Part shown: in pieces, positions 1 to 64,000 of the stretch
How positions within the stretch are numbered: the first letter of the stretch is position 1
How the letters are laid out: the number at the start of each line of letters is the position of its first letter
Origin: Escherichia coli
GTDB taxonomy: Bacteria > Pseudomonadota > Gammaproteobacteria > Enterobacterales > Enterobacteriaceae
Assembly (NCBI RefSeq): GCF_013122565.1
Contig: NZ_CP053258.1
Length of the DNA stretch: 64,000 bases
Strand: one strand, 5' to 3'
Translations under genes and position numbers: made by a program
The notes under the pieces: model-generated
Databases searched by the model: none
What the model was told of the DNA's origin: nothing
Seen by the model: the letters and a program-made list of their open reading frames with translations, nothing else

Positions 1-309
1 ACGCTGTAAGCGGCCGATATCAATGGGAGCATCAACACCGGCACGGGTACAACCGCTTTGGCATAATTTCTCCGTCGGGCACACTCTGGCACAAACGGCA
101 CCGAGGGCATTATTTTCGCGAATTGTCTCGGCAGCGCCTTTAAAATTACGAAAGTAGATTGAGCGAATAAATTTCCCCGGATCGGTCTGTGCCGGGCAAG
201 CCTGACTACAGGGAGCGTCGTGACATAATAAACAGCGAGAGGCTTCTTTAATCGCCAGTAAAGGCGTAAAAGCCGGAGTGAGTTCATCCAGATAATTTTG
301 TTGCGGCAT
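1..309 (-). CDS. preT: N-terminal part of NAD-dependent dihydropyrimidine dehydrogenase subunit PreT (YeiT); gene continues beyond window start
   Basis: Minus-strand ATG at 309..307; translation MPQQNYLDELTPAF... with Cys-rich CxxC..C motifs typical of Fe-S binding; synteny next to yeiS-sanA-cdd. Truncated by window edge. Confidence 0.6.
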   Translation of the reverse strand, partial: MPQQNYLDELTPAFTPLLAIKEASRCLLCHDAPCSQACPAQTDPGKFIRSIYFRNFKGAAETIRENNALGAVCARVCPTEKLCQSGCTRAGVDAPIDIGRLQR

Positions 310-502
310 GTGATCTTCCTTAATGCTATGAGTAATTAAGGCGAACGCTAAATAAATATTGCGTGCTGATATTAAGGCTATGCGCGTGGGGAAATTTAAA
401 CTGTGAAAGGATTCACAAATAGCTGCGGTTCAGAATGTTATATCCGCAGCTTATTGAGTGAAGTAATAATTATTCTCAATAATTAACAGAAAAGAGAAAA
501 TA

Positions 503-2498
<1,996 letters not shown>

Positions 2499-2627
2499 GG
2501 CGTTGCCTCATAATCATGTAATGGGATAACAGTTTACGAACCCGTTATGGCTTTATATGTGATCTGAATCTCATTAATTATGCAACGCGTGAAACTTACA
2601 TCAAAAATGCGCGACGCATCGCAAATT

Positions 2628-3754
<1,127 letters not shown>

Positions 3755-3956
3755 TTAATTCGTAAAACGTGCTACCGATCACATTAAGAAATCAGCGCTT
3801 ATTTTTTCGCTCCCCGGTATTACGCAATGAGCAGCGAACTCAGGCATACATCAAGCATAGAGAGGGATTGCAGTTTGCAGCAATCCCTCTTTGCAGACCT
3901 TTAATCCGCTGACCATCGGCGCTAACATAGCGCCTCATTTTTTTGCGGGTGATGAT

Positions 3957-4907
3957 ATGCGTGTGTTACTGGCACCGATGGAGGGAGTGCTTGACTCTCT
4001 GGTGCGTGAATTGCTGACCGAAGTTAACGACTACGATCTGTGCATCACCGAGTTCGTCCGCGTGGTGGATCAACTGCTGCCGGTAAAAGTTTTTCATCGC
4101 ATTTGCCCTGAGCTACAAAACGCCAGCCGGACACCATCCGGTACGCTGGTGCGCGTGCAGTTGTTGGGTCAGTTCCCACAATGGCTGGCAGAGAACGCCT
4201 CCCGTGCGGTGGAATTAGGTTCCTGGGGCGTGGATCTCAATTGCGGCTGCCCGTCGAAAACGGTTAACGGTAGCGGCGGCGGCGCGACGTTACTCAAAGA
4301 TCCTGAACTCATCTACCAGGGTGCAAAAGCGATGCGTGAAGCTGTACCGGCGCATTTGCCCGTCAGCGTGAAAGTGCGTCTGGGCTGGGACAGCGGTGAG
4401 AAGAAATTTGAAATCGCCGATGCGGTTCAACAGGCTGGCGCTACGGAGCTGGTGGTGCATGGGCGGACGAAAGAGCAGGGTTACCGCGCGGAGCATATTG
4501 ACTGGCAGGCGATTGGTGAGATTCGCCAGCGGCTGAATATTCCGGTGATTGCCAACGGTGAAATCTGGGACTGGCAGAGCGCGCAACAATGCATGGCGAT
4601 CAGCGGCTGCGACGCAGTGATGATTGGTCGCGGGGCGCTCAATATTCCCAACCTGAGCCGGGTAGTAAAATATAACGAACCGCGAATGCCGTGGCCGGAG
4701 GTGGTTGCTTTGCTGCAAAAATATACCCGTCTGGAAAAGCAGGGCGATACCGGGTTATATCACGTAGCGCGGATTAAACAGTGGTTGAGTTATTTGCGTA
4801 AAGAATACGCTGAAGCAACAGAATTATTTCAGCATGTTCGGGTGTTGAATAATTCCCCTGATATTGCAAGGGCTATTCAGGCAATTGATATCGATAAGCT
4901 GCGATAA
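3957..4907 (+). CDS. dusC: tRNA-dihydrouridine synthase C, 315 aa
   Basis: Start at ATG 3957 ([13 protein letters not shown]...), Dus-family TIM-barrel motifs (LAPMEGV, catalytic Cys in NCGCP); upstream in-frame extension in ORF track rejected. Confidence 0.9.
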
Positions 4908-5294
4908 TAGTGGAATCGCAGCTTATCAGAGACAATGAATCGCTTATTCAGCTTCATCATCTTGTTGCGCTCCTTTCATGAACTAAGCCATATATTGCCA
5001 CTGGCGCAAGGAGCGCGCAGGGGGAGGACAATCGCCTCCTCCCCCTGCACCCCCGGGCTCTGGCGAACAAAATCGCCGCTGCGCGGTACCTTCAGCTTAT
5101 CCCCTTCGGCTACCGGGTCGGGCGCGAGGTAACGTCCTTGTAAGACGCGCCCTCAGCCCACATCCATGTGGGCTGTCCCGGCCTTCGGGGAACGCTTCAG
5201 CGATTTTGACGCCACCAACACCGGAGCTGTTTGCAAATCAAGTACACAAAATATCTAGTTCCTGACCTGACAACTTATATGCCATATCTGATTT

Positions 5295-5378
5295 TTAAAA
5301 TATCATCTTAAATACGCCAGTCACCACCAGTAGCCCAATCAGGAAAATAATCAATACAGCCCAGAGTATAATTTTCAT
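5295..5378 (-). CDS. yohP: 27-aa small membrane peptide (MKIILWAVLIIFLIGLLVVTGVFKMIF)
   Basis: Short minus-strand ORF below the ORF-track size cutoff, single TM helix; matches my recollection of E. coli small protein YohP between dusC and mdtQ. Not verifiable here. Confidence 0.5.
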   Translation of the reverse strand: MKIILWAVLIIFLIGLLVVTGVFKMIF

Positions 5379-5601
5379 TGGCGTTCCTTTATTTGTGAGT
5401 GCTGAATAAGTATAGGAAAAAACGAAGCCCTTTGCCGTTATCCATAAACGATTAAGATAAATCGGAAGATATCATTCACTTAGTGTATATTTTTCTGGAT
5501 ATGTCGTTTTATTGCTACTGATGTATTGCCACGCGAAACTAAAAAATATATCGCAACACACGGTAATCTCCCCGCACCTTTTCTTACCTGATTATTCCCC
5601 C

Positions 5602-7038
5602 ATGAATCGTGATTCCTTTTATCCAGCCATCGCCTGTTTTCCGCTGTTACTGATGCTGGCCGGATGTGCGCCTATGCATGAAACCCGCCAGGCGTTAAGC
5701 CAGCAAACGCCCGCTGCACAAGTTGACACCGCATTACCCACGGCGCTGAAAAATGGTTGGCCAGACAGCCAATGGTGGCTGGAGTATCACGATAATCAAC
5801 TCACTTCATTAATTAACAATGCACTACAGAACGCACCGGATATGCAGGTGGCTGAACAGCGCATTCAGCTAGCTGAAGCCCAGGCGAAGGCAGTTGCTAC
5901 TCAGGATGGTCCGCAGATCGACTTTTCTGCGGATATGGAGCGGCAAAAAATGTCGGCAGAAGGGCTAATGGGGCCGTTTGCTCTGAACGATCCGGCCGCA
6001 GGTACGACCGGTCCGTGGTACACCAACGGAACTTTTGGCTTAACGGCGGGCTGGCATCTCGATATCTGGGGAAAGAATCGGGCGGAGGTTACTGCCCGCC
6101 TGGGTACGGTTAAAGCACGGGCGGCGGAACGCGAGCAAACCCGCCAATTGCTGGCTGGCAGCGTAGCCCGCCTGTACTGGGAGTGGCAAACCCAGGCGGC
6201 GTTAAACACGGTCTTGCAGCAAATAGAAAAAGAGCAGAACACCATTATCGCGACCGATCGCCAGCTATATCAGAACGGGATTACTTCTTCAGTTGAAGGT
6301 GTGGAAACCGATATTAATGCCAGCAAAACCCGGCAGCAGCTCAACGATGTCGCGGGGAAAATGAAAATTATTGAGGCACGGTTAAGCGCACTTACAAATC
6401 ACCAGACAAAGTCATTGAAGCTTAAACCGGTCGCGTTGCCGAAAGTGGCAAGCCAGCTTCCTGATGAACTGGGGTACTCCTTACTGGCCCGGCGGGCAGA
6501 TTTGCAGGCGGCGCACTGGTACGTTGAGTCATCGTTAAGCACCATTGATGCGGCGAAAGCGGCATTTTATCCTGACATCAACCTGATGGCCTTCCTGCAA
6601 CAGGATGCGTTGCACTTAAGCGATCTGTTCCGTCATTCCGCGCAGCAAATGGGCGTTACGGCAGGCCTGACGCTACCCATTTTCGATAGTGGTCGTCTTA
6701 ACGCAAACCTCGATATCGCAAAAGCCGAAAGCAACTTGTCTATCGCCAGCTACAACAAAGCAGTGGTTGAAGCGGTGAATGACGTGGCGCGGGCAGCCAG
6801 TCAGGTTCAGACACTGGCGGAGAAAAACCAGCATCAGGCGCAAATTGAGCGCGATGCCTTGCGTGTGGTAGGTCTTGCGCAGGCGCGCTTTAACGCGGGC
6901 ATCATTGCTGGTTCCCGTGTCAGCGAAGCCAGAATCCCGGCGCTGCGTGAGCGGGCCAATGGCCTGTTATTGCAAGGGCAGTGGCTGGATGCCTCCATTC
7001 AACTCACTGGTGCGTTGGGCGGGGGTTACAAACGCTGA
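5602..7038 (+). CDS. mdtQ: outer-membrane efflux lipoprotein (NodT/OMF family), intact 478-aa reading frame
   Basis: Start at ATG 5602 gives lipoprotein signal MNRDSFYPAIACFPLLLMLAGC (lipobox LAGC); OMF-family coiled-coil/beta-barrel repeats; uninterrupted ORF. Confidence 0.8.
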   Translation: MNRDSFYPAIACFPLLLMLAGCAPMHETRQALSQQTPAAQVDTALPTALKNGWPDSQWWLEYHDNQLTSLINNALQNAPDMQVAEQRIQLAEAQAKAVATQDGPQIDFSADMERQKMSAEGLMGPFALNDPAAGTTGPWYTNGTFGLTAGWHLDIWGKNRAEVTARLGTVKARAAEREQTRQLLAGSVARLYWEWQTQAALNTVLQQIEKEQNTIIATDRQLYQNGITSSVEGVETDINASKTRQQLNDVAGKMKIIEARLSALTNHQTKSLKLKPVALPKVASQLPDELGYSLLARRADLQAAHWYVESSLSTIDAAKAAFYPDINLMAFLQQDALHLSDLFRHSAQQMGVTAGLTLPIFDSGRLNANLDIAKAESNLSIASYNKAVVEAVNDVARAASQVQTLAEKNQHQAQIERDALRVVGLAQARFNAGIIAGSRVSEARIPALRERANGLLLQGQWLDASIQLTGALGGGYKR

Positions 7039-7090
7039 TGATATGCGCCTTCTATACTTAACGTTTATTCAGCGTTAAGTGGAGAACTCG

Positions 7091-7852
7091 ATGGCACAGG
7101 TCGCGATTATTACCGCCTCCGATTCGGGGATCGGCAAAGAGTGCGCGTTATTACTGGCGCAGCAGGGGTTTGATATTGGCATTACCTGGCACTCAGATGA
7201 AGAAGGGGCAAAAGATACCGCGCGTGAGGTGGTTAGCCATGGCGTACGTGCGGAGATCGTGCAACTGGATCTCGGCAATCTGCCAGAAGGTGCGCAGGCG
7301 CTGGAGAAACTCATTCAACGGCTGGGGCGTATTGATGTGCTGGTGAATAATGCGGGTGCAATGACCAAAGCGCCGTTTCTTGATATGGCTTTCGATGAGT
7401 GGCGCAAGATTTTTACCGTTGATGTTGATGGTGCATTTTTATGCTCGCAAATTGCTGCCCGTCAGATGGTGAAACAAGGGCAGGGCGGTCGCATCATCAA
7501 CATTACGTCGGTACATGAACATACACCGTTGCCGGATGCCAGCGCCTACACAGCCGCTAAACATGCGCTCGGCGGGTTAACCAAAGCGATGGCGCTGGAG
7601 CTGGTCAGGCATAAGATTTTGGTGAACGCAGTCGCACCTGGGGCGATCGCTACGCCAATGAACGGCATGGATGATAGCGACGTGAAGCCCGACGCGGAGC
7701 CTTCGATTCCTCTGCGGCGTTTTGGCGCAACGCATGAGATTGCCAGCCTGGTGGTGTGGCTTTGTTCGGAGGGCGCAAATTACACCACCGGGCAGTCGTT
7801 GATAGTGGATGGCGGCTTTATGTTGGCGAATCCGCAGTTCAACCCAGAATAG
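7091..7852 (+). CDS. yohF: short-chain dehydrogenase/reductase YohF, 253 aa
   Basis: Rossmann motif TASDSGIGK and catalytic YTAAK seen; GGAG SD 6 nt upstream of ATG 7091. Confidence 0.85.
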   Translation: MAQVAIITASDSGIGKECALLLAQQGFDIGITWHSDEEGAKDTAREVVSHGVRAEIVQLDLGNLPEGAQALEKLIQRLGRIDVLVNNAGAMTKAPFLDMAFDEWRKIFTVDVDGAFLCSQIAARQMVKQGQGGRIINITSVHEHTPLPDASAYTAAKHALGGLTKAMALELVRHKILVNAVAPGAIATPMNGMDDSDVKPDAEPSIPLRRFGATHEIASLVVWLCSEGANYTTGQSLIVDGGFMLANPQFNPE

Positions 7853-7969
7853 CGCAGTGAGGTGCGTGGTTATTTCAATGGGGAATATTTTGGTAGGCAT
7901 GGTAAGACGCGCCAGCAACGCATCAGGCATGTTGGATGCGGCGCGAGCGCCTTACCCAAGGCAATGGTT

Positions 7970-8548
7970 TTACGCCTGATTATCCGGCTTTTTCTTCCCG
8001 CGCCGTTTCAGCCACCAGCGCACGCCTACCACCAGAACCACGACCAGAATCAACCAGACCCAGTGCTTCAAATGCTGATCGAGATTGTGCAACCACGGCG
8101 CAATCACCTGACCACCAGCGTAACCGATAGTGGTAAAAATCAACGCCCAGGCAAATGCGCCGAGGATATTCAGTGGCAGAAAGATTTTCGGCGGCAGCTG
8201 GCTGGCACCAATCAGCGTCGGGCCAATCACCCTAAAGCCATACATAAAACGCGTACCAATGACAAACAGATACGGATGGCGTTGGATAAGTTTCTGCGCC
8301 CGCTCAATTTTATCCTGATGTTTCGAGAAACGGCGTAACAGCTTGCCGCCAAACCGCCGTCCGCACAGATAGAGCACCTGGTCGCCAATCATGCCGCCAA
8401 GCGCTACAGAAAGTACCACCAGCGGGAACTTTAATAGCTCCTGATGTGCCGCAACGCCTCCCAGCAAAGTCACGGTTTCACCTTCCGCCAGGCTACCGAT
8501 CACCAGCGCGGCATAACCATATTGTGAGATGAGTGTATTGAGATCCAT
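7970..8548 (-). CDS. yohD: DedA-family inner membrane protein YohD, 192 aa
   Basis: Start ATG at 8548..8546 (MDLNTLISQYGYAALVIGS...); DedA-like hydrophobic profile. Confidence 0.85.
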   Translation of the reverse strand: MDLNTLISQYGYAALVIGSLAEGETVTLLGGVAAHQELLKFPLVVLSVALGGMIGDQVLYLCGRRFGGKLLRRFSKHQDKIERAQKLIQRHPYLFVIGTRFMYGFRVIGPTLIGASQLPPKIFLPLNILGAFAWALIFTTIGYAGGQVIAPWLHNLDQHLKHWVWLILVVVLVVGVRWWLKRRGKKKPDNQA

Positions 8549-8717
8549 AGGCCAGTCTGTCTCCCTTTGGTTGTCTGTAAGCATACACCCTGTGAATCAT
8601 TCACGCTGAAAAAGGACATACATCAGACGGTGCAAATTACATGGGTGAACAAAAAATAATCACAAGCTGGCTTATACTTGAACTGTCAGGTTCATGAACT
8701 CACAACAAGGGGGCGGT

Positions 8718-9305
8718 ATGAGCCATGTCTGGGGACTGTTTTCTCATCCCGATCGTGAAATGCAGGTGATTAATCGCGAAAACGAAACGATTTCTCACCA
8801 TTACACCCACCACGTTTTGCTGATGGCGGCGATTCCGGTGATTTGCGCCTTCATTGGCACTACACAGATTGGCTGGAATTTTGGCGATGGCACTATCCTG
8901 AAGTTATCCTGGTTTACCGGACTGGCGCTGGCTGTCTTGTTTTACGGCGTTATGCTGGCTGGGGTTGCGGTGATGGGGCGGGTCATCTGGTGGATGGCGC
9001 GTAATTATCCGCAGCGTCCGTCACTTGCGCACTGCATGGTCTTCGCGGGCTACGTTGCAACTCCGCTGTTTTTAAGCGGTCTGGTGGCGCTCTACCCGCT
9101 GGTCTGGTTGTGCGCGCTGGTCGGCACGGTGGCACTGTTTTACACCGGTTACCTGCTTTACCTTGGTATTCCGAGCTTCCTGAATATCAACAAAGAGGAA
9201 GGCCTTAGCTTCTCCAGTTCGACGCTGGCGATTGGCGTGCTGGTGCTGGAAGTGCTTCTCGCCCTAACCGTTATACTATGGGGCTACGGTTATCGTTTGT
9301 TCTAG
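8718..9305 (+). CDS. yohC: Yip1-family inner membrane protein YohC, 195 aa
   Basis: Start ATG 8718 (MSHVWGLFSHP...); polytopic membrane protein. Confidence 0.85.
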   Translation: MSHVWGLFSHPDREMQVINRENETISHHYTHHVLLMAAIPVICAFIGTTQIGWNFGDGTILKLSWFTGLALAVLFYGVMLAGVAVMGRVIWWMARNYPQRPSLAHCMVFAGYVATPLFLSGLVALYPLVWLCALVGTVALFYTGYLLYLGIPSFLNINKEEGLSFSSSTLAIGVLVLEVLLALTVILWGYGYRLF

Positions 9306-9478
9306 AAAGTTCTTTTGCGTTGCATTGCTGGCGTAAATGTCAGCAATGCAGCATTTCCTCACGATTCTCCTTTGACGATCGCACTTTTTGCTCGTTATGA
9401 TGGCGTCGCTAGCCTCAGTAAATCCTTACTCCGGCGGTGCGCAACCCGTGCGCGTGAACCACTATCTGAATGCTCATC

Positions 9479-10411
9479 ATGCCGAAATTTCGAGTTTCTT
9501 TATTTAGCCTGGCCCTTATGCTGGCTGTGCCTTTTGCACCGCAGGCCGTTGCGAAAACGGCAGCCGCTACCACCGCTTCACAACCGGAAATTGCCTCCGG
9601 TAGCGCGATGATTGTTGATCTGAATACTAACAAAGTGATCTATTCGAACCACCCGGATCTGGTGCGTCCGATTGCGTCTATCAGCAAATTAATGACCGCG
9701 ATGGTTGTGCTGGATGCACGACTGCCGCTGGATGAAAAACTAAAAGTGGATATCAGCCAGACGCCGGAGATGAAAGGGGTCTATTCGCGCGTACGACTGA
9801 ATAGCGAAATCAGCCGTAAAGATATGCTGTTGCTGGCGCTGATGTCTTCAGAAAACCGCGCGGCGGCAAGCCTTGCGCACCATTATCCCGGTGGTTACAA
9901 AGCCTTTATTAAGGCAATGAATGCGAAAGCGAAATCGCTCGGAATGAACAACACGCGCTTTGTTGAACCTACCGGATTGTCGGTGCATAACGTTTCAACT
10001 GCCCGTGACTTAACCAAACTGCTCATTGCCAGCAAACAATATCCGTTGATCGGTCAGTTAAGTACTACCCGGGAAGATATGGCAACCTTCTCTAACCCGA
10101 CGTATACGCTGCCGTTCCGCAATACTAATCATCTGGTGTATCGCGATAACTGGAATATCCAGCTAACCAAAACCGGCTTTACCAATGCGGCGGGCCATTG
10201 TCTGGTGATGCGTACGGTTATCAATAATAAACCGGTGGCGCTGGTAGTGATGGACGCGTTTGGCAAATATACCCATTTTGCCGATGCCAGCCGCCTGCGT
10301 ACCTGGATTGAAACCGGTAAAGTGATGCCTGTTCCGGCAGCAGCGTTGAGCTATAAAAAACAAAAAGCCGCCCAAATGGCGGCGGCGGGGCAGACGGCAC
10401 AGAACGATTAA
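9479..10411 (+). CDS. pbpG: D-alanyl-D-alanine endopeptidase PBP7, 310 aa
   Basis: Signal peptide [25 protein letters not shown], active-site SxxK (SISKLMT), SxN and KTG motifs seen. Confidence 0.9.
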
Positions 10412-10414
10412 GAG

Positions 10415-10600
10415 TAGGCAGGATAAGGCGTTTACGCCGCATCCGGCATTCGGAGCACAATGCCTGATGCGATGTTTGCGCATCTTATCAGGCCTACAAA
10501 CGTGACGCGTCCGTAGGCAGGATAAGGCGTTCACGCCGCATCCGGCATCCGGTGCACGCTGGCTGATAAGATGCTTGCGCATCTTATCAGGACTCCATCT
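10415..10600. repeat. cluster of REP (repetitive extragenic palindrome) units / BIME between convergent pbpG and dld
   Basis: Two copies of GTAGGCAGGATAAGGCGTTyACGCCGCATCCGGCA and two of the GCCTGATGCGAyGyTTGCGCATCTTATCAGG-type palindrome seen directly. Confidence 0.75.
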
Positions 10601-10622
10601 GCATCATGGCATCCAGCCGTAT

Positions 10623-12338
10623 TTACTCCACTTCCTGCCAGTTTTTCCGCTTACTGGTTTTACCGATCCCCGGATTCATACTGTTGGTCGGATCGTTCTC
10701 GCGATAAAACTTCTGCAACGTCTCCGGTGCTTTATACAAATGACCGACGTTATGCTCGGCAGGGTATTGTGCGCCGCGCTGCTGTAGCAGTTCCAGCATC
10801 TGTTCTTTCAACGCATGCACATCCACGCCTTTTTTAACGATGTAATCCTGATGGAAGACATAGCACATAAAATGGCCGTAATAGAGCTTGTGCACCAGCT
10901 GGCTGTCGATCTCCGGCGGTAAATGCTCATACCATTCGGTGTCGTTACGCCGCAGAGCGATATCCAGCGCCAGAATGTCTTCGACTTCATCGGAATGCAC
11001 CGCCTGATAACGAATTGCTGCGCCCGCAGCGGCGAAACGGTGTAAAAACGCTTTGCTGCCTTCCTCCGGCGTACAGACAAAGAAATCGCCCTCGGCCTGT
11101 TTGAAATAATCCACCAGCCACGATTTGGCTTCACCAACGCCATCGCCCGCCATTTTTAACAGCAGATGATGCTCGTATTTATCGCGCCAGTTTTTCATGC
11201 GCGGCGGTAAATGGCTGGGGAACAGGTGACCGAATTTTTGCATCGCACGGTCAGTAAAATGCGGACGGAAGAATTTCACTTTCTCCAGCATCGCATCGGT
11301 GCGTCCCTTGAGATTAAAGAAGAACGGCATCTTATCGGTGCCTAACTTATCAATCATCAGGAAGGTGTCTTTGCCGTATTTTTCCGCAATATCGTAGATA
11401 TCCCGGTGCATATATTCCCCGGCAACCGGCAGATTTTCGAAGTTAGCCAGAATATGACGGCGGATTTCGGTCAGCACTTCCGGCTGGTTGGTGCCGATAT
11501 AAAACACCTGCTGATTTTTTTCCGCTTCGAAGGTATCAAGACGTACTGCAAAGACGGCCAGCTTCCCGGCGCAACCAGACGATTCAAATAACCGATCCGG
11601 ATCGGCGTTATAACGTGCGGGCGTGTCGGCTTCAATATCACGAACGCGGTGGACATAGTCATAATCGTGGGCGTGACGACCATCGTGACGCACATCGTCA
11701 TCTTTGATGCGATCGTCATCCAGCTTGCTAAGGATCTGCTCCGGCGTTTCGCCCAGATCAATCCCCAGATGGTTCACCAGCGTCAGTTTGCCATCTTCAT
11801 TTATACGCGCGAATAACGACATTTCGGTATACGCCGGGCCACGTTGCACCAGCGAGCCGCCGGAGTTGTTACAAATACCGCCGATAACCGATGCGCCAAT
11901 GCACGATGAACCAATCACCGAGTGCGGTTCGCGTCCCAGCGGTTTGAGGGCTTTTTCCAGCGAATAGAGCGTGGTGCCCGGATAGGCCAGCACCTGTTCG
12001 CCCTTGCCAAGAACGTGCAGCTTGTCGAGACGCAGGGTGCTGATGATCACGATATCGCGATCATAATCGTTACCGTTTGGCGTCGATCCTTCGGTCAGGC
12101 CTGTATTGGCAGCCTGCATCAGAATAATTTTGTCGGCGGTGACGCAGGCTTTCAGCACCCGCCACAATTCCAGTAGTGAGCCAGGGAAAACGACAGCCAG
12201 CGCGTCGCCCTGACCAGAACGGAAGCCCTTGCGATAGCGGGCCGTTTTTGCGGGATCGGTGAGCAGGTGTGAATGACCGACCAGACGGGCAAGTTCATTC
12301 AAAAAGGCTTTATTATCAGTTGTTGTCATGGAAGACAT
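10623..12338 (-). CDS. dld: FAD-dependent respiratory D-lactate dehydrogenase, 571 aa
   Basis: Start ATG 12338..12336 (MSSMTTTDNKAFLNELARLVG...); length and sequence match my recollection of E. coli Dld. Confidence 0.9.
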   Translation of the reverse strand: MSSMTTTDNKAFLNELARLVGHSHLLTDPAKTARYRKGFRSGQGDALAVVFPGSLLELWRVLKACVTADKIILMQAANTGLTEGSTPNGNDYDRDIVIISTLRLDKLHVLGKGEQVLAYPGTTLYSLEKALKPLGREPHSVIGSSCIGASVIGGICNNSGGSLVQRGPAYTEMSLFARINEDGKLTLVNHLGIDLGETPEQILSKLDDDRIKDDDVRHDGRHAHDYDYVHRVRDIEADTPARYNADPDRLFESSGCAGKLAVFAVRLDTFEAEKNQQVFYIGTNQPEVLTEIRRHILANFENLPVAGEYMHRDIYDIAEKYGKDTFLMIDKLGTDKMPFFFNLKGRTDAMLEKVKFFRPHFTDRAMQKFGHLFPSHLPPRMKNWRDKYEHHLLLKMAGDGVGEAKSWLVDYFKQAEGDFFVCTPEEGSKAFLHRFAAAGAAIRYQAVHSDEVEDILALDIALRRNDTEWYEHLPPEIDSQLVHKLYYGHFMCYVFHQDYIVKKGVDVHALKEQMLELLQQRGAQYPAEHNVGHLYKAPETLQKFYRENDPTNSMNPGIGKTSKRKNWQEVE

Positions 12339-12533
12339 TTTCCACTCCTTGTGGTGGCGAAAAAATATCACAAACTAGAATAGCGCCTTGTATGACAATT
12401 CAGCGAGTGAATATTTTGAAAATTCAGACAATAAACTGAGCATTCTTTTTCTCTCTCCATCATGCTTATGGCAAACTACGGTTTTTGCACCATTTTCGCT
12501 GCCACGTCGGGCAACAAAGGAAGAAAAATCCAT

Positions 12534-14831
12534 ATGAAATGGCTATGTTCAGTAGGAATCGCGGTGAGTCTGGCCCTGCAGCCAGCACTGGCGGATGATT
12601 TATTCGGTAACCATCCATTAACGCCTGAAGCGCGGGATGCGTTCGTCACCGAACTGCTTAAGAAAATGACAGTTGATGAGAAAATTGGTCAGCTGCGCTT
12701 AATCAGCGTCGGCCCGGATAACCCGAAAGAGGCGATCCGCGAGATGATCAAAGACGGTCAGGTTGGGGCGATTTTCAATACCGTAACCCGTCAGGATATC
12801 CGCGCCATGCAGGATCAGGTGATGGAATTAAGCCGCCTGAAAATTCCTCTTTTCTTTGCTTACGACGTGCTGCACGGTCAGCGCACGGTGTTCCCGATTA
12901 GCCTCGGTCTGGCCTCGTCTTTTAACCTCGATGCAGTAAAAACGGTCGGACGTGTCTCTGCTTATGAAGCGGCAGATGATGGCCTGAATATGACCTGGGC
13001 ACCGATGGTCGATGTCTCGCGCGATCCGCGCTGGGGACGTGCTTCCGAAGGTTTTGGCGAAGATACGTATCTCACCTCAACAATGGGTAAAACCATGGTG
13101 GAAGCGATGCAGGGTAAAAGCCCGGCAGATCGCTACTCGGTGATGACCAGCGTCAAACACTTTGCCGCATACGGCGCGGTAGAAGGCGGTAAAGAGTACA
13201 ACACCGTCGATATGAGTCCGCAGCGCCTGTTTAATGATTATATGCCGCCGTACAAAGCGGGGCTGGACGCAGGCAGCGGCGCGGTGATGGTGGCGCTGAA
13301 CTCGCTGAACGGCACGCCAGCCACCTCCGATTCCTGGCTGCTGAAAGATGTTCTGCGCGACCAGTGGGGCTTTAAAGGCATCACCGTTTCCGATCACGGT
13401 GCAATCAAAGAGCTGATTAAACATGGCACGGCGGCAGACCCGGAAGATGCGGTGCGCGTGGCGCTGAAATCCGGAATCAACATGAGCATGAGCGACGAGT
13501 ACTACTCGAAGTATCTGCCTGGGTTGATCAAATCTGGCAAAGTGACGATGGCAGAGCTGGACGATGCTGCCCGCCATGTACTGAACGTTAAATATGATAT
13601 GGGGTTGTTTAACGACCCATACAGCCATTTGGGGCCGAAAGAGTCTGACCCGGTGGATACCAATGCCGAAAGCCGCCTGCACCGTAAAGAAGCGCGTGAA
13701 GTGGCGCGTGAAAGCCTGGTGTTGCTGAAAAACCGTCTCGAAACGTTACCGCTGAAAAAATCGGCCACCATTGCGGTGGTTGGGCCACTGGCGGACAGTA
13801 AACGTGACGTGATGGGCAGCTGGTCCGCAGCCGGTGTTGCCGATCAATCCGTGACCGTACTGACCGGGATTAAAAATGCCGTCGGTGAAAACGGTAAAGT
13901 GCGGTACGCCAAAGGGGCGAACGTTACCAGTGACAAAGGCATTATCGATTTCCTGAATCAGTATGAAGAAGCGGTCAAAGTCGATCCGCGCTCGCCGCAA
14001 GAGATGATTGATGAAGCGGTGCAGACTGCGAAACAATCTGATGTGGTGGTGGCTGTGGTCGGTGAAGCACAAGGCATGGCGCACGAGGCCTCCAGCCGTA
14101 CCGATATCACTATTCCGCAAAGCCAACGTGACTTGATTGCGGCGCTGAAAGCCACTGGTAAACCGCTGGTGCTGGTGCTGATGAACGGGCGTCCGCTGGC
14201 GCTGGTGAAAGAAGATCAGCAGGCTGATGCGATTCTGGAAACCTGGTTTGCGGGGACTGAAGGCGGTAATGCAATTGCCGATGTATTGTTTGGCGATTAC
14301 AACCCGTCCGGCAAGCTGCCAATGTCCTTCCCGCGTTCTGTCGGGCAGATCCCGGTGTACTACAGCCATCTGAATACCGGGCGTCCGTATAATGCCGACA
14401 AGCCGAACAAATACACTTCGCGTTATTTTGATGAGGCTAACGGGGCGCTGTATCCGTTCGGCTATGGTCTGAGCTATACCACTTTCACCGTCTCTGATGT
14501 GAAACTTTCTGCGCCGACCATGAAGCGTGACGGTAAAGTAACTGCCAGCGTGCAGGTGACGAACACCGGTAAGCGCGAAGGGGCGACGGTAGTCCAGATG
14601 TACTTGCAGGATGTGACGGCTTCCATGAGCCGTCCAGTGAAGCAGCTGAAAGGCTTTGAGAAAATCACCCTGAAGCCGGGCGAAACTCAGACCGTCAGCT
14701 TCCCGATTGATATCGAGGCGCTGAAGTTCTGGAATCAGCAGATGAAATATGACGCCGAGCCTGGCAAGTTCAATGTCTTTATCGGCACTGATTCCGCACG
14801 CGTTAAGAAAGGCGAGTTTGAGTTGCTGTAA
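12534..14831 (+). CDS. bglX: periplasmic beta-glucosidase, glycoside hydrolase family 3, 765 aa
   Basis: Signal peptide MKWLCSVGIAVSLALQPALA; GH3 motifs (KHFAAYG, GFKGITVSD) seen. Confidence 0.9.
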   Translation: MKWLCSVGIAVSLALQPALADDLFGNHPLTPEARDAFVTELLKKMTVDEKIGQLRLISVGPDNPKEAIREMIKDGQVGAIFNTVTRQDIRAMQDQVMELSRLKIPLFFAYDVLHGQRTVFPISLGLASSFNLDAVKTVGRVSAYEAADDGLNMTWAPMVDVSRDPRWGRASEGFGEDTYLTSTMGKTMVEAMQGKSPADRYSVMTSVKHFAAYGAVEGGKEYNTVDMSPQRLFNDYMPPYKAGLDAGSGAVMVALNSLNGTPATSDSWLLKDVLRDQWGFKGITVSDHGAIKELIKHGTAADPEDAVRVALKSGINMSMSDEYYSKYLPGLIKSGKVTMAELDDAARHVLNVKYDMGLFNDPYSHLGPKESDPVDTNAESRLHRKEAREVARESLVLLKNRLETLPLKKSATIAVVGPLADSKRDVMGSWSAAGVADQSVTVLTGIKNAVGENGKVRYAKGANVTSDKGIIDFLNQYEEAVKVDPRSPQEMIDEAVQTAKQSDVVVAVVGEAQGMAHEASSRTDITIPQSQRDLIAALKATGKPLVLVLMNGRPLALVKEDQQADAILETWFAGTEGGNAIADVLFGDYNPSGKLPMSFPRSVGQIPVYYSHLNTGRPYNADKPNKYTSRYFDEANGALYPFGYGLSYTTFTVSDVKLSAPTMKRDGKVTASVQVTNTGKREGATVVQMYLQDVTASMSRPVKQLKGFEKITLKPGETQTVSFPIDIEALKFWNQQMKYDAEPGKFNVFIGTDSARVKKGEFELL

Positions 14832-14842
14832 TGCTTTAGTAA

Positions 14843-14864
14843 GGGCGCGACGTTTGCGCCCTTT
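14843..14864 (+). terminator. hairpin GGGCGC-gacgttt-GCGCCC followed by TTTG, immediately after bglX stop
   Basis: Inverted repeat read directly; short U-tract. Confidence 0.5.
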
Positions 14865-14901
14865 GTAGGCCGGATAAGGCGCTCGCGCCGCATCCGGCAG
14901 G
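14865..14901. repeat. REP element (GTAGGCCGGATAAGGCGCTCGCGCCGCATCCGGCAGG)
   Basis: Canonical REP palindrome seen directly downstream of bglX. Confidence 0.65.
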
Positions 14902-15041
14902 AAACGCCGGACCGAATATGCCTCTTAAGTATTTATCTGATTCTGCAACTGATTCCTTCCGCTCAGGCTAACCCCGCCATTATCAACTATGCTTTTCTCT
15001 TAATTCGCTGAAAACAACAGTAAAAGAATGAGGAAAGCATC

Positions 15042-15959
15042 ATGCCACTCTTAAAGCTCTGGGCAGGTTCACTGGTTATGTTGGCAGCCGTGAGCCTGCC
15101 GCTACAGGCGGCTTCCCCCGTTAAAGTCGGTTCAAAAATCGATACCGAAGGCGCGCTGCTCGGCAACATCATCTTGCAGGTACTCGAAAGCCACGGCGTA
15201 CCGACGGTGAATAAAGTGCAACTCGGAACGACTCCTGTGGTGCGCGGGGCGATTACTTCCGGTGAACTGGATATCTATCCGGAATATACCGGCAATGGCG
15301 CTTTCTTCTTTAAAGATGAAAACGATGCAGCGTGGAAAAATGCCGGGCAGGGCTACGAGAAAGTCAAAAAGCTCGATGCGGAGCACAACAAGTTAATCTG
15401 GCTGACGCCCGCACCTGCGAATAACACCTGGACCATCGCCGTGCGTCAGGATGTGGCAGAGAAAAACAAACTCACTTCGCTTGCTGACCTGAGTCGTTAT
15501 CTGAAAGAGGGCGGAACCTTCAAACTGGCAGCCTCGGCAGAGTTTATCGAACGCGCCGATGCCTTACCCGCGTTTGAAAAAGCCTACGACTTTAAACTCG
15601 ATCAGGATCAGTTACTGTCACTGGCCGGTGGCGACACGGCGGTAACGATTAAAGCCGCTGCCCAGCAAACTTCTGGCGTTAATGCCGCAATGGCTTACGG
15701 CACTGACGGTCCGGTCGCGGCGCTGGGGCTGCAAACCTTAAGCGATCCGCAAGGCGTGCAACCTATCTACGCGCCTGCACCAGTAGTGCGTGAATCGGTG
15801 TTGAAGGAATATCCGCAAATGGCACAGTGGCTACAGCCAGTCTTCGCCAGCCTCGATGCAAAAACATTGCAGCAACTGAATGCCAGCATTGCAGTGGAAG
15901 GACTGGATGCCAAAAAAGTGGCTGCCGACTACCTGAAACAAAAAGGGTGGACGAAGTAA
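15042..15959 (+). CDS. osmF: periplasmic glycine-betaine-binding protein of the YehZYXW ABC transporter, 305 aa
   Basis: Signal peptide MPLLKLWAGSLVMLAAVSLPLQAA; first gene of a four-gene overlapping ABC operon. Confidence 0.9.
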   Translation: MPLLKLWAGSLVMLAAVSLPLQAASPVKVGSKIDTEGALLGNIILQVLESHGVPTVNKVQLGTTPVVRGAITSGELDIYPEYTGNGAFFFKDENDAAWKNAGQGYEKVKKLDAEHNKLIWLTPAPANNTWTIAVRQDVAEKNKLTSLADLSRYLKEGGTFKLAASAEFIERADALPAFEKAYDFKLDQDQLLSLAGGDTAVTIKAAAQQTSGVNAAMAYGTDGPVAALGLQTLSDPQGVQPIYAPAPVVRESVLKEYPQMAQWLQPVFASLDAKTLQQLNASIAVEGLDAKKVAADYLKQKGWTK

Positions 15960-15965
15960 TTTCCC

Positions 15966-17123
15966 GTGACTTATCTACGTATTAATCCTGTTCTGGCGCT
16001 GCTGCTGTTGCTGACGGCAATCGCAGCGGCGCTGCCGTTTATCAGTTACGCGCCTAATCGTTTAGTCTCGGGTGAAGGGCGACATCTCTGGCAGCTGTGG
16101 CCGCAAACGATCTGGATGCTGGTGGGCTTTGGTTGCGCCTGGCTGACAGCCTGTTTTATTCCCGCTAAAAAAGGCAGCATTTTTGCACTCATTCTGGCGC
16201 AATTCGTCTTCGTATTGCTGGTGTGGGGAGCTGGAAAGGCGGCGACCCAACTGGCGCAAAATGGCAGTTCGCTGGCGCGTACCAGCCTCGGCAGTGGTTT
16301 CTGGCTGGCTGCCGCGCTGGCATTGCTGGCCTGTAGCGATGCCATCCGCCGAATCTCCACGCATCCGCTGTGGCGCTGGTTGTTGCATATGCAGATTGCC
16401 ATTATTCCGCTGTGGTTGCTGTACTCCGGCATGCTTAACGATCTCTCACTAATGAAAGAATACGCCAACCGTCAGGATGTGTTTGACGACGCGCTGGCAC
16501 AACATCTGACGTTGCTGTTTGGTGCGGTGCTGCCTGCGTTAGTGATTGGTGTGCCGTTGGGCATCTGGTGCTACTTTTCCACTGCGCGGCAGGGGGCAAT
16601 TTTTTCTCTGTTCAATGTCATTCAGACCGTGCCTTCGGTAGCGCTTTTTGGCCTGTTGATTGCGCCGCTTGCCGCGCTGGTTACGGCCTTTCCGTGGCTG
16701 GGGAAGCTCGGCATAGCAGGAACCGGAATGACACCCGCACTGATTGCGCTGGTGCTCTATGCCTTGCTGCCGCTGGTGCGCGGCGTGGTAGTCGGTTTGA
16801 ACCAGATCCCGCGCGATGTGCTGGAGAGCGCCAGAGCGATGGGCATGAGCGGGGCGCAGCGATTCCTGCATGTTCAGTTACCACTGGCGTTACCGGTATT
16901 TCTGCGCAGCCTGCGGGTGGTGATGGTGCAAACTGTAGGTATGGCGGTGATTGCGGCGTTAATCGGCGCAGGCGGTTTTGGTGCGCTGGTTTTCCAGGGG
17001 CTGCTAAGCAGCGCCATTGATTTAGTGTTGCTGGGGGTGATCCCGGTAATTGTTCTGGCGGTGCTTACCGACGCGCTGTTCGATTTGCTTATCGCACTGC
17101 TGAAGGTGAAACGTAATGATTGA
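15966..17123 (+). CDS. yehY: ABC transporter permease YehY, 385 aa
   Basis: Polytopic membrane protein; overlaps yehX start by 8 nt. Confidence 0.9.
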
Positions 17124-18042
17124 ATTTAGCCATGTCAGCAAACTGTTCGGCGCACAAAAAGCCGTTAACGATCTCAATCTCAATTTTCAGGAAGGGAGTT
17201 TTTCGGTGCTGATTGGCACATCTGGTTCCGGCAAATCCACCACCCTGAAAATGATTAATCGCCTGGTGGAGCATGACAGCGGAGAGATCCGCTTTGCCGG
17301 AGAAGAAATTCGTTCGCTGCCAGTACTGGAGTTGCGCCGCCGGATGGGCTATGCCATTCAATCTATTGGCCTGTTCCCCCACTGGAGCGTGGCGCAAAAC
17401 ATCGCTACCGTGCCGCAATTGCAAAAATGGTCGCGGGCGCGGATTGACGATCGTATCGACGAATTAATGGCGCTACTGGGGCTGGAGTCAAATTTGCGTG
17501 AGCGTTATCCGCATCAGCTTTCCGGTGGTCAGCAGCAACGTGTGGGAGTGGCGCGCGCACTGGCTGCCGATCCGCAAGTCTTACTGATGGATGAACCCTT
17601 TGGCGCACTGGACCCGGTAACGCGCGGCGCGTTGCAACAAGAGATGACGCGCATTCACCGTTTGCTGGGGCGCACTATTGTGCTGGTCACTCATGATATT
17701 GATGAGGCGCTACGGCTGGCAGAACATCTGGTATTGATGGATCGCGGTGAAGTGGTGCAGCAGGGCAATCCGCTGACGATGCTGACTCGTCCGGCGAATG
17801 ATTTTGTCCGCCAGTTTTTTGGACGTAGTGAACTGGGTGTGCGCCTGCTTTCGTTACGTAGTGTGGCGGATTACGTGCGTCGCGAAGAACGAGCAGAAGG
17901 TGAGGCACTGGCAGAAGAGATGACGCTACGCGATGCGCTCTCTCTGTTTGTCGCGCGGGGATGCGAGGTGCTGCCGGTGGTGAACATGCTGGGCCAGCCT
18001 TGCGGCACGCTGCATTTTCAGGATCTGCTGGTGGAGGCGTAA
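17116..18042 (+). CDS. yehX: ABC transporter ATP-binding protein YehX, 308 aa
   Basis: Walker [13 protein letters not shown] signature LSGGQQQRV, Walker B LLMDEP seen. Confidence 0.9.
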
Positions 18043-18046
18043 ACGT

Positions 18047-18778
18047 ATGAAGATGTTGCGCGATCCGCTGTTCTGGCTCATTGCTCTGTTTGTGGCACTG
18101 ATTTTCTGGCTGCCTTACAGCCAGCCGCTGTTTGCTGCCTTGTTCCCACAACTGCCACGACCCGTTTATCAGCAAGAAAGTTTTGCAGCTCTGGCACTGG
18201 CTCATTTCTGGCTGGTGGGAATTTCGAGTTTGTTTGCGGTGATCATTGGTACTGGTGCCGGAATTGCAGTCACTCGCCCGTGGGGCGCGGAATTTCGCCC
18301 ACTGGTGGAAACTATTGCCGCCGTTGGGCAGACTTTTCCGCCTGTCGCAGTGCTGGCGATTGCTGTTCCGGTGATCGGCTTTGGTCTGCAACCAGCGATT
18401 ATCGCCTTGATCCTGTACGGCGTGCTGCCCGTCCTGCAGGCGACACTTGCCGGGCTGGGAGCGATTGATGCCAGCGTGACAGAAGTTGCGAAGGGTATGG
18501 GAATGAGTCGTGGTCAGCGACTGCGTAAGGTCGAGCTACCGCTGGCGGCTCCGGTGATTCTGGCGGGCGTGCGAACTTCGGTGATTATCAACATTGGTAC
18601 GGCGACAATCGCCTCAACGGTAGGGGCCAGCACGCTGGGTACGCCCATCATCATCGGGCTTAGCGGATTTAATACCGCGTATGTGATCCAGGGGGCGTTA
18701 CTGGTGGCACTGGCGGCGATCATCGCAGACCGCCTGTTTGAAAGGCTGGTGCAGGCGCTTAGCCAGCACGCAAAATAA
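18047..18778 (+). CDS. yehW: ABC transporter permease YehW, 243 aa
   Basis: Polytopic permease with ABC transmembrane signature; 4 nt after yehX stop. Confidence 0.9.
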
Positions 18779-18866
18779 AGGTATAACCTGCGAGCATGAC
18801 GCCACCAATTCCGCCTAACGCCATAAACAGGAACAGGGCGATGACCCCAATTTTAGCTATGCGCAT
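18759..18866 (-). CDS. yohO: 35-aa small membrane protein ([35 protein letters not shown])
   Basis: Short minus-strand ORF not in ORF track; single TM helix; sequence matches my recollection of E. coli YohO. Its 3' end overlaps the yehW 3' end (convergent). Confidence 0.55.
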
Positions 18867-18925
18867 AATGCACTCCTTATGTTAACGAAAGGATTGTACA
18901 GTAAAGCGCATTTGTTAACGAATCA

Positions 18926-19657
18926 TTAAATGCCGAGTGGGAAAATATCATGGCCTTGTTCTTGCCAACTGGTGAGTTGCTGCTGTTGGGCGGAGGTTCG
19001 ATTTTCACCGCACCACACCAGCAATGTACGGCCTTCGAATAGTTCAGGGCGTAGTTGATTGAGCGAGTGGGCGAGGACATCAATGCGCCATCCTTGTTGA
19101 CTGGCAATCCAGCCCTCCAGCCACAGACGGGTGGTATCCTGAATATTCCAGCCAACCACCAGCGCATCTTTACCCTGTTTTTTACGTGCCGAAGCCAGAC
19201 AAATGGCGATGTAGTTGATCAGTACGCCGTCGAGGATCGCCAGCAGCGCCTGGAGAGTCGGTTGTTGGCACTGAAGCCGTCGGCGCAGAGGAATAAACAG
19301 ATGCGTGGTGAGTGTCTGGGCGGGGTAATCCTGACCGCGCTCTTTGATCCACGTTCGCAGGCTATGCAGATTGCCGCTTTGCAGGTAAGTCAGTAATGTT
19401 TCTTGCTGATCGCGCCAGCCGTTCTGCACATCAACATTTTCATTACTGAGCAGCACTTTTACTTTGCTGACCTGCACGCCGTTGTCGATCCAGCGTTTGA
19501 TCTCGCGGATCCGGTCAATATCGGCATCGTTGAACAGCCGATGACCGCCGTCTGTCCGTTGCGGTTTCAGCAATCCGTAACGCCTCTGCCACGCGCGTAA
19601 CGTGACAGGGTTAATATCACAAAGCAACGCCACTTCACCAATTGTGTAAAGCGCCAT
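18926..19657 (-). CDS. mlrA: MerR-family transcriptional regulator MlrA (regulator of csgD), 243 aa
   Basis: N-terminal MerR HTH (YTIGEVALLCDINPVTLRAWQRRYGLLKPQRTDGGHRLF) seen. Confidence 0.9.
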   Translation of the reverse strand: MALYTIGEVALLCDINPVTLRAWQRRYGLLKPQRTDGGHRLFNDADIDRIREIKRWIDNGVQVSKVKVLLSNENVDVQNGWRDQQETLLTYLQSGNLHSLRTWIKERGQDYPAQTLTTHLFIPLRRRLQCQQPTLQALLAILDGVLINYIAICLASARKKQGKDALVVGWNIQDTTRLWLEGWIASQQGWRIDVLAHSLNQLRPELFEGRTLLVWCGENRTSAQQQQLTSWQEQGHDIFPLGI

Positions 19658-19878
19658 CGTCTCACCCTTGCTCGCGAGGTCCCGGTTTAACTTTAGACGC
19701 AGTTTTGCGAACCAGGTAGTTTTGCCCGTTTTTTGTGCATCTATAGGGTGATTTTATTTTTGCCAGGCGATTTTGAGTGATCGTACTCACGAATTCTCAT
19801 TTTTCTGCAAGAGTTCAAAGAAAGTTAAACGCAGGCAATGTATGTTACGCGTTTTAAAGGGAAGTGTGGTTTGCGGGT

Positions 19879-21564
19879 ATGTACGATTTTAATCTGGTGT
19901 TGCTGCTGCTTCAGCAGATGTGCGTTTTTTTAGTCATTGCATGGTTAATGAGTAAAACGCCATTATTCATACCGTTAATGCAGGTCACGGTTCGTCTGCC
20001 GCATAAATTTCTCTGCTACATCGTCTTTTCCATCTTCTGCATCATGGGCACCTGGTTTGGGTTGCACATTGACGATTCTATTGCCAATACCCGTGCGATA
20101 GGCGCGGTAATGGGCGGCTTACTCGGCGGTCCGGTCGTCGGTGGACTGGTTGGTCTGACCGGCGGGTTACATCGATATTCGATGGGGGGCATGACCGCGT
20201 TAAGTTGCATGATCTCGACCATCGTTGAAGGATTGCTCGGCGGCCTGGTACACAGCATCCTGATCCGCCGCGGGCGCACTGATAAAGTCTTTAACCCCAT
20301 TACCGCCGGTGCCGTCACGTTCGTCGCTGAAATGGTGCAAATGTTGATCATCCTGGCAATCGCCCGACCTTATGAAGATGCGGTGCGTCTGGTGAGTAAT
20401 ATTGCTGCGCCAATGATGGTCACCAATACCGTCGGCGCGGCGCTGTTTATGCGTATATTGCTCGATAAACGCGCGATGTTTGAAAAATACACTTCAGCTT
20501 TTTCTGCCACTGCGCTGAAAGTGGCGGCCTCGACGGAAGGCATTTTGCGTCAGGGGTTTAACGAAGTGAACAGCATGAAAGTGGCACAGGTGCTGTATCA
20601 GGAGCTGGATATTGGTGCAGTCGCGATTACCGATAGAGAGAAATTGCTGGCCTTTACCGGAATTGGTGACGACCACCATTTACCCGGCAAACCGATTTCT
20701 TCGACTTACACCTTAAAAGCGATTGAAACCGGTGAAGTGGTCTACGCTGATGGCAACGAAGTACCTTATCGTTGCTCTTTGCATCCGCAATGCAAACTGG
20801 GGTCGACGCTGGTAATTCCGTTGCGTGGTGAAAATCAGCGGGTGATGGGCACCATCAAATTGTATGAAGCCAAAAACCGTTTATTCAGTTCAATCAACCG
20901 CACGCTGGGCGAGGGGATTGCGCAACTGCTTTCGGCGCAGATCCTCGCCGGGCAATATGAGCGGCAAAAAGCGATGCTCACCCAGTCAGAGATCAAACTG
21001 CTTCACGCCCAGGTGAACCCCCATTTTTTGTTTAATGCGCTTAACACCATTAAAGCGGTGATCCGTCGCGACAGCGAACAGGCCAGCCAGCTGGTGCAGT
21101 ATCTTTCCACTTTTTTCCGCAAAAACTTAAAGCGGCCTTCGGAGTTTGTTACTCTCGCCGACGAAATTGAACATGTGAATGCTTATCTGCAAATTGAAAA
21201 GGCGCGCTTCCAGTCGCGGTTGCAGGTCAACATTGCTATTCCGCAAGAATTATCCCAGCAGCAATTGCCCGCGTTTACCCTGCAACCGATAGTGGAAAAC
21301 GCCATTAAACATGGGACATCACAACTGCTGGATACAGGGCGAGTGGCAATCAGCGCCCGACGTGAGGGGCAACATTTGATGCTGGAGATCGAAGACAATG
21401 CCGGTTTGTATCAACCGGTAACCAATGCCAGTGGGCTGGGGATGAATCTGGTGGATAAGCGTTTACGTGAACGGTTTGGCGATGACTATGGGATAAGCGT
21501 CGCCTGTGAGCCTGATAGTTACACCCGAATAACGTTACGACTACCATGGAGGGACGAGGCATGA
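19879..21564 (+). CDS. btsS: LytS-family sensor histidine kinase BtsS (YehU), 561 aa
   Basis: Start ATG 19879 ([15 protein letters not shown]...); 5TM-Lyt N-terminus, H-box NPHFLFNAL, HATPase motifs. Confidence 0.9.
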
Positions 21565-22280
21565 TTAAAGTCTTAATTGTCGATGATGAACCGTTAGCAC
21601 GGGAGAACCTGCGCGTATTTTTGCAGGAGCAGAGCGATATTGAAATCGTTGGAGAGTGTTCAAACGCCGTGGAAGGGATCGGCGCGGTGCATAAACTGCG
21701 CCCGGATGTGCTGTTTCTCGATATCCAGATGCCGCGCATCAGTGGTCTGGAAATGGTGGGGATGCTTGACCCGGAACATCGCCCGTATATTGTTTTTCTC
21801 ACCGCGTTTGACGAATACGCCATTAAAGCCTTTGAAGAACATGCCTTTGATTATCTGCTGAAGCCAATTGATGAAGCGCGACTGGAGAAAACGCTGGCGC
21901 GTTTGCGGCAGGAACGCAGCAAGCAGGATGTTTCGCTGTTACCGGAAAATCAACAGGCGCTGAAATTTATCCCTTGTACGGGGCATAGTCGGATTTATTT
22001 GCTGCAAATGAAAGATGTGGCATTTGTCAGCAGTCGGATGAGCGGTGTCTACGTTACCAGCCACGAAGGGAAAGAGGGCTTTACCGAATTGACATTACGT
22101 ACCCTGGAAAGTCGTACACCACTACTGCGCTGCCATCGTCAGTATCTGGTTAACCTCGCGCATTTACAGGAGATTCGTCTGGAAGATAACGGCCAGGCCG
22201 AGTTGATTTTGCGTAATGGCTTAACCGTGCCGGTCAGCCGCCGTTATCTGAAAAGCTTAAAAGAGGCGATTGGCCTGTAA
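21561..22280 (+). CDS. btsR: LytTR-family response regulator BtsR (YehT), 239 aa
   Basis: Start overlaps btsS stop (ATGA); receiver motif [11 protein letters not shown]...D; LytTR C-terminus. Confidence 0.9.
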
Positions 22281-22326
22281 AAGACTGCTAAAATGGCTTT
22301 TTGCCTCATCAACACCTGAAGGCCTC

Positions 22327-22797
22327 ATGCTAAGTAACGATATTCTGCGCAGCGTGCGCTACATTTTGAAAGCCAATAATAATGACCTGGTGCGTATTCT
22401 GGCGCTGGGTAATGTCGAAGCCACCGCGGAACAGATCGCCGTCTGGCTACGTAAAGAAGACGAAGAGGGTTTTCAGCGTTGTCCGGACATTGTTTTGTCG
22501 TCATTCCTCAATGGCCTGATTTATGAAAAACGCGGCAAGGATGAGTCTGCTCCGGCACTGGAGCCGGAACGTCGCATTAATAACAACATCGTGCTGAAAA
22601 AATTACGCATCGCGTTTTCGCTGAAAACCGATGACATTCTGGCGATCCTCACCGAACAGCAGTTCCGCGTTTCGATGCCGGAAATTACAGCGATGATGCG
22701 CGCACCGGATCATAAAAACTTCCGCGAATGCGGCGATCAATTTTTACGTTATTTTCTGCGTGGACTGGCAGCGCGCCAGCATGTGAAGAAAAGCTAA
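22327..22797 (+). CDS. yehS: DUF1456-family protein YehS, 156 aa
   Basis: Start ATG 22327 (MLSNDILRSVRYILK...); internal duplicated half-domains visible; upstream in-frame extension in ORF track rejected. Confidence 0.8.
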   Translation: MLSNDILRSVRYILKANNNDLVRILALGNVEATAEQIAVWLRKEDEEGFQRCPDIVLSSFLNGLIYEKRGKDESAPALEPERRINNNIVLKKLRIAFSLKTDDILAILTEQQFRVSMPEITAMMRAPDHKNFRECGDQFLRYFLRGLAARQHVKKS

Positions 22798-22806
22798 GAC
22801 GGGTAT

Positions 22807-22831
22807 GGCGGCCATGCGAAACATGGCCGCC
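22807..22831. terminator. 10-bp-stem hairpin GGCGGCCATG-cgaaa-CATGGCCGCC between convergent yehS and yehR
   Basis: Perfect inverted repeat read directly; no clear U-tract on either strand, so terminator role is tentative. Confidence 0.4.
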
Positions 22832-22837
22832 GACAGA

Positions 22838-23299
22838 TTATTTCACTTCTTTAAAACCAGCGGCTTTCATCACCAGTTCCATTTGCGCCATAGTGATACC
22901 TTTTTTGGCATCTTCAGCAGAAACGTTGATTCCTGAAATACCCTGCAGGGCTTTAAAATCCACTTTTTCCATATCGATAGTCACGTTTTCCTGCGCGTAG
23001 GTATCGGTATAGGTTAATTTTTCTTCAACACCCTCGATGTTTTTGTATTTGGCGCTTAACGGCTCAAGTGTCTTGGCAGCATCTTCTTTGGTGGTTGCAC
23101 CAATGGAGGCAAATTGAATTTTGGTTTCAGAAGATTGCTTAAGCACCTTGTCACCTTTGTAGATATAGGTAATGGCAATTTCAGTGCCGTTCAGATTGGC
23201 GCTGAATTTCTTCGATTCTTCTTTGTCACCGCAGCCAGCAAGAGAGAAAACCAGAACAGATGCAACAACAAGGGAAAACAGCTTATTGAAAGCCTTCAT
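22838..23299 (-). CDS. yehR: lipoprotein YehR (DUF1307), 153 aa
   Basis: Start ATG 23299; lipoprotein signal MKAFNKLFSLVVASVLVFSLAGC. Confidence 0.8.
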   Translation of the reverse strand: MKAFNKLFSLVVASVLVFSLAGCGDKEESKKFSANLNGTEIAITYIYKGDKVLKQSSETKIQFASIGATTKEDAAKTLEPLSAKYKNIEGVEEKLTYTDTYAQENVTIDMEKVDFKALQGISGINVSAEDAKKGITMAQMELVMKAAGFKEVK

Positions 23300-23423
23300 G
23301 TAAAACTCCATTTTATTTAATCAAGGAACTGGTGACTCTCACCAGGGGCTATATAGGATATGCCTAATACCGTGGCGTGAGCAGTCCGGAACTGGAGTAG
23401 AACTCTTAGTAAAAAGCACTATT

Positions 23424-25424
23424 TCATCCTTTTTGCTGAAGCATGGGGAATAATTGTTCGCACAGCAAAACACCGTTATTCATTGCTTCTACCCGTGCCT
23501 CGCTTTCTGTATTACGAAATTGTCCCAACACATGTGCCAGCCGATAAAAAACCACCGCGGTGAGGTCATTCGCCAGCAACTCTGCCTGACCAATAGCACT
23601 CTGTTCCTGATAGCGCCAGCCGTTATGGAGCAGTTGAATAAGTAACGCCTGGCAGCGCATCAGCAACTGATGAGCAGTAGACGGCACAGGCAGAACGCTG
23701 GCAGAAGGTAGCGGTGCCACAGGCGCAGTTTCTGCGTCCAGCGCCCAGGCGCGGGTTTTTGTCATCATTACCCGTGGTTCCAGTGTCAATTGCCCATCAA
23801 CAAAACTGACAAAGCCAGAAACCAGACACACGGGGTCCTCTGTTTGTTGCAAAAGCGCCGCCATGCGTTCAACGGCATAAGGCGCGCTGGCTGAGGCTGG
23901 TAGGGATAACGTCAGCACATTATCTTCCCCTTCGCCGCTAATGACCTGCGCATCCAGTGTCTGGCGGCTGCTATCCCAACCAAGCGAAATACACTCCGCT
24001 ACCGGCAGAATAAATAAGTTATCGACCTGGTTGAGTGGTCGTATGCAGGCGGGGGGACGCTGGCGTAAATATTCCCGCAAAGCCACAATGCCCGGCTGGC
24101 GCAACGGCGCGCTCAACATTTGCCAGGCGTCTGGCGACAACGGCACAACGCTGCTTAAGCGGTTGCGGGTAGCTAACAGCAGCTCGCCATCGGCACTGCG
24201 TTTTGCTGCTTGTGAAACAATTTGCCCACCTGCCAGTGCGCCAGCCTGAAAACTAAACAGCCGACGTTTTGCCGCGGGAGCGTTTTCTTGTTCGCTTCTC
24301 GGCCAACTACGCGAAAGATGCAAAATACTGCCGGTGTCGGGATCGGTGAACCAGATGCGTAAACCATACTGCTCAATATCCTGCCAGCAACGCATACCTA
24401 AAGACACCAGCCGCAGATGATCAAGCTTTGCTTCTCCGGCAATGCCAGCGCCAACGACCGTGCGCCACGGCACAGGAGGAACTTCACCGATACTGTCGCG
24501 CCGGGCCATCTCTTGTGCGCAATTTAATCGACTGTTTAATGCCGCAAGCTGACGTAAGCATTCTCCGGCATGATAGTGGCTGGCGCGGGCGTGGAAGGCA
24601 TCAACGCTGGCGCGCAGTTGCCGTAGCGATTCACTCACCCATCGCCAGTTGCAGCGTTCCGCCGCCTGCTGTGCGCGGCTGAAAGCGGCCTCGTAATGGA
24701 TTGGCGGCTGGCTGATGCCGCCCAGCCATAATGCCTGACTTAATTGCTGAACATATTGACGACACGCGTTGCCCTCTTCGCTGGCAAACGGATCGTCAGA
24801 TGATGTGACGTGTTCGCTGCGCATCTGCCAGATTAAATGAGTAAATTCCGCTTGCTGAGTTTTTGCCTCGACGAAGGCCTGCACAGCCAGTACGACATGT
24901 TCGCAAAGTGTGCCGTCAATACAATCACAACGGGCGAAACGAATACTGCTGCGGGAATAAAAACGCACATCGCTCATCGGTAAGCGGGCAGAGGGAATTT
25001 CGCCCGGCGTACAGAACAACTCAATGGTGATGCCTTTAGCGACCAACGCCTGTGCGCGTTTGCGGGTGGCATCGGGAAGGGTAGCCAGTTCTTCCAGCCA
25101 GATTGCCGGATCCCACTCTTCTTCTTTTTCCGTGGGCTGAACGGTGGCACAAAGTCGTTGATAACTTAACACCAGCATAACGCGATGACGGCACATGCCG
25201 CTGGCCCCGCAGGTGCACTGAGCCTCTTTCAGTGCCTGACCGTTCGCCAGCTGGGTACGGACACCGTCACTGAAGGTGGCGATTAAAGCGCCGTTCTCAT
25301 GGCTGATTTCCGGGACGTTGCCATTTTCCAGTTCCTTAAGGCTGCGCTTAACAAAACCGGCATTGCTTAACGCCGTCAGTGCCTGCGGTGTCAGTTCTAA
25401 TAATTCCGGGCGTAGTGAATTCAT
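23424..25424 (-). CDS. yehQ: SWIM zinc-finger protein YehQ, about 666 aa with the chosen start
   Basis: Two CxCx(n)CxH SWIM motifs seen (CTCGASGMCRHRVMLV; CDCIDGTLCEHVVLAV). Start set at ATG 25424..25422, which overlaps the yehP TGA stop (ATGA); an upstream ATG at 25448 is an alternative. Confidence 0.75.
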   Translation of the reverse strand: MNSLRPELLELTPQALTALSNAGFVKRSLKELENGNVPEISHENGALIATFSDGVRTQLANGQALKEAQCTCGASGMCRHRVMLVLSYQRLCATVQPTEKEEEWDPAIWLEELATLPDATRKRAQALVAKGITIELFCTPGEIPSARLPMSDVRFYSRSSIRFARCDCIDGTLCEHVVLAVQAFVEAKTQQAEFTHLIWQMRSEHVTSSDDPFASEEGNACRQYVQQLSQALWLGGISQPPIHYEAAFSRAQQAAERCNWRWVSESLRQLRASVDAFHARASHYHAGECLRQLAALNSRLNCAQEMARRDSIGEVPPVPWRTVVGAGIAGEAKLDHLRLVSLGMRCWQDIEQYGLRIWFTDPDTGSILHLSRSWPRSEQENAPAAKRRLFSFQAGALAGGQIVSQAAKRSADGELLLATRNRLSSVVPLSPDAWQMLSAPLRQPGIVALREYLRQRPPACIRPLNQVDNLFILPVAECISLGWDSSRQTLDAQVISGEGEDNVLTLSLPASASAPYAVERMAALLQQTEDPVCLVSGFVSFVDGQLTLEPRVMMTKTRAWALDAETAPVAPLPSASVLPVPSTAHQLLMRCQALLIQLLHNGWRYQEQSAIGQAELLANDLTAVVFYRLAHVLGQFRNTESEARVEAMNNGVLLCEQLFPMLQQKG

Positions 25425-26557
25425 GACTGAAGATTCTCCGCAAGCCATGATGCCAGCTCGCCCGGTGTCATGGCGGCTATTTGTGCGCCGATATTAACCA
25501 GCGCCTGGGCCGTATCGTGGTCATAGCAGGGTGTTGCGTTGCTATCGAGCGCCGCCAGTCCCAGCACTTTGATGCCGCTCTGGACACACTTTTTCACCTG
25601 ATGCGTCAGCAATGATGATGAACCCCCTTCGTAAAAATCGCTCACGAGGATAATGACGCTTTTTGCTGGTTGTTCAATAAGTTGCCGACCATACTCCACG
25701 GCACTGGCGATATTGGTCCCGCCACCCAACTGTACTTTCATTAATAACTCTACCGGATCGGCAACGTCTGCCGTGAGATCAACGACGCTTGTGTCAAACG
25801 CCACCAGATGGGTACGAATGCCGGGTAACTGCCACAAACAGGCCGCCATCACCGCAGAGTGGATCACCGAATCGACCATCGAGCCGCTTTGATCAACCAG
25901 TAAGACCAGTTGCCATTGTTCGCTTTGGCGTTTAATGCGGCTGTTAAAGCGGGGGGATTCGATATACAACTTGCCGTGTTGCGGGTGCCAGTGTTGCAGG
26001 TTGGCGCGCAGAGTACTTTTGAAATCAAAGTTTCGCGCCAGTGGAATAAATGAGCGGCGACGGCGATCGCGGACACCAGAAAAAGCCTGACGAACCTCCT
26101 TTGCCAGTTGTGCCATAATTTCTTCCACAACCTGGCGCACTATCCGGCGGGCGGCAGCCAGTACTTCGGGATTCATCAGATGTTTGGTGTGCAAAACGGC
26201 GCGTAGCAGGCTTTCAGAAGGCTGCATACGTTCCAGCACGTCGAGATTTGTCACCACATCTTCAATGCCGTAGCGCAGTACGGCATCGCTTTCCAGCCGC
26301 TCAATCACCTGTTGCGGAAACAGCGTGTGAATACTGTTGATCCACTCAGGAGTGGTGAGATTTGAGCCACCTAATCCACCGGAGCGTTCACCACGCTGGA
26401 GCCGTTCAGGATCGCGCCCATACAGCCACTCCAGCGCGTGGTCTATCTGCCGGGCGTTGTCATCCAGCCCACAAAGCGTCGTTTCTGCCGCTTCGCCAAG
26501 AATTAATCGCCAGCGTTGTAGTTCACGGGTGGTCAGAAGATCGTTCAGTTCAGACAT
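25421..26557 (-). CDS. yehP: von Willebrand factor A (VWA) domain protein YehP, 378 aa
   Basis: MIDAS motif DQSGSM seen; start ATG 26557 (MSELNDLLTTRELQ...); 76-codon upstream extension in ORF track rejected; overlaps yehM 3' end by 8 nt. Confidence 0.85.
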   Translation of the reverse strand: MSELNDLLTTRELQRWRLILGEAAETTLCGLDDNARQIDHALEWLYGRDPERLQRGERSGGLGGSNLTTPEWINSIHTLFPQQVIERLESDAVLRYGIEDVVTNLDVLERMQPSESLLRAVLHTKHLMNPEVLAAARRIVRQVVEEIMAQLAKEVRQAFSGVRDRRRRSFIPLARNFDFKSTLRANLQHWHPQHGKLYIESPRFNSRIKRQSEQWQLVLLVDQSGSMVDSVIHSAVMAACLWQLPGIRTHLVAFDTSVVDLTADVADPVELLMKVQLGGGTNIASAVEYGRQLIEQPAKSVIILVSDFYEGGSSSLLTHQVKKCVQSGIKVLGLAALDSNATPCYDHDTAQALVNIGAQIAAMTPGELASWLAENLQS

Positions 26558-28829
26558 GGAAAACTCCCCAGTGTTGCAGCGATGCCAGTGCCTGCTGTTC
26601 GAGTTGTTGATGATGTGCAATGGCTTGTGGTGGACAATGCAACGGCATTTGCAGAGCCGAAACGGGAAGTTGCGCCAGTTGATAATGTTCAAGCACCTGA
26701 TGCGCCAGCGTCCCGCGTTCTCGTGGCGGTAGCCAGGCCATCGCCGCGCGTAAATCGGGCAGGGCATTGATAAAATCGGCATCACTTAGTTGATTTAAAT
26801 GACTGCTGAAACCGGCGATAAATGCCGGCTGACAAGCCAGTTGATGACGGGCTAATGCCAGCAAACCGTGCAGCGCCTCGCCGGATTGGGCCGGGGATAA
26901 CTGCGTCAGCATTGTCAGCGCCGCTTCGGCACTAGCGTTGGGATGTTCCAGACGCATCAGTGCGCCAAGAGTCGCGCCGCGATCCAGCGCCGGGGCATGA
27001 ATCGCCTGACTGCGGCGCTCCAGTAAGGCTACCGCCGCAGAAAGCGAAACGCCGGATAAGTTAACGCCGCTATGTAGATCGCGCAGGATATGGCAAAGCG
27101 CTTGCCAGCTATGCAGGTGAGCGTGAAACTCCTTTTCATCCGGTCTGCCGTTGGATTCACACAGCCACAGCGTGCGATCGATAGCCGCGCATAACGTCGT
27201 TTGTAATATCTGCGCGCCTTGCATACCGCTAATTTCATCCAGCCGCCATAAGGCATATAGCACTTCCAGCGCCTGGCCCATTTCGGCAAATTGATTTTCC
27301 TGGGCGATTAATAATGTGAGTTGTTCCAGTAATTGCTCACTAAAGCTCGCCAGGCCCGCTAACGCCGCCTGGCTAAGACATGCGGTAATGCTGCCGATTC
27401 CACCCGCGTCCAGCATATCGGCTTCTAATTTATTGCGTGCGGCTTCCTGGAGTGTTGCACCAAAGCAGGCGGCCTCAATCAATGCCGCATGCTGGCTAAG
27501 CGGGCGGGTTAATTTCCAGCGTTCTTCACCGTTGCCTGCAAGTGTCAGTGTACTTCCCTGCTGGCGTACAATCCCTGGGATCTCCAGTATTGCCAGCCGA
27601 TGTAACACCTGACTTTGCGCTAGTCCATTGGGGTTAAAGCGATTTAAGGTAAGCTGCGCCGGAAGAGAGATTCCGGTACGTTCCAGTTCGCAGGTGACAT
27701 CTTTTGGCAGAGGCGGTTGTGGCGTGGAGGGGGCAAGTTTACCGAATCCGTCACCCGCTAATGTGTCTATCAACGTTAGCAGAATCGGATCGGTATCGGG
27801 ATGAATAACTCCGCGATAGCTCCACGGCAACGGCGCGTTCAAGGCTTCTTTAATCAGCGAGCCTGCTATGGCATCCAGCCAGTCAGTGCGTAACGGTAGT
27901 GTATGACCGCGCAACTGTGCCAGCGCCATCACATGCAGATGAGCGGCAGCCATATCAGCGGTAGAAGCGGGCAATTTGTGCTGGCGCAAACGGGCAAGGA
28001 TAGTTTTTAGCAGTTGTTCACCGGCCTGCTGTAAGCCCCACTGCCAGCACCAGTTTTGCCAGACCGGGGCAGGCATACCGGAAAGGTATCCAGCCAGCAC
28101 ATCAAGGCGCTTTTCACTGTAGGGGGTGAGATAACAACCTGTAACGGCATCTGCCAGCGACGGCAATTCTGGCGTGTTAATTTCCTGCGGACATTCGCGC
28201 CACATTTTTGCCAGTGCCGGAGCGTGCCAGCCACCGCAGACAACTAACACGTCGCCATTATTTTGCTGCATCGCCCATCCAATCCAGCGGGCCATAAAGG
28301 CTTCGCGCTGACGATTGAGTGCATCGCCGAGGAAATCGCCCCGCAGTTGGGCAAAATAGTGCGCCAGTGCAGAGGGTAATGCAGTTCGCTGGCTTTCATC
28401 TTCGAACAAGTGATCCCACAGGGTATCGCTGTTATCCATGCGGGTGGCACGCAGCAGCAAGGTCTGGCTTTCCTCTTGCGTATCAGGCGAATCGTCCTCT
28501 TCTTCACTCTGTGCCCAGCAAGGCAAATCGATGAAGTAAGTTTGTGCCTGAATACGACGAGCGGCTTGTAGCGCCTGCCACTCCGGCGAAAATTCAGCAA
28601 ATGGCGTCCAGGCACCACGCCCGGGGGCTGCACCGTCCTGATACTGGCAATAACTGTAAATAGCTACCGGAAGCTGGTGGGCTAAAAACAGTTCGTCTAC
28701 CCGGTCATTAAAATCAGCCGGGCCTTCAATCAACACGTATCGTGGCCGCTGGCTTTCGATTAACGATTTCACCAGCCGGGCGCAGGCCGGACTATGATGC
28801 CGGATGCCGACAATTAACAGCTCGCTCAT
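26550..28829 (-). CDS. yehM: large uncharacterised protein YehM, 759 aa
   Basis: Start ATG 28829 (MSELLIVGIRHHSP...); no recognised catalytic motif; second gene of the yehLMPQ cluster. Confidence 0.8.
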   Translation of the reverse strand: MSELLIVGIRHHSPACARLVKSLIESQRPRYVLIEGPADFNDRVDELFLAHQLPVAIYSYCQYQDGAAPGRGAWTPFAEFSPEWQALQAARRIQAQTYFIDLPCWAQSEEEDDSPDTQEESQTLLLRATRMDNSDTLWDHLFEDESQRTALPSALAHYFAQLRGDFLGDALNRQREAFMARWIGWAMQQNNGDVLVVCGGWHAPALAKMWRECPQEINTPELPSLADAVTGCYLTPYSEKRLDVLAGYLSGMPAPVWQNWCWQWGLQQAGEQLLKTILARLRQHKLPASTADMAAAHLHVMALAQLRGHTLPLRTDWLDAIAGSLIKEALNAPLPWSYRGVIHPDTDPILLTLIDTLAGDGFGKLAPSTPQPPLPKDVTCELERTGISLPAQLTLNRFNPNGLAQSQVLHRLAILEIPGIVRQQGSTLTLAGNGEERWKLTRPLSQHAALIEAACFGATLQEAARNKLEADMLDAGGIGSITACLSQAALAGLASFSEQLLEQLTLLIAQENQFAEMGQALEVLYALWRLDEISGMQGAQILQTTLCAAIDRTLWLCESNGRPDEKEFHAHLHSWQALCHILRDLHSGVNLSGVSLSAAVALLERRSQAIHAPALDRGATLGALMRLEHPNASAEAALTMLTQLSPAQSGEALHGLLALARHQLACQPAFIAGFSSHLNQLSDADFINALPDLRAAMAWLPPRERGTLAHQVLEHYQLAQLPVSALQMPLHCPPQAIAHHQQLEQQALASLQHWGVFHV

Positions 28830-28839
28830 GCATCTTTCC

Positions 28840-29928
28840 TCACGGCAGGCGGTGGCGGGCTTGATAATAAGCCTGCCAGTGAGCTTCTTTATGTGTGGCG
28901 ACTCGCTGTTCGAAGTAACGGCGCAGACGAGCGCGATCTTCTTCGTTATCTTTGACGATGGTTCCGGCAATACAGTCCACCAGATCGGCTGGCTCACCTG
29001 CGCGATTCGCTAAAAACCAGGCGCGGACGCCCACAGCGTGGGCCACGTTCACGGCTTCAGCGGTGGACATAATCGCTGTTAGTGTATCCATTGACGTTTT
29101 CTTTTCGCCGTTGGCACGCAGATCGCGGAAGGTGCGGACCAGTAACTCCAGTACCGCGTCAGGCACTTTATGCGGAATACCGCTATGGGCCAGCAAACGC
29201 GCCGAAGCACTGGCGACCAGTTCCAGCTCCTGAGCGAAATCCATAATCGGAAAGACAGTTTCAAAATCGAAGCGACGCTTTAGCGCAGCACTCATCTCAT
29301 TGACGCCGCGATCGCGCGTATTGGCAGTGGCAATAATATTAAAGCCTTCCCGCGCATAGAGTTGACTGGCTTCACCAGTGAGTTCCGGCACCGTCATCAC
29401 CCTGTCAGAAAGCATACCTAACAGACAGTCTTGCACTTCCAGCGGTGTACGCGTTATCTCTTCAAAACGGACGATTTTGCCGTCGCGCATTCCCTGGTAA
29501 AGCGGGGCAGGGACCAGCGCTTCCGTTGATGGACCATGATTGATAAGCAGAGCGTAGTTCCAGCCGTACTTGATTTGATCTTCAGTGGTAGATGCGCCGC
29601 CCTGGATGGTTAACCCGGCATCGCCGCTAATAGCGGTTGCCAGTAATTCAGACAGGAGAGATTTTGCGGTGCCCGGTTCCCCCACCAACATCAAACCGCG
29701 CCCGGTGGCAAGAGTGACTAACATACGTTCGACAGCAGAGGGACTAATCACGACTTTACGGCTAATATTTTGCGCGCTATCGCCAAGGATAAAAGCACGT
29801 GCCGCAGGCAAACTTAACTGCCAACCGGGCGGGCAAGGTGCGTTATCATTTTGTTTTAATTTTGCCAGTTCATCGGCGTATAACACAGCGGCAGGCGGAC
29901 GCTGCAGATGATTATTCTGCGGTGACAT
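28840..29928 (-). CDS. yehL: MoxR-like AAA+ ATPase YehL, 362 aa
   Basis: Walker A LVGEPGTAKS and Walker B-like hydrophobic-DE segment seen; start ATG 29928 (MSPQNNHLQRPP...); 10-nt gap to yehM. Confidence 0.85.
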   Translation of the reverse strand: MSPQNNHLQRPPAAVLYADELAKLKQNDNAPCPPGWQLSLPAARAFILGDSAQNISRKVVISPSAVERMLVTLATGRGLMLVGEPGTAKSLLSELLATAISGDAGLTIQGGASTTEDQIKYGWNYALLINHGPSTEALVPAPLYQGMRDGKIVRFEEITRTPLEVQDCLLGMLSDRVMTVPELTGEASQLYAREGFNIIATANTRDRGVNEMSAALKRRFDFETVFPIMDFAQELELVASASARLLAHSGIPHKVPDAVLELLVRTFRDLRANGEKKTSMDTLTAIMSTAEAVNVAHAVGVRAWFLANRAGEPADLVDCIAGTIVKDNEEDRARLRRYFEQRVATHKEAHWQAYYQARHRLP

Positions 29929-30037
29929 ATATTCATCCCTGAAATGTATTAATGAAATAAACGATATTTTACGCGCAATAAATGTTTGGTGCATTAGTTG
30001 TTTGAGCGAAAAATATCTGGAAAGCAGATCACAGTAA

Positions 30038-30120
30038 ATAAAAAAACCTGCTGGTGAGGCAGGTTCTTTTATTTACTACAGTGACGCTAACTTGCTGATT
30101 GTGCAACATTTCGTACCAAC
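30038..30120 (-). ncRNA. orzO: candidate OrzO-like antitoxin sRNA, copy 1
   Basis: Minus-strand -10 (TATAAT, plus 30127..30132) and intrinsic terminator (hairpin 30047..30063 with U-tract); its 5' region contains GCAACATTTCGTACCAAC, which matches zorO-1 5' UTR 30271..30288 at 17/18 positions as a direct repeat, so the RNAs are complementary. Ends are approximate. Confidence 0.4.
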
Positions 30121-30149
30121 GAATAAATTATAACCATATCCACACTCCA

Positions 30150-30177
30150 TTGCAATTCAGTGAGTGAGATTTATAAT
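30150..30177 (+). promoter_or_regulatory. predicted sigma70 promoter of zorO copy 1 (TTGCAA-16-TATAAT)
   Basis: -35 and -10 hexamers read directly; implies a 5' UTR of about 175 nt. Confidence 0.45.
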
Positions 30178-30358
30178 CCTGCCCGTTGGGAGGTTGTGCC
30201 GGATCGGACCAATTTTAAGTCCTGGCTGCCGGACGGGTGGTGCCGCAGGCGGTGCCCTGATCCGGAGAGCAACGTTTCGTACCAACATACGTAAACCAGT
30301 ATCGACAGGCAGTGTAAGGGTAAGGTGCTGGTGTTGCGCTCCTTAATAAGGAGAGCGG

Positions 30359-30448
30359 ATGGACACGCTGACACAAAAGTTAACCGTGCTCATTGCCGTA
30401 CTGGAGTTATTAGTGGCTCTGTTACGGTTGATTGATTTGTTGAAGTAA
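30359..30448 (+). CDS. zorO: 29-aa hydrophobic type I toxin-like peptide MDTLTQKLTVLIAVLELLVALLRLIDLLK
   Basis: Short ORF with strong SD (AGGAG) and single TM helix; organisation (tandem duplication, long UTR, divergent sRNA) matches the zorO-orzO locus described in E. coli O157:H7. Gene name is from memory. Confidence 0.6.
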   Translation: MDTLTQKLTVLIAVLELLVALLRLIDLLK

Positions 30449-30471
30449 CGGGCAAATTGAAACGCATCTAA

Positions 30472-30496
30472 GGGGGAATACCGTTTCCCCCTTTAA
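30472..30496 (+). terminator. intrinsic terminator after zorO copy 1 (GGGGGAA-taccgt-TTCCCCC + TTT)
   Basis: Inverted repeat read directly. Confidence 0.5.
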
Positions 30497-30644
30497 TAAA
30501 ATGATTACATCTTCCATTAATTCACCCGATAACTTTTTTCATATTTATAAATTCATCGATTTTATAATCAACGTACTATTTGGCCGGGATGTGAATAATC
30601 ATGGTGGGCTATTGGCGAAAAATATCTGGAAAGTAGATCGCAGA

Positions 30645-30729
30645 AAATAAAAGAACCTGCTGGTGAGGCAGGTTCTTTTATTTACTACTTTGATGTTAAG
30701 TTACTGATAGTGCAACATGGCATCTCAAC
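30645..30729 (-). ncRNA. orzO: candidate OrzO-like antitoxin sRNA, copy 2
   Basis: Same architecture as copy 1 (terminator hairpin 30656..30672; -10 at plus 30736..30741); pairing segment TGCAACATGGCATCTCAAC differs from copy 1 and matches the zorO-2 UTR (30881..30899) with 2 mismatches. Confidence 0.35.
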
Positions 30730-30758
30730 GAACGAATTATAACCACCTCGGGGCCGTG

Positions 30759-30786
30759 TTGCAATTAAGATAATGAGATTTATAAT
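30759..30786 (+). promoter_or_regulatory. predicted sigma70 promoter of zorO copy 2 (TTGCAA-16-TATAAT)
   Basis: Hexamers read directly. Confidence 0.45.
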
Positions 30787-30967
30787 CCTGACTGTTGGGA
30801 AGTTGCGCCGGATCGAACCCATTTCAAGTCCTGGCTACCGGACGGGTGGTGCCGCAGGTAGTGCTCTGATCCGGAGTGCAACATGGCGACTCAACATACG
30901 TAAACCAGTATCGACAGGCAGTGTAAGGGTAAGGTGCTGGTGTTGCGCTCCTTAATAAGGAGAGCGG

Positions 30968-31057
30968 ATGGACACGCTGACAAAAAAGTTAACCGTGCTC
31001 ATTGCCGTACTGGAGTTATTAGTGGCTCTGTTACGGTTGATTGATTTGTTGAAGTAA
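30968..31057 (+). CDS. zorO: 29-aa hydrophobic type I toxin-like peptide, copy 2 (MDTLTKKLTVLIAVLELLVALLRLIDLLK; Q6K relative to copy 1)
   Basis: As copy 1; one amino-acid difference. Confidence 0.6.
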   Translation: MDTLTKKLTVLIAVLELLVALLRLIDLLK

Positions 31058-31080
31058 CGGGCAAATTGAAACGCATCTAA

Positions 31081-31105
31081 GGGGGAATACCGTTTCCCCC
31101 TTTAA
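31081..31105 (+). terminator. intrinsic terminator after zorO copy 2
   Basis: Same hairpin as copy 1. Confidence 0.5.
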
Positions 31106-31238
31106 TAAAGCTATACTCGTCATACTTCAAGTTGCATGTGCTGCGACTGCGTTCGTTCACCCCGGTCACTTACTTTAGTAAGCTCCTGGGAATTCACTCG
31201 CTTATCGCCTTCCTGCAACTTGAATTATTTAGAGTATA

Positions 31239-31541
31239 TTATTCTATTTCTTGGTTGAATATATTCTGTAGTTCGCGATTAAAAATTGCTATTACCGTTT
31301 CAGGTGATTCACCTCGTAATTTCCGCTCATCAATACACTCATCTCTTATATAAATCAACGCATCATTTATTTGCGGGTCGGCATCATTAAATGTTGGATG
31401 TAGCCGGAATCGCTCCAGCCGGTAGACGGAACCTGTAAATAATTCAGAGCATTTATGGATCTCAAGTCTGAAGGAAAACGGATCTTCAGGTACAGGGACC
31501 TCATAATCGTAAATAGCAACCAGCTCTTTTTGCACGATCAT
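31239..31541 (-). CDS. yehK: uncharacterised small protein YehK (100-aa ORF here)
   Basis: ORF track; sits immediately downstream of yehI (59-nt gap), same strand. Confidence 0.65.
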   Translation of the reverse strand: MIVQKELVAIYDYEVPVPEDPFSFRLEIHKCSELFTGSVYRLERFRLHPTFNDADPQINDALIYIRDECIDERKLRGESPETVIAIFNRELQNIFNQEIE

Positions 31542-31600
31542 CGCTTTCCCGTTGGTAAGTCGTGTTGAAAACGGGCAGTCGCATCACTGCCCGTTGTGTT

Positions 31601-34600
31601 TTAATGGAAAATGACGTCGGGTGCGCTTAACGCCTCACTCAAATCAAACACATCAAGTTCGGCAAAAGTGACGGATTTATTGTCACGGTACACTCGAAGA
31701 GAACGGAAGCTCATTAACGCTTTGCTATCAACATTGTAGTGGTTAAAACCGGGTGAAAACTTAAGGACCAGCCGGTACTCGCCCAGGTCATAGACAAATG
31801 CATCCTCATAGCCTGACTCCCAGCCTTTGTATCGCATTCCCATAAGCTGCCCAACGGTAGCGGATTTACCTTCCCAGCGAGTCAGGCTGTTACTGGTTGA
31901 CTCGTCAGGTGTGAGCAGCACCGTGCGGCGCGACAACTGGCGAAAAGGCGGCATAATTTCGTAATCGGCAAAAAGCTGTGCAAATTCACTGCGCATTTCT
32001 GCTGTCATTTCTAACGGGTGGGCAATGCCAATCAGAGCATCCGCAGGCAGGTCAATGGGCTCATCTTGCGCATTGCAGAACTCACCCTCTGCGGCCACAC
32101 GAAAGGCGTTGAGTAAACGACGCGGTTCATTTGCTGGATACACGCCCCATATTAATCGCTGAGTAACCAGGCGGGTAAAGGGATGATTAACAAACAGAGA
32201 ATGAAAATCTGCCAGCGACCAGCGTCGGGTGGTACGTAGGGCTGCTTCAAGACGCGGGAGCAGGTTTTTGCTCACCTGGGTGGCATCTTTTTTTAGCCCT
32301 TTTAGTCGGGCCAGTGCCTCGGGCGCTTTCAGTTGATCGTCATCGGCGCGCAACCGGGGAACACTTTTCTGGCGAACGTTTTGTTGATCAAAGATAACCG
32401 GGTTGAGGTTTTCATCGAAGCGAACGGTAAACTGCCGGGGACCAAAATCAAAAATCAACGCCTGCGGATCATCAAGACCCAGTGTTGGGACTAATCTGTC
32501 CGCTAACTCTTCCTGGCTTAGCCCGCGATTTTCTGCGACCACCTGAAGAAATTCCGCTGCGTTTTCACGTAATGAAGAGGATTTCGCCCGTTGTGATACA
32601 TGATGCAGCTGTATCAGCGCCATATCATTATTCATCAGGGTAAGTATATTCAGACCACTGACAGCACGGGCAGATTTGCCTTCTTGTGGCCAGGCGAGGA
32701 TCTGTGTCGTTAGATCCCGTGCCGTGCTTTCGTCACCAAAGAGACTTAACGCCAGAAATGCCCAGTTGTCTTTTGCGGGGGCACCAGCTTGTTGCCAGGC
32801 GGTGAAGAGATCCCAGGCAAAAGCTGCCAGCGTTTGCGGCTGGCAGAACGATTTCAGTTGTTCCAGTCCGCTATAAAAACGTCCCCCCTGGGTAAAGCGC
32901 AGCATTTCGCCGATAATTTCCAGAGCGTCATCGGTAACAGGTTGATTATTAGTGATAAGTCGAGGCCTGGACCACATTGCCGGATGCCAGAAATCAGGGG
33001 CTTTTGGAATGCGTGCCGGGTAAATCTCTATTTGACTCTGTTTAAGTAATTGTTCCAGGGCAGGCCATACATCAGCGCGATCCCAGCGGTTTGCCACGGT
33101 TTGTAGTAATACGCCATGTCCCTGTTCATACAGTAAACGCAGGGCAAGTAATGCAGCTTCGCTATTATCGCTGGATTTGGTGAAGACAAGAGGGATAAGT
33201 GCAGTAGCCGTATGTTCCGGCCATTGTAAAATCCACTGGCGGGCCAGATCACGCTGCGCCGCGAAACGTCGCCAGACGCGGGCAACAGGCAGGGCCAGTT
33301 CTGTTGCGCCAAAATGAATCAGCAGAGGAAATATCTCTTTTGGATGTCGGGCAAAGGCGGTGTTTAATCCAGGCAAAGCATCGGTACCCAGCACACTTAA
33401 CAGATATTCCCCCCCGGTGTAATGAAAATCAGCCTCGACAATTTGTTGCCAGCACGATACCGCCATTTCGTGCGGCATCTGCGCGATAAGGTACAGATTC
33501 CAAATCCCCCAACGCTTTTTATTACCATAGTAAAATCCGTGCTGAAAAGTTCGCCACCCTCCCATCAGCGCAATGCTATCTTGTGCCAGTAATGCTTTGG
33601 TGGCTTCTTCCCGGTACTGTTTAGATTTGGCCTGATACGCGTGATAAGTACGCAATAGTCCTATTGATGTGTATTCTTGCAGTTGCTGAGCATCAAAGGC
33701 ATCCAACTGTCCATGAAGAAGACGCTTATTAAATTCCAGGCTATGAACGTCAAAACCTAATTCCCGCAAGAAGGTATCCGCCCCTCTCTTAGCAAGACGT
33801 TCGTCAAAAGACATGGCGCTAAAATGGTCAATTGCAGTTTGCTGTTCCGGCGTCCAGTGTTTATTCGGCGACCTGTACGTTTGCGGTGCAAGCGTAAGAT
33901 CAGGCAGCGAAAAGTGAGGTATGGAAGTCTTTTTCTTCCTCCCACGCCATGGTGGTGAAACGAGGATTTCAGGCATTTGGCTGTTATCGGTACTATCAAT
34001 AACCGGTTTGGGCGGTGCCAATAAATAACTATTCAGTACTGCCCGGGCTTGAGTACTTAACCACTGCATCACCTCTTCTGCCAGTTGTGGCTGCGATGCC
34101 ATCAGCGTTTGTAACAGCGTACGCCAGTATTCATCTCGAGCTTTTTGCTGGGCAGGCAGCTTTTTGTCTTCGATGATTGGATAACCAGGGCGGGCTGGTG
34201 GTTCTTTTAACGCCAGCAGTTCTGCCAGTGCCGCGAGCGTCGCGTGGGGGAAGTTTTTACTGTATTTAGCCACACGTTGCAGGCTGGGTTTGTTTTTATC
34301 AGCCACCAGTAGCAAGGTGCGGATGACCTGCGGATGGTTAATTTGTACCAACAGACTGCCGCAATCTTCTTTATGGGCATACATCGCGAGGCGCGGAATG
34401 GCTGCCAGTCCTTGTTCGCGCAAAAGGGCGGCGCAGGCCGCGTAGCCGAAGTGGTTTTCATGCGACATGTAGCTGGCTTCGCGATCGCTAAATATATCCT
34501 GACTCCAGTAGTGATCGAGTTTCCTCACCGCTGTGGGGTCATTAGCAACAACTTTTAGCCACTCCTTAGAATGATAATGAGTCCGTGGGCATTCAAGGCC

Positions 34601-35248
34601 TATCAACTCATTGGCGATTTCTGGTTTTTCCGGGAGGATCAGCGCAATAAAAGGGCGGCGAACTTTGGTTATTCCTGGCAGTGCGGCAATGAGTTTGTCG
34701 GCGCAACGCTGCCAGCAGCTTTCCTCTGCCAGAGAGAGATGCTTACGCAGTCGGAGATCGAATTCGTTATAGGTTTCTGATCGATAACCATAGCCATAGT
34801 CCTCGTTCTGATACTGCAATGTCACTACCAGAGGATCACTCTCATAACACCGCGCAATAAACTGGCGTGCAATCACCACCTCAGTCGCATATTCCAGCCC
34901 CTCTTGTTGGACGATTTCGTCGAGTAACTGTTGGCTGTCATTTTGCGCGATACAGGCTAGCGCCGCCATTGTCCGGGCCGGGATTGAGGGTTTGTGTTCG
35001 CCGATCAAGTTGATGGCCTGCGTGATGGCGGACTGCCACTCCAGTGAAAAATTCTCATAACGCCAGACAATGTTTTTTTTCTTCTCAGCTTTTTGTAGCA
35101 ATTCATCACCCAGTGTCTGAATGATGCTTTCAGTGATAACAGGCACTGGTTCGCCCGGCCAATTGCGATGGCTGAGTGGTGTTTTGCCTTTTTTATATTT
35201 CAGTTCCAGTTGGGCGTTATCCGCCAGCCACGGTAATTCCTTGTCCAT
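31601..35248 (-). CDS. yehI: giant MolR-like protein YehI (1215 aa), lacking the N-terminal WGR domain
   Basis: Shares conserved C-terminal blocks with the four upstream paralogs (FAQLFADYEIMPPFRQL, RRWSLADF...HPFTRLVTQRLIWGVY, LEYATEVVIA); begins at the LPWLADN motif that follows the WGR domain in the paralogs. Confidence 0.85.
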   Translation of the reverse strand: MDKELPWLADNAQLELKYKKGKTPLSHRNWPGEPVPVITESIIQTLGDELLQKAEKKKNIVWRYENFSLEWQSAITQAINLIGEHKPSIPARTMAALACIAQNDSQQLLDEIVQQEGLEYATEVVIARQFIARCYESDPLVVTLQYQNEDYGYGYRSETYNEFDLRLRKHLSLAEESCWQRCADKLIAALPGITKVRRPFIALILPEKPEIANELIGLECPRTHYHSKEWLKVVANDPTAVRKLDHYWSQDIFSDREASYMSHENHFGYAACAALLREQGLAAIPRLAMYAHKEDCGSLLVQINHPQVIRTLLLVADKNKPSLQRVAKYSKNFPHATLAALAELLALKEPPARPGYPIIEDKKLPAQQKARDEYWRTLLQTLMASQPQLAEEVMQWLSTQARAVLNSYLLAPPKPVIDSTDNSQMPEILVSPPWRGRKKKTSIPHFSLPDLTLAPQTYRSPNKHWTPEQQTAIDHFSAMSFDERLAKRGADTFLRELGFDVHSLEFNKRLLHGQLDAFDAQQLQEYTSIGLLRTYHAYQAKSKQYREEATKALLAQDSIALMGGWRTFQHGFYYGNKKRWGIWNLYLIAQMPHEMAVSCWQQIVEADFHYTGGEYLLSVLGTDALPGLNTAFARHPKEIFPLLIHFGATELALPVARVWRRFAAQRDLARQWILQWPEHTATALIPLVFTKSSDNSEAALLALRLLYEQGHGVLLQTVANRWDRADVWPALEQLLKQSQIEIYPARIPKAPDFWHPAMWSRPRLITNNQPVTDDALEIIGEMLRFTQGGRFYSGLEQLKSFCQPQTLAAFAWDLFTAWQQAGAPAKDNWAFLALSLFGDESTARDLTTQILAWPQEGKSARAVSGLNILTLMNNDMALIQLHHVSQRAKSSSLRENAAEFLQVVAENRGLSQEELADRLVPTLGLDDPQALIFDFGPRQFTVRFDENLNPVIFDQQNVRQKSVPRLRADDDQLKAPEALARLKGLKKDATQVSKNLLPRLEAALRTTRRWSLADFHSLFVNHPFTRLVTQRLIWGVYPANEPRRLLNAFRVAAEGEFCNAQDEPIDLPADALIGIAHPLEMTAEMRSEFAQLFADYEIMPPFRQLSRRTVLLTPDESTSNSLTRWEGKSATVGQLMGMRYKGWESGYEDAFVYDLGEYRLVLKFSPGFNHYNVDSKALMSFRSLRVYRDNKSVTFAELDVFDLSEALSAPDVIFH

Positions 35249-35257
35249 GCTCTTTCC

Positions 35258-38200
35258 TTATTCAAACAGGGCTTCAATATCATTAATTAACTCGCTGGTG
35301 GTGATGGCATCGAGTACGGAGAACTGCGCTTCCTGAGTTGAATTATTCCTCCAGCCATAGCTTTCTGCTTTGCCTTCCCATAGCCACAGCTTGCTTAAGA
35401 GCTGCTCGGCGCTAAGTTCGGCTGGCGACATACCCACAGCAAAGCCTTCATCGATTTCCATGATTAACGACCAGCGGCCCAGGGGTTTGATCATCCAGCA
35501 GATCCAGCCTCCATCCTGTGGTTCGCCCTTTATCCAGCCTTTATTCGCCAGCCCCATGACCCGACCACTCGGGCATTTTCTGCCTGCCCAGCGGGTCAGT
35601 TCGCTGGCGTTGCGCTCGGCTTCTGTCAGGGCGTAACTGTTACGGTCAAGCTGACGGAACGGTGGTAGCAGTTCGTAGTCGGCAAAAAGCTGACCAAAGG
35701 CGGCAGCATCCGTCGGTGATATTTCCAGAACGTGAGGAATACCAATAGAGATATCGCCTTCCGGCAGGGTGAAAAGATCATCGTCAGCGGTGCTGTAACT
35801 GTTATCTTCCGCCACGCGAAAGCACGCCAGCAGCTGGTTTTCGGCGCTATAAACGCCCCAAATCAGACGACGGGTTAAGTGGCGAACCAGCGGGTGCTCA
35901 ACCAGGAAAAGCTGAAAGTTTTCCGGCGACCAGCGGCGGCGCAGGCACATGGCGGATTCCAGCCTTGCTACCTGCTGGGCGGCGACGGTACGCGCATCTT
36001 TTTTCAGCAATTTGTAGCGGTTTACCGCCTCATCAGCCCGCGATTCATCATCGCTTTTATTGGGTTTAGGTAAGTCTTTCAGGCGGCTGCCGGAAACATC
36101 ACGCACAAACGGTTTTAAGGTTTCATCAAAGCTGACGGTGAACTGGCGTGAGCCGAAATCCAGCAGCAACGAACCGTTATCATCCAGACCGAGATCCGGG
36201 GCCAGGCGATCTTCTAGCTCCGCCACCGTGAGTTCGCGGCTTTCGGCAATGTCGGCAATTTTTTCTTTTGCCCGCTCCTGTAATGCTTTGAATTTCAGTT
36301 TCTGGGCGATGCCGTTAAGTTGCATCAAGGCGATATCACTACCGATAGTGGCGAGAATATCCAACCCAACGGTGGCGCGTTTATGCTGGGATTCACCAGG
36401 CCAGGCACGGATTAATGGCGTCAGTTTGCGGGCGGTGTCATCGTTACCGAGAACACCTAACGCGTTGAACGCCCAGCTCTCTTTCGACGGCGCGCCAGCG
36501 GTCTGCCAGGCGGTAAACAGATCCCAGGCAAATCCCGCCAGTGAGTCGGGGGTACAGGCATCTTTCACCTGCAATAATCCCGGATACAGTGCCTCTTCCT
36601 GAGGGAAGCGGAGCATTTCACCGAGGTAGAGTAGGGCGCTATCGGGCAGTGATTGGGCGTTTGCTTTTAATACCGGGCGCGTCCAGAGCGATGGCTGATA
36701 AAAGGCCGGAAGAGTGGGGATTTTTGTCGGGTGATTATCTAAGGGATCGAGCGCAAGCAGAGCGTTCACCGCGTCTGTTACTTCCGGCTGGTTATAACGC
36801 CGGGCGATTTCTTGCAGTAATGGCTGATGACCGTTTTCGGTAAGCATACGCAAGGCAGCGCGGGCGTTATCCTGTGCTTCACCGGCTTTGCCGAGCGCGG
36901 CAGGCAGCAGGCCGGTAATGGCGTGTTCCGGGTATTTCAACAGCCAGCTACGGGCGTCTTGTCGTAGGGTTTTGAGTTTGTTGAAGGCGCGGGCAATCAG
37001 TGGCGCTAATTCGATAGCCGCAAAATATTGTGCTATAGGCAGCGCTTCTTGCGGATAGCGAGATGCTGAGTGGATAAAACCTGTTAAACCAGCAAGTCGA
37101 AGATGCAACATTACTTGTTTTGCACCTGTATGTGGTTCTTTACTAAGGATGTTCCACATCTCGATAGCTTTATTAATGGGTAAAACATGGAGTGAAGAAA
37201 GATTCCATTCGCCCTGATAAGGGGAGTTATAGGACTTAAAAGCATCAATCAGCGCTGAATAATCTTCACGCTGCCAGGCATCCAGTGCTATTTCTGGAAC
37301 ATCAATATAGCCTCTATGTTTGTTCCAATCCCAGCGGTTGAATCCCAGGGAGGTCAGAAAAGCTTTTTCTCCCTCAGCTTGCTGATGAGGTTGCCAGTTA
37401 TGCTGCACTTGCAGTGTTTTGCTTTTTGTTTCATTTATTGTACAGAAGGATTCTAGGGATAATGGTGCTAAATCCAGCACCGAAATCGTCGATTTTTTCT
37501 TTTTAGCCAGCCAGGGCGGTGAGATTAGTACGGCAGGCAGCAAATCGGCGTTCGCATAAACTGAAGGTTGTGTCAGTTGTTGCAGGCATGACTTAAGTTC
37601 GGTAACCGCCGGAGCAGATAGCCAGGGAATTACCTGCTCTGCTAATGTTGGTTGTGAGATAAGCATTGTCATTAGCATCATGCGCCAGCGCTTTTCATCT
37701 TTTTGTGCCAGAAGTTCTGCTAATGCCGCCAGCGCTGCATGTGGAAAGCGAACGAAAGCCTTTGTCATGCGATCGTGGCAACGCTTTCCCTGCTCGCTTG
37801 CATGGATAAGTAGTGTAAGTGCCTGGGGGTGGTTGATATGCATCAACACTTCCCCACATGTGTCACCAGCAGCGTAAGGAGCAAAACGGGCCAGCGCAGC
37901 GACACCTTGCTCCTTGAGTATCGTTGCACACCAGATTTTACCGCCGTAATAATCATCAAATACCTGCCCAGGCTGTCCTGGATAGTATTTTCCCAGTTCT
38001 GCCAATACCTGCTCGTCGGTGGTCGTCAGTTTCAGCCATTCCAGCGCATATAACCCTTTTTGTCCACAAAGATGTCTGGCAATCTCATGAGCTACTTCTG
38101 GTTTTTCCGGCAACAATAGTGCAACCAGTGGCTGGTGCCACGTGGGCATGGTTCCGAGAGCGGCAATCAGTTTGTCGGCGCAGCGCTGCCATACATCGTC

Positions 38201-39016
38201 ATTTGCAAGTGAGAGATGCTTACGCAGGCGCATTTCAACCGAAGCGAAGCGTAACAGATAGCCAGGCTGCCTGTTATCCGGGGTAACCGTAATGAGATGG
38301 GCATCATAATCCCAGTCGAAGCGGATGAATTGCAATGCAATGACAACCTCAGTGGCATATTCCAGACCACCTTCCTGGACAATTTGATCCATTAGCTCTT
38401 CATGATCGTTACGATTGAAGCCTTGTTCCAGCGCAACCAGTACCGCCAGAACCATCGGTGGTAGCGTGGTGCTAATTGGCGAGTCGATAAGGCCTACGGC
38501 TTGTGTAATTGCCTGCTGCCAGTCCAGTGAACAGGTGCTGTAATCGAAGGTGAGCACCTTTTTAAAACGCCGGTGAGTATTCGCGGCGACGGAGCGTAGC
38601 AGGGTTAATTCATTCTCCTGTGGCACAGGAGCGCCAGGCCAGCGTCGATGACTTAGTGTGGTTGGCGCAACCTCTGTCGGTAAAATGATTTGGGTGTCGT
38701 CTGCCAGCCAGGGGAGGTGGTCTCCAGTAAATGCCGGTTTGTCTTGTGGCAAAGGGGTTATTTCCGGGCATTCGATAACCTTGCCGGGCGCAGATGTCGG
38801 TGTCATCACGGATACTTCTTCTACGTAGCCCTTTTTTGTTTTCTCCGTAATCAGCTTCAGTTCCGCTTTTTCCGCCGCTGCAGCATCTGCAAAGCTTTTT
38901 ACCTGGCTTTGCCCGTTAGTACCGACTTTGCCCCAGGTAATATGCAGCTCGTTTCCCTGCTGCTCCACCGCCCAGAATTTATGTGATTTTTCATCCTGAT
39001 AAATATAGGTTTTCAT
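35258..39016 (-). CDS. MolR-like giant protein, paralog 1 (1252 aa): N-terminal WGR domain plus YehI-like body
   Basis: N-terminus MKTYIYQDEKSHKFWAVEQQGNELHITWGKVGTNGQ (WGR signature); body shares blocks with YehI; 9-nt gap to yehI. The corresponding K-12 locus (molR) is a pseudogene by my recollection. Confidence 0.8.
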   Translation of the reverse strand: MKTYIYQDEKSHKFWAVEQQGNELHITWGKVGTNGQSQVKSFADAAAAEKAELKLITEKTKKGYVEEVSVMTPTSAPGKVIECPEITPLPQDKPAFTGDHLPWLADDTQIILPTEVAPTTLSHRRWPGAPVPQENELTLLRSVAANTHRRFKKVLTFDYSTCSLDWQQAITQAVGLIDSPISTTLPPMVLAVLVALEQGFNRNDHEELMDQIVQEGGLEYATEVVIALQFIRFDWDYDAHLITVTPDNRQPGYLLRFASVEMRLRKHLSLANDDVWQRCADKLIAALGTMPTWHQPLVALLLPEKPEVAHEIARHLCGQKGLYALEWLKLTTTDEQVLAELGKYYPGQPGQVFDDYYGGKIWCATILKEQGVAALARFAPYAAGDTCGEVLMHINHPQALTLLIHASEQGKRCHDRMTKAFVRFPHAALAALAELLAQKDEKRWRMMLMTMLISQPTLAEQVIPWLSAPAVTELKSCLQQLTQPSVYANADLLPAVLISPPWLAKKKKSTISVLDLAPLSLESFCTINETKSKTLQVQHNWQPHQQAEGEKAFLTSLGFNRWDWNKHRGYIDVPEIALDAWQREDYSALIDAFKSYNSPYQGEWNLSSLHVLPINKAIEMWNILSKEPHTGAKQVMLHLRLAGLTGFIHSASRYPQEALPIAQYFAAIELAPLIARAFNKLKTLRQDARSWLLKYPEHAITGLLPAALGKAGEAQDNARAALRMLTENGHQPLLQEIARRYNQPEVTDAVNALLALDPLDNHPTKIPTLPAFYQPSLWTRPVLKANAQSLPDSALLYLGEMLRFPQEEALYPGLLQVKDACTPDSLAGFAWDLFTAWQTAGAPSKESWAFNALGVLGNDDTARKLTPLIRAWPGESQHKRATVGLDILATIGSDIALMQLNGIAQKLKFKALQERAKEKIADIAESRELTVAELEDRLAPDLGLDDNGSLLLDFGSRQFTVSFDETLKPFVRDVSGSRLKDLPKPNKSDDESRADEAVNRYKLLKKDARTVAAQQVARLESAMCLRRRWSPENFQLFLVEHPLVRHLTRRLIWGVYSAENQLLACFRVAEDNSYSTADDDLFTLPEGDISIGIPHVLEISPTDAAAFGQLFADYELLPPFRQLDRNSYALTEAERNASELTRWAGRKCPSGRVMGLANKGWIKGEPQDGGWICWMIKPLGRWSLIMEIDEGFAVGMSPAELSAEQLLSKLWLWEGKAESYGWRNNSTQEAQFSVLDAITTSELINDIEALFE

Positions 39017-40450
39017 TGCAAATTCCTTTTAATCAAACAGTGATTCAATATCGTTAATCAGCTCGCTGGCAGTGATGTCGTCGAGCACGGAGAAGGGATA
39101 AACCGATTTGCGCGGCGTCAGTTTGTACAACTGAATGTGCTCAATTTTTTGGTTATCGCTGATTTCGGTGACGGGCAATCCAACACAGAAGCCGGGTGTC
39201 ACACTCAGTTCGACGTAGCCATCATCCACAGCTTTATAAAATGAGTAATAGCCGCCACCATCCAGAACATCGCCCCGTTGCCAGCCTTTATTCATCAGCC
39301 CGGCGACGCGCCAACTCGCTGCCTGGCGACCAGCCCAGCGCTGCAAATCGTTGCTGTTTTTTTCTGAATCAGAGAGCTGAGACCAGGGGCGATCAAGTTG
39401 ACGGAACGGTGGCAGGAGTTCGTAGTCAGAGAACAGTTGGGCAAATTCAGCAGCCTGTGGGGCCGGGATTTCCAGCACATGCGGGATACCGATACAGCCC
39501 TGCGCAAGGGTAAACGGGGTATCCTGACCGTCGCTAAAACTGCCATCCTCCGCCACGCGAAAACAGCAAATAAGGTGATTATCAGCGTCATAAATGCCCC
39601 ACATCAGACGTTGGGTGATATGACGAACCAGGGGATGCTCAACCAGAAACAGGCGGAACTGTTCTGCAGTCCAGCGGCGACGCTGACACATGGCGGCTTC
39701 CAGACGCGAAATCTGTTGTGCAGCTACCGTGCGGACATCTTTTTTCAACAACTTGTAGCGATTTACCGCTTCCTCAGCCAGCGTTTCATCATCGCTTTTG
39801 TTCGGTTTGGGCAGGTCTTTCAGACGGTTGCCGGAAGTATCGCGCACAAACGGTTTTAAGGATTCATCAAAGCTGACGGTGAACTGGCGTGGGCCGAAAT
39901 CCAGCAGCAGCGAACCGTTATCATCCAGACCGAGATCGGGCGCTAACCGGTCTTCCAGCTCTGCGACAGTGAGCTGGCGGCTTTCGGCAATCTGGGCGAT
40001 TTTAGTTCTAGCCTGATCCTGCAAGGCTTTAAATTTTAGCTTTTGCGCAATGCCGTTAAGCTGCATCAGGGCGATATCGCTGCCGATAGCAGCAAGAATA
40101 TCCAGCCCGACAGTGGCGCGTTTATGCTGGGATTCCCCCGGCCAGGCGCGGATGAGCGGGGTGAGTTTGCGGGCGGTGTCATCGTTACCCAGAATCCCCA
40201 GTGTGGTAAATGCCCAGTTATCTTTAGCTGAGCCACTGGCAGATTCCCAACTGAGGAAGAGATCCCAGGCAAAATCGGCAAGAGATTGCGGGGTACAGGC
40301 CTCGATTACCTGTGTAATTCCTGGGTAAAGGGTGGCTTCGCGGGGGAAAGAGAGCATGGTGCACAGGTGCAGGATGGCTGAATCTGAAAGTGCCTTGCCG
40401 TTACTGCGCAGAAGCGGGCGGTGCCATACTTCTGGCGAACACCACCCAGG
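39017..40450. repeat. about 1.4 kb direct repeat (copy A) spanning the 3' part of paralog 2 and its downstream junction
   Basis: Near-identical by eye to 42866..44300 (offset 3849 bp); only scattered substitutions over the first about 1.2 kb; spurious plus-strand ORFs recur at identical offsets (39196/43045, 39798/43647, 40050/43899). Confidence 0.8.
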
Positions 40451-42865
40451 GAGTTTAGCGATTTTCTGCGGATAGTTTTCCAGCGGATCTGCTGCTAAAA
40501 AGTCGGTAAGTGCAGTCATTACCTCAGGTTGTTGGTAACGGCTGGCAATTTTTTTCAGCAACGCGAGATGACCATTATTGGCCAGGTAGCGTAATGTCAT
40601 CCGGGCATCTTGTTGTTCTTTAACTGGTTTACTCAGCGCAATGGGCAGCAGCCCGGTAATGGCATGTTCCGGGTAGGTGGTGAGCCAATATTCAGCGACA
40701 TCTCGTACGGATTTTAACTGGCAAAATGCGCGGGCCATCAGCAGGGCAACTTCAGTGGAACCGAATTGAGCGGCGAGGGGAACCGCCTCCTTAGGGTTTA
40801 CCAGGGCATAACGCAACAGACCTGGTACCGTAGATAGACCAAATCGCTCAACCACTTTTTCAGCACCCACGAGGTGCATGTGTGAGAGTCCATTCCAGAT
40901 TGAGAGCGCTTTCTCTGCTGGTAGACGAGTGAGTATGGATACAGAAAAGGTAATAAAACCTTCATAATCATACTTTGGTCGGGTATTTAACAACGATTCA
41001 TAATCTTCCGTTTCCAGCAGACGAATGGCCGTTTTTGTTACGCCCCATTTAATATCAAATCTTTCTGGATCAGGATTATTCTCATCAAATGCTCCGCTTC
41101 TGAATCCCAGGCGGCGTAAGACTTCAGCAGTAGAAGGTATTTCTGCTTCGGGTTGTGGCTGAGGTTTGGGGCCAATGGACTCCAGAGGTAATACGGGTAA
41201 TGTAAATATCGTCGTGGCTGATTTATTCTTTTTCTTCAGCCAAATTGGATTAGTTAATATACCGGGTAACTCACAAGCATTGGCTATCTCTTCTTTAGCA
41301 TGCAATTGAGGGAAATAACTGAATAAAAGTTGTTTCTGTTCCTCACTCAACCAGGGCATTGTATTACGCAAGGTTTGAGCATTACCTAATACAATTTGTT
41401 CCATCAGGCGAGAATACCTCAGATTTTTAGCACTAAGCAAAGCTGCAGTAAGGGCATAAAGCGCCGATTCTGGGTACTTCGAAGCCGAAATTTCGACACC
41501 TATGGCACATTCCTCTTTGATAAACAACGTAACGACATCAGGATGGTTAATTTCCTGAAGTGCGTGTCTGACAGGATAACTATCGTTAACGCCCTCTTGC
41601 AGACGTGACAGCGCATTAAGACCTTGTTCACGCAGTAGGGTTTTAATACAACGCTTCGTCATATCGCCTCCCCATCCCGTTGTGAGTTCAAGTTGATGGA
41701 AATGCTTCAGCAGACACGTTGCTTGTGGGTCAGTTGTGACAAGGGAAAGCCACTCAATCTCTGGGTAATCATGCATAGGGGCAATTTCCAGGGCTATCTG
41801 ATTGGCAATATCTGGTTTTTCTGGTAGCAAAAAAGCAATTAATGGGCGTCTGCGGGCAGGCAGTGAAGGGAGAGCATCTATGAGTTTATTAGCACAGCGT
41901 TGCCAGGTTTCCTCATCTGTGTGCGAAAGGTGTTCTCGTAAACGTAACTCTATTTCGTCGCTGAATCCATATTTGTAGCGCATGTCGGAAATATCGTGGC
42001 TAAGGCTTACTACAGGTAGATAATAATTGTCTGCCATTTCCCCTCTTCTCAGCGCACTAAAAAGACTATTGTAATGAAGTTTTAAAGTGGCATTTTTTGT
42101 AGGATCGGTATTTGCGTCGTCAGTCATTTGTACATGCTGTATAGCGATAACTAACTCAGTGGCATACTCAAGGCCTCGCAGTTGCACTATGCTATCCAGC
42201 CATGTATGAGGGCGACCGGGGCAGCCGATAATTAATCTTGTTAGTGTCAATATGGCGTCGGAAAGCAACGATCCGTCTTGCTGTAATTTATGGATGCGCG
42301 AAATAGTTTCCTGTAACGCCAATTGCCATTCTGACTGGCATTGGCTGACATCGAGCTTTTGCAGACAGGCAAGGTAAAATGCTGCCCAATATGGGTACTT
42401 TTTTAGTTGCATCCAGAAGAAACCATCTTTATCAACAATGTCCAGAGGATCATTAATCAAGTGACGATGGCTAAACGGCGCGGGTTCATCATTGGCAAAA
42501 ATAACAATTGACTCACCGTCCTTCAGCCAGGGCGGCGTTTCCAACGTGGGCATCGCTTGTGGCTGTGCCGTTTCAGGCGTTGTGAAGTTTCCGGTTGGTA
42601 TTGCTAACTCTTGTACTGAAATTGTGCTTGATATCGGAGAATTTATGATGGTTTCTGGCGAACCATGCTTCACATATCCCTTCTTCATCTTCTCCGCAAT
42701 CAGCTTCAGTTCCGCTTTTTCCGCCGCTGCAGCATCTGCAAAGCTTTTTACCTGGCTTTGCCCGTTAGTACCGACTTTGCCCCAGGTAATATGCAGCTCG
42801 TTTCCCTGCTGCTCCACCGCCCAGAATTTATGTGATTTTTCATCCTGATAAATATAGGTTTTCAT
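39029..42865 (-). CDS. MolR-like giant protein, paralog 2 (1278 aa)
   Basis: Same WGR N-terminus; C-terminal about 470 aa near-identical to paralog 3; 12-nt gap to paralog 1. Confidence 0.8.
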   Translation of the reverse strand: MKTYIYQDEKSHKFWAVEQQGNELHITWGKVGTNGQSQVKSFADAAAAEKAELKLIAEKMKKGYVKHGSPETIINSPISSTISVQELAIPTGNFTTPETAQPQAMPTLETPPWLKDGESIVIFANDEPAPFSHRHLINDPLDIVDKDGFFWMQLKKYPYWAAFYLACLQKLDVSQCQSEWQLALQETISRIHKLQQDGSLLSDAILTLTRLIIGCPGRPHTWLDSIVQLRGLEYATELVIAIQHVQMTDDANTDPTKNATLKLHYNSLFSALRRGEMADNYYLPVVSLSHDISDMRYKYGFSDEIELRLREHLSHTDEETWQRCANKLIDALPSLPARRRPLIAFLLPEKPDIANQIALEIAPMHDYPEIEWLSLVTTDPQATCLLKHFHQLELTTGWGGDMTKRCIKTLLREQGLNALSRLQEGVNDSYPVRHALQEINHPDVVTLFIKEECAIGVEISASKYPESALYALTAALLSAKNLRYSRLMEQIVLGNAQTLRNTMPWLSEEQKQLLFSYFPQLHAKEEIANACELPGILTNPIWLKKKNKSATTIFTLPVLPLESIGPKPQPQPEAEIPSTAEVLRRLGFRSGAFDENNPDPERFDIKWGVTKTAIRLLETEDYESLLNTRPKYDYEGFITFSVSILTRLPAEKALSIWNGLSHMHLVGAEKVVERFGLSTVPGLLRYALVNPKEAVPLAAQFGSTEVALLMARAFCQLKSVRDVAEYWLTTYPEHAITGLLPIALSKPVKEQQDARMTLRYLANNGHLALLKKIASRYQQPEVMTALTDFLAADPLENYPQKIAKLPGWCSPEVWHRPLLRSNGKALSDSAILHLCTMLSFPREATLYPGITQVIEACTPQSLADFAWDLFLSWESASGSAKDNWAFTTLGILGNDDTARKLTPLIRAWPGESQHKRATVGLDILAAIGSDIALMQLNGIAQKLKFKALQDQARTKIAQIAESRQLTVAELEDRLAPDLGLDDNGSLLLDFGPRQFTVSFDESLKPFVRDTSGNRLKDLPKPNKSDDETLAEEAVNRYKLLKKDVRTVAAQQISRLEAAMCQRRRWTAEQFRLFLVEHPLVRHITQRLMWGIYDADNHLICCFRVAEDGSFSDGQDTPFTLAQGCIGIPHVLEIPAPQAAEFAQLFSDYELLPPFRQLDRPWSQLSDSEKNSNDLQRWAGRQAASWRVAGLMNKGWQRGDVLDGGGYYSFYKAVDDGYVELSVTPGFCVGLPVTEISDNQKIEHIQLYKLTPRKSVYPFSVLDDITASELINDIESLFD

Positions 42866-44300
42866 TGCAAATTCCTTTTAATCAAACAGTGATTCAATAT
42901 CGTTAATCAGCTCGCTGGCAGTGATGTCGTCGAGCACGGAGAAGGGATAAACCGATTTGCGCGGCGTCAGTTTGTACAACTGAATGTGCTCAATTTTTTG
43001 GTTATCGCTGATTTCGGTGACGGGCAATCCAACACAGAAGCCGGGTGTCACACTCAGTTCGACGTAGCCATCATCCACAGCTTTATAAAATGAGTAATAG
43101 CCGCCACCATCCAGAACATCGCCCCGTTGCCAGCCTTTATTCATCAGCCCGGCGACGCGCCCACTCGCTGCCTGGCGACCAGCCCAGCGCTGCAAATCGT
43201 TGCTGTTTTTTTCTGAATCAGAGAGCTGAGACCAGGGGCGATCAAGTTGACGGAACGGTGGCAGGAGTTCGTAGTCAGAGAACAGTTGGGCAAATTCAGC
43301 AGCCTGTGGGGCCGGGATTTCCAGCACATGCGGGATACCGATACAGCCCTGCGCAAGGGTTAACGGGTTATCGTGACCGTCGCTAAAACTGCCATCCTCC
43401 GCCACGCGAAAACAGCAAATAAGCTGATTATCAGCGTCATAAATGCCCCACATCAGACGTTGGGTGATATGACGAACCAGGGGATGCTCAACCAGAAACA
43501 GACGGAACTGTTCTGCAGTCCAGCGGCGACGCTGACACATGGCGGCTTCCAGACGCGAAATCTGTTGTGCAGCTACCGTGCGGACATCTTTTTTCAACAA
43601 CTTGTAGCGACTTACCGCTTCCTCAGCCAGAGTTTCATCATCGCTTTTGTTCGGTTTGGGCAGGTCTTTCAGACGGTTGCCGGAAGCATCGCGCACAAAC
43701 GGTTTTAAGGATTCATCAAAGCTGACGGTGAACTGGCGTGGGCCGAAATCCAGCAGCAGCGAACCGTTATCATCCAGACCGAGATCGGGCGCTAACCGGT
43801 CTTCCAGCTCTGCGACAGTGAGCTGGCGGCTTTCGGCAATCTGGGCGATTTTAACTCTTGCCTGATCCTGCAAGGCTTTAAATTTTAGCTTTTGCGCAAT
43901 GCCGTTAAGCTGCATAAGAGCGATATCGCTGCCGATAGCAGCAAGAATATCCAGCCCGACAGTGGCGCGTTTATGCTGGGATTCCCCTGGCCAGGCGCGG
44001 ATGAGCGGGGTGAGTTTGCGGGCGGTGTCATCGTTACCCAGAATCCCCAGCGCGGTAAATGCCCAGTTATCTTTAGCGGAGCCACTGGCAGATTCCCAAC
44101 TGAGGAAGAGATCCCAGGCGAAATCAGCAAGAGACTGCGGAGTACAGGCCTCGATTACCTGTGTAATCCCGGGGTAAAGGGTGGCTTCACGGGGGAAAGA
44201 GAGCATGGTGCACAAGTTCAGGATAGCTGAGTCAGGAAGTGCCTTGCCGTTACTGTGCAGAAGCGGGCGATGCCATACTTCTGGCGAACACCAGGTGGGG
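42866..44300. repeat. about 1.4 kb direct repeat (copy B) spanning the 3' part of paralog 3
   Basis: See copy A. Confidence 0.8.
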
Positions 44301-46618
44301 AGTTTGGCGATTTTCTGCGGAAAATTATCGAGTGGGTCGCAGTTAAGGACATCTAACAAACCTGTAAGCACTTCTGGCTGATTATAGCGGTGGGCAATTT
44401 GTTCCATTAACGGCTGATGCCCATGATGAGCCAAATAGCGTATTGCCATCACAGCATCCTCACGTTCACTGCCCGGTTTGCCGAGTACAGCAGGTAATAG
44501 ACCTGTAATAGCATGTTCCGGATAGGTTAATAACCAACGCTGTGCGACGTCACGTACAGATTTTAGCTGACGAAAAGCGCGTGCCATTAATAGCGCCACG
44601 TCGGTTGTACCAAAACGTGCGGCTAAAGGAATGGCTTCCTGAGGTACGACTAAGGCGTGACGCAGCAAGCCGGGTAATGTGGGAAGACCGTAATAGTCCA
44701 CTACTTCGCATGCGTTAATCAGATGTAGGTGAGTCAGTGCGTTCCATATTTTCAGTGCTTTATTTTCTGTTAGCTGAAGCAATACAGACACATTGACAAG
44801 GATATGACTTGCCCACCGAGGTTTATCCCAGATCTTTAATAAAGCTTCGTAATTGTCTTGCTCGAAAAAATCAATGGCAGCCTGAGGTATACCCCAACCA
44901 AGCTCTTCGCAATGGAAGTTCAACAAATCCAGGATATCTTTCGCTGATGGGGATGGCGCAGATGGCTCAGTCAGATTTTTTGTTGCGGGGATAGATTCCA
45001 GGGGGGAAAGAGGTAATACCCGGAGAGTGAGGTTGATACCAGCAACCTTTTTCTTTTTTTTCACCCATGAAGGGGCGATCAATATACTAGGTAACTCATT
45101 CTGATGAGCAATTTTTTCGCTGGACATAAGCTGAGGAAAATAACTAAATAAAATTTGTTGCTGTTTTTCGTCAAGGCAGGGTAGCGTTTTATGTAAGGCT
45201 TGCGCATTACCCAAGATGATGCGCTCCAGTAAACGATAATAGCGCGGGTTATTTGTGTGATTTAAGGCTTTTGTTAATGCATAAAGTGCAGCTTCTGGAT
45301 GTAAATTTGTTGCGCATTCCACTTCACTGATACATTCTTCTTTTATTAATATATTAATGGCGTCAGGATGATTAACTTGTGTAATTAGATTTTTAACTGA
45401 ATAACTATCCTTTATCCAACGCTGAAGAAGCGGAAGAGCTTTTACCCCTCGTTCGCGCAGTAATGTCGCAGTGCATTTTTCAGCCATCTGCCAGTCGTTA
45501 TAGCGCTTAAGTTGGTTAAGATTCATTAATTCATTGAGTGCCTGCGCATCTGTGGCAACGATATCCAACCATTCCATTTCTGGGTAATTAACACATTGCA
45601 CTAAATCAAGGACAATTTGATTAGCAATTTCAGGTTGTTCAGGCAAAAGAAAACCAATTAAAGGACGTTTACGTGGAGACAGGAAAGGCAACGCTTGAGT
45701 AAGCTTTTTCATGCACCGTTGCCATGTTTTTTCATCAGTGCGCGAGAGATGATTTCGCAAGTGAAAATCTACAGTGCTGAAGCCGAACTCAAAACGTTGT
45801 TCTGATATTGTGTTACTGAGAATAAGCGTTGGTACGGAATTATTTGTAAAAAAATTGTATTCCATGCGAACATACAAAAGGCATTTATTTAATGCATCAC
45901 AATTTCCTGGATCTTGATTTTGATCATCAGATATCTGAATTTGCTGCAATAGCAAGACTAATTCGGTCGCGTATTCTACCCCATGTTGTTGCACCAGATA
46001 ATCAAAAAGATCATTGACACTATCGCTATTTTGCATAAGTAACTTGACCAGCAAAAAGAATGCATCGGAGAAAATAGAACCGTCTATATTTTTCTGCTGA
46101 ACGCGCATGATTGCTTCATCCCGGCCTCGTTGCCATTCCGGGCGGCAGTCACTCACATCAAAATGCTGTAATTGTGCAAGAAAATAGTATTCCTCATATT
46201 TGTTTTCCCATAAGAATGACCATAACGAGATATCTTTAGCAAACGTGCTGACACTGTCTGCTGGGAATTTCCTACTGCTAAATACTCTCTTCGTTTCGAG
46301 AATAATTGGTTCAATGTCTGCAATCCACGGTGGTGTGTCGACATCAGTAATAATTGGATGTTGTTCGCTATCATCATCTGTGGTGGGAACAGCAATCAGC
46401 ATGTTTATATCGTCAGTCGATTTTACATACCCCTTCTTCACCTTCTCCGCAATCAGCTTCAGTTCCGCTTTTTCCGCCGTTGCAGCATCTGCAAAGCTTT
46501 TTACCTGACTTTGCCCGTTAGTGCCGACTTTGCCCCAGTTGATATGCAGCTCGTTGTCTTGCTGCTCAACCGCCCAGAATTTATGTGATTTTTCGTCCTG
46601 ATAGATATAGGTTTTCAT
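42878..46618 (-). CDS. MolR-like giant protein, paralog 3 (1246 aa)
   Basis: WGR N-terminus; divergent, AT-rich N-terminal/central coding region; C-terminus near-identical to paralog 2. Confidence 0.8.
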   Translation of the reverse strand: MKTYIYQDEKSHKFWAVEQQDNELHINWGKVGTNGQSQVKSFADAATAEKAELKLIAEKVKKGYVKSTDDINMLIAVPTTDDDSEQHPIITDVDTPPWIADIEPIILETKRVFSSRKFPADSVSTFAKDISLWSFLWENKYEEYYFLAQLQHFDVSDCRPEWQRGRDEAIMRVQQKNIDGSIFSDAFFLLVKLLMQNSDSVNDLFDYLVQQHGVEYATELVLLLQQIQISDDQNQDPGNCDALNKCLLYVRMEYNFFTNNSVPTLILSNTISEQRFEFGFSTVDFHLRNHLSRTDEKTWQRCMKKLTQALPFLSPRKRPLIGFLLPEQPEIANQIVLDLVQCVNYPEMEWLDIVATDAQALNELMNLNQLKRYNDWQMAEKCTATLLRERGVKALPLLQRWIKDSYSVKNLITQVNHPDAINILIKEECISEVECATNLHPEAALYALTKALNHTNNPRYYRLLERIILGNAQALHKTLPCLDEKQQQILFSYFPQLMSSEKIAHQNELPSILIAPSWVKKKKKVAGINLTLRVLPLSPLESIPATKNLTEPSAPSPSAKDILDLLNFHCEELGWGIPQAAIDFFEQDNYEALLKIWDKPRWASHILVNVSVLLQLTENKALKIWNALTHLHLINACEVVDYYGLPTLPGLLRHALVVPQEAIPLAARFGTTDVALLMARAFRQLKSVRDVAQRWLLTYPEHAITGLLPAVLGKPGSEREDAVMAIRYLAHHGHQPLMEQIAHRYNQPEVLTGLLDVLNCDPLDNFPQKIAKLPTWCSPEVWHRPLLHSNGKALPDSAILNLCTMLSFPREATLYPGITQVIEACTPQSLADFAWDLFLSWESASGSAKDNWAFTALGILGNDDTARKLTPLIRAWPGESQHKRATVGLDILAAIGSDIALMQLNGIAQKLKFKALQDQARVKIAQIAESRQLTVAELEDRLAPDLGLDDNGSLLLDFGPRQFTVSFDESLKPFVRDASGNRLKDLPKPNKSDDETLAEEAVSRYKLLKKDVRTVAAQQISRLEAAMCQRRRWTAEQFRLFLVEHPLVRHITQRLMWGIYDADNQLICCFRVAEDGSFSDGHDNPLTLAQGCIGIPHVLEIPAPQAAEFAQLFSDYELLPPFRQLDRPWSQLSDSEKNSNDLQRWAGRQAASGRVAGLMNKGWQRGDVLDGGGYYSFYKAVDDGYVELSVTPGFCVGLPVTEISDNQKIEHIQLYKLTPRKSVYPFSVLDDITASELINDIESLFD

Positions 46619-46630
46619 TGCTAAATCCTT

Positions 46631-49600
46631 TTAATCAAACAGTGATTCGATGTCGTTAATCAGCTCGCTGGCGGTGATGTCGTTGAGCACGGAGAAAGTG
46701 GGTGAGGATTGTTTACCATAGCGATCATAAGGGGCGGTGATTTTTACGCTTTCGACAGGCAGCAGGTCGCTATACCCCGTTTCGCCATAAATTAATGAAA
46801 AAGGTTCTGTTTCAAGTTCGAGAGCGCCATAAGGGGTAGATTTGCGCATCGCATAGATGCTGCCGCTTTCTTCCAGACGTTGCCAGCCTCTGCGTTCCAG
46901 CCCGACAATGCGTCCGGCCTGGCAGAGACGTCCGTTCCAGCGTGACAATTCATGGGCATCACGCTCGTTATCCGCAAGGTGGTAACTACCACGATCGAGC
47001 TGTTGGAAAGGGGGAAGCAGTTCGTAATCAATGTATATTTGCCTGAATGCAGCGGCGGATTCAGGGGGGATTTCCAGCACATGCGGAATACCGATGTTTC
47101 CTGCTGGCAGCGTGAATAGCTCATCCTGCGCATCGCTGTAAGTGCTGTCTTCTGCCACACGAAAACAGGTGATAAGGGCGTTTTCATCGTTATAAACCCC
47201 CCATAACAGCCGTCGGGTTAAGTGACGTACCAGCGGATGCTCCACCAGAAACAGGCGGAACTGCTCTGCCGTCCAGCGTCTGCGCTGGCACATAGCCTGC
47301 TCCAGACGATCAATCTGCTGGCTGGCAATGGCGCGCACATCTTTCTTCAATTGTTTAAAGAGGTTAACGGCGTCAGTTGCCAGTGTTTGATCATCGCTCT
47401 GGTTTGGTTTGGGTAAATCTTTCAGGACTTTGCCGTTTGCGTCGCGAACCACGGGTTTCAAGGTTTCGTTAAAACCAACGGTGAATTGACGTGGGCCGAA
47501 ATCAAGTGTCAGCGAGCCATTGCTATCAAGCCCTAAATCTGGAGCCAGGCGGTCTTCCAGTTCAGCCATAGTCAGCCCACGGTTTTCAGCAACTATGTTG
47601 ATTTTCTCGCGGGCATGTTCCTGTAATGCTTTGAATTTAATTTTTCGCGCGATGCCATTAAGCAGCATTAGCGCAACATCGCTGCCAATATCAGCTAATA
47701 CATCCAGCCCGGACACCGCCCGTTTATGCTGGGATTCCCCAGGCCAGGCGCGGATGAGCGGAGTTAATTTACGCGCGGTGTCGTCATTGCCTAAAATCCC
47801 AAGCGAAGTAAATGCCCAGTTTTCTTTTGCTGGGGCACCAGCTTCTGTCCAGGCGGTATACAGATCCCAGCCAAAGTCAGCCAGTGATTCGCGGGTGAAG
47901 GTTTCTCTAATGATATCCAGCCCAGCGTAGGCGGTAATGTCGCGTGGAAAGCTCAACATTGTGCCGAGGTGGCGCATAGCGTCATCTGGCAGAGGCAGGT
48001 TGTTACTTTTAAGCCGAGGTCTGTGCCATAAGGTGAACTGATAAAAGCCGGGCAGTGGGGCGATTTTTGCAGGATATTCTTCCAGTGGGTCGCTATCAAA
48101 TAATGTTGCCAGCGCAGCTAAAACATCAGGTTGATTATATCCTTGGGCGATTTCCTCAATCGTTTCTCGCTGGTTTAAATTCACCAGCAGGCGGAGCGCC
48201 TGGCGGGCACAATCACGATCTTTTCCTTTTTTGCCCAGGGCCACAGGAAGTAGCCCGGCGGCGGCATGGCGCGGATAATCAGTTAGCCAGTTTCGCGCAT
48301 CTTCATAAGACATTTTTTTCTGTAATTGTTGCGCCATCGGTAAGGCCAGTTCACTGACACCGAGGAAAAAGGGGAAGAAGCACAGGCGTCGTGGATCACG
48401 TTGCAGGCAGGTCATAAATGCAGGTATGGCGGCGCTACCAAAAAGTGCCAGAATATTTCCCTCACCAGAGTAGTTATCTTCTTTGACTATCTGGTTAAGA
48501 AAAGAAATGGCCTGTTGACCAGGCAGGTAACAGAGGGCAATAAGATTCCAGCTTTTGTATGCATTGTTATGGTATTGCACAAATTCAGCATTCAATGCTG
48601 GAAAATCGAAGCGTAGCAGGGCATCAACGGCACTTTGTGGCGCCGGAATTTTTTCGTATATTTTTTCTCCGCTCTCCCGCCATTTTTCAAAACCAAGATG
48701 CCACAGTATTTGTTGCTCCGGTGTAAGCGGTATTAAGTGTTTCTCCCAGCTTGCTTTTTTCATCGGTGCCAGGTCGGTAAACAATGTTTGTTTTGTCGCC
48801 TGCTGTTGGGCTATTTGCTGGAAGCGGGTGATAAGGTAAGTACGGGTCAGTTTTTTGGCAATCTCTGGAGTGATATCCGAAACAGAAGGAACTGGGAGCA
48901 CAGGAAGATCAAACACCGGCGTATTTTTCTTTTTCTCTTTGGTCATCCAGGGAGGCGAAACAAACAGCTCTGGCAACATATCCGCAGTGGCATATTCACA
49001 TTCTTCAGCGACTGACTGCGGACGACATTCAGATAAGATGCCAGCGGCTTTGGCATTAACCCAGGGAATGACGTCGCATACTAACTCTGGCGTGATGGTA
49101 ATCAGTTTGATAAGTGCGTTACGCCACTGTGCATCTTCATGTATTGCCAGCAAAGTAGCATAAGCGGCAAGAGCCGCAGCGGGATGTTTTTGACAGGCTT
49201 TGCTTAAGTATTCCAGGTGCTTTTTCTTGCCAATCACACCGAGGATCAGAATTTGAATCGCATCCGGGTGATTCGTTTTCCATAGCCATTTGACAAGATT
49301 TTCAGTCTCGCTGTTGCGCTCGAAAAGATAAGTGGGATTGTCAGAATGCTCTTCCGTAAACTCAAGAAGGATCTGGCTTACACCCCGAATTCCATTATTC
49401 GCCAGCAACATTGCCAGATAAGCGCGAAAATTACGAAAATCACGATACAACGGTGGGAAGTCGTATTTTTCCACTGTACTAAGAGCAGTATCATCGGTTA
49501 TCACCAGTCTTAACCAGGTCATCGCCGGAACGTTTTGGTCTGCATAGCGTAGAGCCATAGCATTGGCAATATCCGGGCGTTCAGGGAGCAGTAACGCCGC

Positions 49601-50437
49601 AAAAGGTTGCCGTGCTGGAGATAGCGAGGGAATAGCCGCGAGTACTTTATCTACACAGCGTTGCCACTCATCTTCTGAAGCGAGTGAAAGATGATGACAT
49701 AGACGTTGATGCCAACTAGGTAGCGATTCTGCTTCGTGATTAGGTGGAATGATGGTGGTTACTGCGCCTTTTACTGGTTTATATCTAAGTTGAATAGCGA
49801 GAAGGGCAATTTCAACGGCGCTTTCCAGACCACAGCGAATGACTAAGTCATCGACCAGTTCATCTGCAGAGTAAGAGTTCCAGAAACTCCAGAGCAATGC
49901 TGCATCAGATTGCGCACTCCCTGTCTGTTGATTACCCTGAACTCGCATTTGTAACTCAGCAAAAGCATGCTGCCAGTTTTCTGGATAAGAACGGTAATTG
50001 TTGTCGGGATCATATGCCCTGGTGTTATCTGCAATACGCTTCCATATCTCACCGTCTTTGCGCAGATAATTGATCTCTCTGGGGCGAGAGCGATGAGGGA
50101 AAGCAAATCGATTAATATCGTCAGTTACCGGAATGACTGCATCATCAGCCAGCCATGGGCGTTTGTTTTTACTCTCAAGGGAAGTTTCAACTTCAGGAGT
50201 GGCTTTGGTGCTGGAGATATGCACGTTTGCTGAAGCATCTTCCACATAGCCTTTTTTCGTTTTCTCTGCGATAAGCTTTAGTTCCGCTTTTGCCGCTGCC
50301 GCAGCATCCGCAAAACTTTTTACCTGGCTTTGCCCTTGGGTGCCAACTTTTCCCCAACTGATATGCAACTCGTTTCCCTGTTGCTCCACCGCCCAGAATT
50401 TATGTGATTTTTCGTCCTGATAGATAAAGCGTCTCAT
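46631..50437 (-). CDS. MolR-like giant protein, paralog 4 (1268 aa)
   Basis: N-terminus MRRFIYQDEKSHKFWAVEQQGNELHISWGKVGTQGQ (WGR); most divergent of the four but retains conserved blocks (TARKLTPLIRAWPGESQHKRA, DYELLPPFQQLDR). Confidence 0.8.
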   Translation of the reverse strand: MRRFIYQDEKSHKFWAVEQQGNELHISWGKVGTQGQSQVKSFADAAAAAKAELKLIAEKTKKGYVEDASANVHISSTKATPEVETSLESKNKRPWLADDAVIPVTDDINRFAFPHRSRPREINYLRKDGEIWKRIADNTRAYDPDNNYRSYPENWQHAFAELQMRVQGNQQTGSAQSDAALLWSFWNSYSADELVDDLVIRCGLESAVEIALLAIQLRYKPVKGAVTTIIPPNHEAESLPSWHQRLCHHLSLASEDEWQRCVDKVLAAIPSLSPARQPFAALLLPERPDIANAMALRYADQNVPAMTWLRLVITDDTALSTVEKYDFPPLYRDFRNFRAYLAMLLANNGIRGVSQILLEFTEEHSDNPTYLFERNSETENLVKWLWKTNHPDAIQILILGVIGKKKHLEYLSKACQKHPAAALAAYATLLAIHEDAQWRNALIKLITITPELVCDVIPWVNAKAAGILSECRPQSVAEECEYATADMLPELFVSPPWMTKEKKKNTPVFDLPVLPVPSVSDITPEIAKKLTRTYLITRFQQIAQQQATKQTLFTDLAPMKKASWEKHLIPLTPEQQILWHLGFEKWRESGEKIYEKIPAPQSAVDALLRFDFPALNAEFVQYHNNAYKSWNLIALCYLPGQQAISFLNQIVKEDNYSGEGNILALFGSAAIPAFMTCLQRDPRRLCFFPFFLGVSELALPMAQQLQKKMSYEDARNWLTDYPRHAAAGLLPVALGKKGKDRDCARQALRLLVNLNQRETIEEIAQGYNQPDVLAALATLFDSDPLEEYPAKIAPLPGFYQFTLWHRPRLKSNNLPLPDDAMRHLGTMLSFPRDITAYAGLDIIRETFTRESLADFGWDLYTAWTEAGAPAKENWAFTSLGILGNDDTARKLTPLIRAWPGESQHKRAVSGLDVLADIGSDVALMLLNGIARKIKFKALQEHAREKINIVAENRGLTMAELEDRLAPDLGLDSNGSLTLDFGPRQFTVGFNETLKPVVRDANGKVLKDLPKPNQSDDQTLATDAVNLFKQLKKDVRAIASQQIDRLEQAMCQRRRWTAEQFRLFLVEHPLVRHLTRRLLWGVYNDENALITCFRVAEDSTYSDAQDELFTLPAGNIGIPHVLEIPPESAAAFRQIYIDYELLPPFQQLDRGSYHLADNERDAHELSRWNGRLCQAGRIVGLERRGWQRLEESGSIYAMRKSTPYGALELETEPFSLIYGETGYSDLLPVESVKITAPYDRYGKQSSPTFSVLNDITASELINDIESLFD

Positions 50438-50539
50438 TCTGCATCCCTGTAATTTTATCCAGTTGAATGCAGATGCTACCAGTATTTATGCGGGTTAGAG
50501 AGAGACAAAATCGCAAGAAAACAACTTTAGGAATTTATA

Positions 50540-50566
50540 AAGAAAAGGCGCTGTCGATGCAGCGCC
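50540..50566 (-). terminator. intrinsic terminator of metG (stem GGCGCTG/CAGCGCC, U-tract on minus strand)
   Basis: Inverted repeat 50547..50553 / 50560..50566 with AGAAAA (plus) giving UUUUCU downstream on the minus strand, 12 nt after the metG stop. Confidence 0.55.
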
Positions 50567-50577
50567 TTGAAGGGGGA

Positions 50578-52611
50578 TTATTTCACCTGATGACCCGGTT
50601 TAGCACCGGCATCCGGGCTTAGCAGGAAGATATCTTTCCCGCCAGGACCAGCAGCCATTACCATGCCTTCGGAGATACCAAAGCGCATTTTACGCGGCGC
50701 CAGGTTAGCCACCATAATGGTGTGACGACCAATCAGAGCCTGCGGATCCGGGTAAGCAGAACGAATGCCGGAGAAAACATTACGTTTTTCACCGCCGAGA
50801 TCCAGTGTCAGTCGCAGCAGTTTGTCAGAACCTTCAACAAACTCTGCATTTTCAATCAGCGCCACGCGCAGGTCAACTTTAGCGAAGTCGTCAAAGGTGA
50901 TGGTTTCCTGAATCGGATCGTCTGCCAGCGGGCCAGTAACTGGCGCGGCAGCTGCTTTCACTTCTTCTTTAGAGGCTTCCACCAGTGCTTCAACCTGCTT
51001 CATATCGATGCGGTTATACAGCGCCTTGAACGGATTCACTTTGTGGCCCAGCAGCGGTTGCTGGATACCATCCCAGGTCAGTTCCGTATTGAGGAATGCT
51101 TCTGCACGCTCGGTCAGTTTCGGCAGTACCGGCTTCAGGTAAGTCATCAGCACGCGGAACAGGTTTATGCCCATTGAGCAAATTGCCTGCAGGTCGGCAT
51201 CGCGGCCTTCCTGTTTCGCCACAACCCACGGAGCCTGTTCATCGACATAGCGGTTAGCCAGATCAGCCAGCGCCATGATTTCGCGCACGGCTTTACCAAA
51301 TTCGCGGCTTTCCCACGCTTCACCAATCACTTCAGCGGCATCAGTGAAGGTTTTGTACAACTGCGGGTCAGCCAGTTCGCTTGCCAGCACACCGTCAAAA
51401 CGCTTGTTGATAAAGCCCGCATTACGAGAGGCCAGGTTAACCACTTTGTTAACGATATCGGCATTCACGCGCTGAACGAAATCTTCCAGGTTGAGATCGA
51501 TATCATCAATGCGCGAAGAGAGTTTCGCAGTGTAGTAGTAACGCAGGCTGTCAGCGTCAAAATGATTCAGCCAGGTGCTGGCTTTAATAAAGGTACCGCG
51601 AGACTTAGACATCTTCGCGCCGTTCACCGTCACATAGCCATGAACAAACAGGTTGGTCGGCTTGCGGAAGTTGCTGCCTTCCAGCATTGCTGGCCAGAAC
51701 AGACTGTGGAAGTAAACAATATCTTTACCGATGAAGTGGTACAGCTCGGCGGTGGAGTCTTTCTTCCAGTATTCATCGAAGCTTACGCTGTCGCCGCGCT
51801 TGTCGCACAGATTCTTGAAAGAACCCATATAGCCAATCGGCGCATCTAGCCAGACGTAGAAATATTTACCCGGCGCGTTCGGAATTTCAAAACCGAAGTA
51901 CGGCGCGTCGCGGGAGATATCCCACTGTTGCAGGCCGGATTCAAACCACTCCTGCATTTTATTTGCCACCTGCTCCTGCAACGCACCGCTGCGGGTCCAT
52001 GCCTGCAACATTTCGCTGAAAGAGGGCAGATCAAAGAAGAAGTGTTCAGAATCACGCATTACCGGCGTAGCGCCAGAAACCACCGATTTCGGCTCGATCA
52101 ATTCAGTCGGGCTGTAGGTCGCGCCGCAAACTTCGCAGTTATCGCCGTATTGATCCGGGGATTTACATTTCGGGCAGGTGCCTTTCACAAAACGGTCCGG
52201 CAGGAACATGCCTTTTTCCGGATCGTACAGCTGAGAGATGGTGCGGTTTTTAATAAAACCGTTTTCTTTCAAGCGAGTATAGATAAGCTCAGACAACTGG
52301 CGGTTCTCTTCGCTGTGCGTCGAGTGATAGTTGTCATAGCTGATGTTAAAGCCTGCGAAATCAGTCTGATGCTCCTGACTCATTTCGCCAATCATCTGCT
52401 CCGGGGTGATACCAAGCTGCTGAGCTTTCAGCATGATCGGTGTACCGTGGGCATCGTCGGCGCAGATGAAGTTGACCTCGTGGCCGCGCATTCGCTGGTA
52501 ACGGACCCAGACATCAGCCTGGATGTGCTCCAGCATATGGCCGAGGTGGATTGAGCCGTTAGCGTACGGCAGTGCGCACGTCACCAGAATTTTCTTCGCG
52601 ACTTGAGTCAT
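50578..52611 (-). CDS. metG: methionyl-tRNA synthetase, 677 aa
   Basis: HIGH-region ([14 protein letters not shown]), KMSKS motif, Zn knuckle CPKC...CEVC; start ATG 52611..52609. Confidence 0.95.
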
Positions 52612-52742
52612 AGTAGGCATTACTTCTTAATAGTGAAAAGGGGTTAGATAGTACCAAATGGGAAAATGTTAAGTAAGTACTTCTCTATATTCTTCAGGTA
52701 AACTATCAGCTGATGGTTTATCTATACAAAAAAGGAGTCGGG

Positions 52743-53852
52743 ATGAACGAACAATCCCAGGCCAAATCACCAGAAGCCTTGCGCGCAATGGTCGCCGGGA
52801 CACTGGCCAATTTTCAGCACCCAACCCTGAAGCATAACCTCACCACGCTGAAAGCGTTGCACCATGTCGCCTGGATGGACGACACGTTGCATGTGGAACT
52901 GGTTATGCCATTCGTCTGGCATAGCGCGTTTGAAGAGTTAAAAGAGCAATGTAGCGCCGAACTGCTGCGTATCACCGGGGCGAAAGCTATCGACTGGAAA
53001 CTGTCGCACAATATCGCCACCTTAAAACGCGTGAAGAATCAGCCGGGTATTAATGGCGTGAAGAACATCATTGCGGTCAGTTCCGGTAAAGGCGGCGTGG
53101 GTAAATCCTCCACGGCGGTAAACCTGGCGCTGGCACTGGCGGCGGAAGGGGCGAAAGTCGGCATTCTGGACGCCGATATCTACGGCCCATCAATTCCCAC
53201 CATGCTGGGCGCAGAAAATCAGCGTCCAACTTCGCCGGACGGTACCCATATGGCACCGATTATGTCTCATGGCCTGGCAACCAATTCAATTGGTTATCTG
53301 GTTACTGACGACAATGCGATGGTGTGGCGTGGACCGATGGCGAGCAAGGCGTTAATGCAGATGTTGCAGGAAACCTTGTGGCCGGATCTCGACTATCTGG
53401 TGCTTGATATGCCGCCAGGCACCGGTGACATTCAGCTGACGCTGGCGCAGAACATTCCGGTGACTGGTGCGGTAGTGGTCACCACCCCGCAGGACATCGC
53501 GCTGATCGATGCGAAAAAAGGCATTGTGATGTTCGAGAAAGTCGAAGTTCCGGTGCTCGGTATTGTCGAGAACATGAGTGTGCATATTTGCAGTAACTGT
53601 GGTCACCATGAACCGATTTTCGGTACCGGTGGTGCAGAGAAACTGGCTGAAAAATACCATACACAGCTGCTGGGGCAGATGCCGTTACACATCTCCTTAC
53701 GTGAGGATCTCGATAAAGGCACGCCAACGGTTATCAGCCGTCCGGAGAGCGAATTTACCGCTATCTACCGCCAGCTGGCTGACCGCGTTGCAGCTCAGCT
53801 CTACTGGCAGGGTGAAGTCATTCCAGGCGAGATTTCCTTCCGCGCGGTCTAA
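52743..53852 (+). CDS. apbC: Fe-S cluster carrier ATPase ApbC/Mrp, 369 aa
   Basis: Deviant Walker A GKGGVGKSS and CxxC (CSNCGHH) seen; start ATG 52743. Confidence 0.9.
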   Translation: MNEQSQAKSPEALRAMVAGTLANFQHPTLKHNLTTLKALHHVAWMDDTLHVELVMPFVWHSAFEELKEQCSAELLRITGAKAIDWKLSHNIATLKRVKNQPGINGVKNIIAVSSGKGGVGKSSTAVNLALALAAEGAKVGILDADIYGPSIPTMLGAENQRPTSPDGTHMAPIMSHGLATNSIGYLVTDDNAMVWRGPMASKALMQMLQETLWPDLDYLVLDMPPGTGDIQLTLAQNIPVTGAVVVTTPQDIALIDAKKGIVMFEKVEVPVLGIVENMSVHICSNCGHHEPIFGTGGAEKLAEKYHTQLLGQMPLHISLREDLDKGTPTVISRPESEFTAIYRQLADRVAAQLYWQGEVIPGEISFRAV

Positions 53853-54114
53853 CGCCTATTAACCATTCTGGTTATTCTTCATACACCGCAGAGATGTTAC
53901 ATTGATGCGGTGTATTTGTTTTTGCCGCATTAATGAACACTTATTTAATACTGCGAATATTCTGCGGACCTTCGTCCGAAACTCTACAAAGTCGATTGAT
54001 CATACAGGCAATGCGTCATTATCATCCTTCGTGGCTGTGTAGTGGATGTACAGCTATAGTTTGTTATGCACTCATTCTATCCAGGCATAACCTTTACTAC
54101 AGGGATAACGTTCA

Positions 54115-54396
54115 ATGAATAAGTATTGGCTGTCAGGAATTATTTTTCTTGCCTATGGATTGGCTTCTCCCGCATTCTCTTCAGAGACTGCCACATTAGC
54201 GATTAATGGCAGGATCAGTCCCCCAACATGCAGTATGGCTATGGTTAATGGTCAACCTCAACAGCATTGTGGTCAGTTAACGTATAATGTTGACACCCGT
54301 CATCTGTTTTCTTCGCCCGTCAAAGGTGTAACGACAGAAGTGGTTGTTGCAGGTAGCGATAGCAAACGTCGAATCGTGTTAAATCGCTACGATTAA
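54115..54396 (+). CDS. yehE: small secreted protein YehE (DUF2574), 93 aa
   Basis: Signal peptide MNKYWLSGIIFLAYGLASPAFS; position upstream of the yehDCBA fimbrial genes. Confidence 0.7.
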   Translation: MNKYWLSGIIFLAYGLASPAFSSETATLAINGRISPPTCSMAMVNGQPQQHCGQLTYNVDTRHLFSSPVKGVTTEVVVAGSDSKRRIVLNRYD

Positions 54397-54688
54397 TTTG
54401 GCAACCTGATTTTAATTGCATTTAGAAAGCCGAAATCATTTATATAAATGATCTCGGCTTTTTTATTGATATCAACAATACCATTTACATAAATCTACAT
54501 TAATTGATAGATGCGATAAATAGTTAATACTCTTAAATATTTGTTGTATTTATATTGCAATGGTTAATTTGTTTTAAATCAATAAAACAATATGTTTACA
54601 TTGCGGCAACTTTTTTGATGTGAGAAATTTGTTTCCAAGAGATACAGACTATTAACAACCAAAAATAAATTTTATTAAGGAACATATT

Positions 54689-55231
54689 ATGAAACGTTCA
54701 ATTATTGCTGCCGCTGTCTTTTCTTCTTTTTTTATGAGCGCTGGAGTATTTGCTGCAGACGTTGATACCGGAACATTAACTATTAAGGGGAATATTGCAG
54801 AATCTCCGTGTAAATTCGAAGCGGGTGGTGATTCAGTAAGTATTAATATGCCAACTGTACCAACCACTGTCTTTGAAGGTAAAGCTAAATATTCTACCTA
54901 TGATGATGCAGTCGGTGTAACCAGTAGCATGTTAAAAATTAGCTGCCCGAAAGAAGTTGCTGGTGTAAAACTCTCGTTGATTACCAACGATAAAATAACT
55001 GGTAACGATAAGGCGATAGCCAGTAGCAACGATACTGTGGGTTACTATCTCTATTTAGGTGATAACAGCGAAGTCCTGGATGTTTCTGCACCTTTTAACA
55101 TTGAGAGTTATAAAACAGCGGAAGGTCAATATGCTATTCCGTTTAAAGCAAAATACCTGAAACTGACAGATAGCTCAGTGAATTCAGGTGATGTGTTATC
55201 TTCTCTGGTTATGCGTGTGGCGCAGGATTAA
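54689..55231 (+). CDS. yehD: fimbrial major subunit-like protein YehD, 180 aa
   Basis: Signal peptide plus conserved Cys pair and pilin-like C-terminal beta-strand; first gene of a chaperone-usher cluster. Confidence 0.8.
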   Translation: MKRSIIAAAVFSSFFMSAGVFAADVDTGTLTIKGNIAESPCKFEAGGDSVSINMPTVPTTVFEGKAKYSTYDDAVGVTSSMLKISCPKEVAGVKLSLITNDKITGNDKAIASSNDTVGYYLYLGDNSEVLDVSAPFNIESYKTAEGQYAIPFKAKYLKLTDSSVNSGDVLSSLVMRVAQD

Positions 55232-55310
55232 TAAATAAAATTGTAAGTTTCTCCAGGTAATAAACATGGCCGCTATCCCATGGCGGCCTTTTAATTTAAG
55301 AGGCATTAAA

Positions 55311-55985
55311 ATGAAAGGATTATTATCTTTACTCATTTTTTCTATGGTCCTTCCTGCACATGCCGGAATTGTTATCTACGGGACGCGCATTATTTACCCG
55401 GCAGAAAATAAAGAAGTGATGGTGCAGTTGATGAACCAGGGAAACCGTTCTTCGCTGCTGCAGGCGTGGATTGATGATGGCGATACGTCATTACCACCAG
55501 AAAAAATTCAGGTTCCTTTCATGTTAACGCCACCAGTGGCAAAAATAGGGGCAAATTCCGGGCAGCAAGTAAAAATCAAAATTATGCCGAATAAACTGCC
55601 CACTAATAAAGAAAGCATTTTTTATCTGAATGTTCTGGATATTCCACCAAATAGTCCAGAGCAAGAAGGTAAGAATGCACTGAAGTTTGCGATGCAAAAC
55701 AGAATTAAGTTGTTTTACCGGCCAGCGGGTATTGCTCCGGTAAATAAAGCGACATTTAAAAAATTGCTGGTAAATCGCAGTGGCAATGGTTTGGTGATAA
55801 AAAATGACTCAGCTAATTGGGTGACGATTTCGGATGTCAAAGCTAATAATGTCAAAGTCAATTATGAAACTATTATGATTGCCCCCTTAGAAAGTCAGAG
55901 TGTTAATGTCAAAAGTAATAATGCAAATAACTGGTATCTGACCATTATCGATGACCACGGCAACTATATTAGTGACAAAATTTAA
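55311..55985 (+). CDS. yehC: periplasmic fimbrial chaperone YehC (PapD-like)
   Basis: Start chosen at ATG 55311 (signal peptide MKGLLSLLIFSMVLPAHA, GAGG SD); ORF track allows an upstream start at 55266 (239 aa). PapD-like motifs (RIIYP, KLFYRP). Confidence 0.8.
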   Translation: MKGLLSLLIFSMVLPAHAGIVIYGTRIIYPAENKEVMVQLMNQGNRSSLLQAWIDDGDTSLPPEKIQVPFMLTPPVAKIGANSGQQVKIKIMPNKLPTNKESIFYLNVLDIPPNSPEQEGKNALKFAMQNRIKLFYRPAGIAPVNKATFKKLLVNRSGNGLVIKNDSANWVTISDVKANNVKVNYETIMIAPLESQSVNVKSNNANNWYLTIIDDHGNYISDKI

Positions 55986-56000
55986 TTGCAGGAGCTGCCT

Positions 56001-58481
56001 ATGTTGAGAATGACCCCACTTGCATCAGCAATCGTAGCGTTATTGCTCGGCATTGAAGCTTATGCAGCTGAAGAAACCTTTGATACCCATTTTATGATAG
56101 GTGGAATGAAAGACCAGCAGGTTGCAAATATTCGTCTTGATGATAATCAACCCTTGCCGGGGCAGTATGACATCGATATTTATGTCAATAAACAATGGCG
56201 CGGGAAATATGAGATCATTGTTAAAGACAACCCGCAAGAAACATGTTTATCAAGGGAAATTATCAAGCGGTTAGGCATTAACACCGATAACTTCGCCAGT
56301 GGAAAGCAATGTTTAACATTTGAGCAACTTGTTCAGGGCGGGAGTTATACCTGGGATATCGGAGTTTTTCGTCTCGATTTCAGTGTCCCGCAGGCCTGGG
56401 TGGAAGAACTGGAAAGTGGCTATGTTCCACCGGAAAACTGGGAGCGGGGTATTAATGCGTTTTATACCTCTTATTATGTGAGTCAGTATTACAGTGACTA
56501 TAAAGCGTCGGGTAATAGTAAGAGTACATATGTACGTTTTAACAGCGGGTTAAATTTACTGGGGTGGCAACTGCATTCTGATGCCAGTTTCAGTAAAACA
56601 AATAACAATCCAGGGGTGTGGAAAAGCAATACCCTGTATCTGGAACGTGGATTTGCCCAACTTCTCGGCACGCTTCGCGTGGGTGATATGTACACATCAA
56701 GCGATATTTTTGATTCTGTTCGCTTCAGCGGTGTGCGGTTGTTTCGTGATATGCAGATGTTGCCTAACTCGAAACAAAATTTTACGCCACGGGTGCAGGG
56801 GATTGCTCAGAGTAACGCGCTGGTAACTATTGAACAGAATGGTTTTGTGGTTTATCAGAAAGAGGTTCCTCCTGGCCCGTTTGCGATTACAGATTTGCAG
56901 TTGGCCGGTGGTGGAGCAGATCTTGATGTCAGCGTGAAAGAGGCGGACGGCTCGGTTACCACCTATCTGGTGCCTTATGCAGCGGTGCCAAATATGCTGC
57001 AACCTGGCGTATCGAAATATGATTTTGCGGCGGGTCGTAGCCATATTGAAGGGGCAAGCAAACAAAGTGATTTTATCCAGGTGGGTTATCAGTATGGTTT
57101 TAATAATTTATTGACGCTGTATGGTGGCTCGATGGTCGCGAATAATTACTACGCGTTCACTTTGGGGACTGGCTGGAATACACGCATTGGTGCCATTTCC
57201 GTCGATGCCACGAAGTCGCATAGTAAACAAGACAACGGCGATGTGTTTGACGGGCAAAGTTATCAAATTGCTTACAACAAATTTGTGAGCCAAACGTCGA
57301 CACGTTTTGGTCTGGCGGCCTGGCGTTATTCGTCGCGTGATTACCGGACATTTAATGATCACGTTTGGGCAAACAATAAAGATAATTATCGCCGTGATGA
57401 AAACGATATCTATGACATTGCCGATTATTACCAGAACGATTTTGGCCGTAAAAATAGCTTTTCTGCCAATATGAGCCAGTCATTGCCAGAAGGCTGGGGT
57501 TCTGTGTCGTTAAGTACGTTATGGCGAGATTACTGGGGACGTAGCGGCAGCAGTAAGGATTATCAGTTGAGTTATTCCAACAACCTGCGACGGATAAGCT
57601 ATACCCTCTCGGCAAGCCAGGCTTATGACGAGAATCATCATGAAGAGAAACGATTTAATATTTTTATATCGATTCCCTTTGATTGGGGTGATGACGTTAC
57701 GACGCCTCGTCGGCAAATATATATGTCTAACTCAACGACGTTTGATGATCAAGGTTTTGCCTCAAATAATACGGGATTATCAGGAACCGTTGGAAGCCGG
57801 GATCAGTTTAACTATGGGGTCAACCTGAGTTATCAGCATCAGGGAAATGAAACGACAGCTGGAGCTAATTTGACCTGGAATGCGCCGGTTGCGACAGTGA
57901 ATGGCAGTTATAGTCAGTCGAGTACTTATCGACAGGCTGGAGCCAGGGTTTCAGGGGGCATTGTCGCCTGGTCGGGTGGCGTTAATCTGGCGAACCGTCT
58001 TTCCGAAACGTTTGCTGTGATGAATGCACCTGGCATTAAAGATGCTTATGTCAATGGGCAAAAATATCGCACAACAAACCGTAATGGAGTGGTGGTATAC
58101 GACGGAATGACACCTTATCGGGAAAATCACCTGATGCTGGATGTGTCGCAAAGCGATAGCGAAGCAGAATTACGTGGCAACCGGAAAATTGCCGCCCCTT
58201 ATCGCGGCGCGGTTGTACTGGTTAATTTTGATACCGATCAGCGCAAGCCATGGTTTATAAAAGCGTTAAGAGCAGATGGGCAACCATTAACGTTTGGTTA
58301 TGAAGTCAATGATATCCATGGTCATAATATTGGCGTTGTCGGCCAGGGAAGTCAGTTATTTATTCGCACCAATGAAGTACCGCCATCGGTTAATGTGGCA
58401 ATTGATAAGCAACAAGGACTTTCATGCACAATCACCTTCGGTAAAGAGATTGATGAAAGTAGAAATTATATCTGTCGGTGA
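56001..58481 (+). CDS. yehB: outer-membrane fimbrial usher YehB, 826 aa
   Basis: Start ATG 56001 (MLRMTPLASAIVALLLGIEAYA); usher-family length and beta-rich sequence. Confidence 0.85.
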   Translation: MLRMTPLASAIVALLLGIEAYAAEETFDTHFMIGGMKDQQVANIRLDDNQPLPGQYDIDIYVNKQWRGKYEIIVKDNPQETCLSREIIKRLGINTDNFASGKQCLTFEQLVQGGSYTWDIGVFRLDFSVPQAWVEELESGYVPPENWERGINAFYTSYYVSQYYSDYKASGNSKSTYVRFNSGLNLLGWQLHSDASFSKTNNNPGVWKSNTLYLERGFAQLLGTLRVGDMYTSSDIFDSVRFSGVRLFRDMQMLPNSKQNFTPRVQGIAQSNALVTIEQNGFVVYQKEVPPGPFAITDLQLAGGGADLDVSVKEADGSVTTYLVPYAAVPNMLQPGVSKYDFAAGRSHIEGASKQSDFIQVGYQYGFNNLLTLYGGSMVANNYYAFTLGTGWNTRIGAISVDATKSHSKQDNGDVFDGQSYQIAYNKFVSQTSTRFGLAAWRYSSRDYRTFNDHVWANNKDNYRRDENDIYDIADYYQNDFGRKNSFSANMSQSLPEGWGSVSLSTLWRDYWGRSGSSKDYQLSYSNNLRRISYTLSASQAYDENHHEEKRFNIFISIPFDWGDDVTTPRRQIYMSNSTTFDDQGFASNNTGLSGTVGSRDQFNYGVNLSYQHQGNETTAGANLTWNAPVATVNGSYSQSSTYRQAGARVSGGIVAWSGGVNLANRLSETFAVMNAPGIKDAYVNGQKYRTTNRNGVVVYDGMTPYRENHLMLDVSQSDSEAELRGNRKIAAPYRGAVVLVNFDTDQRKPWFIKALRADGQPLTFGYEVNDIHGHNIGVVGQGSQLFIRTNEVPPSVNVAIDKQQGLSCTITFGKEIDESRNYICR

Positions 58482-58491
58482 GAGGTGGAAT

Positions 58492-59526
58492 ATGATGTTC
58501 AGAAATGGAATGTTACTAATATTTATTTTATGGGCTAATTTTACCTGGGCTGGATGTCGTACCACTGCATCATTAAATATTACTGATAGTATTAATGTGG
58601 GGGAGATTTTAGCGAATGAGGTTTCCTTTAGTAAAAATGTCGTGTTTACTGGGATATCTTGTGATACGAGCACGGATAAAATAGTTTATAAAAATATCCA
58701 AAGTGATTGGGTTGAAGTTGGGCCTTTTGGTAATGGCGAAAAATTAAAGGTTAAAATAGATTCTTTAGGTAAAAACAGTGAGACGATTGGGAAATCCAGC
58801 AATGCGCAGGCAGAATTACCCTATGTGGTTAAAATTGCCAGAGGTACACTTGATTTTACTGGAGAAAGAAAACCAACCTGGTTTCTTTCAGATACTGTGA
58901 TTGCAAATATTGGCGGTGAGTCATCTACATCTATCGACTTTTGGTTGGGAATTTGTAAGACATTGAAGATTAACTGGTGTGTAAGTTATCTCACCAGTAA
59001 ACTGGCGGGGGATACATTTACGCTTGGGTTAAGTATTTCCTATTATCCTAAAAATACGACCTGTAAGCCTGAAAACACAATAATAAAAGTAGATGATATT
59101 GCCTTGTCCCAGCTCAGAAGTCAGGGAAAGATTACGGCGAACAGTAAGGAAGGAATAATTTCGTTGAAATGTGATAATCTTTTCGGCGACAAAAACCAAG
59201 CATCGAGGAATATGGTCGTATATCTTTCCAGCAGTGACTTAGTTACAGGAAGCAATACAATTTTGCGTGGCAACATAGATAATGGTGTAGGATTTGTGTT
59301 GGATCTAAAAGAACCACCAAAAGGAACTGAAGCTGCCATCAAAATTTCTGCTAGCGGCAATCAGGGCGCGGCGACATCATTATGGAAAACAGATAAACCA
59401 GGGGCTTCTTTAAATAGCAATATTATTAATATACCAGTTATGGCCAGTTACTACGTCTACGATACAAACAAAGTTAAATCTGGCGCACTGGAGGCAACCG
59501 CATTAATCAACGTGAAATACGACTAA
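58492..59526 (+). CDS. yehA: fimbrial adhesin-like protein YehA, 344 aa
   Basis: Start ATG 58492 with GAGG SD; signal peptide MMFRNGMLLIFILWANFTWA; longer overlapping ORF in track rejected. Confidence 0.8.
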   Translation: MMFRNGMLLIFILWANFTWAGCRTTASLNITDSINVGEILANEVSFSKNVVFTGISCDTSTDKIVYKNIQSDWVEVGPFGNGEKLKVKIDSLGKNSETIGKSSNAQAELPYVVKIARGTLDFTGERKPTWFLSDTVIANIGGESSTSIDFWLGICKTLKINWCVSYLTSKLAGDTFTLGLSISYYPKNTTCKPENTIIKVDDIALSQLRSQGKITANSKEGIISLKCDNLFGDKNQASRNMVVYLSSSDLVTGSNTILRGNIDNGVGFVLDLKEPPKGTEAAIKISASGNQGAATSLWKTDKPGASLNSNIINIPVMASYYVYDTNKVKSGALEATALINVKYD

Positions 59527-59582
59527 TAACAAGCAAGACGAGCAAGTGGCTAATAATAAAAAATAACAAGGTGTCTGCATTT

Positions 59583-59609
59583 CCCCCTCATGATGAGGGG
59601 GCTTTTTTT
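59583..59609 (+). terminator. intrinsic terminator after yehA (CCCCCTCAT/ATGAGGGGG + T7)
   Basis: Inverted repeat and U-tract read directly; overlaps the rcnB stop codon on the opposite strand. Confidence 0.6.
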
Positions 59610-59946
59610 AGCGATGATAAAAAATCTCACCGTCGTAGGCTTTAATGATTTTACCGTCGGTGTCGCTGATCAACACGTACGCGCCACCCATATAGGTCCA
59701 GTGCGTCCCGGCATCAGGCGCGGGCAGGTTACGTAACTGCCACTGCTTAATGTTGTACTCATCGGTGCGGTACATCTCTGGGACGGTATCGCCTGGTTTG
59801 AAATGCTTAAAGTCAGCAATGAAACTGCTTAACTCATACTTGGAAATTCCCGAGGTATTGGTCGAACCCGCGGTGGCTGGTGCGGCCCAGGCGGCACTGG
59901 TAACCAGCAAAAGCGCACCCAGCAACATCTTATTTTTAATGGTCAT
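59608..59946 (-). CDS. rcnB: periplasmic Ni/Co homeostasis protein RcnB (YohN), 112 aa
   Basis: Start ATG 59946..59944 (MTIKNKMLLGALLLVTSAAWA signal peptide); ORF-track upstream extension rejected. Confidence 0.85.
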   Translation of the reverse strand: MTIKNKMLLGALLLVTSAAWAAPATAGSTNTSGISKYELSSFIADFKHFKPGDTVPEMYRTDEYNIKQWQLRNLPAPDAGTHWTYMGGAYVLISDTDGKIIKAYDGEIFYHR

Positions 59947-60164
59947 AAACTCTCCACTTTGGGGATCTGTAATATCAGTCGCATATCTTTCCTGCCATAC
60001 AATATAACTGACAAGCGATATTTTGTTAGTGATCCCATGATTTCGTAAAAAGTGTAAATGAAAGGATGCCCTAAAAGCATCCTTAGCGAGCAGAGAGTCA
60101 GCGGAAATAGCTGATTTAAGAATCATCCTGGGCTGAAGATAACATGCAAGCCTAAAGGATTGAG

Positions 60165-60989
60165 TTATCGCATTATGCCCATGAAGCCATGTACGCCCAT
60201 ATACACACCAACTAAGCCAATCAACAGACTGGAAAAATAGGGGGCGCGTTTAGCGAGAGTGTTAAATCCGCTCCAGCGTTTTGCGACCTGCTGAACGCTG
60301 ATTGCTGCGCCAACGCCTACGGTGACAAGCGTTAACGCCAGGCCAATGCTAAAACTTACGACCAGTGTTGCGCCCAGTGTCAGGGCTTTCAACTGAATGC
60401 AAATCAACAGCACGGTAATTGCTGCCGGGCAGGGGATAAGGCCACCGGTTAAGCCAAATAACAAAATTTGCCAGTTGGTGACCTCTCTACCATCAAAGCG
60501 TCGTTTAATGTCATTAGCATGGGCTCGTGCATGAGCATCCTGATACTCGCCATGTTCGTGATGGTGATGATGCCCATGGTCGTGGTGATCTTCGTGATCG
60601 TGGTGATGATGTTCATGATCATGCTCGTGCATATTCTCCAGCCAGTTGCGTTCGCCGCGCCAGGTACGCCAGAACATCCAGAACGCGGTGCCAATAATGA
60701 TCACTGCAGAAATCAACTGGAGCCACGGTTCTGCAGATTGAGCAGTAAAGCGTTTGCTGATCACCATCCCGCCAAAGGCAATCAACCAGACCACCGCGGT
60801 ATGCGAAATGGTTGCTGCCAGTCCGAGCATCACCGCCTGTTTAATGGTGCCTTTGATGGCGATGATAAACGCCGCCATCATCGTTTTTGAGTGCCCTGGT
60901 TCCAGGCCATGAAGCGCACCAAGTAAGATGGCGCTGGGGATGAAGAACCAGGCGTTTCCTTGCTGAAGAAGAGTTGTAAATTCGGTCAT
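60165..60989 (-). CDS. rcnA: nickel/cobalt efflux protein RcnA, 274 aa
   Basis: Membrane protein with His-rich loop HEHDHEHHHHDHEDHHDHGHHHHHEHGE seen. Confidence 0.9.
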   Translation of the reverse strand: MTEFTTLLQQGNAWFFIPSAILLGALHGLEPGHSKTMMAAFIIAIKGTIKQAVMLGLAATISHTAVVWLIAFGGMVISKRFTAQSAEPWLQLISAVIIIGTAFWMFWRTWRGERNWLENMHEHDHEHHHHDHEDHHDHGHHHHHEHGEYQDAHARAHANDIKRRFDGREVTNWQILLFGLTGGLIPCPAAITVLLICIQLKALTLGATLVVSFSIGLALTLVTVGVGAAISVQQVAKRWSGFNTLAKRAPYFSSLLIGLVGVYMGVHGFMGIMR

Positions 60990-61026
60990 GATAATAATTC
61001 TTAGTATTAATTCGGCAATCTGATTC

Positions 61027-61061
61027 TACTCCCCCCCAGTACCTGATACTACCCCCCAGTA
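61027..61061. promoter_or_regulatory. two tandem RcnR operator sites (TACT-C7-AGTA and TACT-AC6-AGTA) in the rcnA-rcnR divergent intergenic region
   Basis: Sequence TACTCCCCCCCAGTA (61027..61041) and TACTACCCCCCAGTA (61047..61061) read directly; matches the published TACT-G6-N-AGTA RcnR site on the opposite strand. Confidence 0.65.
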
Positions 61062-61109
61062 GATTAATAGTGCTATGATTTTTCATGTTCTTGTTAACCA
61101 GGTGTTGCC

Positions 61110-61382
61110 ATGTCTCATACAATCCGTGATAAACAGAAACTGAAAGCGCGTGCCAGTAAGATTCAGGGCCAGGTCGTGGCGCTCAAGAAAATGCTCGACG
61201 AACCGCATGAATGCGCTGCAGTTTTACAACAGATTGCTGCTATCCGTGGCGCGGTAAACGGTCTGATGCGGGAAGTGATTAAAGGTCATCTGACGGAACA
61301 CATCGTTCACCAGGGGGATGAGCTAAAACGTGAAGAAGATCTGGATGTCGTTCTGAAGGTGCTGGATTCTTATATCAAATAA
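61110..61382 (+). CDS. rcnR: Ni/Co-responsive transcriptional repressor RcnR, 90 aa
   Basis: 90-aa CsoR/RcnR-family ORF ([21 protein letters not shown]...). Confidence 0.9.
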
Positions 61383-61477
61383 TTTATTAACGCGATTGTA
61401 AAACTGCCGTTTTTCCTCGTTTACAACGCGTGCGCTGGACATTACCATCCTCCTCTGCGATTTATCATCGCAACCAA

Positions 61478-61598
61478 ACGACTCGGGGTGCCCTTCTGCG
61501 TGAAGGCTGAGAAATACCCGTATCACCTGATCTGGATAATGCCAGCGTAGGGAAGTCACGGACCACCAGGTCATTGCTTCTTCACGTTATGGCAGGAG
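61478..61598 (+). promoter_or_regulatory. TPP riboswitch (thi-box) in the thiM leader
   Basis: Contains GGGGTGCCCTTCTGCGTGAAGGCTGAGAAATACCCGTATCACCTGATCTGGATAATGCCAGCGTAGGGAA, the classic E. coli thiM aptamer, followed by the SD-sequestering platform ahead of ATG 61605. Confidence 0.85.
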
Positions 61599-61604
61599 CA
61601 AACT

Positions 61605-62393
61605 ATGCAAGTCGACCTGCTGAGTTCCGCGCAATCTGCGCACACGTTACACCTTTTTCACCAACATTCCCCTCTTGTGCACTGCATGACCAACGATGTG
61701 GTGCAAACCTTTACTGCCAATACCTTGCTGGCGCTCGGTGCATCGCCAGCGATGGTTATCGAAACCGAAGAGGCCAGTCAGTTTGCGGCTATTGCTAGTG
61801 CCTTGCTGATTAACGTTGGCACGCTGACGCAGCCACGCGCACAGTCGATGTGTGCCGCCGTTGAGCAAGCAAAAAGCTCTCAAACACCCTGGACGCTTGA
61901 TCCAGTAGCGGTGGGTGCACTCGATTATCGCCGCCGTTTTTGTCTGGAACTTCTGTCTCATAAGCCAACCGCCATACGTGGTAATGCTTCGGAAATCATG
62001 GCATTAGCTGGCATTGCTAATGGCGGACGGGGAGTGGATACCACTGACGCCGCAGCTAACGCGATACCCGCTGCACAAACACTGGCACGGGAAACTGGCG
62101 CAATCGTCGTGGTCACTGGCGAGATGGATTATGTTACCGATGGACATCGTATCATTGGTATTCACGGTGGCGATCCGTTAATGACCAAAGTGGTAGGAAC
62201 TGGCTGTGCATTATCGGCGGTTGTCGCTGCCTGCTGTGCGTTACCAGGCGATACGCTGGAAAATGTCGCATCTGCCTGTCACTGGATGAAACAAGCCGGA
62301 GAACGCGCAGTCGTCAGAAGCGAGGGGCCAGGCAGTTTTGTTCCACATTTCCTTGATGCGCTCTGGCAATTGACGCAGGAGGTGCAGGCATGA
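61605..62393 (+). CDS. thiM: hydroxyethylthiazole kinase, 262 aa
   Basis: ThiM-family sequence; stop overlaps thiD start (ATGA). Confidence 0.9.
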
Positions 62394-63190
62394 AACGAAT
62401 TAACGCTCTGACGATTGCCGGTACTGATCCGAGTGGTGGTGCGGGGATTCAGGCCGATCTTAAAACCTTCTCGGCACTTGGCGCTTATGGTTGCTCAGTT
62501 ATTACTGCACTGGTGGCGCAAAATACCCGTGGCGTACAGTCGGTGTATCGCATTGAGCCTGATTTTGTCGCCGCCCAGCTCGATTCGGTGTTCAGCGATG
62601 TGCGAATCGACACCACTAAAATCGGTATGTTGGCGGAAACCGATATTGTTGAAGCGGTGGCAGAACGGTTGCAACGTTATCAGATCCAAAACGTGGTACT
62701 CGACACCGTTATGCTGGCAAAAAGCGGCGACCCGCTGCTTTCACCTTCGGCGGTTGCTACGCTGCGCAGTCGATTATTGCCACAGGTTTCATTAATAACG
62801 CCAAACTTGCCCGAAGCTGCTGCCTTGCTCGACGCGCCACACGCGCGCAACGAACAGGAAATGCTGGAACAAGGGCGATCGCTGTTGGCGATGGGCTGTG
62901 GCGCAGTGCTAATGAAAGGTGGTCATCTGGATGATGAACAAAGCCCGGACTGGCTGTTTACTCGTGAGGGAGAACAACGATTTACTGCACCGCGCATTAT
63001 GACCAAAAACACCCACGGCACTGGTTGTACGCTCTCTGCGGCGTTGGCTGCACTACGCCCGCGCCATACAAACTGGGCTGACACCGTACAGGAGGCAAAA
63101 AGCTGGCTTTCATCGGCGTTAGCCCAGGCCGACACGCTGGAAGTTGGTCACGGTATTGGTCCGGTTCACCACTTCCACGCCTGGTGGTGA
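62390..63190 (+). CDS. thiD: hydroxymethylpyrimidine / phosphomethylpyrimidine kinase, 266 aa
   Basis: Ribokinase-like motifs [16 protein letters not shown] and anion hole GTGC seen. Confidence 0.9.
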
Positions 63191-63245
63191 GCACCGTACT
63201 ATAGCTGCTTTGGTTATTGTCAGTCTTTGGCGCTGACATTCAGGG

Positions 63246-64000
63246 ATGAAACCAATGCAGCTAAGAATTACCAGTCGAAAAAAACTCACCGCTCTATTAT
63301 GCGCTCTTGGGCTAATTTCCATCGTTGCAATTTATCCGCGTCAGACGGTGAATTTTTTCTATTCGACAGCAGTTCAGATTACAGACTACATCCACTTCTA
63401 CGGTTATCGCCCGGTTAAATCTTTCGCTATTCGTATTCCTGCCAGTTACACCATTCACGGAATAGATGTTTCGCGCTGGCAGGAGCGGATCGACTGGCAG
63501 CGGGTGGCAAAAATGCGCGATAACGGTATCCGCTTACAATTTACCTTTATCAAGGCGACGGAAGGCGAAAAGCTGGTGGACCCCTATTTTTCGCGTAACT
63601 GGCAACTAAGCCGCGAAAATGGCCTGCTGCGCGGGGCGTATCATTATTTCTCCCCGTCGGTATCCGCTTCAGTTCAGGCGCGATTATTTCTGCAAACGGT
63701 GGATTTCTCACAAGGCGATTTACCTGCCGTGCTGGATGTAGAAGAACGGGGAAAATTATCGGCAAAAGAATTACGCAAGCGGGTAAGTCAGTGGCTAAAA
63801 ATGGTCGAAAAAAGTACGGGAAAAAAGCCGATTATTTACTCAGGAGCCGTTTTTTATCACACCAATCTGGCGGGCTATTTCAATGAATATCCGTGGTGGG
63901 TGGCTCACTACTATCAACGTCGTCCGGACAATGACGGCATGGCCTGGCGCTTCTGGCAGCATTCCGACCGTGGACAGGTAGATGGCATCAATGGTCCGGT
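63246..64000 (+). CDS. yegX: GH25 (lysozyme-like) family protein, N-terminal part; continues past window end
   Basis: Open frame from ATG 63246 (or 63255) to the window edge; TM/signal segment then GH25-like region (IDVSRWQ...FTFIKATEG...GAYHYF). Not in ORF track because it has no stop in the window. Confidence 0.6.
   Translation, partial: MKPMQLRITSRKKLTALLCALGLISIVAIYPRQTVNFFYSTAVQITDYIHFYGYRPVKSFAIRIPASYTIHGIDVSRWQERIDWQRVAKMRDNGIRLQFTFIKATEGEKLVDPYFSRNWQLSRENGLLRGAYHYFSPSVSASVQARLFLQTVDFSQGDLPAVLDVEERGKLSAKELRKRVSQWLKMVEKSTGKKPIIYSGAVFYHTNLAGYFNEYPWWVAHYYQRRPDNDGMAWRFWQHSDRGQVDGINGP

Follow-up and report, generated by a model that had tools for sequence, protein, structure and literature searches.

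YehI, a WGR-less member of the MolR/DUF4132 family of giant proteins encoded together with yehLMPQ in Escherichia coli

The closest described relatives of YehI are the MolR-type "WGR and DUF4132" proteins (yehF/yehH = molR; PF05406 and PF13569). YehI shares with them the solenoid and DUF4132 body, the operon and the PW motif that opens the body, but it has neither the WGR head nor the linker, its C-terminal third has not been homogenised with theirs, and its tail has diverged. The heads of the MolR-type paralogs belong to the same Pfam family as the WGR domains of PARP1, PARP2 and PARP3, whereas YehI has no such domain; in the paralogs, what the WGR connects to, through a flexible linker, is a solenoid and not a catalytic domain. 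The PARP WGR is reported to recognise DNA breaks (PMC6294510).

The genes downstream of the giants recall other systems. As in RavA-ViaA, CbbQ-CbbO, NorQ-NorD, CoxD-CoxE and BchI-BchD, the genes for a MoxR ATPase, YehL, and for a MIDAS-containing VWA protein, YehP, lie beside those of a putative client or adaptor; the yeh module, a candidate remodeller, differs in adding the DUF5682 protein YehM, the SWIM protein YehQ and 1200-residue solenoids with an optional WGR, and in having no linked client enzyme. With AAA_5, a MIDAS and a large helical protein, the module also recalls the ring, linker and MIDAS layout of Midasin/Rea1, which acts in eukaryotic ribosome assembly; however, the yeh module distributes these parts among individual polypeptides, with one AAA module in each AAA chain, and the likeness is a lead from domain content. 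The vWA-MoxR "ternary" conflict systems (Kaur, Burroughs, Iyer, Aravind 2020, PMC7159879) likewise combine a vWA-MoxR pair with large, diversifying, repeat-rich proteins and paralogous expansion, but Pfam and fold searches found no effector or adaptor domain of their defining kind here.

Here, we present an analysis of yehI in a 64,000-nucleotide stretch of E. coli DNA (hereafter, the window). The presence of YehI, its DUF4132 content and its missing WGR are already recorded in the RefSeq and K-12 annotation and are not new, and we found no functional study of YehI, DUF4132 or DUF5682 in the literature searched. What the present analysis adds is a frame: one engine, exchangeable giants, an optional and repeatedly lost WGR, and constant ends around a hypervariable middle.

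YehI and its four WGR-bearing paralogs

The window encodes five related giants of two architectures, as the first-pass annotation had proposed and as alignment, Pfam and a WGR HMM bear out:

31601..35248, minus strand: yehI, WGR-less giant of 1215 aa with a HEAT-like alpha-solenoid and a C-terminal DUF4132 alpha/beta module (ORF, Pfam, AlphaFold, dN/dS)
31820..32374, minus strand: DUF4132 Pfam domain of YehI, residues 959-1143 (Pfam E=3.1e-47)
33299..34048, minus strand: hypervariable central cassette of YehI, residues about 401-650
35249..35257, minus strand: 9-nt spacer GGAAAGAGC from the paralog 1 stop to the yehI ATG, resembling a Shine-Dalgarno sequence
35258..39016, minus strand: paralog 1, WGR, linker, solenoid and DUF4132, 1252 aa
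38816..38998, minus strand: WGR domain of paralog 1, residues 7-67 (Pfam PF05406 E=1.4e-17)
39029..42865, minus strand: paralog 2, WGR and DUF4132, 1278 aa
42878..46618, minus strand: paralog 3, WGR and DUF4132, 1246 aa
46631..50437, minus strand: paralog 4, WGR and DUF4132, 1268 aa, first gene of the array

YehI starts at the PWLAD motif: its N-terminus is MDKELPWLAD, and the counterpart in paralog 1 is GDHLPWLADD at residues ~99-108. Residues 5-1168 of YehI align with residues 101-1192 of paralog 1 at 38% identity, and this full-length match has E=0 in BLASTP with SEG filtering, which rules out a low-complexity artefact as the source of the similarity. With the same filter, paralogs 2 and 4 match at E=6e-180 and 5e-172, and paralog 3 matches in two pieces (E=2e-137 and 1e-31). 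Over the full length, YehI is 33-41% identical to the four other giants in the window, paralog 1 being the closest (38-41%), and 54-55% identical to the WGR-bearing giant of Intestinirhabdus alba and to another E. coli WGR-bearing giant. The five-way alignment contains 190+ invariant columns. Two details of the first-pass annotation were wrong. PWLAD does not directly follow the WGR but is separated from it by a variable, P/A/T/S-rich linker of 30-45 residues (alignment columns 61-108), and long low-complexity linkers occur in other family members as well. Moreover, the SELINDIE tail is not missing from YehI; it has diverged (..DLSEALSAPDVIFH), its residues S1204 and E1205 are invariant in 31 diverse family members, and it forms a confident helix in the AlphaFold model.

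Based on its profile match and whole-body homology, YehI belongs to the DUF4132/MolR-YehI family (PF13569); the DUF4132 profile was matched by all 65 aligned relatives, and a phmmer search with YehI against 1.84 billion representatives returned 5696 hits at E<=1e-3, of which 2204 were at E<=1e-30. DUF4132 is the only Pfam domain of YehI, while paralog 1 has WGR (7-67) and DUF4132. Lacking an N-terminal WGR (PF05406), YehI falls outside the "WGR and DUF4132" subtype (MolR proper): neither Pfam nor a family-specific WGR HMM, even at E<=10, detected this domain in it. The junction with paralog 1 reads taa-GGAAAGAGC-atg, confirming the 9-nt spacer reported earlier, and the remaining array spacers are 12 nt. 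The search for a WGR remnant suggested at first pass had a divided outcome: in the window, none lies in frame 5' of yehI, where only 9 nt separate it from the paralog 1 stop codon, while Duganella Root336D2 retains "MRRLDFTD" joined to the linker. In addition, two representatives (P0143 and P0170) resemble internal WGR deletions.

The heads of all four paralogs match the WGR-containing N-terminus of one NCBIfam (a Leptospira family; WGR part only), and the family WGR profile matches the WGR of PDB 2ra8 (E=3e-25) and of PARP3 (E=0.002). In PDB sequence searches with family profiles, this head was the only part with a solved relative; none was found for DUF4132 or the solenoid. AlphaFold models YehI as a HEAT-like solenoid followed by an alpha/beta DUF4132 module (pLDDT 84.5 for the N-terminal and 92.7 for the C-terminal model), and the PW motif, with pLDDT 82-95 in the N-terminal model, is suggested to be part of the body rather than of the head.

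The WGR-bearing paralogs are 85-97% identical to each other in the head and 63-100% in the C-terminal third but only 15-50% in the middle. Paralogs 2 and 3 are nearly identical over the last ~440 codons, with dS of 0-0.03 over the last ~340 codons versus 0.19 in codons 837-936; their 3' ends show gene conversion. YehI has been left out of this homogenisation, its C-terminal third to half being 45-53% identical to the WGR-bearing paralogs. Compared with E. whittamii, dN/dS of YehI is 0.24 overall and 0.06-0.09 over the C-terminal 400 codons. The central cassette behaves differently: it is 22-62% identical at the amino acid level to the common E. coli allele (P0010) versus 92-100% elsewhere in the protein, and against E. 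whittamii dS is saturated and dN is 0.48-0.78. Natural recombinant WGR-YehI chimeras also occur.

Distribution of the giants and repeated loss of the WGR head

We surveyed 71 genome loci, a proteobacteria-biased set from Gamma- and Betaproteobacteria, a Propionibacteriaceae MAG and Trichlorobacter. The giants, numbering from one to eight or more per locus, almost always abut L-M-P-Q, with one such engine per array; the linkage to the ATPase/VWA pair was found across several phyla in most of the 71 loci, orphan giants being the exceptions. All 37 single-giant loci (37/37) encode a WGR, and Pfam detected a WGR in 48 of 65 relatives and none in 17. The WGR was lost at least six independent times in other genera, mostly within arrays, and every loss ends just before the PW motif. 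Orthologues of YehI with the same length and start are found in Escherichia species, Klebsiella and Serratia, and in Klebsiella WGR-less orthologues lie beside yehL, in the same slot as YehI. I. alba has, as the sister of YehI, a lone giant with a WGR, arranged metG-giant-yehLMPQ. In our reading, YehI is the descendant of a WGR-bearing ancestor from which the head alone was lost. The two-architecture pattern is no accident, given purifying selection on the WGR-less form, the position kept in Klebsiella and independent recurrence.

A rule that WGR-less giants occur only beside WGR-bearing ones is true in the 71 loci but is broken by a metagenomic locus (L084), which encodes three WGR-less giants and a complete L-M-P-Q and has no WGR in any frame. 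WGR-less giants therefore do not have to act as decoys of WGR-bearing ones. In relatives of 1400-1670 aa, the additional length seems, as judged by eye, to consist of low-complexity linker, repeated stretches of the body or tandem copies fused together, and no effector stood out.

The yehLMPQ genes and transcription of the array

On the yehL side of yehI, the window contains the following genes:

31239..31541, minus strand: yehK, 100 aa, small Escherichia-specific gene after yehI
28840..29928, minus strand: yehL, MoxR-type AAA_5 ATPase (orthologous-locus annotation, Pfam AAA_5 in orthologues)
26550..28829, minus strand: yehM, DUF5682 protein
25421..26557, minus strand: yehP, VWA (CoxE-type) protein with a DxSxS MIDAS motif (DQSGS)
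23424..25448, minus strand: yehQ, protein with two SWIM zinc-finger motifs (CxCxnCxH)

YehL, a "putative AAA(+) MoxR family ATPase" in the K-12 annotation, has Midasin AAA domains as its best PDB sequence matches (E=3e-10), and YehP orthologues match VWA_CoxE and VWA_2 in Pfam. The locus therefore has the adjacent MoxR-class ATPase gene and the adjacent VWA protein with intact MIDAS of a MoxR-VWA system. No solved homologue of YehM was found by sequence. In the window, a zor/orz type I toxin-antitoxin insertion separates yehLMPQ from yehI-yehK; yehK is absent from the Klebsiella and I. alba loci. The giants and the downstream yehLMPQ form a conserved module, a context that the first-pass annotation overlooked.

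Two further features lie upstream of the array:

50447..50462, minus strand: LexA (SOS) box-like sequence CTGGATAAAATTACAG, 10 nt 5' of the paralog 4 ATG (pattern match)
50545..50568, minus strand: terminator-like hairpin after metG

The hairpin after metG argues that the array has its own promoter region. This region carries the SOS box expected of a transcription unit in the E. coli LexA regulon, and a published list of LexA-regulated genes includes molR with its known SOS box (PMC6590174). The same box is present in Escherichia sp. E1V33 and a related one 5' of the single I. alba giant; among the taxa compared, only Escherichia and I. alba have an SOS box upstream of the giants. From the 9-12-nt spacers, we infer that transcription from the array would reach yehI, and no promoter- or terminator-like site was seen at the paralog 1/yehI junction. 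In Deinococcus, DUF4132 and WGR proteins are mitomycin C-induced (PMC8533742).

Possible roles of YehI

We propose, at roughly even chances, a YehLMPQ remodeller to which the giants would belong as interchangeable adaptor or sensor subunits, YehI being the untethered version. One downstream engine (the midasin-like AAA_5 MoxR protein, the DUF5682 protein, the VWA/MIDAS protein and the SWIM protein) would be common to all giants, as synteny suggests. Their conserved C-terminal third would dock onto it, and the hypervariable middle would set ligand specificity. The WGR head, a small nucleic-acid-binding domain that most members of this family of about 1200-residue proteins carry on a flexible linker, would be the DNA tether of the complex; given the molR SOS box in front of the array, the DNA would probably be damaged. 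YehI would join YehLMPQ or the paralogues but would escape recruitment via WGR. Against this proposal, orphan giants exist with no L-M-P-Q nearby, a separate, H-NS-bound promoter region seems to serve yehLMPQ, the SOS box is limited to Escherichia and I. alba, and there is no identifiable enzymatic output. Moreover, K-12 has kept YehI while its only WGR-bearing giant is a pseudogene, so the system may often be inactive. The C-terminal half of YehI is also the most divergent in the sample (39% versus a mean of 54%), and YehI may not dock like the other giants.

It is rather unlikely, in our estimation, that the locus is instead an anti-phage or anti-plasmid conflict system in which the giants are diversifying NLR-like sensors for a vWA-MoxR switch, with YehI, not tethered to DNA, serving as another sensor or as an integrated decoy or guard. 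Much of the variation would fit such a system: copy number varies (E. coli genomes have a median of 6 matching pieces and at most 10), YehI carries a hypervariable allelic cassette, the paralogues combine constant ends and variable middles with gene conversion, and recombinant chimeras occur naturally. vWA-MoxR pairs are known from predicted conflict systems (PMC7159879), the locus contains an inserted type I toxin-antitoxin pair, and yehL and yehM are H-NS-silenced. However, the locus occupies the same core site, flanked by metG and yehR-btsSR, in Escherichia, Klebsiella and Intestinirhabdus; 5425 of 5426 complete E. coli genomes have it, and the paralogues are frequently pseudogenes. No effector or enzyme domain (nuclease, protease, NADase, pore) was found in the giants by Pfam or fold search, PADLOC-DB v2 models matched none of the seven proteins tested (YehI, paralog 1, YehK, YehL, YehM, YehP and YehQ), PHROG matches were near-identical singletons without function, and the paper by Kaur et al. 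makes no mention of SWIM, Yeh, MolR or DUF4132. The idea that YehI is a negative regulator, competing for YehLMPQ or ligand or forming inactive hetero-oligomers and thereby setting an activation threshold, is distinctly doubtful. It draws on the retention of the conserved C-terminal module, on the company that proteobacterial WGR-less giants with L-M-P-Q always keep with at least one WGR-bearing giant (single giants having the WGR in 37/37), and on the WGR-less giant lying closer to yehL than any other in Escherichia (YehI itself), Klebsiella, Chitinibacter, Variovorax and a Duganella MAG. Opposed to it are the all-WGR-less array of L084 with its complete engine, a Massilia WGR-less copy distal to yehL, a C-terminal half unlike that of the would-be competitors, and the cassette of YehI itself, which would be expected of a specificity subunit rather than of a generic inhibitor. 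The sensor/effector or decoy pair suggested at first pass is thus not supported by the tests run (the effector-domain search and L084).

Established MoxR-VWA pairs, among them CoxD/E, NorQ/D, CbbQ/O and BchI/D, serve in metal insertion or enzyme activation. This background, the VWA_CoxE match of YehP and the name molR, which goes back to a 1990 report of a molybdate-utilisation gene, would fit a role of MolR/YehI with the CoxE-type VWA and MoxR proteins in maturing or regulating a molybdenum or other metal cofactor, YehI being a client-specific chaperone adaptor. We consider this very improbable: no molybdenum, cofactor or client-enzyme genes were linked in the loci inspected, the Deinococcus DUF4132 and WGR genes are DNA-damage-responsive while moeA and moeB are not, the WGR-bearing giant is disrupted in K-12, and metal insertion would not readily account for a WGR head and an SOS box. 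As for YehI being a 5'-truncated relic of a tandem duplication that drifts toward a pseudogene, the missing head and the frequent decay of neighbouring E. coli paralogues are what such a relic would lead one to expect; yet the ORF of 1215 codons is intact, omega is 0.06-0.24, same-length, same-start orthologues span genera, the AlphaFold model is of high confidence, and the same architecture has arisen repeatedly elsewhere. Selection and conservation have effectively refuted this reading. YehI is an intact, functional, vertically inherited paralogue under purifying selection, and not a remnant, as its low dN/dS and the WGR-less orthologues at the corresponding Klebsiella position show.

Returning to the giants as subunits of a YehLMPQ remodeller, we tentatively extend the proposal, with limited expectation that it holds, to an unrecognised machine of very wide distribution (5696 clusters at 50% identity), in which rapidly diversifying solenoid sensors, either tethered to DNA by a PARP-type WGR head or free like YehI, would pass targets to a split midasin-like AAA/MIDAS motor. 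If so, it would represent a new SOS-linked class of genome surveillance or immunity, in which the WGR-less copies would make up a second, regulated arm. If the module senses DNA damage or invaders, what the WGR head does could be approached genetically by comparing YehI with paralog 1. The family, with its thousands of sequence clusters, lies behind a recognised SOS box and travels with an AAA/VWA/SWIM operon; within the window, yehI and its MolR-type neighbours fill about 19 kb.

Organization of the giant array

The window covers the metG-yeh region of E. coli; its gene order agrees with that of annotated strains, and its metG is 99.9% identical to that of several E. coli genomes. The minus strand carries five ORFs for giants, i.e., MolR-type proteins of ~1200 residues with DUF4132, of which paralogs 1 to 4 also have a WGR domain.

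Features of the array and its surroundings (window coordinates)
50545-50568, minus: terminator-like hairpin, first feature downstream of metG
50447-50462, minus: LexA (SOS) box-like sequence CTGGATAAAATTACAG, 10 nt upstream of the paralog 4 start codon
46631-50437, minus: ORF, paralog 4
42878-46618, minus: ORF, paralog 3
39029-42865, minus: ORF, paralog 2
35258-39016, minus: ORF, paralog 1
31601-35248, minus: ORF, YehI
30359-30448 and 30968-31057, plus: two 29-aa hydrophobic ORFs, MDTLT[QK]KLTVLIAVLELLVALLRLIDLLK, toxin half of a duplicated pair
30040-30113 and 30649-30722, minus: two OrzO-P antitoxin RNAs (Rfam, 89-90 bits)

The spacers between the giant ORFs are, from paralog 4 to YehI, 12, 12, 12, and 9 nt, confirming the 9-nt spacer described in the first-pass annotation. 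Because the spacers are tight and the paralog 1-yehI junction contains no promoter- or terminator-like site, the sequence suggests that yehI may be cotranscribed with the array. The five ORFs (31601-50437) share one reading frame, their end coordinates all being 1 mod 3, and every giant-giant junction consists of one stop codon and three to four codons. Since the three junctions of 12 nt duplicate one another and the YehI junction in Klebsiella oxytoca is out of frame, the shared frame probably arose as a side effect of tandem duplication and not for programmed read-through.

CTGGATAAAATTACAG is the sole AT-rich CTG-N10-CAG sequence close to the array. The same box is present in Escherichia sp. 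E1V33, a variant (CTGGATGTATGCACAG) precedes the single giant of Intestinirhabdus alba, and the other lineages sampled lack an SOS-like box. molR is listed as LexA-regulated, with a known SOS box (PMC6590174), and in Deinococcus radiodurans, mitomycin C induces two proteins via IrrE/DdrO, one with DUF4132 and the other with WGR (PMC8533742). YehI may be linked to DNA damage. In the whole window, CTG-N10-CAG occurs 41 times versus 14.8 expected from shuffles; these sites are mostly GC-rich and intragenic, and the excess probably stems from the use of CTG and CAG as codons and not from LexA sites.

YehI is followed on the minus strand by yehK, a 1.2-kb insertion, yehL, yehM, yehP, and yehQ. The 1.2-kb yehK-yehL intergenic region (29995-31238) carries a tandemly duplicated type I toxin-antitoxin pair with a 609-bp period. 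This duplication matches the zorO/orzO locus of O157:H7, which has been described between yehI and yehL and is absent from K-12 (PMC2887945); in the window strain, the insertion splits yehI-yehK from yehLMPQ. A sub-threshold Rfam match to the Vibrio antisense RNA V_AS5 just 3' of yehK (31116-31239, minus; 40 bits versus a gathering score of 96) is probably due to chance. H-NS has been reported to silence yehL and yehM via the upstream intergenic region (PMC3686432). At 54000-60000, where the annotated homologous locus has the yehABCD fimbrial operon, GC content is low (0.38-0.46), as would fit an H-NS-type region of horizontal origin beside the array.

Architecture and origin of YehI

YehI is homologous to the paralogs over essentially its whole length. 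With low-complexity filtering, BLASTP aligned YehI residues 5-1168 to residues 101-1192 of paralog 1 (E=0), excluding that the similarity is a low-complexity artifact. As proposed in the first-pass annotation, YehI starts at the PWLAD motif (N terminus MDKELPWLAD), which in paralog 1 lies at residues ~99-108, and it lacks WGR: Pfam identified only DUF4132 (959-1143) in YehI, compared with WGR (7-67) and DUF4132 (976-1161) in paralog 1, and an HMM built from 48 WGR heads of the family gave no match in YehI at E<=10. This architecture is already known, because RefSeq and the K-12 annotation separate the "DUF4132 domain-containing protein YehI" from the "WGR and DUF4132 domain-containing protein." Two details of the earlier description need correction. 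The PWLAD motif does not directly follow WGR; rather, a variable linker of 30-45 residues intervenes. Moreover, the C-terminal SELINDIE tail, thought to be missing from YehI, is present as a diverged copy that forms a confident helix in the predicted model. Its residues S1204 and E1205 do not vary within the family, and D970 and D1095 are likewise family-invariant.

AlphaFold2, run on the two halves of YehI with 65-sequence alignments, gave confident models, with pLDDT values of 84.5 (residues 1-599) and 92.7 (575-1215). In these models, residues ~40-920 are predicted to form helical repeats and residues ~930-1215 a mixed alpha/beta module with DUF4132 inside. A profile search of PDB sequences matched nothing beyond the WGR head, and Pfam detected no enzyme or effector domain in the giants.

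YehI is under selection. Compared with E. whittamii, its overall dN/dS is 0.24, falling to 0.06-0.09 in the last 400 codons, and WGR-less orthologs of equal length and start are present in E. fergusonii, E. albertii, E. marmotae, K. oxytoca, K. grimontii, K. huaxiensis, and Serratia fonticola. In K. oxytoca, its position is kept, with WGR+ giants followed by the WGR-less giant and yehLMPQ. On these three grounds, we rejected the idea that YehI is a relic. In K-12, YehI is intact; the only WGR+ giant of this strain is broken into yehF and the pseudogene yehH.

WGR-containing versions of YehI were found in other genomes. The nearest is the I. alba giant, the sole giant between metG and yehLMPQ in that species, with 54% identity over the whole body, while paralog 1 of the window reaches only 41%. 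In a neighbor-joining tree, this giant is sister to the WGR-less enterobacterial clade. The simplest reading of these sequences would be a single loss of WGR in that clade's ancestor; alternatively, the I. alba giant could conceivably have regained a WGR head through recombination.

Mosaic evolution of the giants

Pairwise identity among the four WGR+ paralogs is 85-97% in the head, 15-50% in the middle, and 63-100% in the C-terminal third. Paralogs 2 and 3 are near-identical over their last ~440 codons (39029-40350 and 42878-44200), and their dS is ~0-0.03 in the last ~340 codons, 0.19 in codons 837-936, and saturated mid-gene. The near-zero 3' dS against a saturated middle indicates recent gene conversion or partial duplication. 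Of 5426 complete E. coli genomes, only 13 contain the paralog 2/3 type at >=80% coverage, and its best match is a pseudogenized copy.

The C-terminal third of YehI, with 45-53% identity to the paralogs, lies outside this homogenization. In the sample, no C-terminal half is more divergent than that of the YehI clade; because this clade includes the WGR+ I. alba giant, the C-terminal divergence is older than the WGR loss. YehI itself contains an allelic hypervariable cassette (residues ~401-650; 33299-34048) with 22-62% amino acid identity to the commonest E. coli allele, compared with 92-100% in the flanks, and this segment is saturated relative to E. whittamii. Two rare E. coli proteins are natural recombinants that carry a paralog 1- or paralog 4-like WGR head and N-terminal region on a YehI body: P0063 (1-354 plus YehI 460-1215) and P0069 (1-290 plus YehI 377-1215). 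They comprise 1102 and 1124 aa, respectively, lack ~100 mid-region residues, and are presumably products of unequal crossing-over with partial deletion of the array.

A single putative YehLMPQ engine with one or several giants

A search of all 1.84 billion representatives identified 5696 relatives at E<=1e-3; among the best 115 full-length relatives, 75 have WGR and 40 do not. In 71 loci from GTDB species genomes, annotated using the window's own proteins, homologs of YehL, YehM, YehP, and YehQ almost always directly follow the giants, while in Burkholderia they precede them. This linkage extends across Gamma- and Betaproteobacteria, a Propionibacteriaceae MAG, and Trichlorobacter, with a single set per array however many giants it contains (1 to 8 or more, the latter in Massilia). 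RefSeq and the K-12 annotation name YehL, YehP, and YehQ by domain. The best solved-structure matches of YehL (AAA_5) are midasin AAA domains (E=3e-10), YehP (VWA) carries a DxSxS MIDAS motif, and YehQ contains two SWIM motifs; sequence searches found no solved relatives of YehM (DUF5682), YehP, or YehQ.

All 37 single-giant loci encode a WGR+ giant. Intact WGR-less giants occur within arrays in Escherichia, Klebsiella, Duganella, Chitinibacter, Variovorax, and Massilia, and each loss ends just before the PW motif. In the tree, WGR-less giants group with WGR+ copies of their own genus, arguing for at least six independent losses; Pfam independently divided the same 65 sequences into 48 with and 17 without WGR. 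The occurrence of WGR-less giants only beside WGR+ giants is a pattern and not a law: a JGI metagenome contig (L084, 159-16146) encodes three WGR-less giants with a full engine, and none of its reading frames contains WGR.

The best-supported reading is that one MoxR/VWA-type remodeler serves one or several exchangeable solenoid subunits. The conserved C-terminal third would likely be the common interface by which giants dock to the engine, the variable middle likely the specificity surface, and the WGR head on its flexible linker an optional nucleic acid tether, such that YehI may function as the same solenoid subunit without the tether. The first-pass annotation had instead suggested a sensor/effector or decoy relationship between the two architectures. 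No effector was found for the former; the latter may hold, but both the locus with only WGR-less giants and the hypervariable cassette within YehI make it less likely. A defense role, a role as a pure inhibitor, and the older molybdate idea are rival readings, as is the rejected relic idea. The library searched contained no paper on the function of YehI, DUF4132, or DUF5682. The comparative pattern of the giants is incremental, yet it leads to direct experiments.

One giant on the metagenome contig, a short form of 764 aa, begins at a mid-body PPWL-KK motif; downstream of the giants lie genes for AAA_5, DUF5682, and VWA proteins and a fourth gene. A subfamily with N termini of the type "..GGFQWK..W...LP.VRG" seems to be WGR-less throughout. 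Orphan giants exist both with and without WGR. In S. fonticola GCA_045916145.1, a solitary YehI-type WGR-less giant (60% identity) adjoins an Rpn/Transposase_31 gene and lacks yehLMPQ within 10 kb. This giant is found on two of the assembly's contigs, which points to horizontal transfer or duplication.

Follow-up and report, generated by a model that had tools for sequence, protein, structure and literature searches.

Concerted evolution of a junction module in a tandem array of DUF4132 genes at the yeh locus of Escherichia coli

Introduction

How can two neighbouring genes be almost identical at their 3′ ends, silent positions included, and have diverged strongly in the parts that precede them? 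The question is raised by the yeh locus in a 64,000-nucleotide stretch of DNA from Escherichia coli (contig NZ_CP053258.1 of RefSeq assembly GCF_013122565.1), the whole of which is referred to here as the window. An earlier note on this DNA had counted four paralogs, two of which shared near-identical 3′ segments. Recent gene conversion or segmental duplication was proposed as the source of this identity, and the repeats were seen as a substrate for changes in copy number. The literature on DUF4132, DUF5682, yehI and molR was searched, and no study of the evolution or the function of the array was found. The locus itself has been met in other contexts. In ST131, it is a known insertion site for a resistance transposon (PMC9334617), and the molR promoter of K-12 is reported to be activated by BglJ-RcsB (PMC3950696).

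The yeh array in the window

On the minus strand of the window, metG (50578-52620) is followed by P5, P4, P3, P2, P1 (yehI), yehK and yehL/M/P/Q, an order of open reading frames (ORFs) that agrees with the RefSeq-annotated loci of other strains. The DUF4132 paralogs stand in tandem as five intact ORFs, one more than previously counted, and consist of yehI and four "molR-like" genes with a WGR and a DUF4132 domain. The first array gene downstream of metG is P5 (46631-50437, minus strand, 1268 aa, WGR and DUF4132). The 140-bp gap between metG and P5 (50438-50577, minus strand) corresponds to the molR promoter region of K-12. P5 is followed on the same strand by P4 (42878-46618, 1246 aa, WGR and DUF4132) and by P3 (39029-42865, 1278 aa), a rare array member; these two are copies 2 and 3 of the earlier note. 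Next come P2 (35258-39016, minus strand, 1252 aa, WGR and DUF4132) and P1 (31601-35248, minus strand, 1215 aa), which is yehI by RefSeq ortholog annotation, carries DUF4132 without a WGR domain and is the most divergent of the five paralogs. Consecutive array genes are spaced by 9-12 bp. Start codons and complete ORFs are found in all five, and AAGGA ribosome-binding motifs lie upstream of P2, P3 and P4. ORFs with RefSeq orthologs between 23424 and 29994, also on the minus strand, represent yehL (MoxR-type AAA+), yehM (DUF5682), yehP (VWA) and yehQ (SWIM).

The domain assignments come from several sources. In P3, Pfam places WGR (PF05406) at residues 7-67 and DUF4132 (PF13569) at residues 1012-1195, the latter over the full model (E = 4e-46), and PF13569 is present in all close homologs of P3. 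The N-terminus of P5 matches the first ~87 positions of the NCBIfam model NF047464, as does the Pfam WGR region of P3, and the orthologs of P5 are WGR and DUF4132 proteins by RefSeq annotation. The names used by RefSeq in other strains are "WGR and DUF4132 domain-containing protein" and "DUF4132 domain-containing protein YehI". In the NCBIfam search, the array proteins matched only over their first ~70-87 residues, via an unrelated Leptospira family. Zero Rfam RNA families were found inside the array.

A homogenised module across the gene junctions

An ungapped comparison at an offset of 3849 bp shows 97.7% identity between 38849-40472 and 42698-44321. The first copy of this junction module (38849-40472) combines the 168 nt that open P2 with the final 1444 nt of P3, and the second (42698-44321) the 168 nt that open P3 with the final 1444 nt of P4; in each, a 12-bp spacer lies between the two parts. 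The near-identity claimed for the 3′ segments of P3 and P4, silent positions included, is therefore borne out, but it is not limited to the gene ends: the block continues through the spacer into the downstream gene, where it takes in the WGR domain encoded by the first 56 codons. Between P3 and P2, the spacer (39017-39028, minus strand) reads AAGGAATTTGCA on the coding strand, includes the AAGGA ribosome-binding motif and is identical to the P4-P3 spacer at 42866-42877. A mismatch-free stretch of 464 bp (38849-39312, equal to 42698-43161) spans the gene junction and is probably the most recent conversion tract. It is the longest identical run between the P3 and P4 units, as against 29 and 38 bp in the other neighbouring unit pairs.

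The two edges of the module are of different kinds. The left edge is abrupt, at 38848/38849. The right edge is graded: 15 mismatches between the copies fall in 38849-40200 (98.9% identity) and 23 in 40201-40472 (91.5%), so that identity runs from 99% to 91% and then to 63%, and further out to ~25% without gaps. When the P3 and P4 repeat units are aligned, similarity beyond 40473 is ~57%. A MaxChi single-breakpoint scan of the aligned units placed the break at window position 40473, with 49 mismatches among 1656 positions to its left and 906 among 2100 to its right (chi2 788, against a maximum of 18 over 200 permutations). Divergence is thus not uniform along the genes, and an abrupt identity boundary is recovered by breakpoint detection. 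Chi sites were absent from P2-P5 except for one at 35294, which leaves the position of the tract unexplained by the known recombination hotspot signal.

Silent sites follow the same boundaries. Between P3 and P4, dS is 0.026 over codons 881-1278 (0.026-0.029 for the module) and 0.34 over codons 801-880, and silent sites are saturated over codons 57-800 (pS 0.79). The divergence of the 5′ regions reported earlier therefore holds for the middle of the genes but not for their N-terminal ends, since over the first 56 codons P3 matches P2 at 100% identity and P4 at 93%. The WGR starts of all four genes (38849-39016, 42698-42865, 46451-46618 and 50270-50437) show a silent divergence far below that of the remainder of the genes. 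Over its first 56 codons, P2 has a dS of 0 against P3, 0.27 against P4 and 0.85 against P5. To judge from these values, the gene starts appear to be homogenised across the entire array, more weakly with distance.

Constant ends and variable middles

P2-P5 share a three-part build: a WGR domain (~56 codons), a paralog-specific and mostly helical middle (~750 codons) and a C-terminal module (~475 codons) that contains DUF4132. The P3-specific region (40473-42697, minus strand) covers codons 57 to ~798, is mostly helical in the AF2 model and has a G+C content of 45.5%. The same build is seen in the family alignment, where a conserved WGR domain and a conserved C-terminal module enclose ~750 columns without a majority residue. 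The conversion tract thus ends at the edges of the conserved protein modules because nucleotide similarity ends there.

The C-terminal module is widespread. The last 479 residues of P3 match 5795 representative clusters, 2639 of them at E <= 1e-30. Among the best 150 of these 5795 matches, the module lies at the C-terminus or at most ~90 residues from it in proteins of 236-1673 aa, and most cover residues 2-477 of the query, that is, nearly its full length. In the AF2 model of this module, which has high confidence (pLDDT 95.6), residues 29-173 form helical repeats and alpha/beta parts come after them. The AF2 model of residues 1-810 of P3 (pLDDT 89) begins with the WGR domain; a disordered linker lies at 70-101, and the remainder consists mostly of helical repeats. 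Among solved structures, a sequence search found nothing beyond the WGR domain (2ra8) and some weak matches to repeats, and none resembled the C-terminal module beyond its helical repeats.

Different combinations of middles and C-terminal modules occur within Escherichia. The C-terminal module of the P3/P4 type (at least 90% amino-acid identity) is found with at least five different middles, and one type of middle is joined to two different types of C-terminal module. In E. fergusonii CP125351.1 and E. coli GCA_051977855.1 (L013 and L014), the array position is unchanged and the middle cassettes are different, so that mosaic genes are common in this family across Escherichia. One E. fergusonii protein (P0002) resembles P3 from residue 500 onward and differs from it before that point, and another protein of 1330 aa (P0007) has only the C-terminal module in common with P3 and P4.

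Concerted sites in two haplotypes

If the two copies of the module have been homogenised within each lineage, they should resemble each other more than they resemble their counterparts elsewhere. MB53 carries P2-P3-P4 in the same order at ~95% identity to the window. Site patterns were scored over 38849-40200 in the four sequences from the window and MB53, where a concerted site is one at which the two copies within the window agree and differ from both MB53 copies. There were 37 concerted sites and 0 orthologous sites. Outside the tract boundaries, only the orthologous pattern was seen. The draft genomes L016 and L017, which are independent assemblies, hold intact five-gene arrays of the MB53 haplotype. 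Within genomes, module identity is 98.7% in the window and 98.0-98.2% in MB53, L016 and L017, as compared with 95.4-96.0% between haplotypes. Paralogs in one genome are thus closer to each other than orthologs are between genomes.

The perfectly identical part of the module also lies elsewhere in each haplotype. In the window it covers module positions 1217-1680, whereas arrays of the MB53 type (MB53 and L017) have it at 478-1102, equivalent to 39427-40051 of the window. At least one homogenising event therefore took place separately in each lineage after their divergence. Two haplotypes with both P3 and P4 were available, and the evidence for ongoing conversion comes from these two lineages. 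In no other assembly was the haplotype of the window found, and exact-sequence look-ups of the window P3 and of P0280 returned no record.

Array content and copy number in other strains

The shorter arrays of other strains bear on the second expectation of the earlier note, that the repeats would support changes in copy number. The array of 6EVA is P2-P4-P5 and that of UTME-7 is P2-P4, and in collinear alignment both fit a five-gene array from which one unit of 3849 bp is missing. 6EVA has one junction module, which was typed at sites where the two L017 module copies differ. It carries only alleles of the P4>P3 type, the upstream copy, up to position 477 and only alleles of the P3>P2 type from 1103; 27 sites of the upstream type are followed by 20 of the other, with one switch between 477 and 1103. 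By this pattern of sites, the 6EVA junction is a clean one-crossover chimera inside the identical tract, with one unit lost. The repeats can therefore be regarded as a substrate for copy-number change.

Painting with the window paralogs resolved 11 other arrays into ordered subsets or chimeras of P2-P5. The types found were P2-P3-P4 (in MB53, where P4 is cut by IS1), P2-P4-P5, P2-P5, P2-P3 and P2-P4 with the 5′ end of P5. In K-12 there is a single molR, whose 3′ half is of P2 type and whose 5′ end resembles P5. Among 5426 complete E. coli genomes, 5419 contain the WGR gene start, with 7063 occurrences in total. The median per genome is 1 and the maximum 3; the four WGR-type copies of the window lie above this maximum. 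The middle of P3 is present in 4 of the 5426.

Array genes are often pseudogenes in other strains (L001-L011), with frameshifts, internal stops, truncations, IS1 or ISVsa5 insertions and internal deletions, and yehL, yehM or yehQ is sometimes disrupted there too. None of the five array genes is disrupted in the window, L016 or L017. In one draft E. coli assembly, a partial P3 (P0276) occupies a contig of exactly 3849 bp, the period of the repeat. Evidently, short-read assemblers break or circularise at the junction modules, which makes copy number in draft genomes unreliable at the yeh locus. The region from yehQ to P4 (window 21800-46600) is 94-97% identical to that of three other strains (L004, L005 and L007), whose metG/apbC region is 99.6% identical. 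The allelic divergence of the DUF4132/MoxR locus is thus much deeper than that of its flanks. From mid-P5 onward, identity to 6EVA climbs to 98-100%, which places an exchange boundary inside P5.

What keeps the modules alike?

Repeated gene conversion between the P4/P3 and P3/P2 junctions, together with unequal crossover, very probably explains the pattern of the array. The C-terminal module of one gene would form, with the spacer and the WGR-coding start of the following gene, a stretch of sufficient length and similarity to recombine homologously. Non-reciprocal exchange, occurring repeatedly between the two junctions, would keep the copies 98-100% identical, silent sites included, and conversion tracts would end at the edges of the protein modules, where similarity is lost. 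A reciprocal unequal crossover in the same stretch would remove or add a whole 3849-bp unit, and the shorter arrays of other strains would follow from it. The conversion itself would depend on RecA, and transfer in either direction would fit the data. Of the two sources proposed in the earlier note, gene conversion is upheld by the homogenised silent sites, the concerted site pattern and the distinct perfect tracts of the two haplotypes. Recent segmental duplication did not hold, for reasons given below.

Could the shared flanks instead be the footprint of a single event, in which a P3 cassette came from another strain of Escherichia and was integrated through homologous recombination in the flanking modules? 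The rarity of P3 among complete genomes fits an import, as does the finding of its C-terminal module type with five different middles. The excess divergence from yehQ to P4 over metG/apbC points to exchange of the locus between lineages. The low G+C content of the middles is also in line with this explanation: between 39029 and 46618, the C-terminal modules have 53.5-53.7% G+C, the P3 middle 45.5% and the P4 middle 42.1%, where the mean of the window is 50.1%. This contrast could reflect GC-biased conversion, a foreign or different origin, or amino-acid content. However, a flank of donor type would differ from the resident copy by the 4-5% that is usual between haplotypes, whereas the copies differ by 1.1-2%, and they do so in both haplotypes with distinct perfect tracts. 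Import alone also cannot yield 37 concerted sites with none orthologous. A single import is therefore an unlikely source of the shared flanks. It could still account for the first arrival of P3 in the array, in place of an old local duplication; import may explain that arrival, but not the present identity of the modules.

Suppose that one 3.85-kb unit had recently been duplicated in tandem, giving P3 from P4 or P4 from P3, and that the middle had then diverged very fast under positive selection. This would agree with the exact period of 3849 bp and the nearly identical ends of the units. Such a history is extremely improbable. The silent sites of the middle are saturated while the dS of the module is 0.03, and no selection regime acts on silent sites in this way. 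The middles of P3 and P4 also have orthologs at 93-100% identity in other strains, and a partial match to each exists in E. fergusonii or E. albertii, from which both middles can be taken to be old. The dN/dS of orthologous middles is 0.18-0.32, a ratio that marks them as being under purifying selection.

Purifying selection or codon-level constraint could also be imagined to keep the modules alike without any recombination, given that no part of the family is as conserved as the C-terminal module. The modules of P2 and P5 are functional and conserved as well, yet their dS from P3/P4 is 1.2-1.7 (1.16 for P2 and 1.74 for P5), and protein-level selection is therefore not the cause of the silent-site identity between P3 and P4. 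The identity also runs through the non-coding spacer, and the excess of concerted over orthologous sites against MB53 argues in the same direction, so that selection alone is hardly credible. An assembly artefact, in the form of a collapsed or wrongly duplicated repeat, is exceedingly unlikely even though short-read assemblies break here and one draft contig with a partial P3 has exactly the length of the repeat, because the module copies differ at 38 positions and the same P2-P3-P4 order and period recur, with intact ORFs, in MB53, whose genome is complete, and in two further assemblies.

Gene neighbourhood and a possible role

What might such an array be for? Distant homologs, whose modules are 44% identical, are encoded by a lone DUF4132 gene, and directly downstream of it lie genes for AAA_5 (MoxR-type), DUF5682, VWA_CoxE and a protein of ~610-640 aa, which stands at the position of yehQ and is without a Pfam match. 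This conserved order makes the DUF4132 protein look like a core part of a conserved five-gene system. From the gene content of these loci, it looks as if Escherichia has expanded the DUF4132 gene of this system into an array. A search against PADLOC-DB 2.0 (E <= 0.01) gave no defence-model match for yehI, P3, yehK, yehL, yehM, yehP or yehQ.

The division of the proteins into constant and variable parts invites a functional reading. The C-terminal module would work with YehLMPQ, and this partnership would be the reason why it is constant; the middle region would provide specificity by binding something variable. A bolder proposal, which we regard as rather doubtful, takes the yeh array for a natural cassette-shuffling system. 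DUF4132, MoxR, DUF5682, VWA and SWIM proteins would form a conserved five-part machine, in which a constant docking part (the C-terminal 475 aa, perhaps with WGR) is joined to an exchangeable helical-repeat middle that recognises a variable target. The conserved ends and variable middle throughout the family, the five middles on one type of C-terminal module, the differences in array content from strain to strain and the divergence above that of the flanks are compatible with this proposal. Beside them stand the purifying selection on orthologous middles and the frequent pseudogenes in other strains. If the proposal were true, the junction modules would serve strains of Escherichia as recombination handles by which recognition cassettes are gained, lost and recombined, which is what one would expect of a conflict or immunity locus under changing pressure.

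Independent of that proposal, the analysis draws attention to an uncharacterised and widely conserved five-gene system, made up of DUF4132, MoxR, DUF5682 and VWA proteins together with one of ~620 aa at the position of yehQ. Which part of the DUF4132 subunit may be constant and which specific is suggested by its modular variation. On the practical side, short-read assemblies will misjudge the copy number of yeh genes, and the locus is found in 5419 of 5426 complete E. coli genomes.

Comparison with known systems

One of the closest known systems is the K-12 locus with molR (yehH) and yehI, which shares its position, domains and neighbours with the window. The C-terminal module of molR is of P2 type, and its 5′ end resembles P5. 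K-12 has one disrupted WGR-type copy beside yehI, whereas the window has four intact ones.

MoxR AAA+ proteins are known to work with VWA partners in systems such as RavA-ViaA and CoxD-CoxE. Like these systems, the yeh locus has a MoxR-like gene, yehL (AAA_5), and a VWA_CoxE gene, yehP, which are linked to DUF4132 genes both in E. coli and in distant bacteria. Unlike them, the yeh locus adds DUF5682, SWIM and DUF4132 partners without a described role.

A constant region combined with recombining variable cassettes is also known from Rhs and CDI orphan modules and from pilE/pilS of Neisseria. The yeh array resembles them in that conserved segments flank variable ones and act as recombination handles, and in that its content varies by strain. 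It differs from them in that all of its copies are full ORFs, each served by a separate ribosome-binding site, instead of silent fragments, and in that the variable part is the middle of the protein and not its tip. No toxin or immunity domains were detected in the array, and no evidence of programmed switching was seen. Programmed cassette switching of the pilE/pilS or vlsE type was considered and rejected, as all five copies are complete ORFs and silent incomplete donors are absent.

RecA-dependent gene conversion drives the concerted evolution of tufA/tufB in Salmonella and E. coli and of the rRNA operons. The yeh array shares three features with these cases: paralogs within a genome are closer than orthologs, silent sites are homogenised, and tracts are bounded by the loss of similarity. 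Unlike in tufA/tufB and the rRNA operons, homogenisation takes in just a single module per gene and the beginning of the gene that follows, and the remainder of the genes is very different. The yeh copies are also adjacent in tandem, so that, unlike in those systems, the same repeats cause the loss of whole units. The yeh array is thus a clear but ordinary new instance of a known process, concerted evolution, in a poorly studied locus. Its value lies in how well this natural case is resolved, with tracts that follow the boundaries of protein modules and a repeat that has also removed a gene unit in a related strain.

Follow-up and report, generated by a model that had tools for sequence, protein, structure and literature searches.

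Compositional Boundaries within a Tandem WGR-DUF4132 Paralog Array of Escherichia coli Probably Follow Recombination Boundaries Rather than the Edges of Recent Foreign Import

The 64,000-nucleotide stretch of Escherichia coli DNA analyzed here (assembly GCF_013122565.1, contig NZ_CP053258.1; termed the window in the following) carries an array of tandem paralogs in which AT-rich middle segments are framed by gene ends of core-like composition. We conclude, with a probability of roughly 60 %, that the array consists of mosaic genes whose composition boundaries are boundaries of recombination and homology and not the edges of a recent foreign import. The AT-rich blocks as such are an ordinary mosaic-gene pattern and do not prove the presence of foreign DNA.

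Layout of the Array

The array lies between metG and yehK-yehLMPQ. Reading along the minus strand, four paralogs carrying WGR and DUF4132 domains come after metG in the order M4, M3, M2 and M1, and a yehI-like gene closes the array. The features referred to in the text are given below with their window coordinates.

23424..29994, minus strand: yehL (AAA_5, MoxR-like), yehM (DUF5682), yehP (VWA_CoxE) and yehQ (SWIM), assigned by Pfam domains
31570..31595, strand not given: GC-rich hairpin directly 3' of the stop codon of the yehI-like gene
31601..35248, minus strand: yehI-like paralog, 1215 aa, DUF4132 only, without WGR, flat composition (ORF, Pfam)
35258..39016, minus strand: M1, WGR and DUF4132 paralog, 1252 aa (ORF, Pfam)
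37067..37696, minus strand: local AT-rich dip of M1, aa 441–650, GC 0.44 (GC profile, change points)
38823..40468, minus strand: conserved block copy A, running from the final 1.44 kb of M2 across the 12-nt junction into the 5' WGR part of M1
39029..42865, minus strand: M2, WGR and DUF4132 paralog, 1278 aa, the unit missing from related arrays (ORF, Pfam)
40822..42154, minus strand: most AT-rich part of the M2 middle, aa 237–681, GC3 0.36 (change points)
42672..44317, minus strand: conserved block copy B, running from the final 1.44 kb of M3 across the junction into the 5' WGR part of M2, its inner end about 30 nt away from the GC3 change point of M3
42878..46618, minus strand: M3, WGR and DUF4132 paralog, 1246 aa, identical to GenBank QJU27790.1 (ORF, Pfam)
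44350..46429, minus strand: AT-rich type-specific middle of M3, aa 63–756, GC 0.418, GC3 0.37 (change points)
46631..50437, minus strand: M4, WGR and DUF4132 paralog, 1268 aa, the first gene after metG (ORF, Pfam)
50545..50568, minus strand: terminator-like hairpin after metG and upstream of the array, predicted from sequence

The WGR domain (PF05406) was found at aa 7–69 of M1–M4 with E-values from 1.5e-18 to 2.5e-17 and is absent from the yehI-like protein, while DUF4132 (PF13569) is matched over its full profile by all five array genes (E 3e-46 to 2e-52), in M4 at aa 1002–1185. The WGR part of the array proteins furthermore matches PDB entry 2ra8, and M1–M4 possess every property of the WGR and DUF4132 (MolR/YehI) family that we tested. 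Judging from its sequence, the hairpin at 31570..31595 probably marks the end of the array transcription unit.

Composition and Codon Usage

An earlier note on this DNA had described the central and N-terminal coding regions of M2 and M3, near 41.0–42.5 and 44.8–46.4 kb, as markedly AT-rich, and both AT runs that it quoted are present, at 45343 and 45138. The description proved correct far beyond a permutation null. Instead of a profile without deviation, sliding windows of 400 nt reveal a clear drop in GC to 0.405–0.47 at 41.0–42.6 kb and to 0.378–0.43 at 44.8–46.4 kb, compared to 0.52–0.56 in the 3' parts of M2 and M3. Along the genes, aa 50–450 of M3 show a GC of 0.36–0.43 and a GC3 of 0.29–0.43, and aa 200–650 of M2 a GC of 0.41–0.46 and a GC3 of 0.31–0.41, while the C-terminal thirds range from 0.50 to 0.58 and from 0.51 to 0.63, respectively. 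Core genes within the window have a GC3 of about 0.55–0.65, and the 5th percentile of 100-codon windows from all non-array genes lies at GC 0.41 and GC3 0.40.

Change points were placed by maximum likelihood on GC3, with 200 permutations serving as the null. M3 is divided into segments of GC3 0.587, 0.368 and 0.568 by cuts at aa 63 and 756 (window positions 46429 and 44350), the two-segment log-likelihood ratio (LLR) being 19.9 vs a permutation maximum of 8.3. For M2, cuts at aa 237 and 681 (42154 and 40822) separate segments of 0.485, 0.363 and 0.557, with a two-segment LLR of 15.0 vs a maximum of 7.9. In M4, the first two thirds are slightly AT-rich (GC3 0.425 followed by 0.529), although this split is not significant (LLR 6.5 vs a permutation maximum of 6.8), and the yehI-like gene shows no GC3 split (LLR 3.1). 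The contrast that the earlier note had drawn to paralog 1 needs one refinement, as M1 displays a dip of its own at aa 441–650 (two-segment LLR 10.0 vs a null maximum of 7.9). The WGR block reaches only a moderate GC3 of 0.44–0.59, a point against the reading favored here.

Most of the deficit is synonymous. Synonymous GC is lowered by 0.080 in the M3 middle, by 0.074 in the M2 middle (aa 66–650) and by 0.069 in the M1 dip, with a deficit of approximately zero in the C-termini, and the synonymous share of the GC deficit amounts to about 69 % in M3 and about 76 % in M2. AT-ending codons are favored irrespective of translational preference, with 19.9 ATA, 36 TTA, 22 ACA and 6.1 AGA codons per 1000 in the middles.

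The lower GC might alternatively follow from the protein itself, if a helical-repeat middle requires Lys, Asn, Ile, Leu, Phe and Tyr and these residues alone depress the GC content. Amino acid usage does shift in this direction in M3, where the middle exceeds the C-terminus in its FYMINK fraction (0.254 vs 0.204) and falls below it in its GARP fraction (0.206 vs 0.264) and in GC2 (34.4 vs 41.6). With core codon usage, however, the M3 composition predicts a GC of 0.499 for the middle vs 0.535 for the C-terminus, which covers only about 31 % of the GC difference of 0.115, the corresponding share in M2 being about 24 %, and a fall in GC3 of about 0.20 in the middles speaks against this cause as well. 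As the homologous middles of Klebsiella, Erwinia and other phyla lack such a GC drop, we rejected amino acid composition as a sufficient cause and regard this explanation as hardly credible. A structural property of the whole family was likewise rejected, since the GC3 difference is close to zero (−0.05 to +0.08) in Klebsiella, Erwinia and about 30 other taxa.

Conserved Blocks, Gene Conversion and Unit Gain or Loss

The M2 middle is flanked by a direct repeat formed by the conserved blocks A and B, which have an offset of 3849, extend over 1646 nt and are 97.3 % identical, rising to 98.6 % in the stretch 38823–39988 (1166 nt). This repeat spans the gene junction, whose 12 nt carry a ribosome-binding site, and its identity drops sharply from at least 92 % to 57–68 % at 40440/44289. 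GC and codon usage of the conserved blocks were shown to be core-like.

Over the last 960 nt, M2 and M3 of the window are 99.1 % identical to each other, whereas the orthologous pairs reach only 96.4 % (window M2 vs M2 of MB53) and 96.6 % (window M3 vs M3 of L044). The same is seen at the WGR start, with 97.3 % identity between M1 and M2 of the window compared to 93.5–95.2 % between orthologues. Within the blocks, paralogs of one genome are therefore closer to each other than orthologues of different strains, which indicates gene conversion and shows that gene conversion or unequal crossing-over homogenizes the conserved blocks, both between paralogs and between strains. Composition follows the same boundaries: of the two M3 GC3 cuts, one coincides with the end of the WGR block and the other lies within about 30 nt of the start of the M2/M3 tract of at least 90 % identity. 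Along the alignment, GC3 rises and falls with the identity between paralogs (Spearman 0.75, p 1e-5). We had also considered M2 as the donor of the M3 3' end, based on the position of the M2 composition boundary upstream of the tract of at least 90 % identity. This argument was weakened, as a lower M2/M3 similarity runs on to about 40738.

The arrays of L044, L047 and L048 have the order M4-M3-M1-yehI without M2, and the M2 unit is also absent in 6EVA. The single block of the M2-less arrays aligns to both window copies, showing, as far as array comparison goes, that the conserved blocks mediate gain and loss of whole units such as M2. No dedicated recombinase or invertase was found near the array, from which we infer general homologous recombination.

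Type-Specific Middles and the Question of Foreign Origin

The type-specific middle of M2 reaches as a whole to about 42670. The M2 and M3 middles are collinear with the middles of all paralogs, with which they have motifs in common, and an AF2 model of M3 aa 60–1246 (pLDDT 87, pTM 0.80) forms one continuous helical solenoid, so the middle segments are predicted to be HEAT/ARM-like solenoids. Apart from a low-pLDDT insert of about 45 aa, no segment is specific to M2 and M3. Given the intact ORFs, the collinear alignment and the confident AF2 model, an inserted element or a different domain in the middle was rejected.

These middles are rare. Among 5426 complete E. coli genomes, that of M3 occurs in 8 (96 % identity) and that of M2 in 2 (97.7 % identity), with 2 additional partial copies, compared to 1637 genomes for the M4 middle (80–95 % identity). 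The 90 % clusters accordingly comprise 1,786 members for M4, 123 for M3 and 57 for M2, next to 21,639 and 7,478 for the two YehI clusters. The rarer the type, the more AT-rich it is, with middle GC3 values of about 0.50 for yehI, 0.42 for M4, 0.37 for M3 and 0.36–0.39 for M2, a trend consisting of four points. The type-specific middles were thus shown to be rare variants without a close partner sequence and with a two- to four-fold higher divergence. Between alleles of one type, segment-wide dN/dS values of the middles amount to 0.14–0.45 and never exceed 1; judging by these ratios, the middles are under purifying selection and the genes are real and constrained. The suggestion of a diversifying region consequently applies between types, and not between alleles of the same type. 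Array members are frequently pseudogenized in other strains, and IS1 elements are present at the metG-yeh array locus in other strains.

It had also been proposed that foreign middle domains were acquired in a modular fashion. Such an origin would mean that the middles of M2 and M3, or else the complete genes, came from an AT-rich donor and recombined into the locus via the conserved flanks, the ends being overwritten later by conversion from resident copies and the low GC persisting as a donor signature. The codon usage of the middles indeed deviates as strongly as that of the AT-rich yeh fimbrial operon (synonymous deficit of −0.074 to −0.080 vs −0.068), and the rare codons ATA, AGA, TTA and ACA are enriched, a classical signature of laterally acquired E. 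coli genes. Their rarity in E. coli and the conserved flanks, which would permit homology-driven insertion, also fit this origin. By regression, the three codon positions agree with a sequence equilibrated at about 42 % GC, and an ancient import that already had about 42 % GC would look alike.

However, an exhaustive HMMER search of 1.84 billion representatives returned no relatives of the M3 middle outside its own cluster above 33–42 % identity, and the leading relatives that we looked up belong to another E. coli type and to Klebsiella spallanzanii. Among the members listed, the M3 90 % cluster consists of E. coli only, and the M2 cluster of E. coli and one E. fergusonii entry. Word-index protein searches gave one match each, to an Escherichia protein at 66 % for M3 and to a Serratia protein at 29 % for M2, neither of them informative. 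An M3-type gene of another Escherichia species is equally AT-rich (GC 0.415 vs 0.417) with a middle of 72 % identity, so the low GC is of long standing in the genus. The split is also present, in a less pronounced form, in every Escherichia MolR type, the K-12 molR pseudogene among them. Collinearity with the middles of the other paralogs and the direction of the substitution flux described below, which lacks AT→GC amelioration in the balanced M3 middle and runs the opposite way in the M4 middle, likewise speak against a donor. No tRNA gene was found within the 64-kb window, nor any transposase- or integrase-sized ORF within or beside the array, which is bordered by metG and yehK.

Among the hallmarks of a foreign segment, atypical composition and codon usage were thus found, while searches for a closer homologue in another taxon, for mobility features at the borders and for AT→GC amelioration flux were negative. 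We therefore consider a foreign origin of the middles unlikely. The modular half of the proposal is supported, as the AT-rich blocks are type-specific segments bounded by recombining blocks and the M2 unit is variably present; the foreign half is not, in view of the missing donor, the collinearity with the paralogs, the single continuous solenoid and the flux.

Substitution Flux and Proposed Mechanism

Substitutions were polarized by three-taxon parsimony with outgroups of 12–28 % divergence, the counts for single lineages being small. In the M3 middle, 209 GC→AT and 203 AT→GC changes are balanced and imply an equilibrium GC of 0.411, showing that its actual composition (0.418) is the equilibrium implied by its own substitutions. 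For the M4 middle, 235 GC→AT vs 190 AT→GC changes imply an equilibrium of 0.417 vs an actual GC of 0.469. The C-terminal blocks exhibit an excess of GC→AT changes in all three classes (102:62, 55:34 and 102:58; p 0.002–0.03) and imply an equilibrium of 0.40–0.41 vs an actual GC of 0.52–0.55. The M1-class middle behaves in the opposite way, with 246 GC→AT vs 321 AT→GC changes between sequences of only 64–78 % identity, and counts against the equilibrium reading. The relaxed codon constraints that the earlier note had offered as an alternative are supported in substance by the largely synonymous deficit and by the M3 middle residing at its implied equilibrium.

In the mosaic array that we favor, each paralog would comprise a type-specific N-terminal and middle segment, bracketed by the DUF4132 C-terminus, the junction and the start of the next WGR part. 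The middles would have drifted to an AT-biased substitution equilibrium of about 41 % GC, toward which all parts of the genes appear to be moving, and rare cassettes that escape homogenization would sit at this equilibrium. The conserved blocks may be held above it by recombination-associated forces, either GC-biased gene conversion or more effective selection. Variable middles also occur in tandem paralogs of other phyla, yet with almost no GC split; fast divergence alone is thus insufficient and something specific to Escherichia is needed.

The AT-richness could also be functional, with the middles kept AT-rich to recruit H-NS-type silencing or to provide internal signals, so that a costly array stays off. 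H-NS prefers AT-rich DNA, a GC of 0.36–0.44 over about 2 kb lies in the range of the neighboring AT-rich yeh fimbrial operon, and the pseudogenization in other strains would fit a costly locus. Promoter-like sites, on the other hand, are not enriched in the AT-rich DNA (13 vs an expected 22.6 ± 5.0), for which reason internal promoters were rejected, and both the core yehI and the Klebsiella and Erwinia homologues lack an AT-rich block. As the deficit is spread across all synonymous classes and matches a neutral substitution equilibrium, no selection for AT needs to be invoked. Silencing is more likely a consequence than a cause, and a functional role of the AT-richness appears quite improbable to us.

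Comparison with Known Systems

In bacteria, recombination and GC3 are reported to be positively linked, independent of codon optimization (Lassalle et al. 2015, PMC4450053). The array resembles the pattern described there under the hypothesis of GC-biased gene conversion, as GC3 is higher in its recombining segments, the shift is independent of codon optimality and the GC-rich segments are in a non-equilibrium GC→AT flux. It differs in that the contrast lies inside single genes and is large (GC3 about 0.20), and a conversion bias would here be deduced from composition and flux.

E. coli K-12 carries molR (pseudogene yehF/G/H) and yehI at the same site between metG and yehK/yehL, with the same Pfam domains. 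The M1 C-terminus is 94.5 % identical to that of K-12 molR, whereas the M1 middle is only 63.6 % identical. The first 2.1 kb of K-12 molR are AT-rich too, although milder. The window contains four intact WGR paralogs and the yehI-like gene in place of one broken copy and yehI. K-12 lacks the M2 and M3 middles, as do more than 99.8 % of complete E. coli genomes.

With the concerted evolution of tandem paralogs the array shares paralogs that are more similar within a genome than orthologues are, sharp identity boundaries, and long direct repeats flanking a unit whose presence varies from strain to strain. Unlike in such systems, its tract crosses a gene junction, joining the 3' end of one gene to the 5' end of the next, and coincides with a codon-usage boundary. 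The yeh fimbrial operon, a locus of the laterally acquired type, is comparable in GC (0.38–0.45), synonymous deficit and rare-codon enrichment, but the AT-rich blocks of the array are internal to genes with compositionally native ends. The array further differs from laterally acquired loci in that neither a donor nor mobility genes were found and its blocks are homologous to resident paralogs.

Function and Significance

The yehLMPQ genes are conserved partners of DUF4132 genes, synteny between their homologues and DUF4132 genes being seen in about 26 of 39 loci from many phyla. A search of PADLOC-DB 2.0 gave no match for M3, YehI, YehK, YehL, YehM, YehP or YehQ at E ≤ 0.01, and identity with a known anti-phage defence system was rejected on this basis. 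Our literature search returned no functional work on DUF4132 and no paper of any kind on DUF5682. The metG/DUF4132/yeh region is, however, the reported insertion site of a blaCTX-M-15 transposon in ST131 (PMC9334617).

For the interpretation of genome sequences, these results mean that even a striking jump in GC or codon usage inside a gene does not by itself point to foreign DNA; in this array it marks the border of a gene-conversion tract. The array furthermore illustrates clearly, inside one and the same gene, how recombination and GC3 are linked in E. coli, the GC3 being 0.37 vs 0.57 where operon and expression are presumably shared. The locus is of note as an uncharacterized gene family linked to a MoxR-VWA-SWIM-DUF5682 module in many phyla, and E. 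coli strains differ widely in the copy number, cassette type and pseudogenization of the array.

As a tentative suggestion, which we hold to be somewhat unlikely, the tandem WGR-solenoid-DUF4132 genes could represent a repertoire of interchangeable specificity modules for a system, conserved across phyla, that is formed by DUF4132 together with YehL, YehM, YehP and YehQ. The DUF4132 and WGR blocks would then provide the functional core common to all modules and, at the same time, act as portable sites of recombination through which variable solenoid cassettes are acquired, lost and reshuffled. If this were true, the array would resemble the variable sensor arrays of conflict or defence systems, and its AT-richness would be a by-product of cassette rarity and turnover.

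Organisation of the locus

The window is a piece of E. coli chromosome, inverted in orientation relative to K-12, in which four tandem paralogs (M4 to M1) and a yehI-like gene lie between metG and the yeh genes.

Genes of the array and its neighbour
50578-52620, minus strand, metG
46631-50437, minus strand, M4, WGR N-terminal, DUF4132 C-terminal
42878-46618, minus strand, M3, WGR N-terminal, DUF4132 C-terminal
39029-42865, minus strand, M2, WGR N-terminal, DUF4132 C-terminal
35258-39016, minus strand, M1, WGR N-terminal, DUF4132 C-terminal
31601-35248, minus strand, yehI-like gene, DUF4132 only, no WGR

On the minus strand the yehI-like gene is followed by yehK and then by yehL, yehM, yehP and yehQ. 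K-12, in contrast, carries at this locus only a single broken copy (molR) and yehI. The M1-M4 proteins are identical to GenBank QJU27788-QJU27791, and over the metG-apbC segment the window shares 99.6% identity with strains such as 6EVA, PT62 and UTME-7. As the intergenic gaps measure just 9-12 nt, the junction between array genes is conserved (...SLFD-stop, AAAGGAATTTGCA, ATG), and hairpins are found 3' of metG (terminator-like) and 3' of the yehI-like gene, the array probably forms one operon. In other strains (MB53, 6EVA, 06-00048, K-12 and locus L050), truncation or pseudogenisation of array members is common and several strains have IS1 or IS4-family elements at or near the locus; in an ST131 sublineage a blaCTX-M-15 transposon is described within the metG/DUF4132/yeh region (PMC9334617).

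Downstream, the yehK-yehL spacer consists of two tandem units of about 609 nt that are 86-92% identical, each holding one OrzO-P match, and its sequence suggests a duplicated zor/orz-like type I toxin-antitoxin locus. The naRNA4 matches listed below are REP-type elements, and the TPP riboswitch lies upstream of thiM.

Non-coding features
29995-31238, yehK-yehL intergenic region, 1.2 kb versus about 0.3 kb in K-12
30040-30113 and 30649-30722, minus strand, full-length Rfam OrzO-P type I antitoxin RNA, 88.8 and 90.2 bits
9394-9474, 10417-10593 and 61474-61570, other Rfam matches at gathering score: Peptidase-S11 RNA, two naRNA4 and TPP riboswitch

Composition of the paralogs

The AT-rich drop in the middles of M2 and M3, claimed by eye in an earlier note, is borne out by sliding GC and by GC3 change points, and the two AT runs it quoted were located at 45138 and 45343. 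In sliding windows, GC drops to about 0.40-0.47 between 41.0 and 42.6 kb and to about 0.38-0.43 between 44.8 and 46.4 kb, whereas the 3' parts of both genes reach 0.52-0.56. Change-point analysis partitions M3 into GC3 of 0.587, 0.368 and 0.568 (cuts at 46429 and 44350) and M2 into 0.485, 0.363 and 0.557 (cuts at 42154 and 40822), with likelihood ratios of 19.9 and 15.0, respectively, against a permutation maximum of 8.3. M1 shows a shorter dip (37067-37696), M4 a weak, non-significant split, and the yehI-like gene is compositionally flat. Core genes of the window have a GC3 of 0.55-0.65, and the yeh fimbrial operon alone matches the middles in AT content; strongly AT-rich relative to its flanking core genes, it served as a local example of atypical composition.

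Fimbrial genes
54689-59526, yehD, yehC, yehB and yehA, GC 0.38-0.45, GC3 0.31-0.43

The GC deficit is mostly synonymous. Applying the window's core codon usage to the amino-acid composition of each segment predicts a GC of 0.499 for the M3 middle, where 0.418 is observed, and of 0.535 for its C-terminus, where 0.533 is observed, so that synonymous change accounts for about 69% of the difference in M3; the share is about 76% for M2. AT-ending codons rise generally, with GGT, ACT and GCT alongside AAT, CAA, TTA, CCA and CCT, and rare codons are much more frequent in middles than in C-termini (per 1000, ATA 19.9 vs 1.7, ACA 22 vs 6, AGA 6.1 vs 1.7). All three codon positions are as expected for a sequence at equilibrium near 42% GC.

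The AT-rich blocks are type-specific parts of the array genes. The five array proteins align collinearly with common motifs throughout, while nucleotide identity among M1-M4 runs at 84-98% in the first ~60 codons, 30-60% through the middle and rises again in the C-terminal third; M2 and M3 share 97-100% across the last ~1.4 kb. In an AF2 model covering aa 60-1246 of M3 (pLDDT 87, pTM 0.80), an unbroken helical solenoid is predicted to lead into an alpha/beta C-terminal domain, and confidence is low only in the linker after the WGR domain and in an insert of about 45 aa. This insert is found only in M2 and M3 (M3 aa 232-277, window 45788-45925, alignment columns ~250-300) and is the sole internal stretch that AF2 left unplaced (pLDDT <50, model residues 173-218). 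Structural neighbours of the model are generic HEAT/ARM proteins, and a structure search with the DUF4132 domain alone gave no informative match.

Recombination and substitution

The conserved block, made of a DUF4132 C-terminus, a 12-nt junction and the next WGR start, runs uninterrupted across gene junctions, and two copies with 97.3% identity over 1646 nt flank the M2 middle on both sides.

Conserved block copies
38823-40468, copy A, M1 WGR start, junction and M2 3' end
42672-44317, copy B, M2 WGR start, junction and M3 3' end

Other E. coli strains have the order M4-M3-M1-yehI with a single block aligning to both window copies, and in PT62 the M2 middle is reduced to a fragment. Over the last 960 nt, M2 and M3 of the window are 99.1% identical, whereas each matches its orthologue in other strains at just ~96.5%, and within-window paralogs are likewise closer in the WGR start, a pattern characteristic of concerted evolution. 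The M3 composition boundary at 44350 lies ~30 nt from the inner end of the tract of at least 90% identity, the one at 46429 coincides with the end of the WGR block, and GC3 follows inter-paralog identity along the alignment (rho 0.75). Between strains, dS is 0.13-0.24 in the conserved blocks versus 0.04-0.08 in the middles of M1, M2 and M4, which fits an import of paralog-derived variation and suggests that the blocks are mosaics of such variants. Between paralogs the pattern is the reverse.

With substitutions polarised on three-taxon trees, the M3 middle comes out at equilibrium (209 GC→AT vs 203 AT→GC; implied GC 0.411, actual 0.418) and the M4 middle is still heading to AT (235 vs 190; implied 0.417, actual 0.469), while all three C-terminal classes show a significant GC→AT excess, with implied equilibria of 0.40-0.41 versus actual values of 0.52-0.55. 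The M1-class middle is the exception with an AT→GC excess, its sequences being too divergent for reliable parsimony. This polarisation detected no amelioration towards higher GC in any AT-rich middle.

M1-M4 are constrained genes: between-allele dN/dS is 0.19 (M3), 0.45 (M2), 0.24 (M1) and 0.14 (M4) in the middles and 0.07-0.17 in the C-termini, constraint being somewhat relaxed in the middles of M1 and M2, and the ratios gave no sign of segment-wide positive selection in either part.

Origin of the AT-rich middles

Foreign middle domains, which the earlier note had suggested, are the less likely origin: AT-rich modules could have been acquired long ago from an unsampled donor, but we found no positive evidence of this. 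An exhaustive HMMER search of 1.84 billion representatives with the M3 middle returned its own cluster at 93% identity and nothing beyond it above 33-42%; the members listed are all E. coli, and those of the M2 cluster are E. coli proteins apart from one E. fergusonii entry. MOD1-EC7003, from another Escherichia species, carries an M3-type gene; its middle shares 72% identity with that of M3 at nearly the same GC (0.415 vs 0.417). The middle/C-terminus composition split is specific to Escherichia (GC3 difference +0.07 to +0.17, versus a median of about +0.02 elsewhere), with a milder version in K-12 molR. Per C-terminal class across Escherichia species, C-termini are 90-95% identical and the attached middles 46-86%. 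Of 5426 complete E. coli genomes, 8 contain the M3 middle, 2 the M2 middle (with 2 more carrying part of it), 1637 the M4 middle and 689 the M1 middle. The window's M3 allele differs by ~5.5% over its full length from all the M3 alleles with which it was compared, which are 97.6-100% identical among themselves; against the same strains, the adjoining metG shows 99.6% identity and most of the yeh region 3-5% divergence.

The most economical reading is that the type-specific middles, as rare, clade-restricted variants without recombination partners, would have come to rest at an AT-biased substitution equilibrium, whereas the DUF4132 and WGR blocks would be homogenised continually and keep a core-like composition. 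The GC bias itself is taken from precedent, as recombination has been linked to higher GC3 independent of codon optimisation (PMC4450053).

Linked genes and possible role

Comparison of array and yeh components with PADLOC gave no match, structure and literature searches returned no informative structure or paper on function, and a literature search for DUF5682 turned up nothing. The partners annotated next to DUF4132 genes (window 23424-35248 for the whole group, and loci L005-L042) are yehL (AAA_5, MoxR-like), yehM (DUF5682), yehP (VWA_CoxE) and yehQ (SWIM). In ~26 of 39 loci, homologues of these four come after a DUF4132 gene; judged by gene order, they make up a conserved, uncharacterised five-gene module. 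The linkage spans many phyla: Proteobacteria, Planctomycetota, Myxococcota, Bacillota, Chloroflexota, Acidobacteriota, Verrucomicrobiota and Actinomycetota. Other phyla also have tandem paralogs in which the C-termini are conserved and the middles vary, and together with the yehLMPQ linkage this suggests that the predicted solenoid middle may be the specificity-determining part of a conserved multi-protein system.

Follow-up and report, generated by a model that had tools for sequence, protein, structure and literature searches.

Organization of the yeh locus

The window analyzed here is a 64-kb stretch of Escherichia coli DNA, in which the region around the gap between yehE and yehD corresponds to the metG / apbC (mrp) / yehE / yehDCBA / rcnB segment of E. 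coli. An 848-nt query (53853-54700) found matches in 5,422 of 5,426 complete E. coli genomes and was 99.3% identical to K-12 MG1655. The gene order of K-12 is that of the window (apbC, yehE, yehD, yehC, yehB, yehA and the convergent rcnB), and its genes are annotated as coding for a YehE family protein (yehE), a fimbrial protein (yehD), a chaperone (yehC), an usher (yehB) and an adhesin-like protein (yehA). Few substitutions separate the window from K-12 here, one of which lies inside the ArcA site described below. The two also differ at 46631-50437 (minus strand), next to metG, where the window has an intact gene for a protein of 1267 aa that contains WGR and DUF4132 domains; in the K-12 annotation its counterpart is a pseudogene, with a frameshift and an internal stop.

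An initial annotation, made from the sequence alone, had described a complete chaperone-usher operon (major subunit, chaperone, usher and adhesin-like subunit) behind a leader of roughly 290 nt. The description of the operon was borne out by Pfam matches and by the reading frames of yehD, yehC, yehB and yehA, which have the same lengths as in K-12: a major subunit, a PapD-like chaperone, an usher and a tip adhesin-like subunit are all present and intact (Table 1). The assignment of Yeh to the gamma4 class is taken from the literature. Wurpel et al. described Yeh as a core-associated fimbrial type whose locus is common to Salmonella Stc and Citrobacter (PMC3559732), and the orthologous yeh/stc cluster was found by us in four genera, Escherichia, Salmonella, Citrobacter and Superficieibacter. 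The gap itself is bounded by the yehE stop codon (54394-54396) and the yehD start codon.

Table 1. Features of the yeh locus, in positions of the 64-kb window.
Feature	Position	Strand	Description
yehE	54115-54396	+	DUF2574, 93 aa, secreted; monocistronic, upstream of and co-conserved with the fimbrial cluster
yehE-yehD intergenic region	54397-54688	+	292 nt, 24.3% GC
yehE intrinsic terminator	54424-54466	+	hairpin 54424-54463, T-run 54459-54464 (U6)
Distal spacer	54470-54535		AT-rich, poorly conserved
H-NS-motif-like 10-mers in distal spacer	54502-54511; 54513-54522	-; +	2 mismatches each
Conserved core, putatively regulatory	54536-54632		blocks TTATATTGC, TGTTTTAAATCAATAAAACA, GTTTACATTGCGGyAAC and TGTGAGAAw
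Alternative -10-like element TATATT	54551-54556		reads TATAAT in Superficieibacter
Published ArcA-P site	54570-54612	-	K-12 2190321-2190363; four direct repeats, 11-bp phasing; spans the inverted repeat 54570-54589
Candidate sigma-70 promoter TTTAAA-18-TACATT	54573-54602	+	proposed from relaxed hexamer scan and conservation
Alternative -10-like element TGTGAGAAA	54619-54627		
Shine-Dalgarno AAGGA and yehD start codon	54677-54681; 54689-54691	+	AAGGA 7 nt before ATG
yehDCBA operon	54689-59526	+	intact gamma4 chaperone-usher operon
yehD	54689-55231	+	180 aa, Pfam Fimbrial
yehD-yehC hairpin	55268-55297	+	G+C-rich, then TTTTAATTT; -15.3 kcal/mol, z -2.8
yehC	55311-55985	+	224 aa, Pfam PapD_N and PapD_C
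yehB	56001-58481	+	826 aa, Pfam PapC_N, Usher and PapC_C
yehA	58492-59526	+	344 aa, Pfam Fimbrial in C-terminal half
yehDCBA intrinsic terminator	59583-59609	+	hairpin and T-run

The small protein YehE (DUF2574) goes with the cluster at all orthologous loci found in Escherichia, Salmonella, Citrobacter and Superficieibacter, including those without a neighboring apbC. In a profile-profile comparison, hhalign aligned YehE to residues 1-44 of the YehD family (probability 96.4%, E = 1e-9), covering the signal peptide and the strand TATLTINGRVxxPTC; a direct BLASTP comparison of YehE with YehD was not significant. YehE contains two invariant Cys residues and ends in IVLNRYD, with a penultimate Tyr. 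A conserved penultimate Tyr is typical of fimbrial subunits. The AlphaFold model of YehE is poor (mean pLDDT 60). By these sequence features YehE resembles a mini-pilin, or else a subunit that was duplicated in part. One group has cloned yehE together with yehDCBA as "Yeh".

Among the 5,422 E. coli genomes the yeh locus is strongly multi-allelic, with 2313 genomes at 99% identity or above, 1125 at 95-99%, 1612 at 90-95% and 372 at 80-90%. In the allele of O157:H7 (Z1830), yehE, yehD and yehC are 75%, 79% and 84% identical to the window while the flanking apbC is 99% identical, and yehB of this strain carries an internal stop and is annotated as a pseudogene. YehA of several Escherichia genomes matched in its C-terminal half only (46-52%) despite a YehB identity of 91-94%, so the N-terminal, receptor-binding half appears to be hypervariable or exchanged. 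In E. coli NCTC9967 an IS1 element directly follows apbC, and the genes from yehE to most of yehA are absent, as if the whole Yeh locus had been deleted in association with IS1.

Terminators and hairpins

A hairpin of 40 nt with a predicted energy of -18.6 kcal/mol (z -6.5) begins 27 nt past the yehE stop codon. In an alignment of 24 orthologues from the four genera, 94.6% of the cells were paired, compared to 31-46% when the 3' partners were slid. Double, compensatory changes were found in 7 of the 13 pairs, and the covariation score was 0.549, while the slid versions reached no more than 0.135. Compensation is also seen between E. coli alleles, in which the stem reads CG/CG, TG/CA, TT/AA or CA/TG. 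This hairpin is the Rho-independent terminator of yehE itself. Since a covarying intrinsic terminator follows it, yehE is a unit of its own, and the initial ~70 nt of the intergenic region are not a leader of yehD. The inner stem at 54435-54455, ATCATT and (G)AATGAT around the loop, is nearly invariant across the genera while the outer stem covaries freely. Such invariance is unusual for a plain terminator, and the inner stem could be a protein-bound DNA palindrome or a specific RNA feature.

The term leader, which the initial annotation had used for the whole region, could not be confirmed, as its first ~70 nt form the yehE terminator, no transcription start is mapped and neither an Rfam match nor a conserved fold was found. 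A long 5' leader with a regulatory RNA structure (a thermosensor, something riboswitch-like or a target of an sRNA) might control yehD after initiation; besides the earlier designation as a leader, the higher yeh expression at 28 C in O157 and a weak AAGAG/CTCTT hairpin ~25 nt upstream of the ribosome-binding site speak for it. We nevertheless consider such an RNA very unlikely. Scanning 52000-61000 against Rfam with E-values up to 1 yielded no match in the region. Folding the proximal 165 nt of 20 orthologues together gave a consensus of only -2.3 kcal/mol with essentially no covariation, on which grounds a structured leader was rejected. Moreover, the terminator would end any upstream transcript, yehD has no known start site, and temperature dependence is equally typical of H-NS.

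As many fimbrial operons are phase-variable, a switch was considered as well, working either by inversion of an element, like fimS, or by Dam/Lrp methylation, like pap. Several short inverted repeats are indeed present (for example 54461-54475 with 54573-54587), but they are short, imperfect and typical of AT-rich DNA, i.e. at chance level, and no recombinase gene is adjacent. The region contains a single GATC (54450), which is located inside the yehE terminator and is absent from K-12. All 5 E. coli alleles and all 25 orthologues have the same orientation. A switch of either type was therefore rejected and is extremely improbable.

The claim of a clean intrinsic terminator at the end of the operon was confirmed. 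An 8-bp stem with 6 G-C pairs (59583-59601), followed by CTTTTTTT, is located 57 nt past the yehA stop codon. Its T-run shares nucleotides with the stop codon (59608-59610) of rcnB, the convergent gene; read on the minus strand, the hairpin (59583-59610) has no U-run behind it. The hairpin between yehD and yehC, to judge from its predicted structure, is probably a partial terminator or an mRNA stabilizer after the major-subunit gene that may favor the mRNA of this gene. Hairpins favoring the major-subunit mRNA occur in other fimbrial operons. Directly 3' of apbC, an inverted repeat (ATACACCGCAGAGATGT/ACATTGATGCGGTGTAT) followed by TTTGTTTTTG is found at 53881-53925, which is the probable apbC terminator and would place yehE between two terminators.

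Base composition of the yehE-yehD intergenic region

The AT-rich stretch of roughly 290 nt noted before yehD is exactly the intergenic region, and with 75.7% AT it is the lowest-GC stretch of 292 nt in the window, which has 50.1% GC overall. Only 0.05% of all 292-nt windows are equally low in GC, and all of these fall within this one valley. The A/T tracts that had been pointed out in addition are present, but not as a signal of their own: 7 homopolymer tracts of at least 4 nt were counted, compared to 7.2 +/- 2.3 in shuffles of the same composition, so that the tracts carry no signal beyond AT-richness.

In 25 orthologous loci from the four genera, the yehE-yehD region is 272-319 nt long with 24-32% GC, and the surrounding loci have 39-53% GC. 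The low GC content is kept in all of them despite a distal sequence that is not conserved. This combination, in which GC content and a length of ~280 nt are maintained across genera while the sequence drifts, points to AT-richness as a substrate for H-NS/StpA, and the contrast in GC content within the window as well as in the orthologues is as expected for a xenogeneically silenced region.

The composition could also be passive, a trait of a horizontally acquired cluster under relaxed selection, or the region could hide a small gene. The whole yeh cluster is AT-rich (38-45% GC), the distal spacer evolves fast, and small ORFs occur on both strands. However, the cluster was already in place at this locus in the ancestor of Escherichia, Salmonella and Citrobacter, its intergenic region has nonetheless remained at 24-32% GC and ~280 nt, and the core described in the next section bears the marks of strong purifying selection. 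The small ORFs at 54555-54623 (plus strand), 54579-54662 and 54596-54685 (both minus strand) are disrupted even within Escherichia, by loss of the start codon or by new stops, and were rejected as not conserved. Both variants of this explanation thus have very little probability, and the composition is better read as a maintained property of a control region.

A conserved core upstream of yehD

Downstream of the yehE terminator, the intergenic region continues with two parts of different conservation. The distal spacer is 57% identical in the O157:H7 allele and 39-61% identical to the other genera, and it is likely generic H-NS-bound or UP-like DNA. The 97-bp core next to it has 69-85% identity to the other genera. 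Its inner part (54567-54610) shares 82-91% identity with the counterparts in Salmonella, Citrobacter and Superficieibacter. In the same comparison, identities were 54-58% for yehD, 58-63% for yehE, 63-72% for yehC, 69-76% for yehB and 83-85% for apbC. The inner core is hence conserved at the level of the housekeeping gene apbC, next to fimbrial proteins that are down to 30-50% amino acid identity. The same pattern is seen within E. coli, as the proximal 148 bp of the O157 allele are 90.5% identical, compared to 57% in the distal part and 75-79% in yehE and yehD.

Two elements stand out in the inner core. The first is a perfect inverted repeat, TGTTTTA-N6-TAAAACA (54570-54589), a 20-mer that is unique within the window. 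The second is the invariant 13-mer GTTTACATTGCGG (54594-54606), which occurs solely in yehE-linked orthologous loci and there always ~95 nt upstream of the yehD start. Further downstream, ATTAAGGAA around the yehD Shine-Dalgarno sequence is conserved across genera.

The core is under strong purifying selection. Its conservation is block-wise, concerns the primary sequence and comes without RNA structure, which fits protein-binding DNA together with promoter elements. A second, paralogous cluster is present in E. whittamii, Escherichia sp. E1V33 and Klebsiella spallanzanii, with YehC 55-56% and YehB 62-65% identical. This second cluster lacks yehE and also lacks the 13-mer, which indicates that the core is specific to the yehE-linked locus.

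The upstream region of Salmonella stcABCD is built in the same way, in the order apbC-yehE-intergenic-stcA, with an intergenic region of 278 nt, 25-26% GC and the same terminator and core, even though StcA is only 34-36% identical to YehD at the protein level. A difference was found in the downstream block, for which S. arizonae has TGTGCGAAT and S. diarizonae TATGAGAAT, each with a terminal AAT, compared to TGTGAGAAA in Escherichia.

ArcA site and promoter candidates

Park et al. (2013) listed an ArcA box of 12.3 bits at K-12 2190321-2190363 in their supplement, found an ArcA ChIP-seq peak at yehD (3.9-fold, in 1 of 2 replicates) and reported a 5.4-fold derepression of yehDCBA in an arcA mutant (PMC3798270). 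The published 43-mer maps to the inner core with one substitution (Table 1). The site coincides with the most conserved part of the core, its repeat pentamers sit on columns that are invariant across the genera, and its sequence has the arrangement of an ArcA-P operator, at least two TGTTA-like direct repeats at a centre-to-centre distance of 11 bp. ArcA-P is the only experimentally supported binder at this place; from the conservation pattern we infer that the core as a whole acts as a protein-binding operator.

With the multi-repeat ArcA-P operators described by Park et al. (2013) the site shares four direct repeats, the 11-bp phasing, a length of ~43 bp and anaerobic repression. Unlike other ArcA-P operators, it consists of a weak box (12.3 bits) with a ChIP peak in one replicate, and its conservation reaches beyond the pentamers, to ATCAA, ATTGCGG and the perfect 7-bp inverted repeat. 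Because of this additional conservation, other proteins or promoter elements may share the site.

A transcription start is not known for yehD, for which Park et al. state "no TSS" (PMC3798270), and according to the literature the start site of Salmonella stcABCD is likewise unmapped. The candidate sigma-70 promoter TTTAAA-18-TACATT lies wholly inside invariant sequence and is overlapped by the ArcA repeats. Two alternative -10-like elements are located on either side. The downstream one, TGTGAGAAA, corresponds to TGTGAGAAT or TGTGCGAAT in the majority of orthologues from Citrobacter and Salmonella, i.e. to TGn followed by a hexamer that ends in T. Most likely, as judged from hexamers and conservation, the yehD core promoter lies within the conserved core, where the multi-repeat ArcA-P operator overlaps it.

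A different view of the same DNA is offered by the work of Panyukov and Ozoline, who listed yehD/yehE (2190229, 357 bp) among 78 "promoter islands" and marked it as linked to genomic islands (PMC3661553). Mapped from the ArcA 43-mer, this island 2190229_357 covers ~54348-54704 of the window and encloses the whole intergenic region. In a promoter island, dense overlapping promoter-like sites over 300 bp or more would trap RNA polymerase and H-NS and give rise only to abortive oligonucleotides, and there would be no single dedicated promoter or operator. The listing of yehD/yehE as an island, with its link to genomic islands and H-NS, speaks for this possibility. Yet a simple scan for -35/-10 hexamers found 5 sites (1.6 in an average 292-nt window), fewer than the 12 +/- 4 in composition-matched shuffles, and a stricter sigma-70 scan of the region gave 2, neither scan showing an excess over composition. 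The deep, block-wise conservation of ~45-97 bp across genera also points to specific sites and not to diffuse density. As an explanation in its own right the promoter island is thus a possible but rather unlikely one, and it overlaps with the composite regulatory region proposed below more than it excludes it.

Evidence for silencing by H-NS

That the region contains an H-NS-silenced cryptic fimbrial promoter, as the initial annotation had proposed, is in agreement with published K-12 data, which describe it as an H-NS-bound island, a member of the H-NS regulon and part of an occupancy domain. The yehD/yehE region is marked as H-NS-bound in the datasets of Kahramanoglou (2011) and Oshima (2006) as compiled in PMC3661553. 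Curran et al. included yehDCBA in the H-NS regulon and observed a 3.6-fold increase on SlyA overproduction (PMC5797941); the yehD region was not among the promoters tested by EMSA in the SlyA work. That yeh is poorly expressed, repressed by H-NS and functional if artificially driven is attributed to Korea et al. (2010) in PMC5797941, and H-NS repression of yeh is credited to the same work in PMC3559732. In a 2024 preprint yehEDCBA was assigned to a static extended protein occupancy domain of the H-NS/StpA type, the loss of which alone does not induce yehDCBA. Overproduction of BolA raises yehD and yehC.

The high-affinity H-NS nucleation motif tCGATAAATT has three matches with 2 mismatches each in the region or at its edge. 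This 10-mer is not significantly enriched window-wide, with 77 matches compared to 64 +/- 7.5 expected. As neither the sigma-70 hexamers nor the H-NS 10-mer are in excess, the case for H-NS rests on composition and on the published occupancy and expression data. By analogy with K-12, whose sequence is 99.3% identical, H-NS silencing of the intergenic region is supported for the strain analyzed here.

In O157:H7 the yeh locus forms one transcription unit that is measurably active from its native promoter, with enhanced activity in response to ethanolamine and more activity at 28 C. Given this native expression, the label "cryptic" depends on strain and condition, and H-NS is one layer of control among several.

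Discussion

Taken together, we are confident that the DNA between yehE and yehD is a composite regulatory intergenic region of the Yeh (Salmonella Stc) gamma4 fimbrial operon that is subject to H-NS/StpA silencing. Four parts follow one another in this composite region: the Rho-independent terminator that ends the separate gene yehE, ~65 bp of fast-evolving and extremely AT-rich DNA, the ~97-bp cross-genus core, which would combine the yehD core promoter with the overlapping multi-repeat ArcA-P operator, and finally a short, presumably untranslated stretch (the last ~55 nt) that leads with the ribosome-binding site to the start codon. The very low GC content of the region, along with the AT-rich body of the operon, may provide a platform for the nucleation and spreading of H-NS/StpA filaments, and these filaments would keep yehDCBA nearly silent in laboratory K-12. 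On top of this, the counter-silencers SlyA and BolA, when overproduced, and the specific repressor ArcA under anaerobiosis would modulate the operon.

Much of this picture is already known. In K-12, the same locus with 99.3% identical sequence and the same gene order was described both as an H-NS-bound promoter island and as an H-NS-repressed cryptic fimbrial promoter. The H-NS proposal thus restates what is documented, the silencing by H-NS of an E. coli fimbrial operon that is core yet cryptic, and adds little alone. In the literature that we found, the covariation-supported yehE terminator, the cross-genus core on the ArcA site and the co-inheritance of yehE are not stated; we regard them as modest refinements. 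The precise map separates the yehE terminator from the yehD control region.

Other cryptic, H-NS-silenced promoters of E. coli (yad, elf/ycb, sfm and fimB/fimE/fimA) resemble that of yeh in being AT-rich promoter islands and H-NS targets that are raised by SlyA. Unlike these systems, the Yeh cluster encodes no regulator or recombinase of its own, comes with a small, separately terminated and co-conserved gene upstream, and has a cross-genus core that coincides with an ArcA site.

More tentatively, the 45-97-bp promoter-operator core, with its inverted repeat and GTTTACATTGCGG, and the co-inherited, separately terminated yehE could together represent a dedicated ancient module under an H-NS blanket, in which the core would be bound by ArcA plus another factor that gives the inducing signal. 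We treat this as a speculative proposal with a low chance of being correct. Such a module may date from before the split of Escherichia, Salmonella, Citrobacter and Superficieibacter. The conserved sequence of the core offers a concrete target for finding what switches on the Yeh and Stc fimbriae of E. coli and Salmonella.

Follow-up and report, generated by a model that had tools for sequence, protein, structure and literature searches.

[quoted passage not shown]

The stretch of Escherichia coli DNA analysed here, 64,000 nucleotides long and hereafter called the window, carries rcnA together with the divergent gene rcnR and the downstream gene rcnB (Table 1). The 274-aa product of the first gene is RcnA. 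It matches the NicO family model PF03824 with 236 bits over residues 13-273 (cut-off 27.7, E 6e-70), and the NCBIfam model NF007454 with 560 bits over residues 1-274 (cut-off 195), so that the family match is full-length and above the curated cut-offs. Nickel and cobalt efflux by the window protein is assumed from its identity to the characterised E. coli protein. In the intergenic region between rcnR and rcnA, two exact matches to TACT-G6-N-AGTA were found, where 0 are expected by chance; this motif is the operator of RcnR (PMC7055735). The window thus contains the rcnR-rcnA-rcnB locus with two RcnR operators that marks the family. Among the E. coli loci fetched for comparison, rcnR was annotated in every one, and rcnB was annotated in fetched loci too. 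Two open reading frames of the plus strand that run over the histidine tract (60468-60890, 140 aa and rich in Val and Met; 60527-60697, 56 aa) were discarded as genes; they reflect antisense read-through of CAY and GAY codons.

Table 1. Coordinates of the features described at the rcnA locus of the window
Feature	Position	Strand	Basis
rcnA CDS, 274 aa, NicO-family Ni/Co efflux permease	60165..60989	minus	ORF, Pfam PF03824, NCBIfam NF007454
His/Asp/Glu tract HEHDHEHHHHDHEDHHDHGHHHHHEHGE, residues 121-148, length-variable segment	60546..60629	minus	ORF translation, codons, aligned alleles
Whole hydrophilic loop, aa 108-173 (66 aa)	60471..60668	minus	Kyte-Doolittle scan and charge count
rcnR, Ni/Co-responsive repressor, 90 aa, divergent from rcnA	61110..61382	plus	Pfam PF02583, 3.5e-21
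rcnB, periplasmic accessory protein, 112 aa, downstream of rcnA	59608..59946	minus	Pfam PF11776, 7e-19
RcnR operator TACT-G6-N-AGTA, site 1	61027..61041	minus	exact pattern match
RcnR operator TACT-G6-N-AGTA, site 2	61047..61061	minus	exact pattern match

A megablast search with the window gene found rcnA annotated in 5,365 of 5,426 complete E. coli genomes, and no match in the other 61; one rcnA-bearing location in this set is a plasmid and not a chromosome. E. coli RcnA, also called YohM, exports nickel and cobalt and has a His-rich loop at its centre (Rodrigue et al. 2005, as cited in PMC5183578 and PMC7055735). The window shares with it the gene, the context of rcnR, two operators and rcnB, the length of 274 aa and a tract with 17 histidines, and its protein sequence is identical to a very common allele of public assemblies. 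It differs in DNA only: 12 to 19 substitutions separate it from each of eight fetched copies that encode the identical protein, and these must be synonymous, since the encoded proteins are the same. The best identity of rcnA to any complete RefSeq E. coli genome was 98.8%, and that of the 8 kb from 56000 to 64000 was 98.5%, with the pigeon strains PT62 and LP5-1. A 60-mer looked for by exact match in the GTDB species-representative genomes gave 0 hits. The window is therefore like E. coli, but of a lineage missing from the complete genomes that were searched.

An earlier note on this DNA had pointed to a histidine-rich tract in RcnA between 60530 and 60640, encoded by a short repeat of CAC, CAT and GAT codons and prone to length variation by slippage. 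The tract HEHDHEHHHHDHEDHHDHGHHHHHEHGE is present exactly as described, and lies within that span (60546-60629). Histidine accounts for 17 of its 28 residues, compared to 6 of the 246 residues in the rest of RcnA (binomial P for at least 17, about 6e-21). The codons are CAT (9), CAC (8), GAT (3), GAA (3), GAG (2), GAC (1), GGG (1) and GGC (1); the description as a CAC/CAT/GAT repeat was therefore roughly right, but it left out the Glu and Gly codons. Tandem Repeats Finder reported only weak periods of 9, 18 and 21 bp, with 68 to 78% matches and scores of 35 to 62, and no perfect run exceeded 2.67 units for CAT or 2.0 units for CATCAC. As DNA, the tract of the window is a cryptic, interrupted repeat. 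A variable-number tandem repeat (VNTR) in the strict sense, with at least three perfect short units head to tail, is found in other alleles and not in this one.

The tract forms the core of the loop, large and hydrophilic, that links hydrophobic segments three and four of RcnA. This loop is flanked by hydrophobic stretches at about residues 89-107 and 175-197, has Arg/Lys clusters at both ends, and contains 19 His over its full extent (aa 108-173), as expected for the central His-rich loop of the RcnA family. It agrees with the published description of the E. coli RcnA loop, '67 AA, 17 histidines', which is predicted to be cytoplasmic (PMC11247825). A cytoplasmic location is predicted here too, on the grounds of the hydropathy scan, the positive-inside pattern and the prediction of that one paper. 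A sequence search of the PDB found no structure of the NicO family, the only matches being His-tag or His-tail artefacts. The tract attracts spurious matches, among them His-tagged chains of the PDB and the His-rich tail of the CbiX cobaltochelatase, and it needs to be masked in homology searches with RcnA.

Variation in loop length between strains, anticipated in the earlier note, was then evident at several levels. In an evenly spaced sample of the megablast ranking, comprising 59 full-length rcnA matches in complete E. coli genomes, 50 (about 85%) had the 825 bp of the window gene, in alleles 97 to 99% identical to it. The other nine measured 804, 824, 837, 846, 849 (three times), 852 and 858 bp. 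Besides 274 aa, the RcnA length classes of complete genomes included 267, 278, 279, 281 to 283, 285, 287 and 289 aa; among O157-type alleles, one genome has an annotated rcnA of 864 bp (287 aa) and a second genome one of 870 bp (289 aa). When ten fetched rcnA loci were aligned, every in-frame difference fell between WLENM and YQDAH, that is, in the His tract, and in every fully sequenced coding allele but one pseudogene the length difference was a multiple of 3 bp. With this many rcnA lengths, and with all in-frame indels of the aligned alleles lying in the tract, it is ruled out that the loop is equally long in every strain. The pseudogene (L009, NZ_CM160040.1, strain Eco_70239) is an 824-bp rcnA with a frameshift near codon 36, outside the repeat.

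The abundance of the alleles was gauged by systematic sampling of BLAST rankings and by counts of records in bands of identity; the figures are not those of a full census. A 204-bp query centred on the loop matched 5,363 records, 4,685 of them at 95-99% identity, with 123 more in the 90-95% band and 555 in the 80-90% band. From the effect of gaps on identity, we estimate that about an eighth of the genomes have a tract differing by more than a few codons. With the loop-centred query of a 282-aa allele, 88 genomes matched the full 228 bp, corresponding to a 36-aa tract, and 73 genomes spanned 219 bp, which would give, if in frame, a 33-aa tract and a 279-aa protein.

At the protein level, 134 Escherichia and Shigella RcnA sequences were compared (15 from the 90%-identity cluster of the window protein, and 119 further matches). 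They contained 48 distinct tracts of 15 to 54 aa. The His fraction was 0.57 +/- 0.04 regardless of length (range 0.50-0.65 over the 48 variants), length and His count were correlated with r = 0.96, and the remaining residues were almost all Asp, Glu and Gly. Shortened tracts of the window type, 15 to 17 aa long, were rare, each being found on 1 to 25 contigs. In one 270-aa E. coli RcnA (P0006), AHARAHAN is reduced to AHAN, a 4-aa deletion just downstream of the tract (about 60513-60536 in the window); the short AHA repeat at that place can lose a unit too.

How repeat units are gained and lost could be read from individual alleles. One of them (L007) has two tandem copies of CATCATCACGATCACGAA, compared to one in the common allele, another tract (L006) contains (CACGAG)4, and a third (L008) an expanded GAT/CAT run; the insertions look like duplications of adjacent codon units. 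The clearest case was that of O157:H7, where GACCAC is perfectly repeated in the rcnA alleles, in n = 5-8 units that are translated as (Asp-His)n. Three O157:H7 loci, with n = 7 (L001), 6 (L002) and 5 (L003), show 0 differences over 1,416 flanking bp, and a fourth (L019) has n = 8. An exact match to the n = 7 form was found in 64 of 242 O157-type genomes, and a systematic sample of 60 rows from the O157-type genomes gave n = 6 in 32, n = 7 in 16 and n = 8 in 6. Strains 493/89 (n = 7) and LSU61 (n = 5) have an extra 12-bp segment encoding HDHE. A second allele family, of the form YGHD...(DH)3-5, shows a copy-number pattern like that of O157:H7.

The copy-number pattern of O157:H7 is characteristic of replication slippage acting on a hexanucleotide microsatellite. 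Copy-number polymorphism between identical flanks is found at the rcnA locus of E. coli in the O157:H7 alleles; the window-type allele, for which rare shortened tracts of 15-17 aa were seen, is the stable modal form with little sign of ongoing slippage. The claim that the tract is prone to slippage accordingly holds for alleles with a pure repeat, such as those of O157:H7, but not for the window allele itself, whose tract is interrupted and of stable modal length. Since the window-type tract, which has no pure run, keeps its length in about 85% of the sampled genomes, instability depends on the purity of the repeat.

Length variation of the rcnA repeat is already known, and strains of Salmonella and Klebsiella are typed by it. 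STTR5, a 6-bp CACGAC VNTR inside yohM/rcnA of Salmonella enterica (PMC1781188), is one of the five standard loci for multilocus VNTR analysis (MLVA) of S. Typhimurium, with a median of 10 units and a mid-range of 8 to 14; single-unit changes occur within 50 generations in vitro, and it was suggested that extreme STTR5 lengths might impair YohM (PMC5183578). STTR5 lies in the orthologous gene, at the same site between the membrane halves, and changes in frame by single units; its CACGAC unit is the GACCAC of O157:H7 in another register, encoding Asp-His. It is unlike the window allele in that Salmonella typically has 8 to 14 perfect units, whereas the window allele is interrupted, with at most two perfect units and a modal, stable length. 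MLVA locus 27 of K. pneumoniae is a CATGGT repeat of 0 to 19 units within rcnA (PMC3948817), likewise an in-frame VNTR of 6-bp units in this gene; going by the published unit only, CAT GGT read in frame would encode His-Gly and not His-Asp. In the cable bacteria, the RcnA loop is expanded to 100-123 aa with 33-53 His, is fixed in the clade, and has been discussed as an adaptation (PMC11247825). This is a length-variable, His-rich loop of the same family, but it represents a clade-fixed expansion and not a polymorphism within a species. The O157:H7 rcnA repeat is a direct extension of the known Salmonella and Klebsiella VNTRs. No description of it was found in the open-access literature searched, and such an absence is no proof of novelty. 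The E. coli MLVA locus CVN014, which has 2 to 11 units within ST131 (PMC3407997, where neither gene nor primers are given), was considered as a possible rcnA repeat; the one ST131 RcnA sequence retrieved (P0008) has an interrupted tract of the window type, however, and the candidate was dropped without any claim.

We consider it highly probable that the segment is a His/Asp/Glu loop of RcnA, likely involved in nickel and cobalt handling, whose length changes by slippage, depending on repeat purity, under selection for composition. The tract is encoded by short and similar codon units (CAY, GAY and GAR). Because the units are short and similar, whole codons would be added or lost by replication slippage and unequal pairing of 6- to 18-bp units, and alleles of different loop length therefore coexist in E. 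coli. Frameshifting changes in the tract were not seen, and selection would act on its composition rather than on its exact sequence. Interrupted tracts like that of the window would remain stable over long periods, and true VNTR behaviour would be seen where an allele has gained a perfect run of a hexanucleotide, for example (GACCAC)n.

The length differences could instead be, for the most part, a few old indels, inherited vertically or moved by homologous recombination, in which case the tract, at least that of the window type, would not be hypermutable today. This would fit with the 28-aa length in about 85% of the sampled genomes, where rcnA is 97 to 99% identical to that of the window, and with the absence from the window allele of any perfect 6-bp run of more than two units. 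The allele classes have, moreover, distinct flanking SNPs, the O157 type showing 29 differences in the 3' part compared to 2 to 10 in the others. Against old events stand n = 5-8 within the O157:H7 clone between identical flanks and the similar variation of the YGHD...(DH)3-5 family; the rare window-type tracts shortened to 15-17 aa (1 to 25 contigs each) and the mutation of Salmonella STTR5 in vitro (PMC5183578) also argue against them. We regard this explanation as possible, but rather doubtful. That the variation could be an assembly or sequencing artefact of a low-complexity region is barely credible. Repeats are indeed error-prone in some technologies, and one allele has a frameshift, but this frameshift is near codon 36, far from the tract (L009). 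The variants come from finished genomes, they differ by multiples of 3 bp in coding alleles, with the exception of one pseudogene, and each has been assembled independently tens to hundreds of times (for instance, n = 7 in 64 genomes and the 36-aa loop in 88); a PCR-based method, MLVA, sees the same polymorphism in Salmonella and Klebsiella.

A different objection concerns function and not length: the tract might be a flexible linker that RcnA could do without and that has no particular task with metals, its His richness being a tolerated by-product of repeat expansion. Tract lengths of 15 to 54 aa are tolerated in Escherichia, and in relatives the loop measures anywhere from about 20 aa to over 200 aa or gives way to a folded insert, as a linker would allow. 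Against this, none of the 48 variants has a His fraction outside 0.50-0.65, and their residues are almost exclusively His, Asp, Glu and Gly; loops of unrelated sequence in distant relatives are rich in His as well; no indel disrupts the reading frame; and a His-rich loop in a nickel and cobalt exporter fits known metal-binding chemistry (PMC11247825). A linker of this kind is, in our view, improbable.

We retain a loop with a likely metal role as the preferred reading. In this reading, the His/Asp/Glu loop of RcnA, a Ni(II)/Co(II) efflux permease that RcnR represses and RcnB assists, would bind or hand over nickel and cobalt on the cytoplasmic side. Composition and literature make such binding or hand-over the most likely role of the loop. 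His-rich cytoplasmic loops of CDF (ZnT/MTP/CzcD) and ZIP transporters are likewise thought to bind or sense the substrate metal. These are low-complexity, His-rich segments between transmembrane helices of metal transporters as well, but the protein families are unrelated to RcnA; the sole echo at the sequence level was a weak, sub-threshold ZIP Pfam match on the His-rich run of one RcnA relative (P0146). The His loop of RcnA has been thought to chelate or export nickel, its role as exporter or chelator being unsettled (PMC11247825).

A search of 1.84 billion representative proteins yielded 356 RcnA relatives at E <= 1e-30. In the relatives inspected, the loop at the position of the tract was usually His-rich, the shortest having about 20 aa (P0167) and the longest more than 200 aa (P0146). 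Many relatives have a conserved insert of about 100 aa exactly at this position, with the motifs DTGHG...PEPH...HxGHxH; they include P0135, P0137, P0138, P0143, P0145, P0146, P0150, P0151, P0158, P0168 and P0178. The insert matched no Pfam family. AlphaFold2 modelled it as an all-beta sandwich with a mean pLDDT of 90, and a Foldseek comparison of this model with the PDB gave no match at E <= 0.001, only generic Ig-like sandwiches; the best resemblance, a weak one, was to the copper-resistance protein CrdA of H. pylori (TM 0.66). The insert may be a folded module for metal binding, taking the place of the His tract or adding to it.

It is conceivable, though we give the idea little chance, that loop length serves as a heritable and reversible 'rheostat' of nickel and cobalt buffering or efflux. 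In lineages with perfect (Asp-His)n runs, such as O157:H7 and Salmonella, rcnA would then be a contingency-type locus that adjusts metal homeostasis to hosts or environments, and the folded beta-sandwich insert that other bacteria have at this position would solve the same problem in another way. Beyond confirmation, the importance of the finding is small: a prediction made from the sequence alone was right, and its validity is now bounded, pure runs being unstable and interrupted ones not. Within O157:H7, the length of rcnA, with 5 to 8 GACCAC units, is an easy in silico typing marker.
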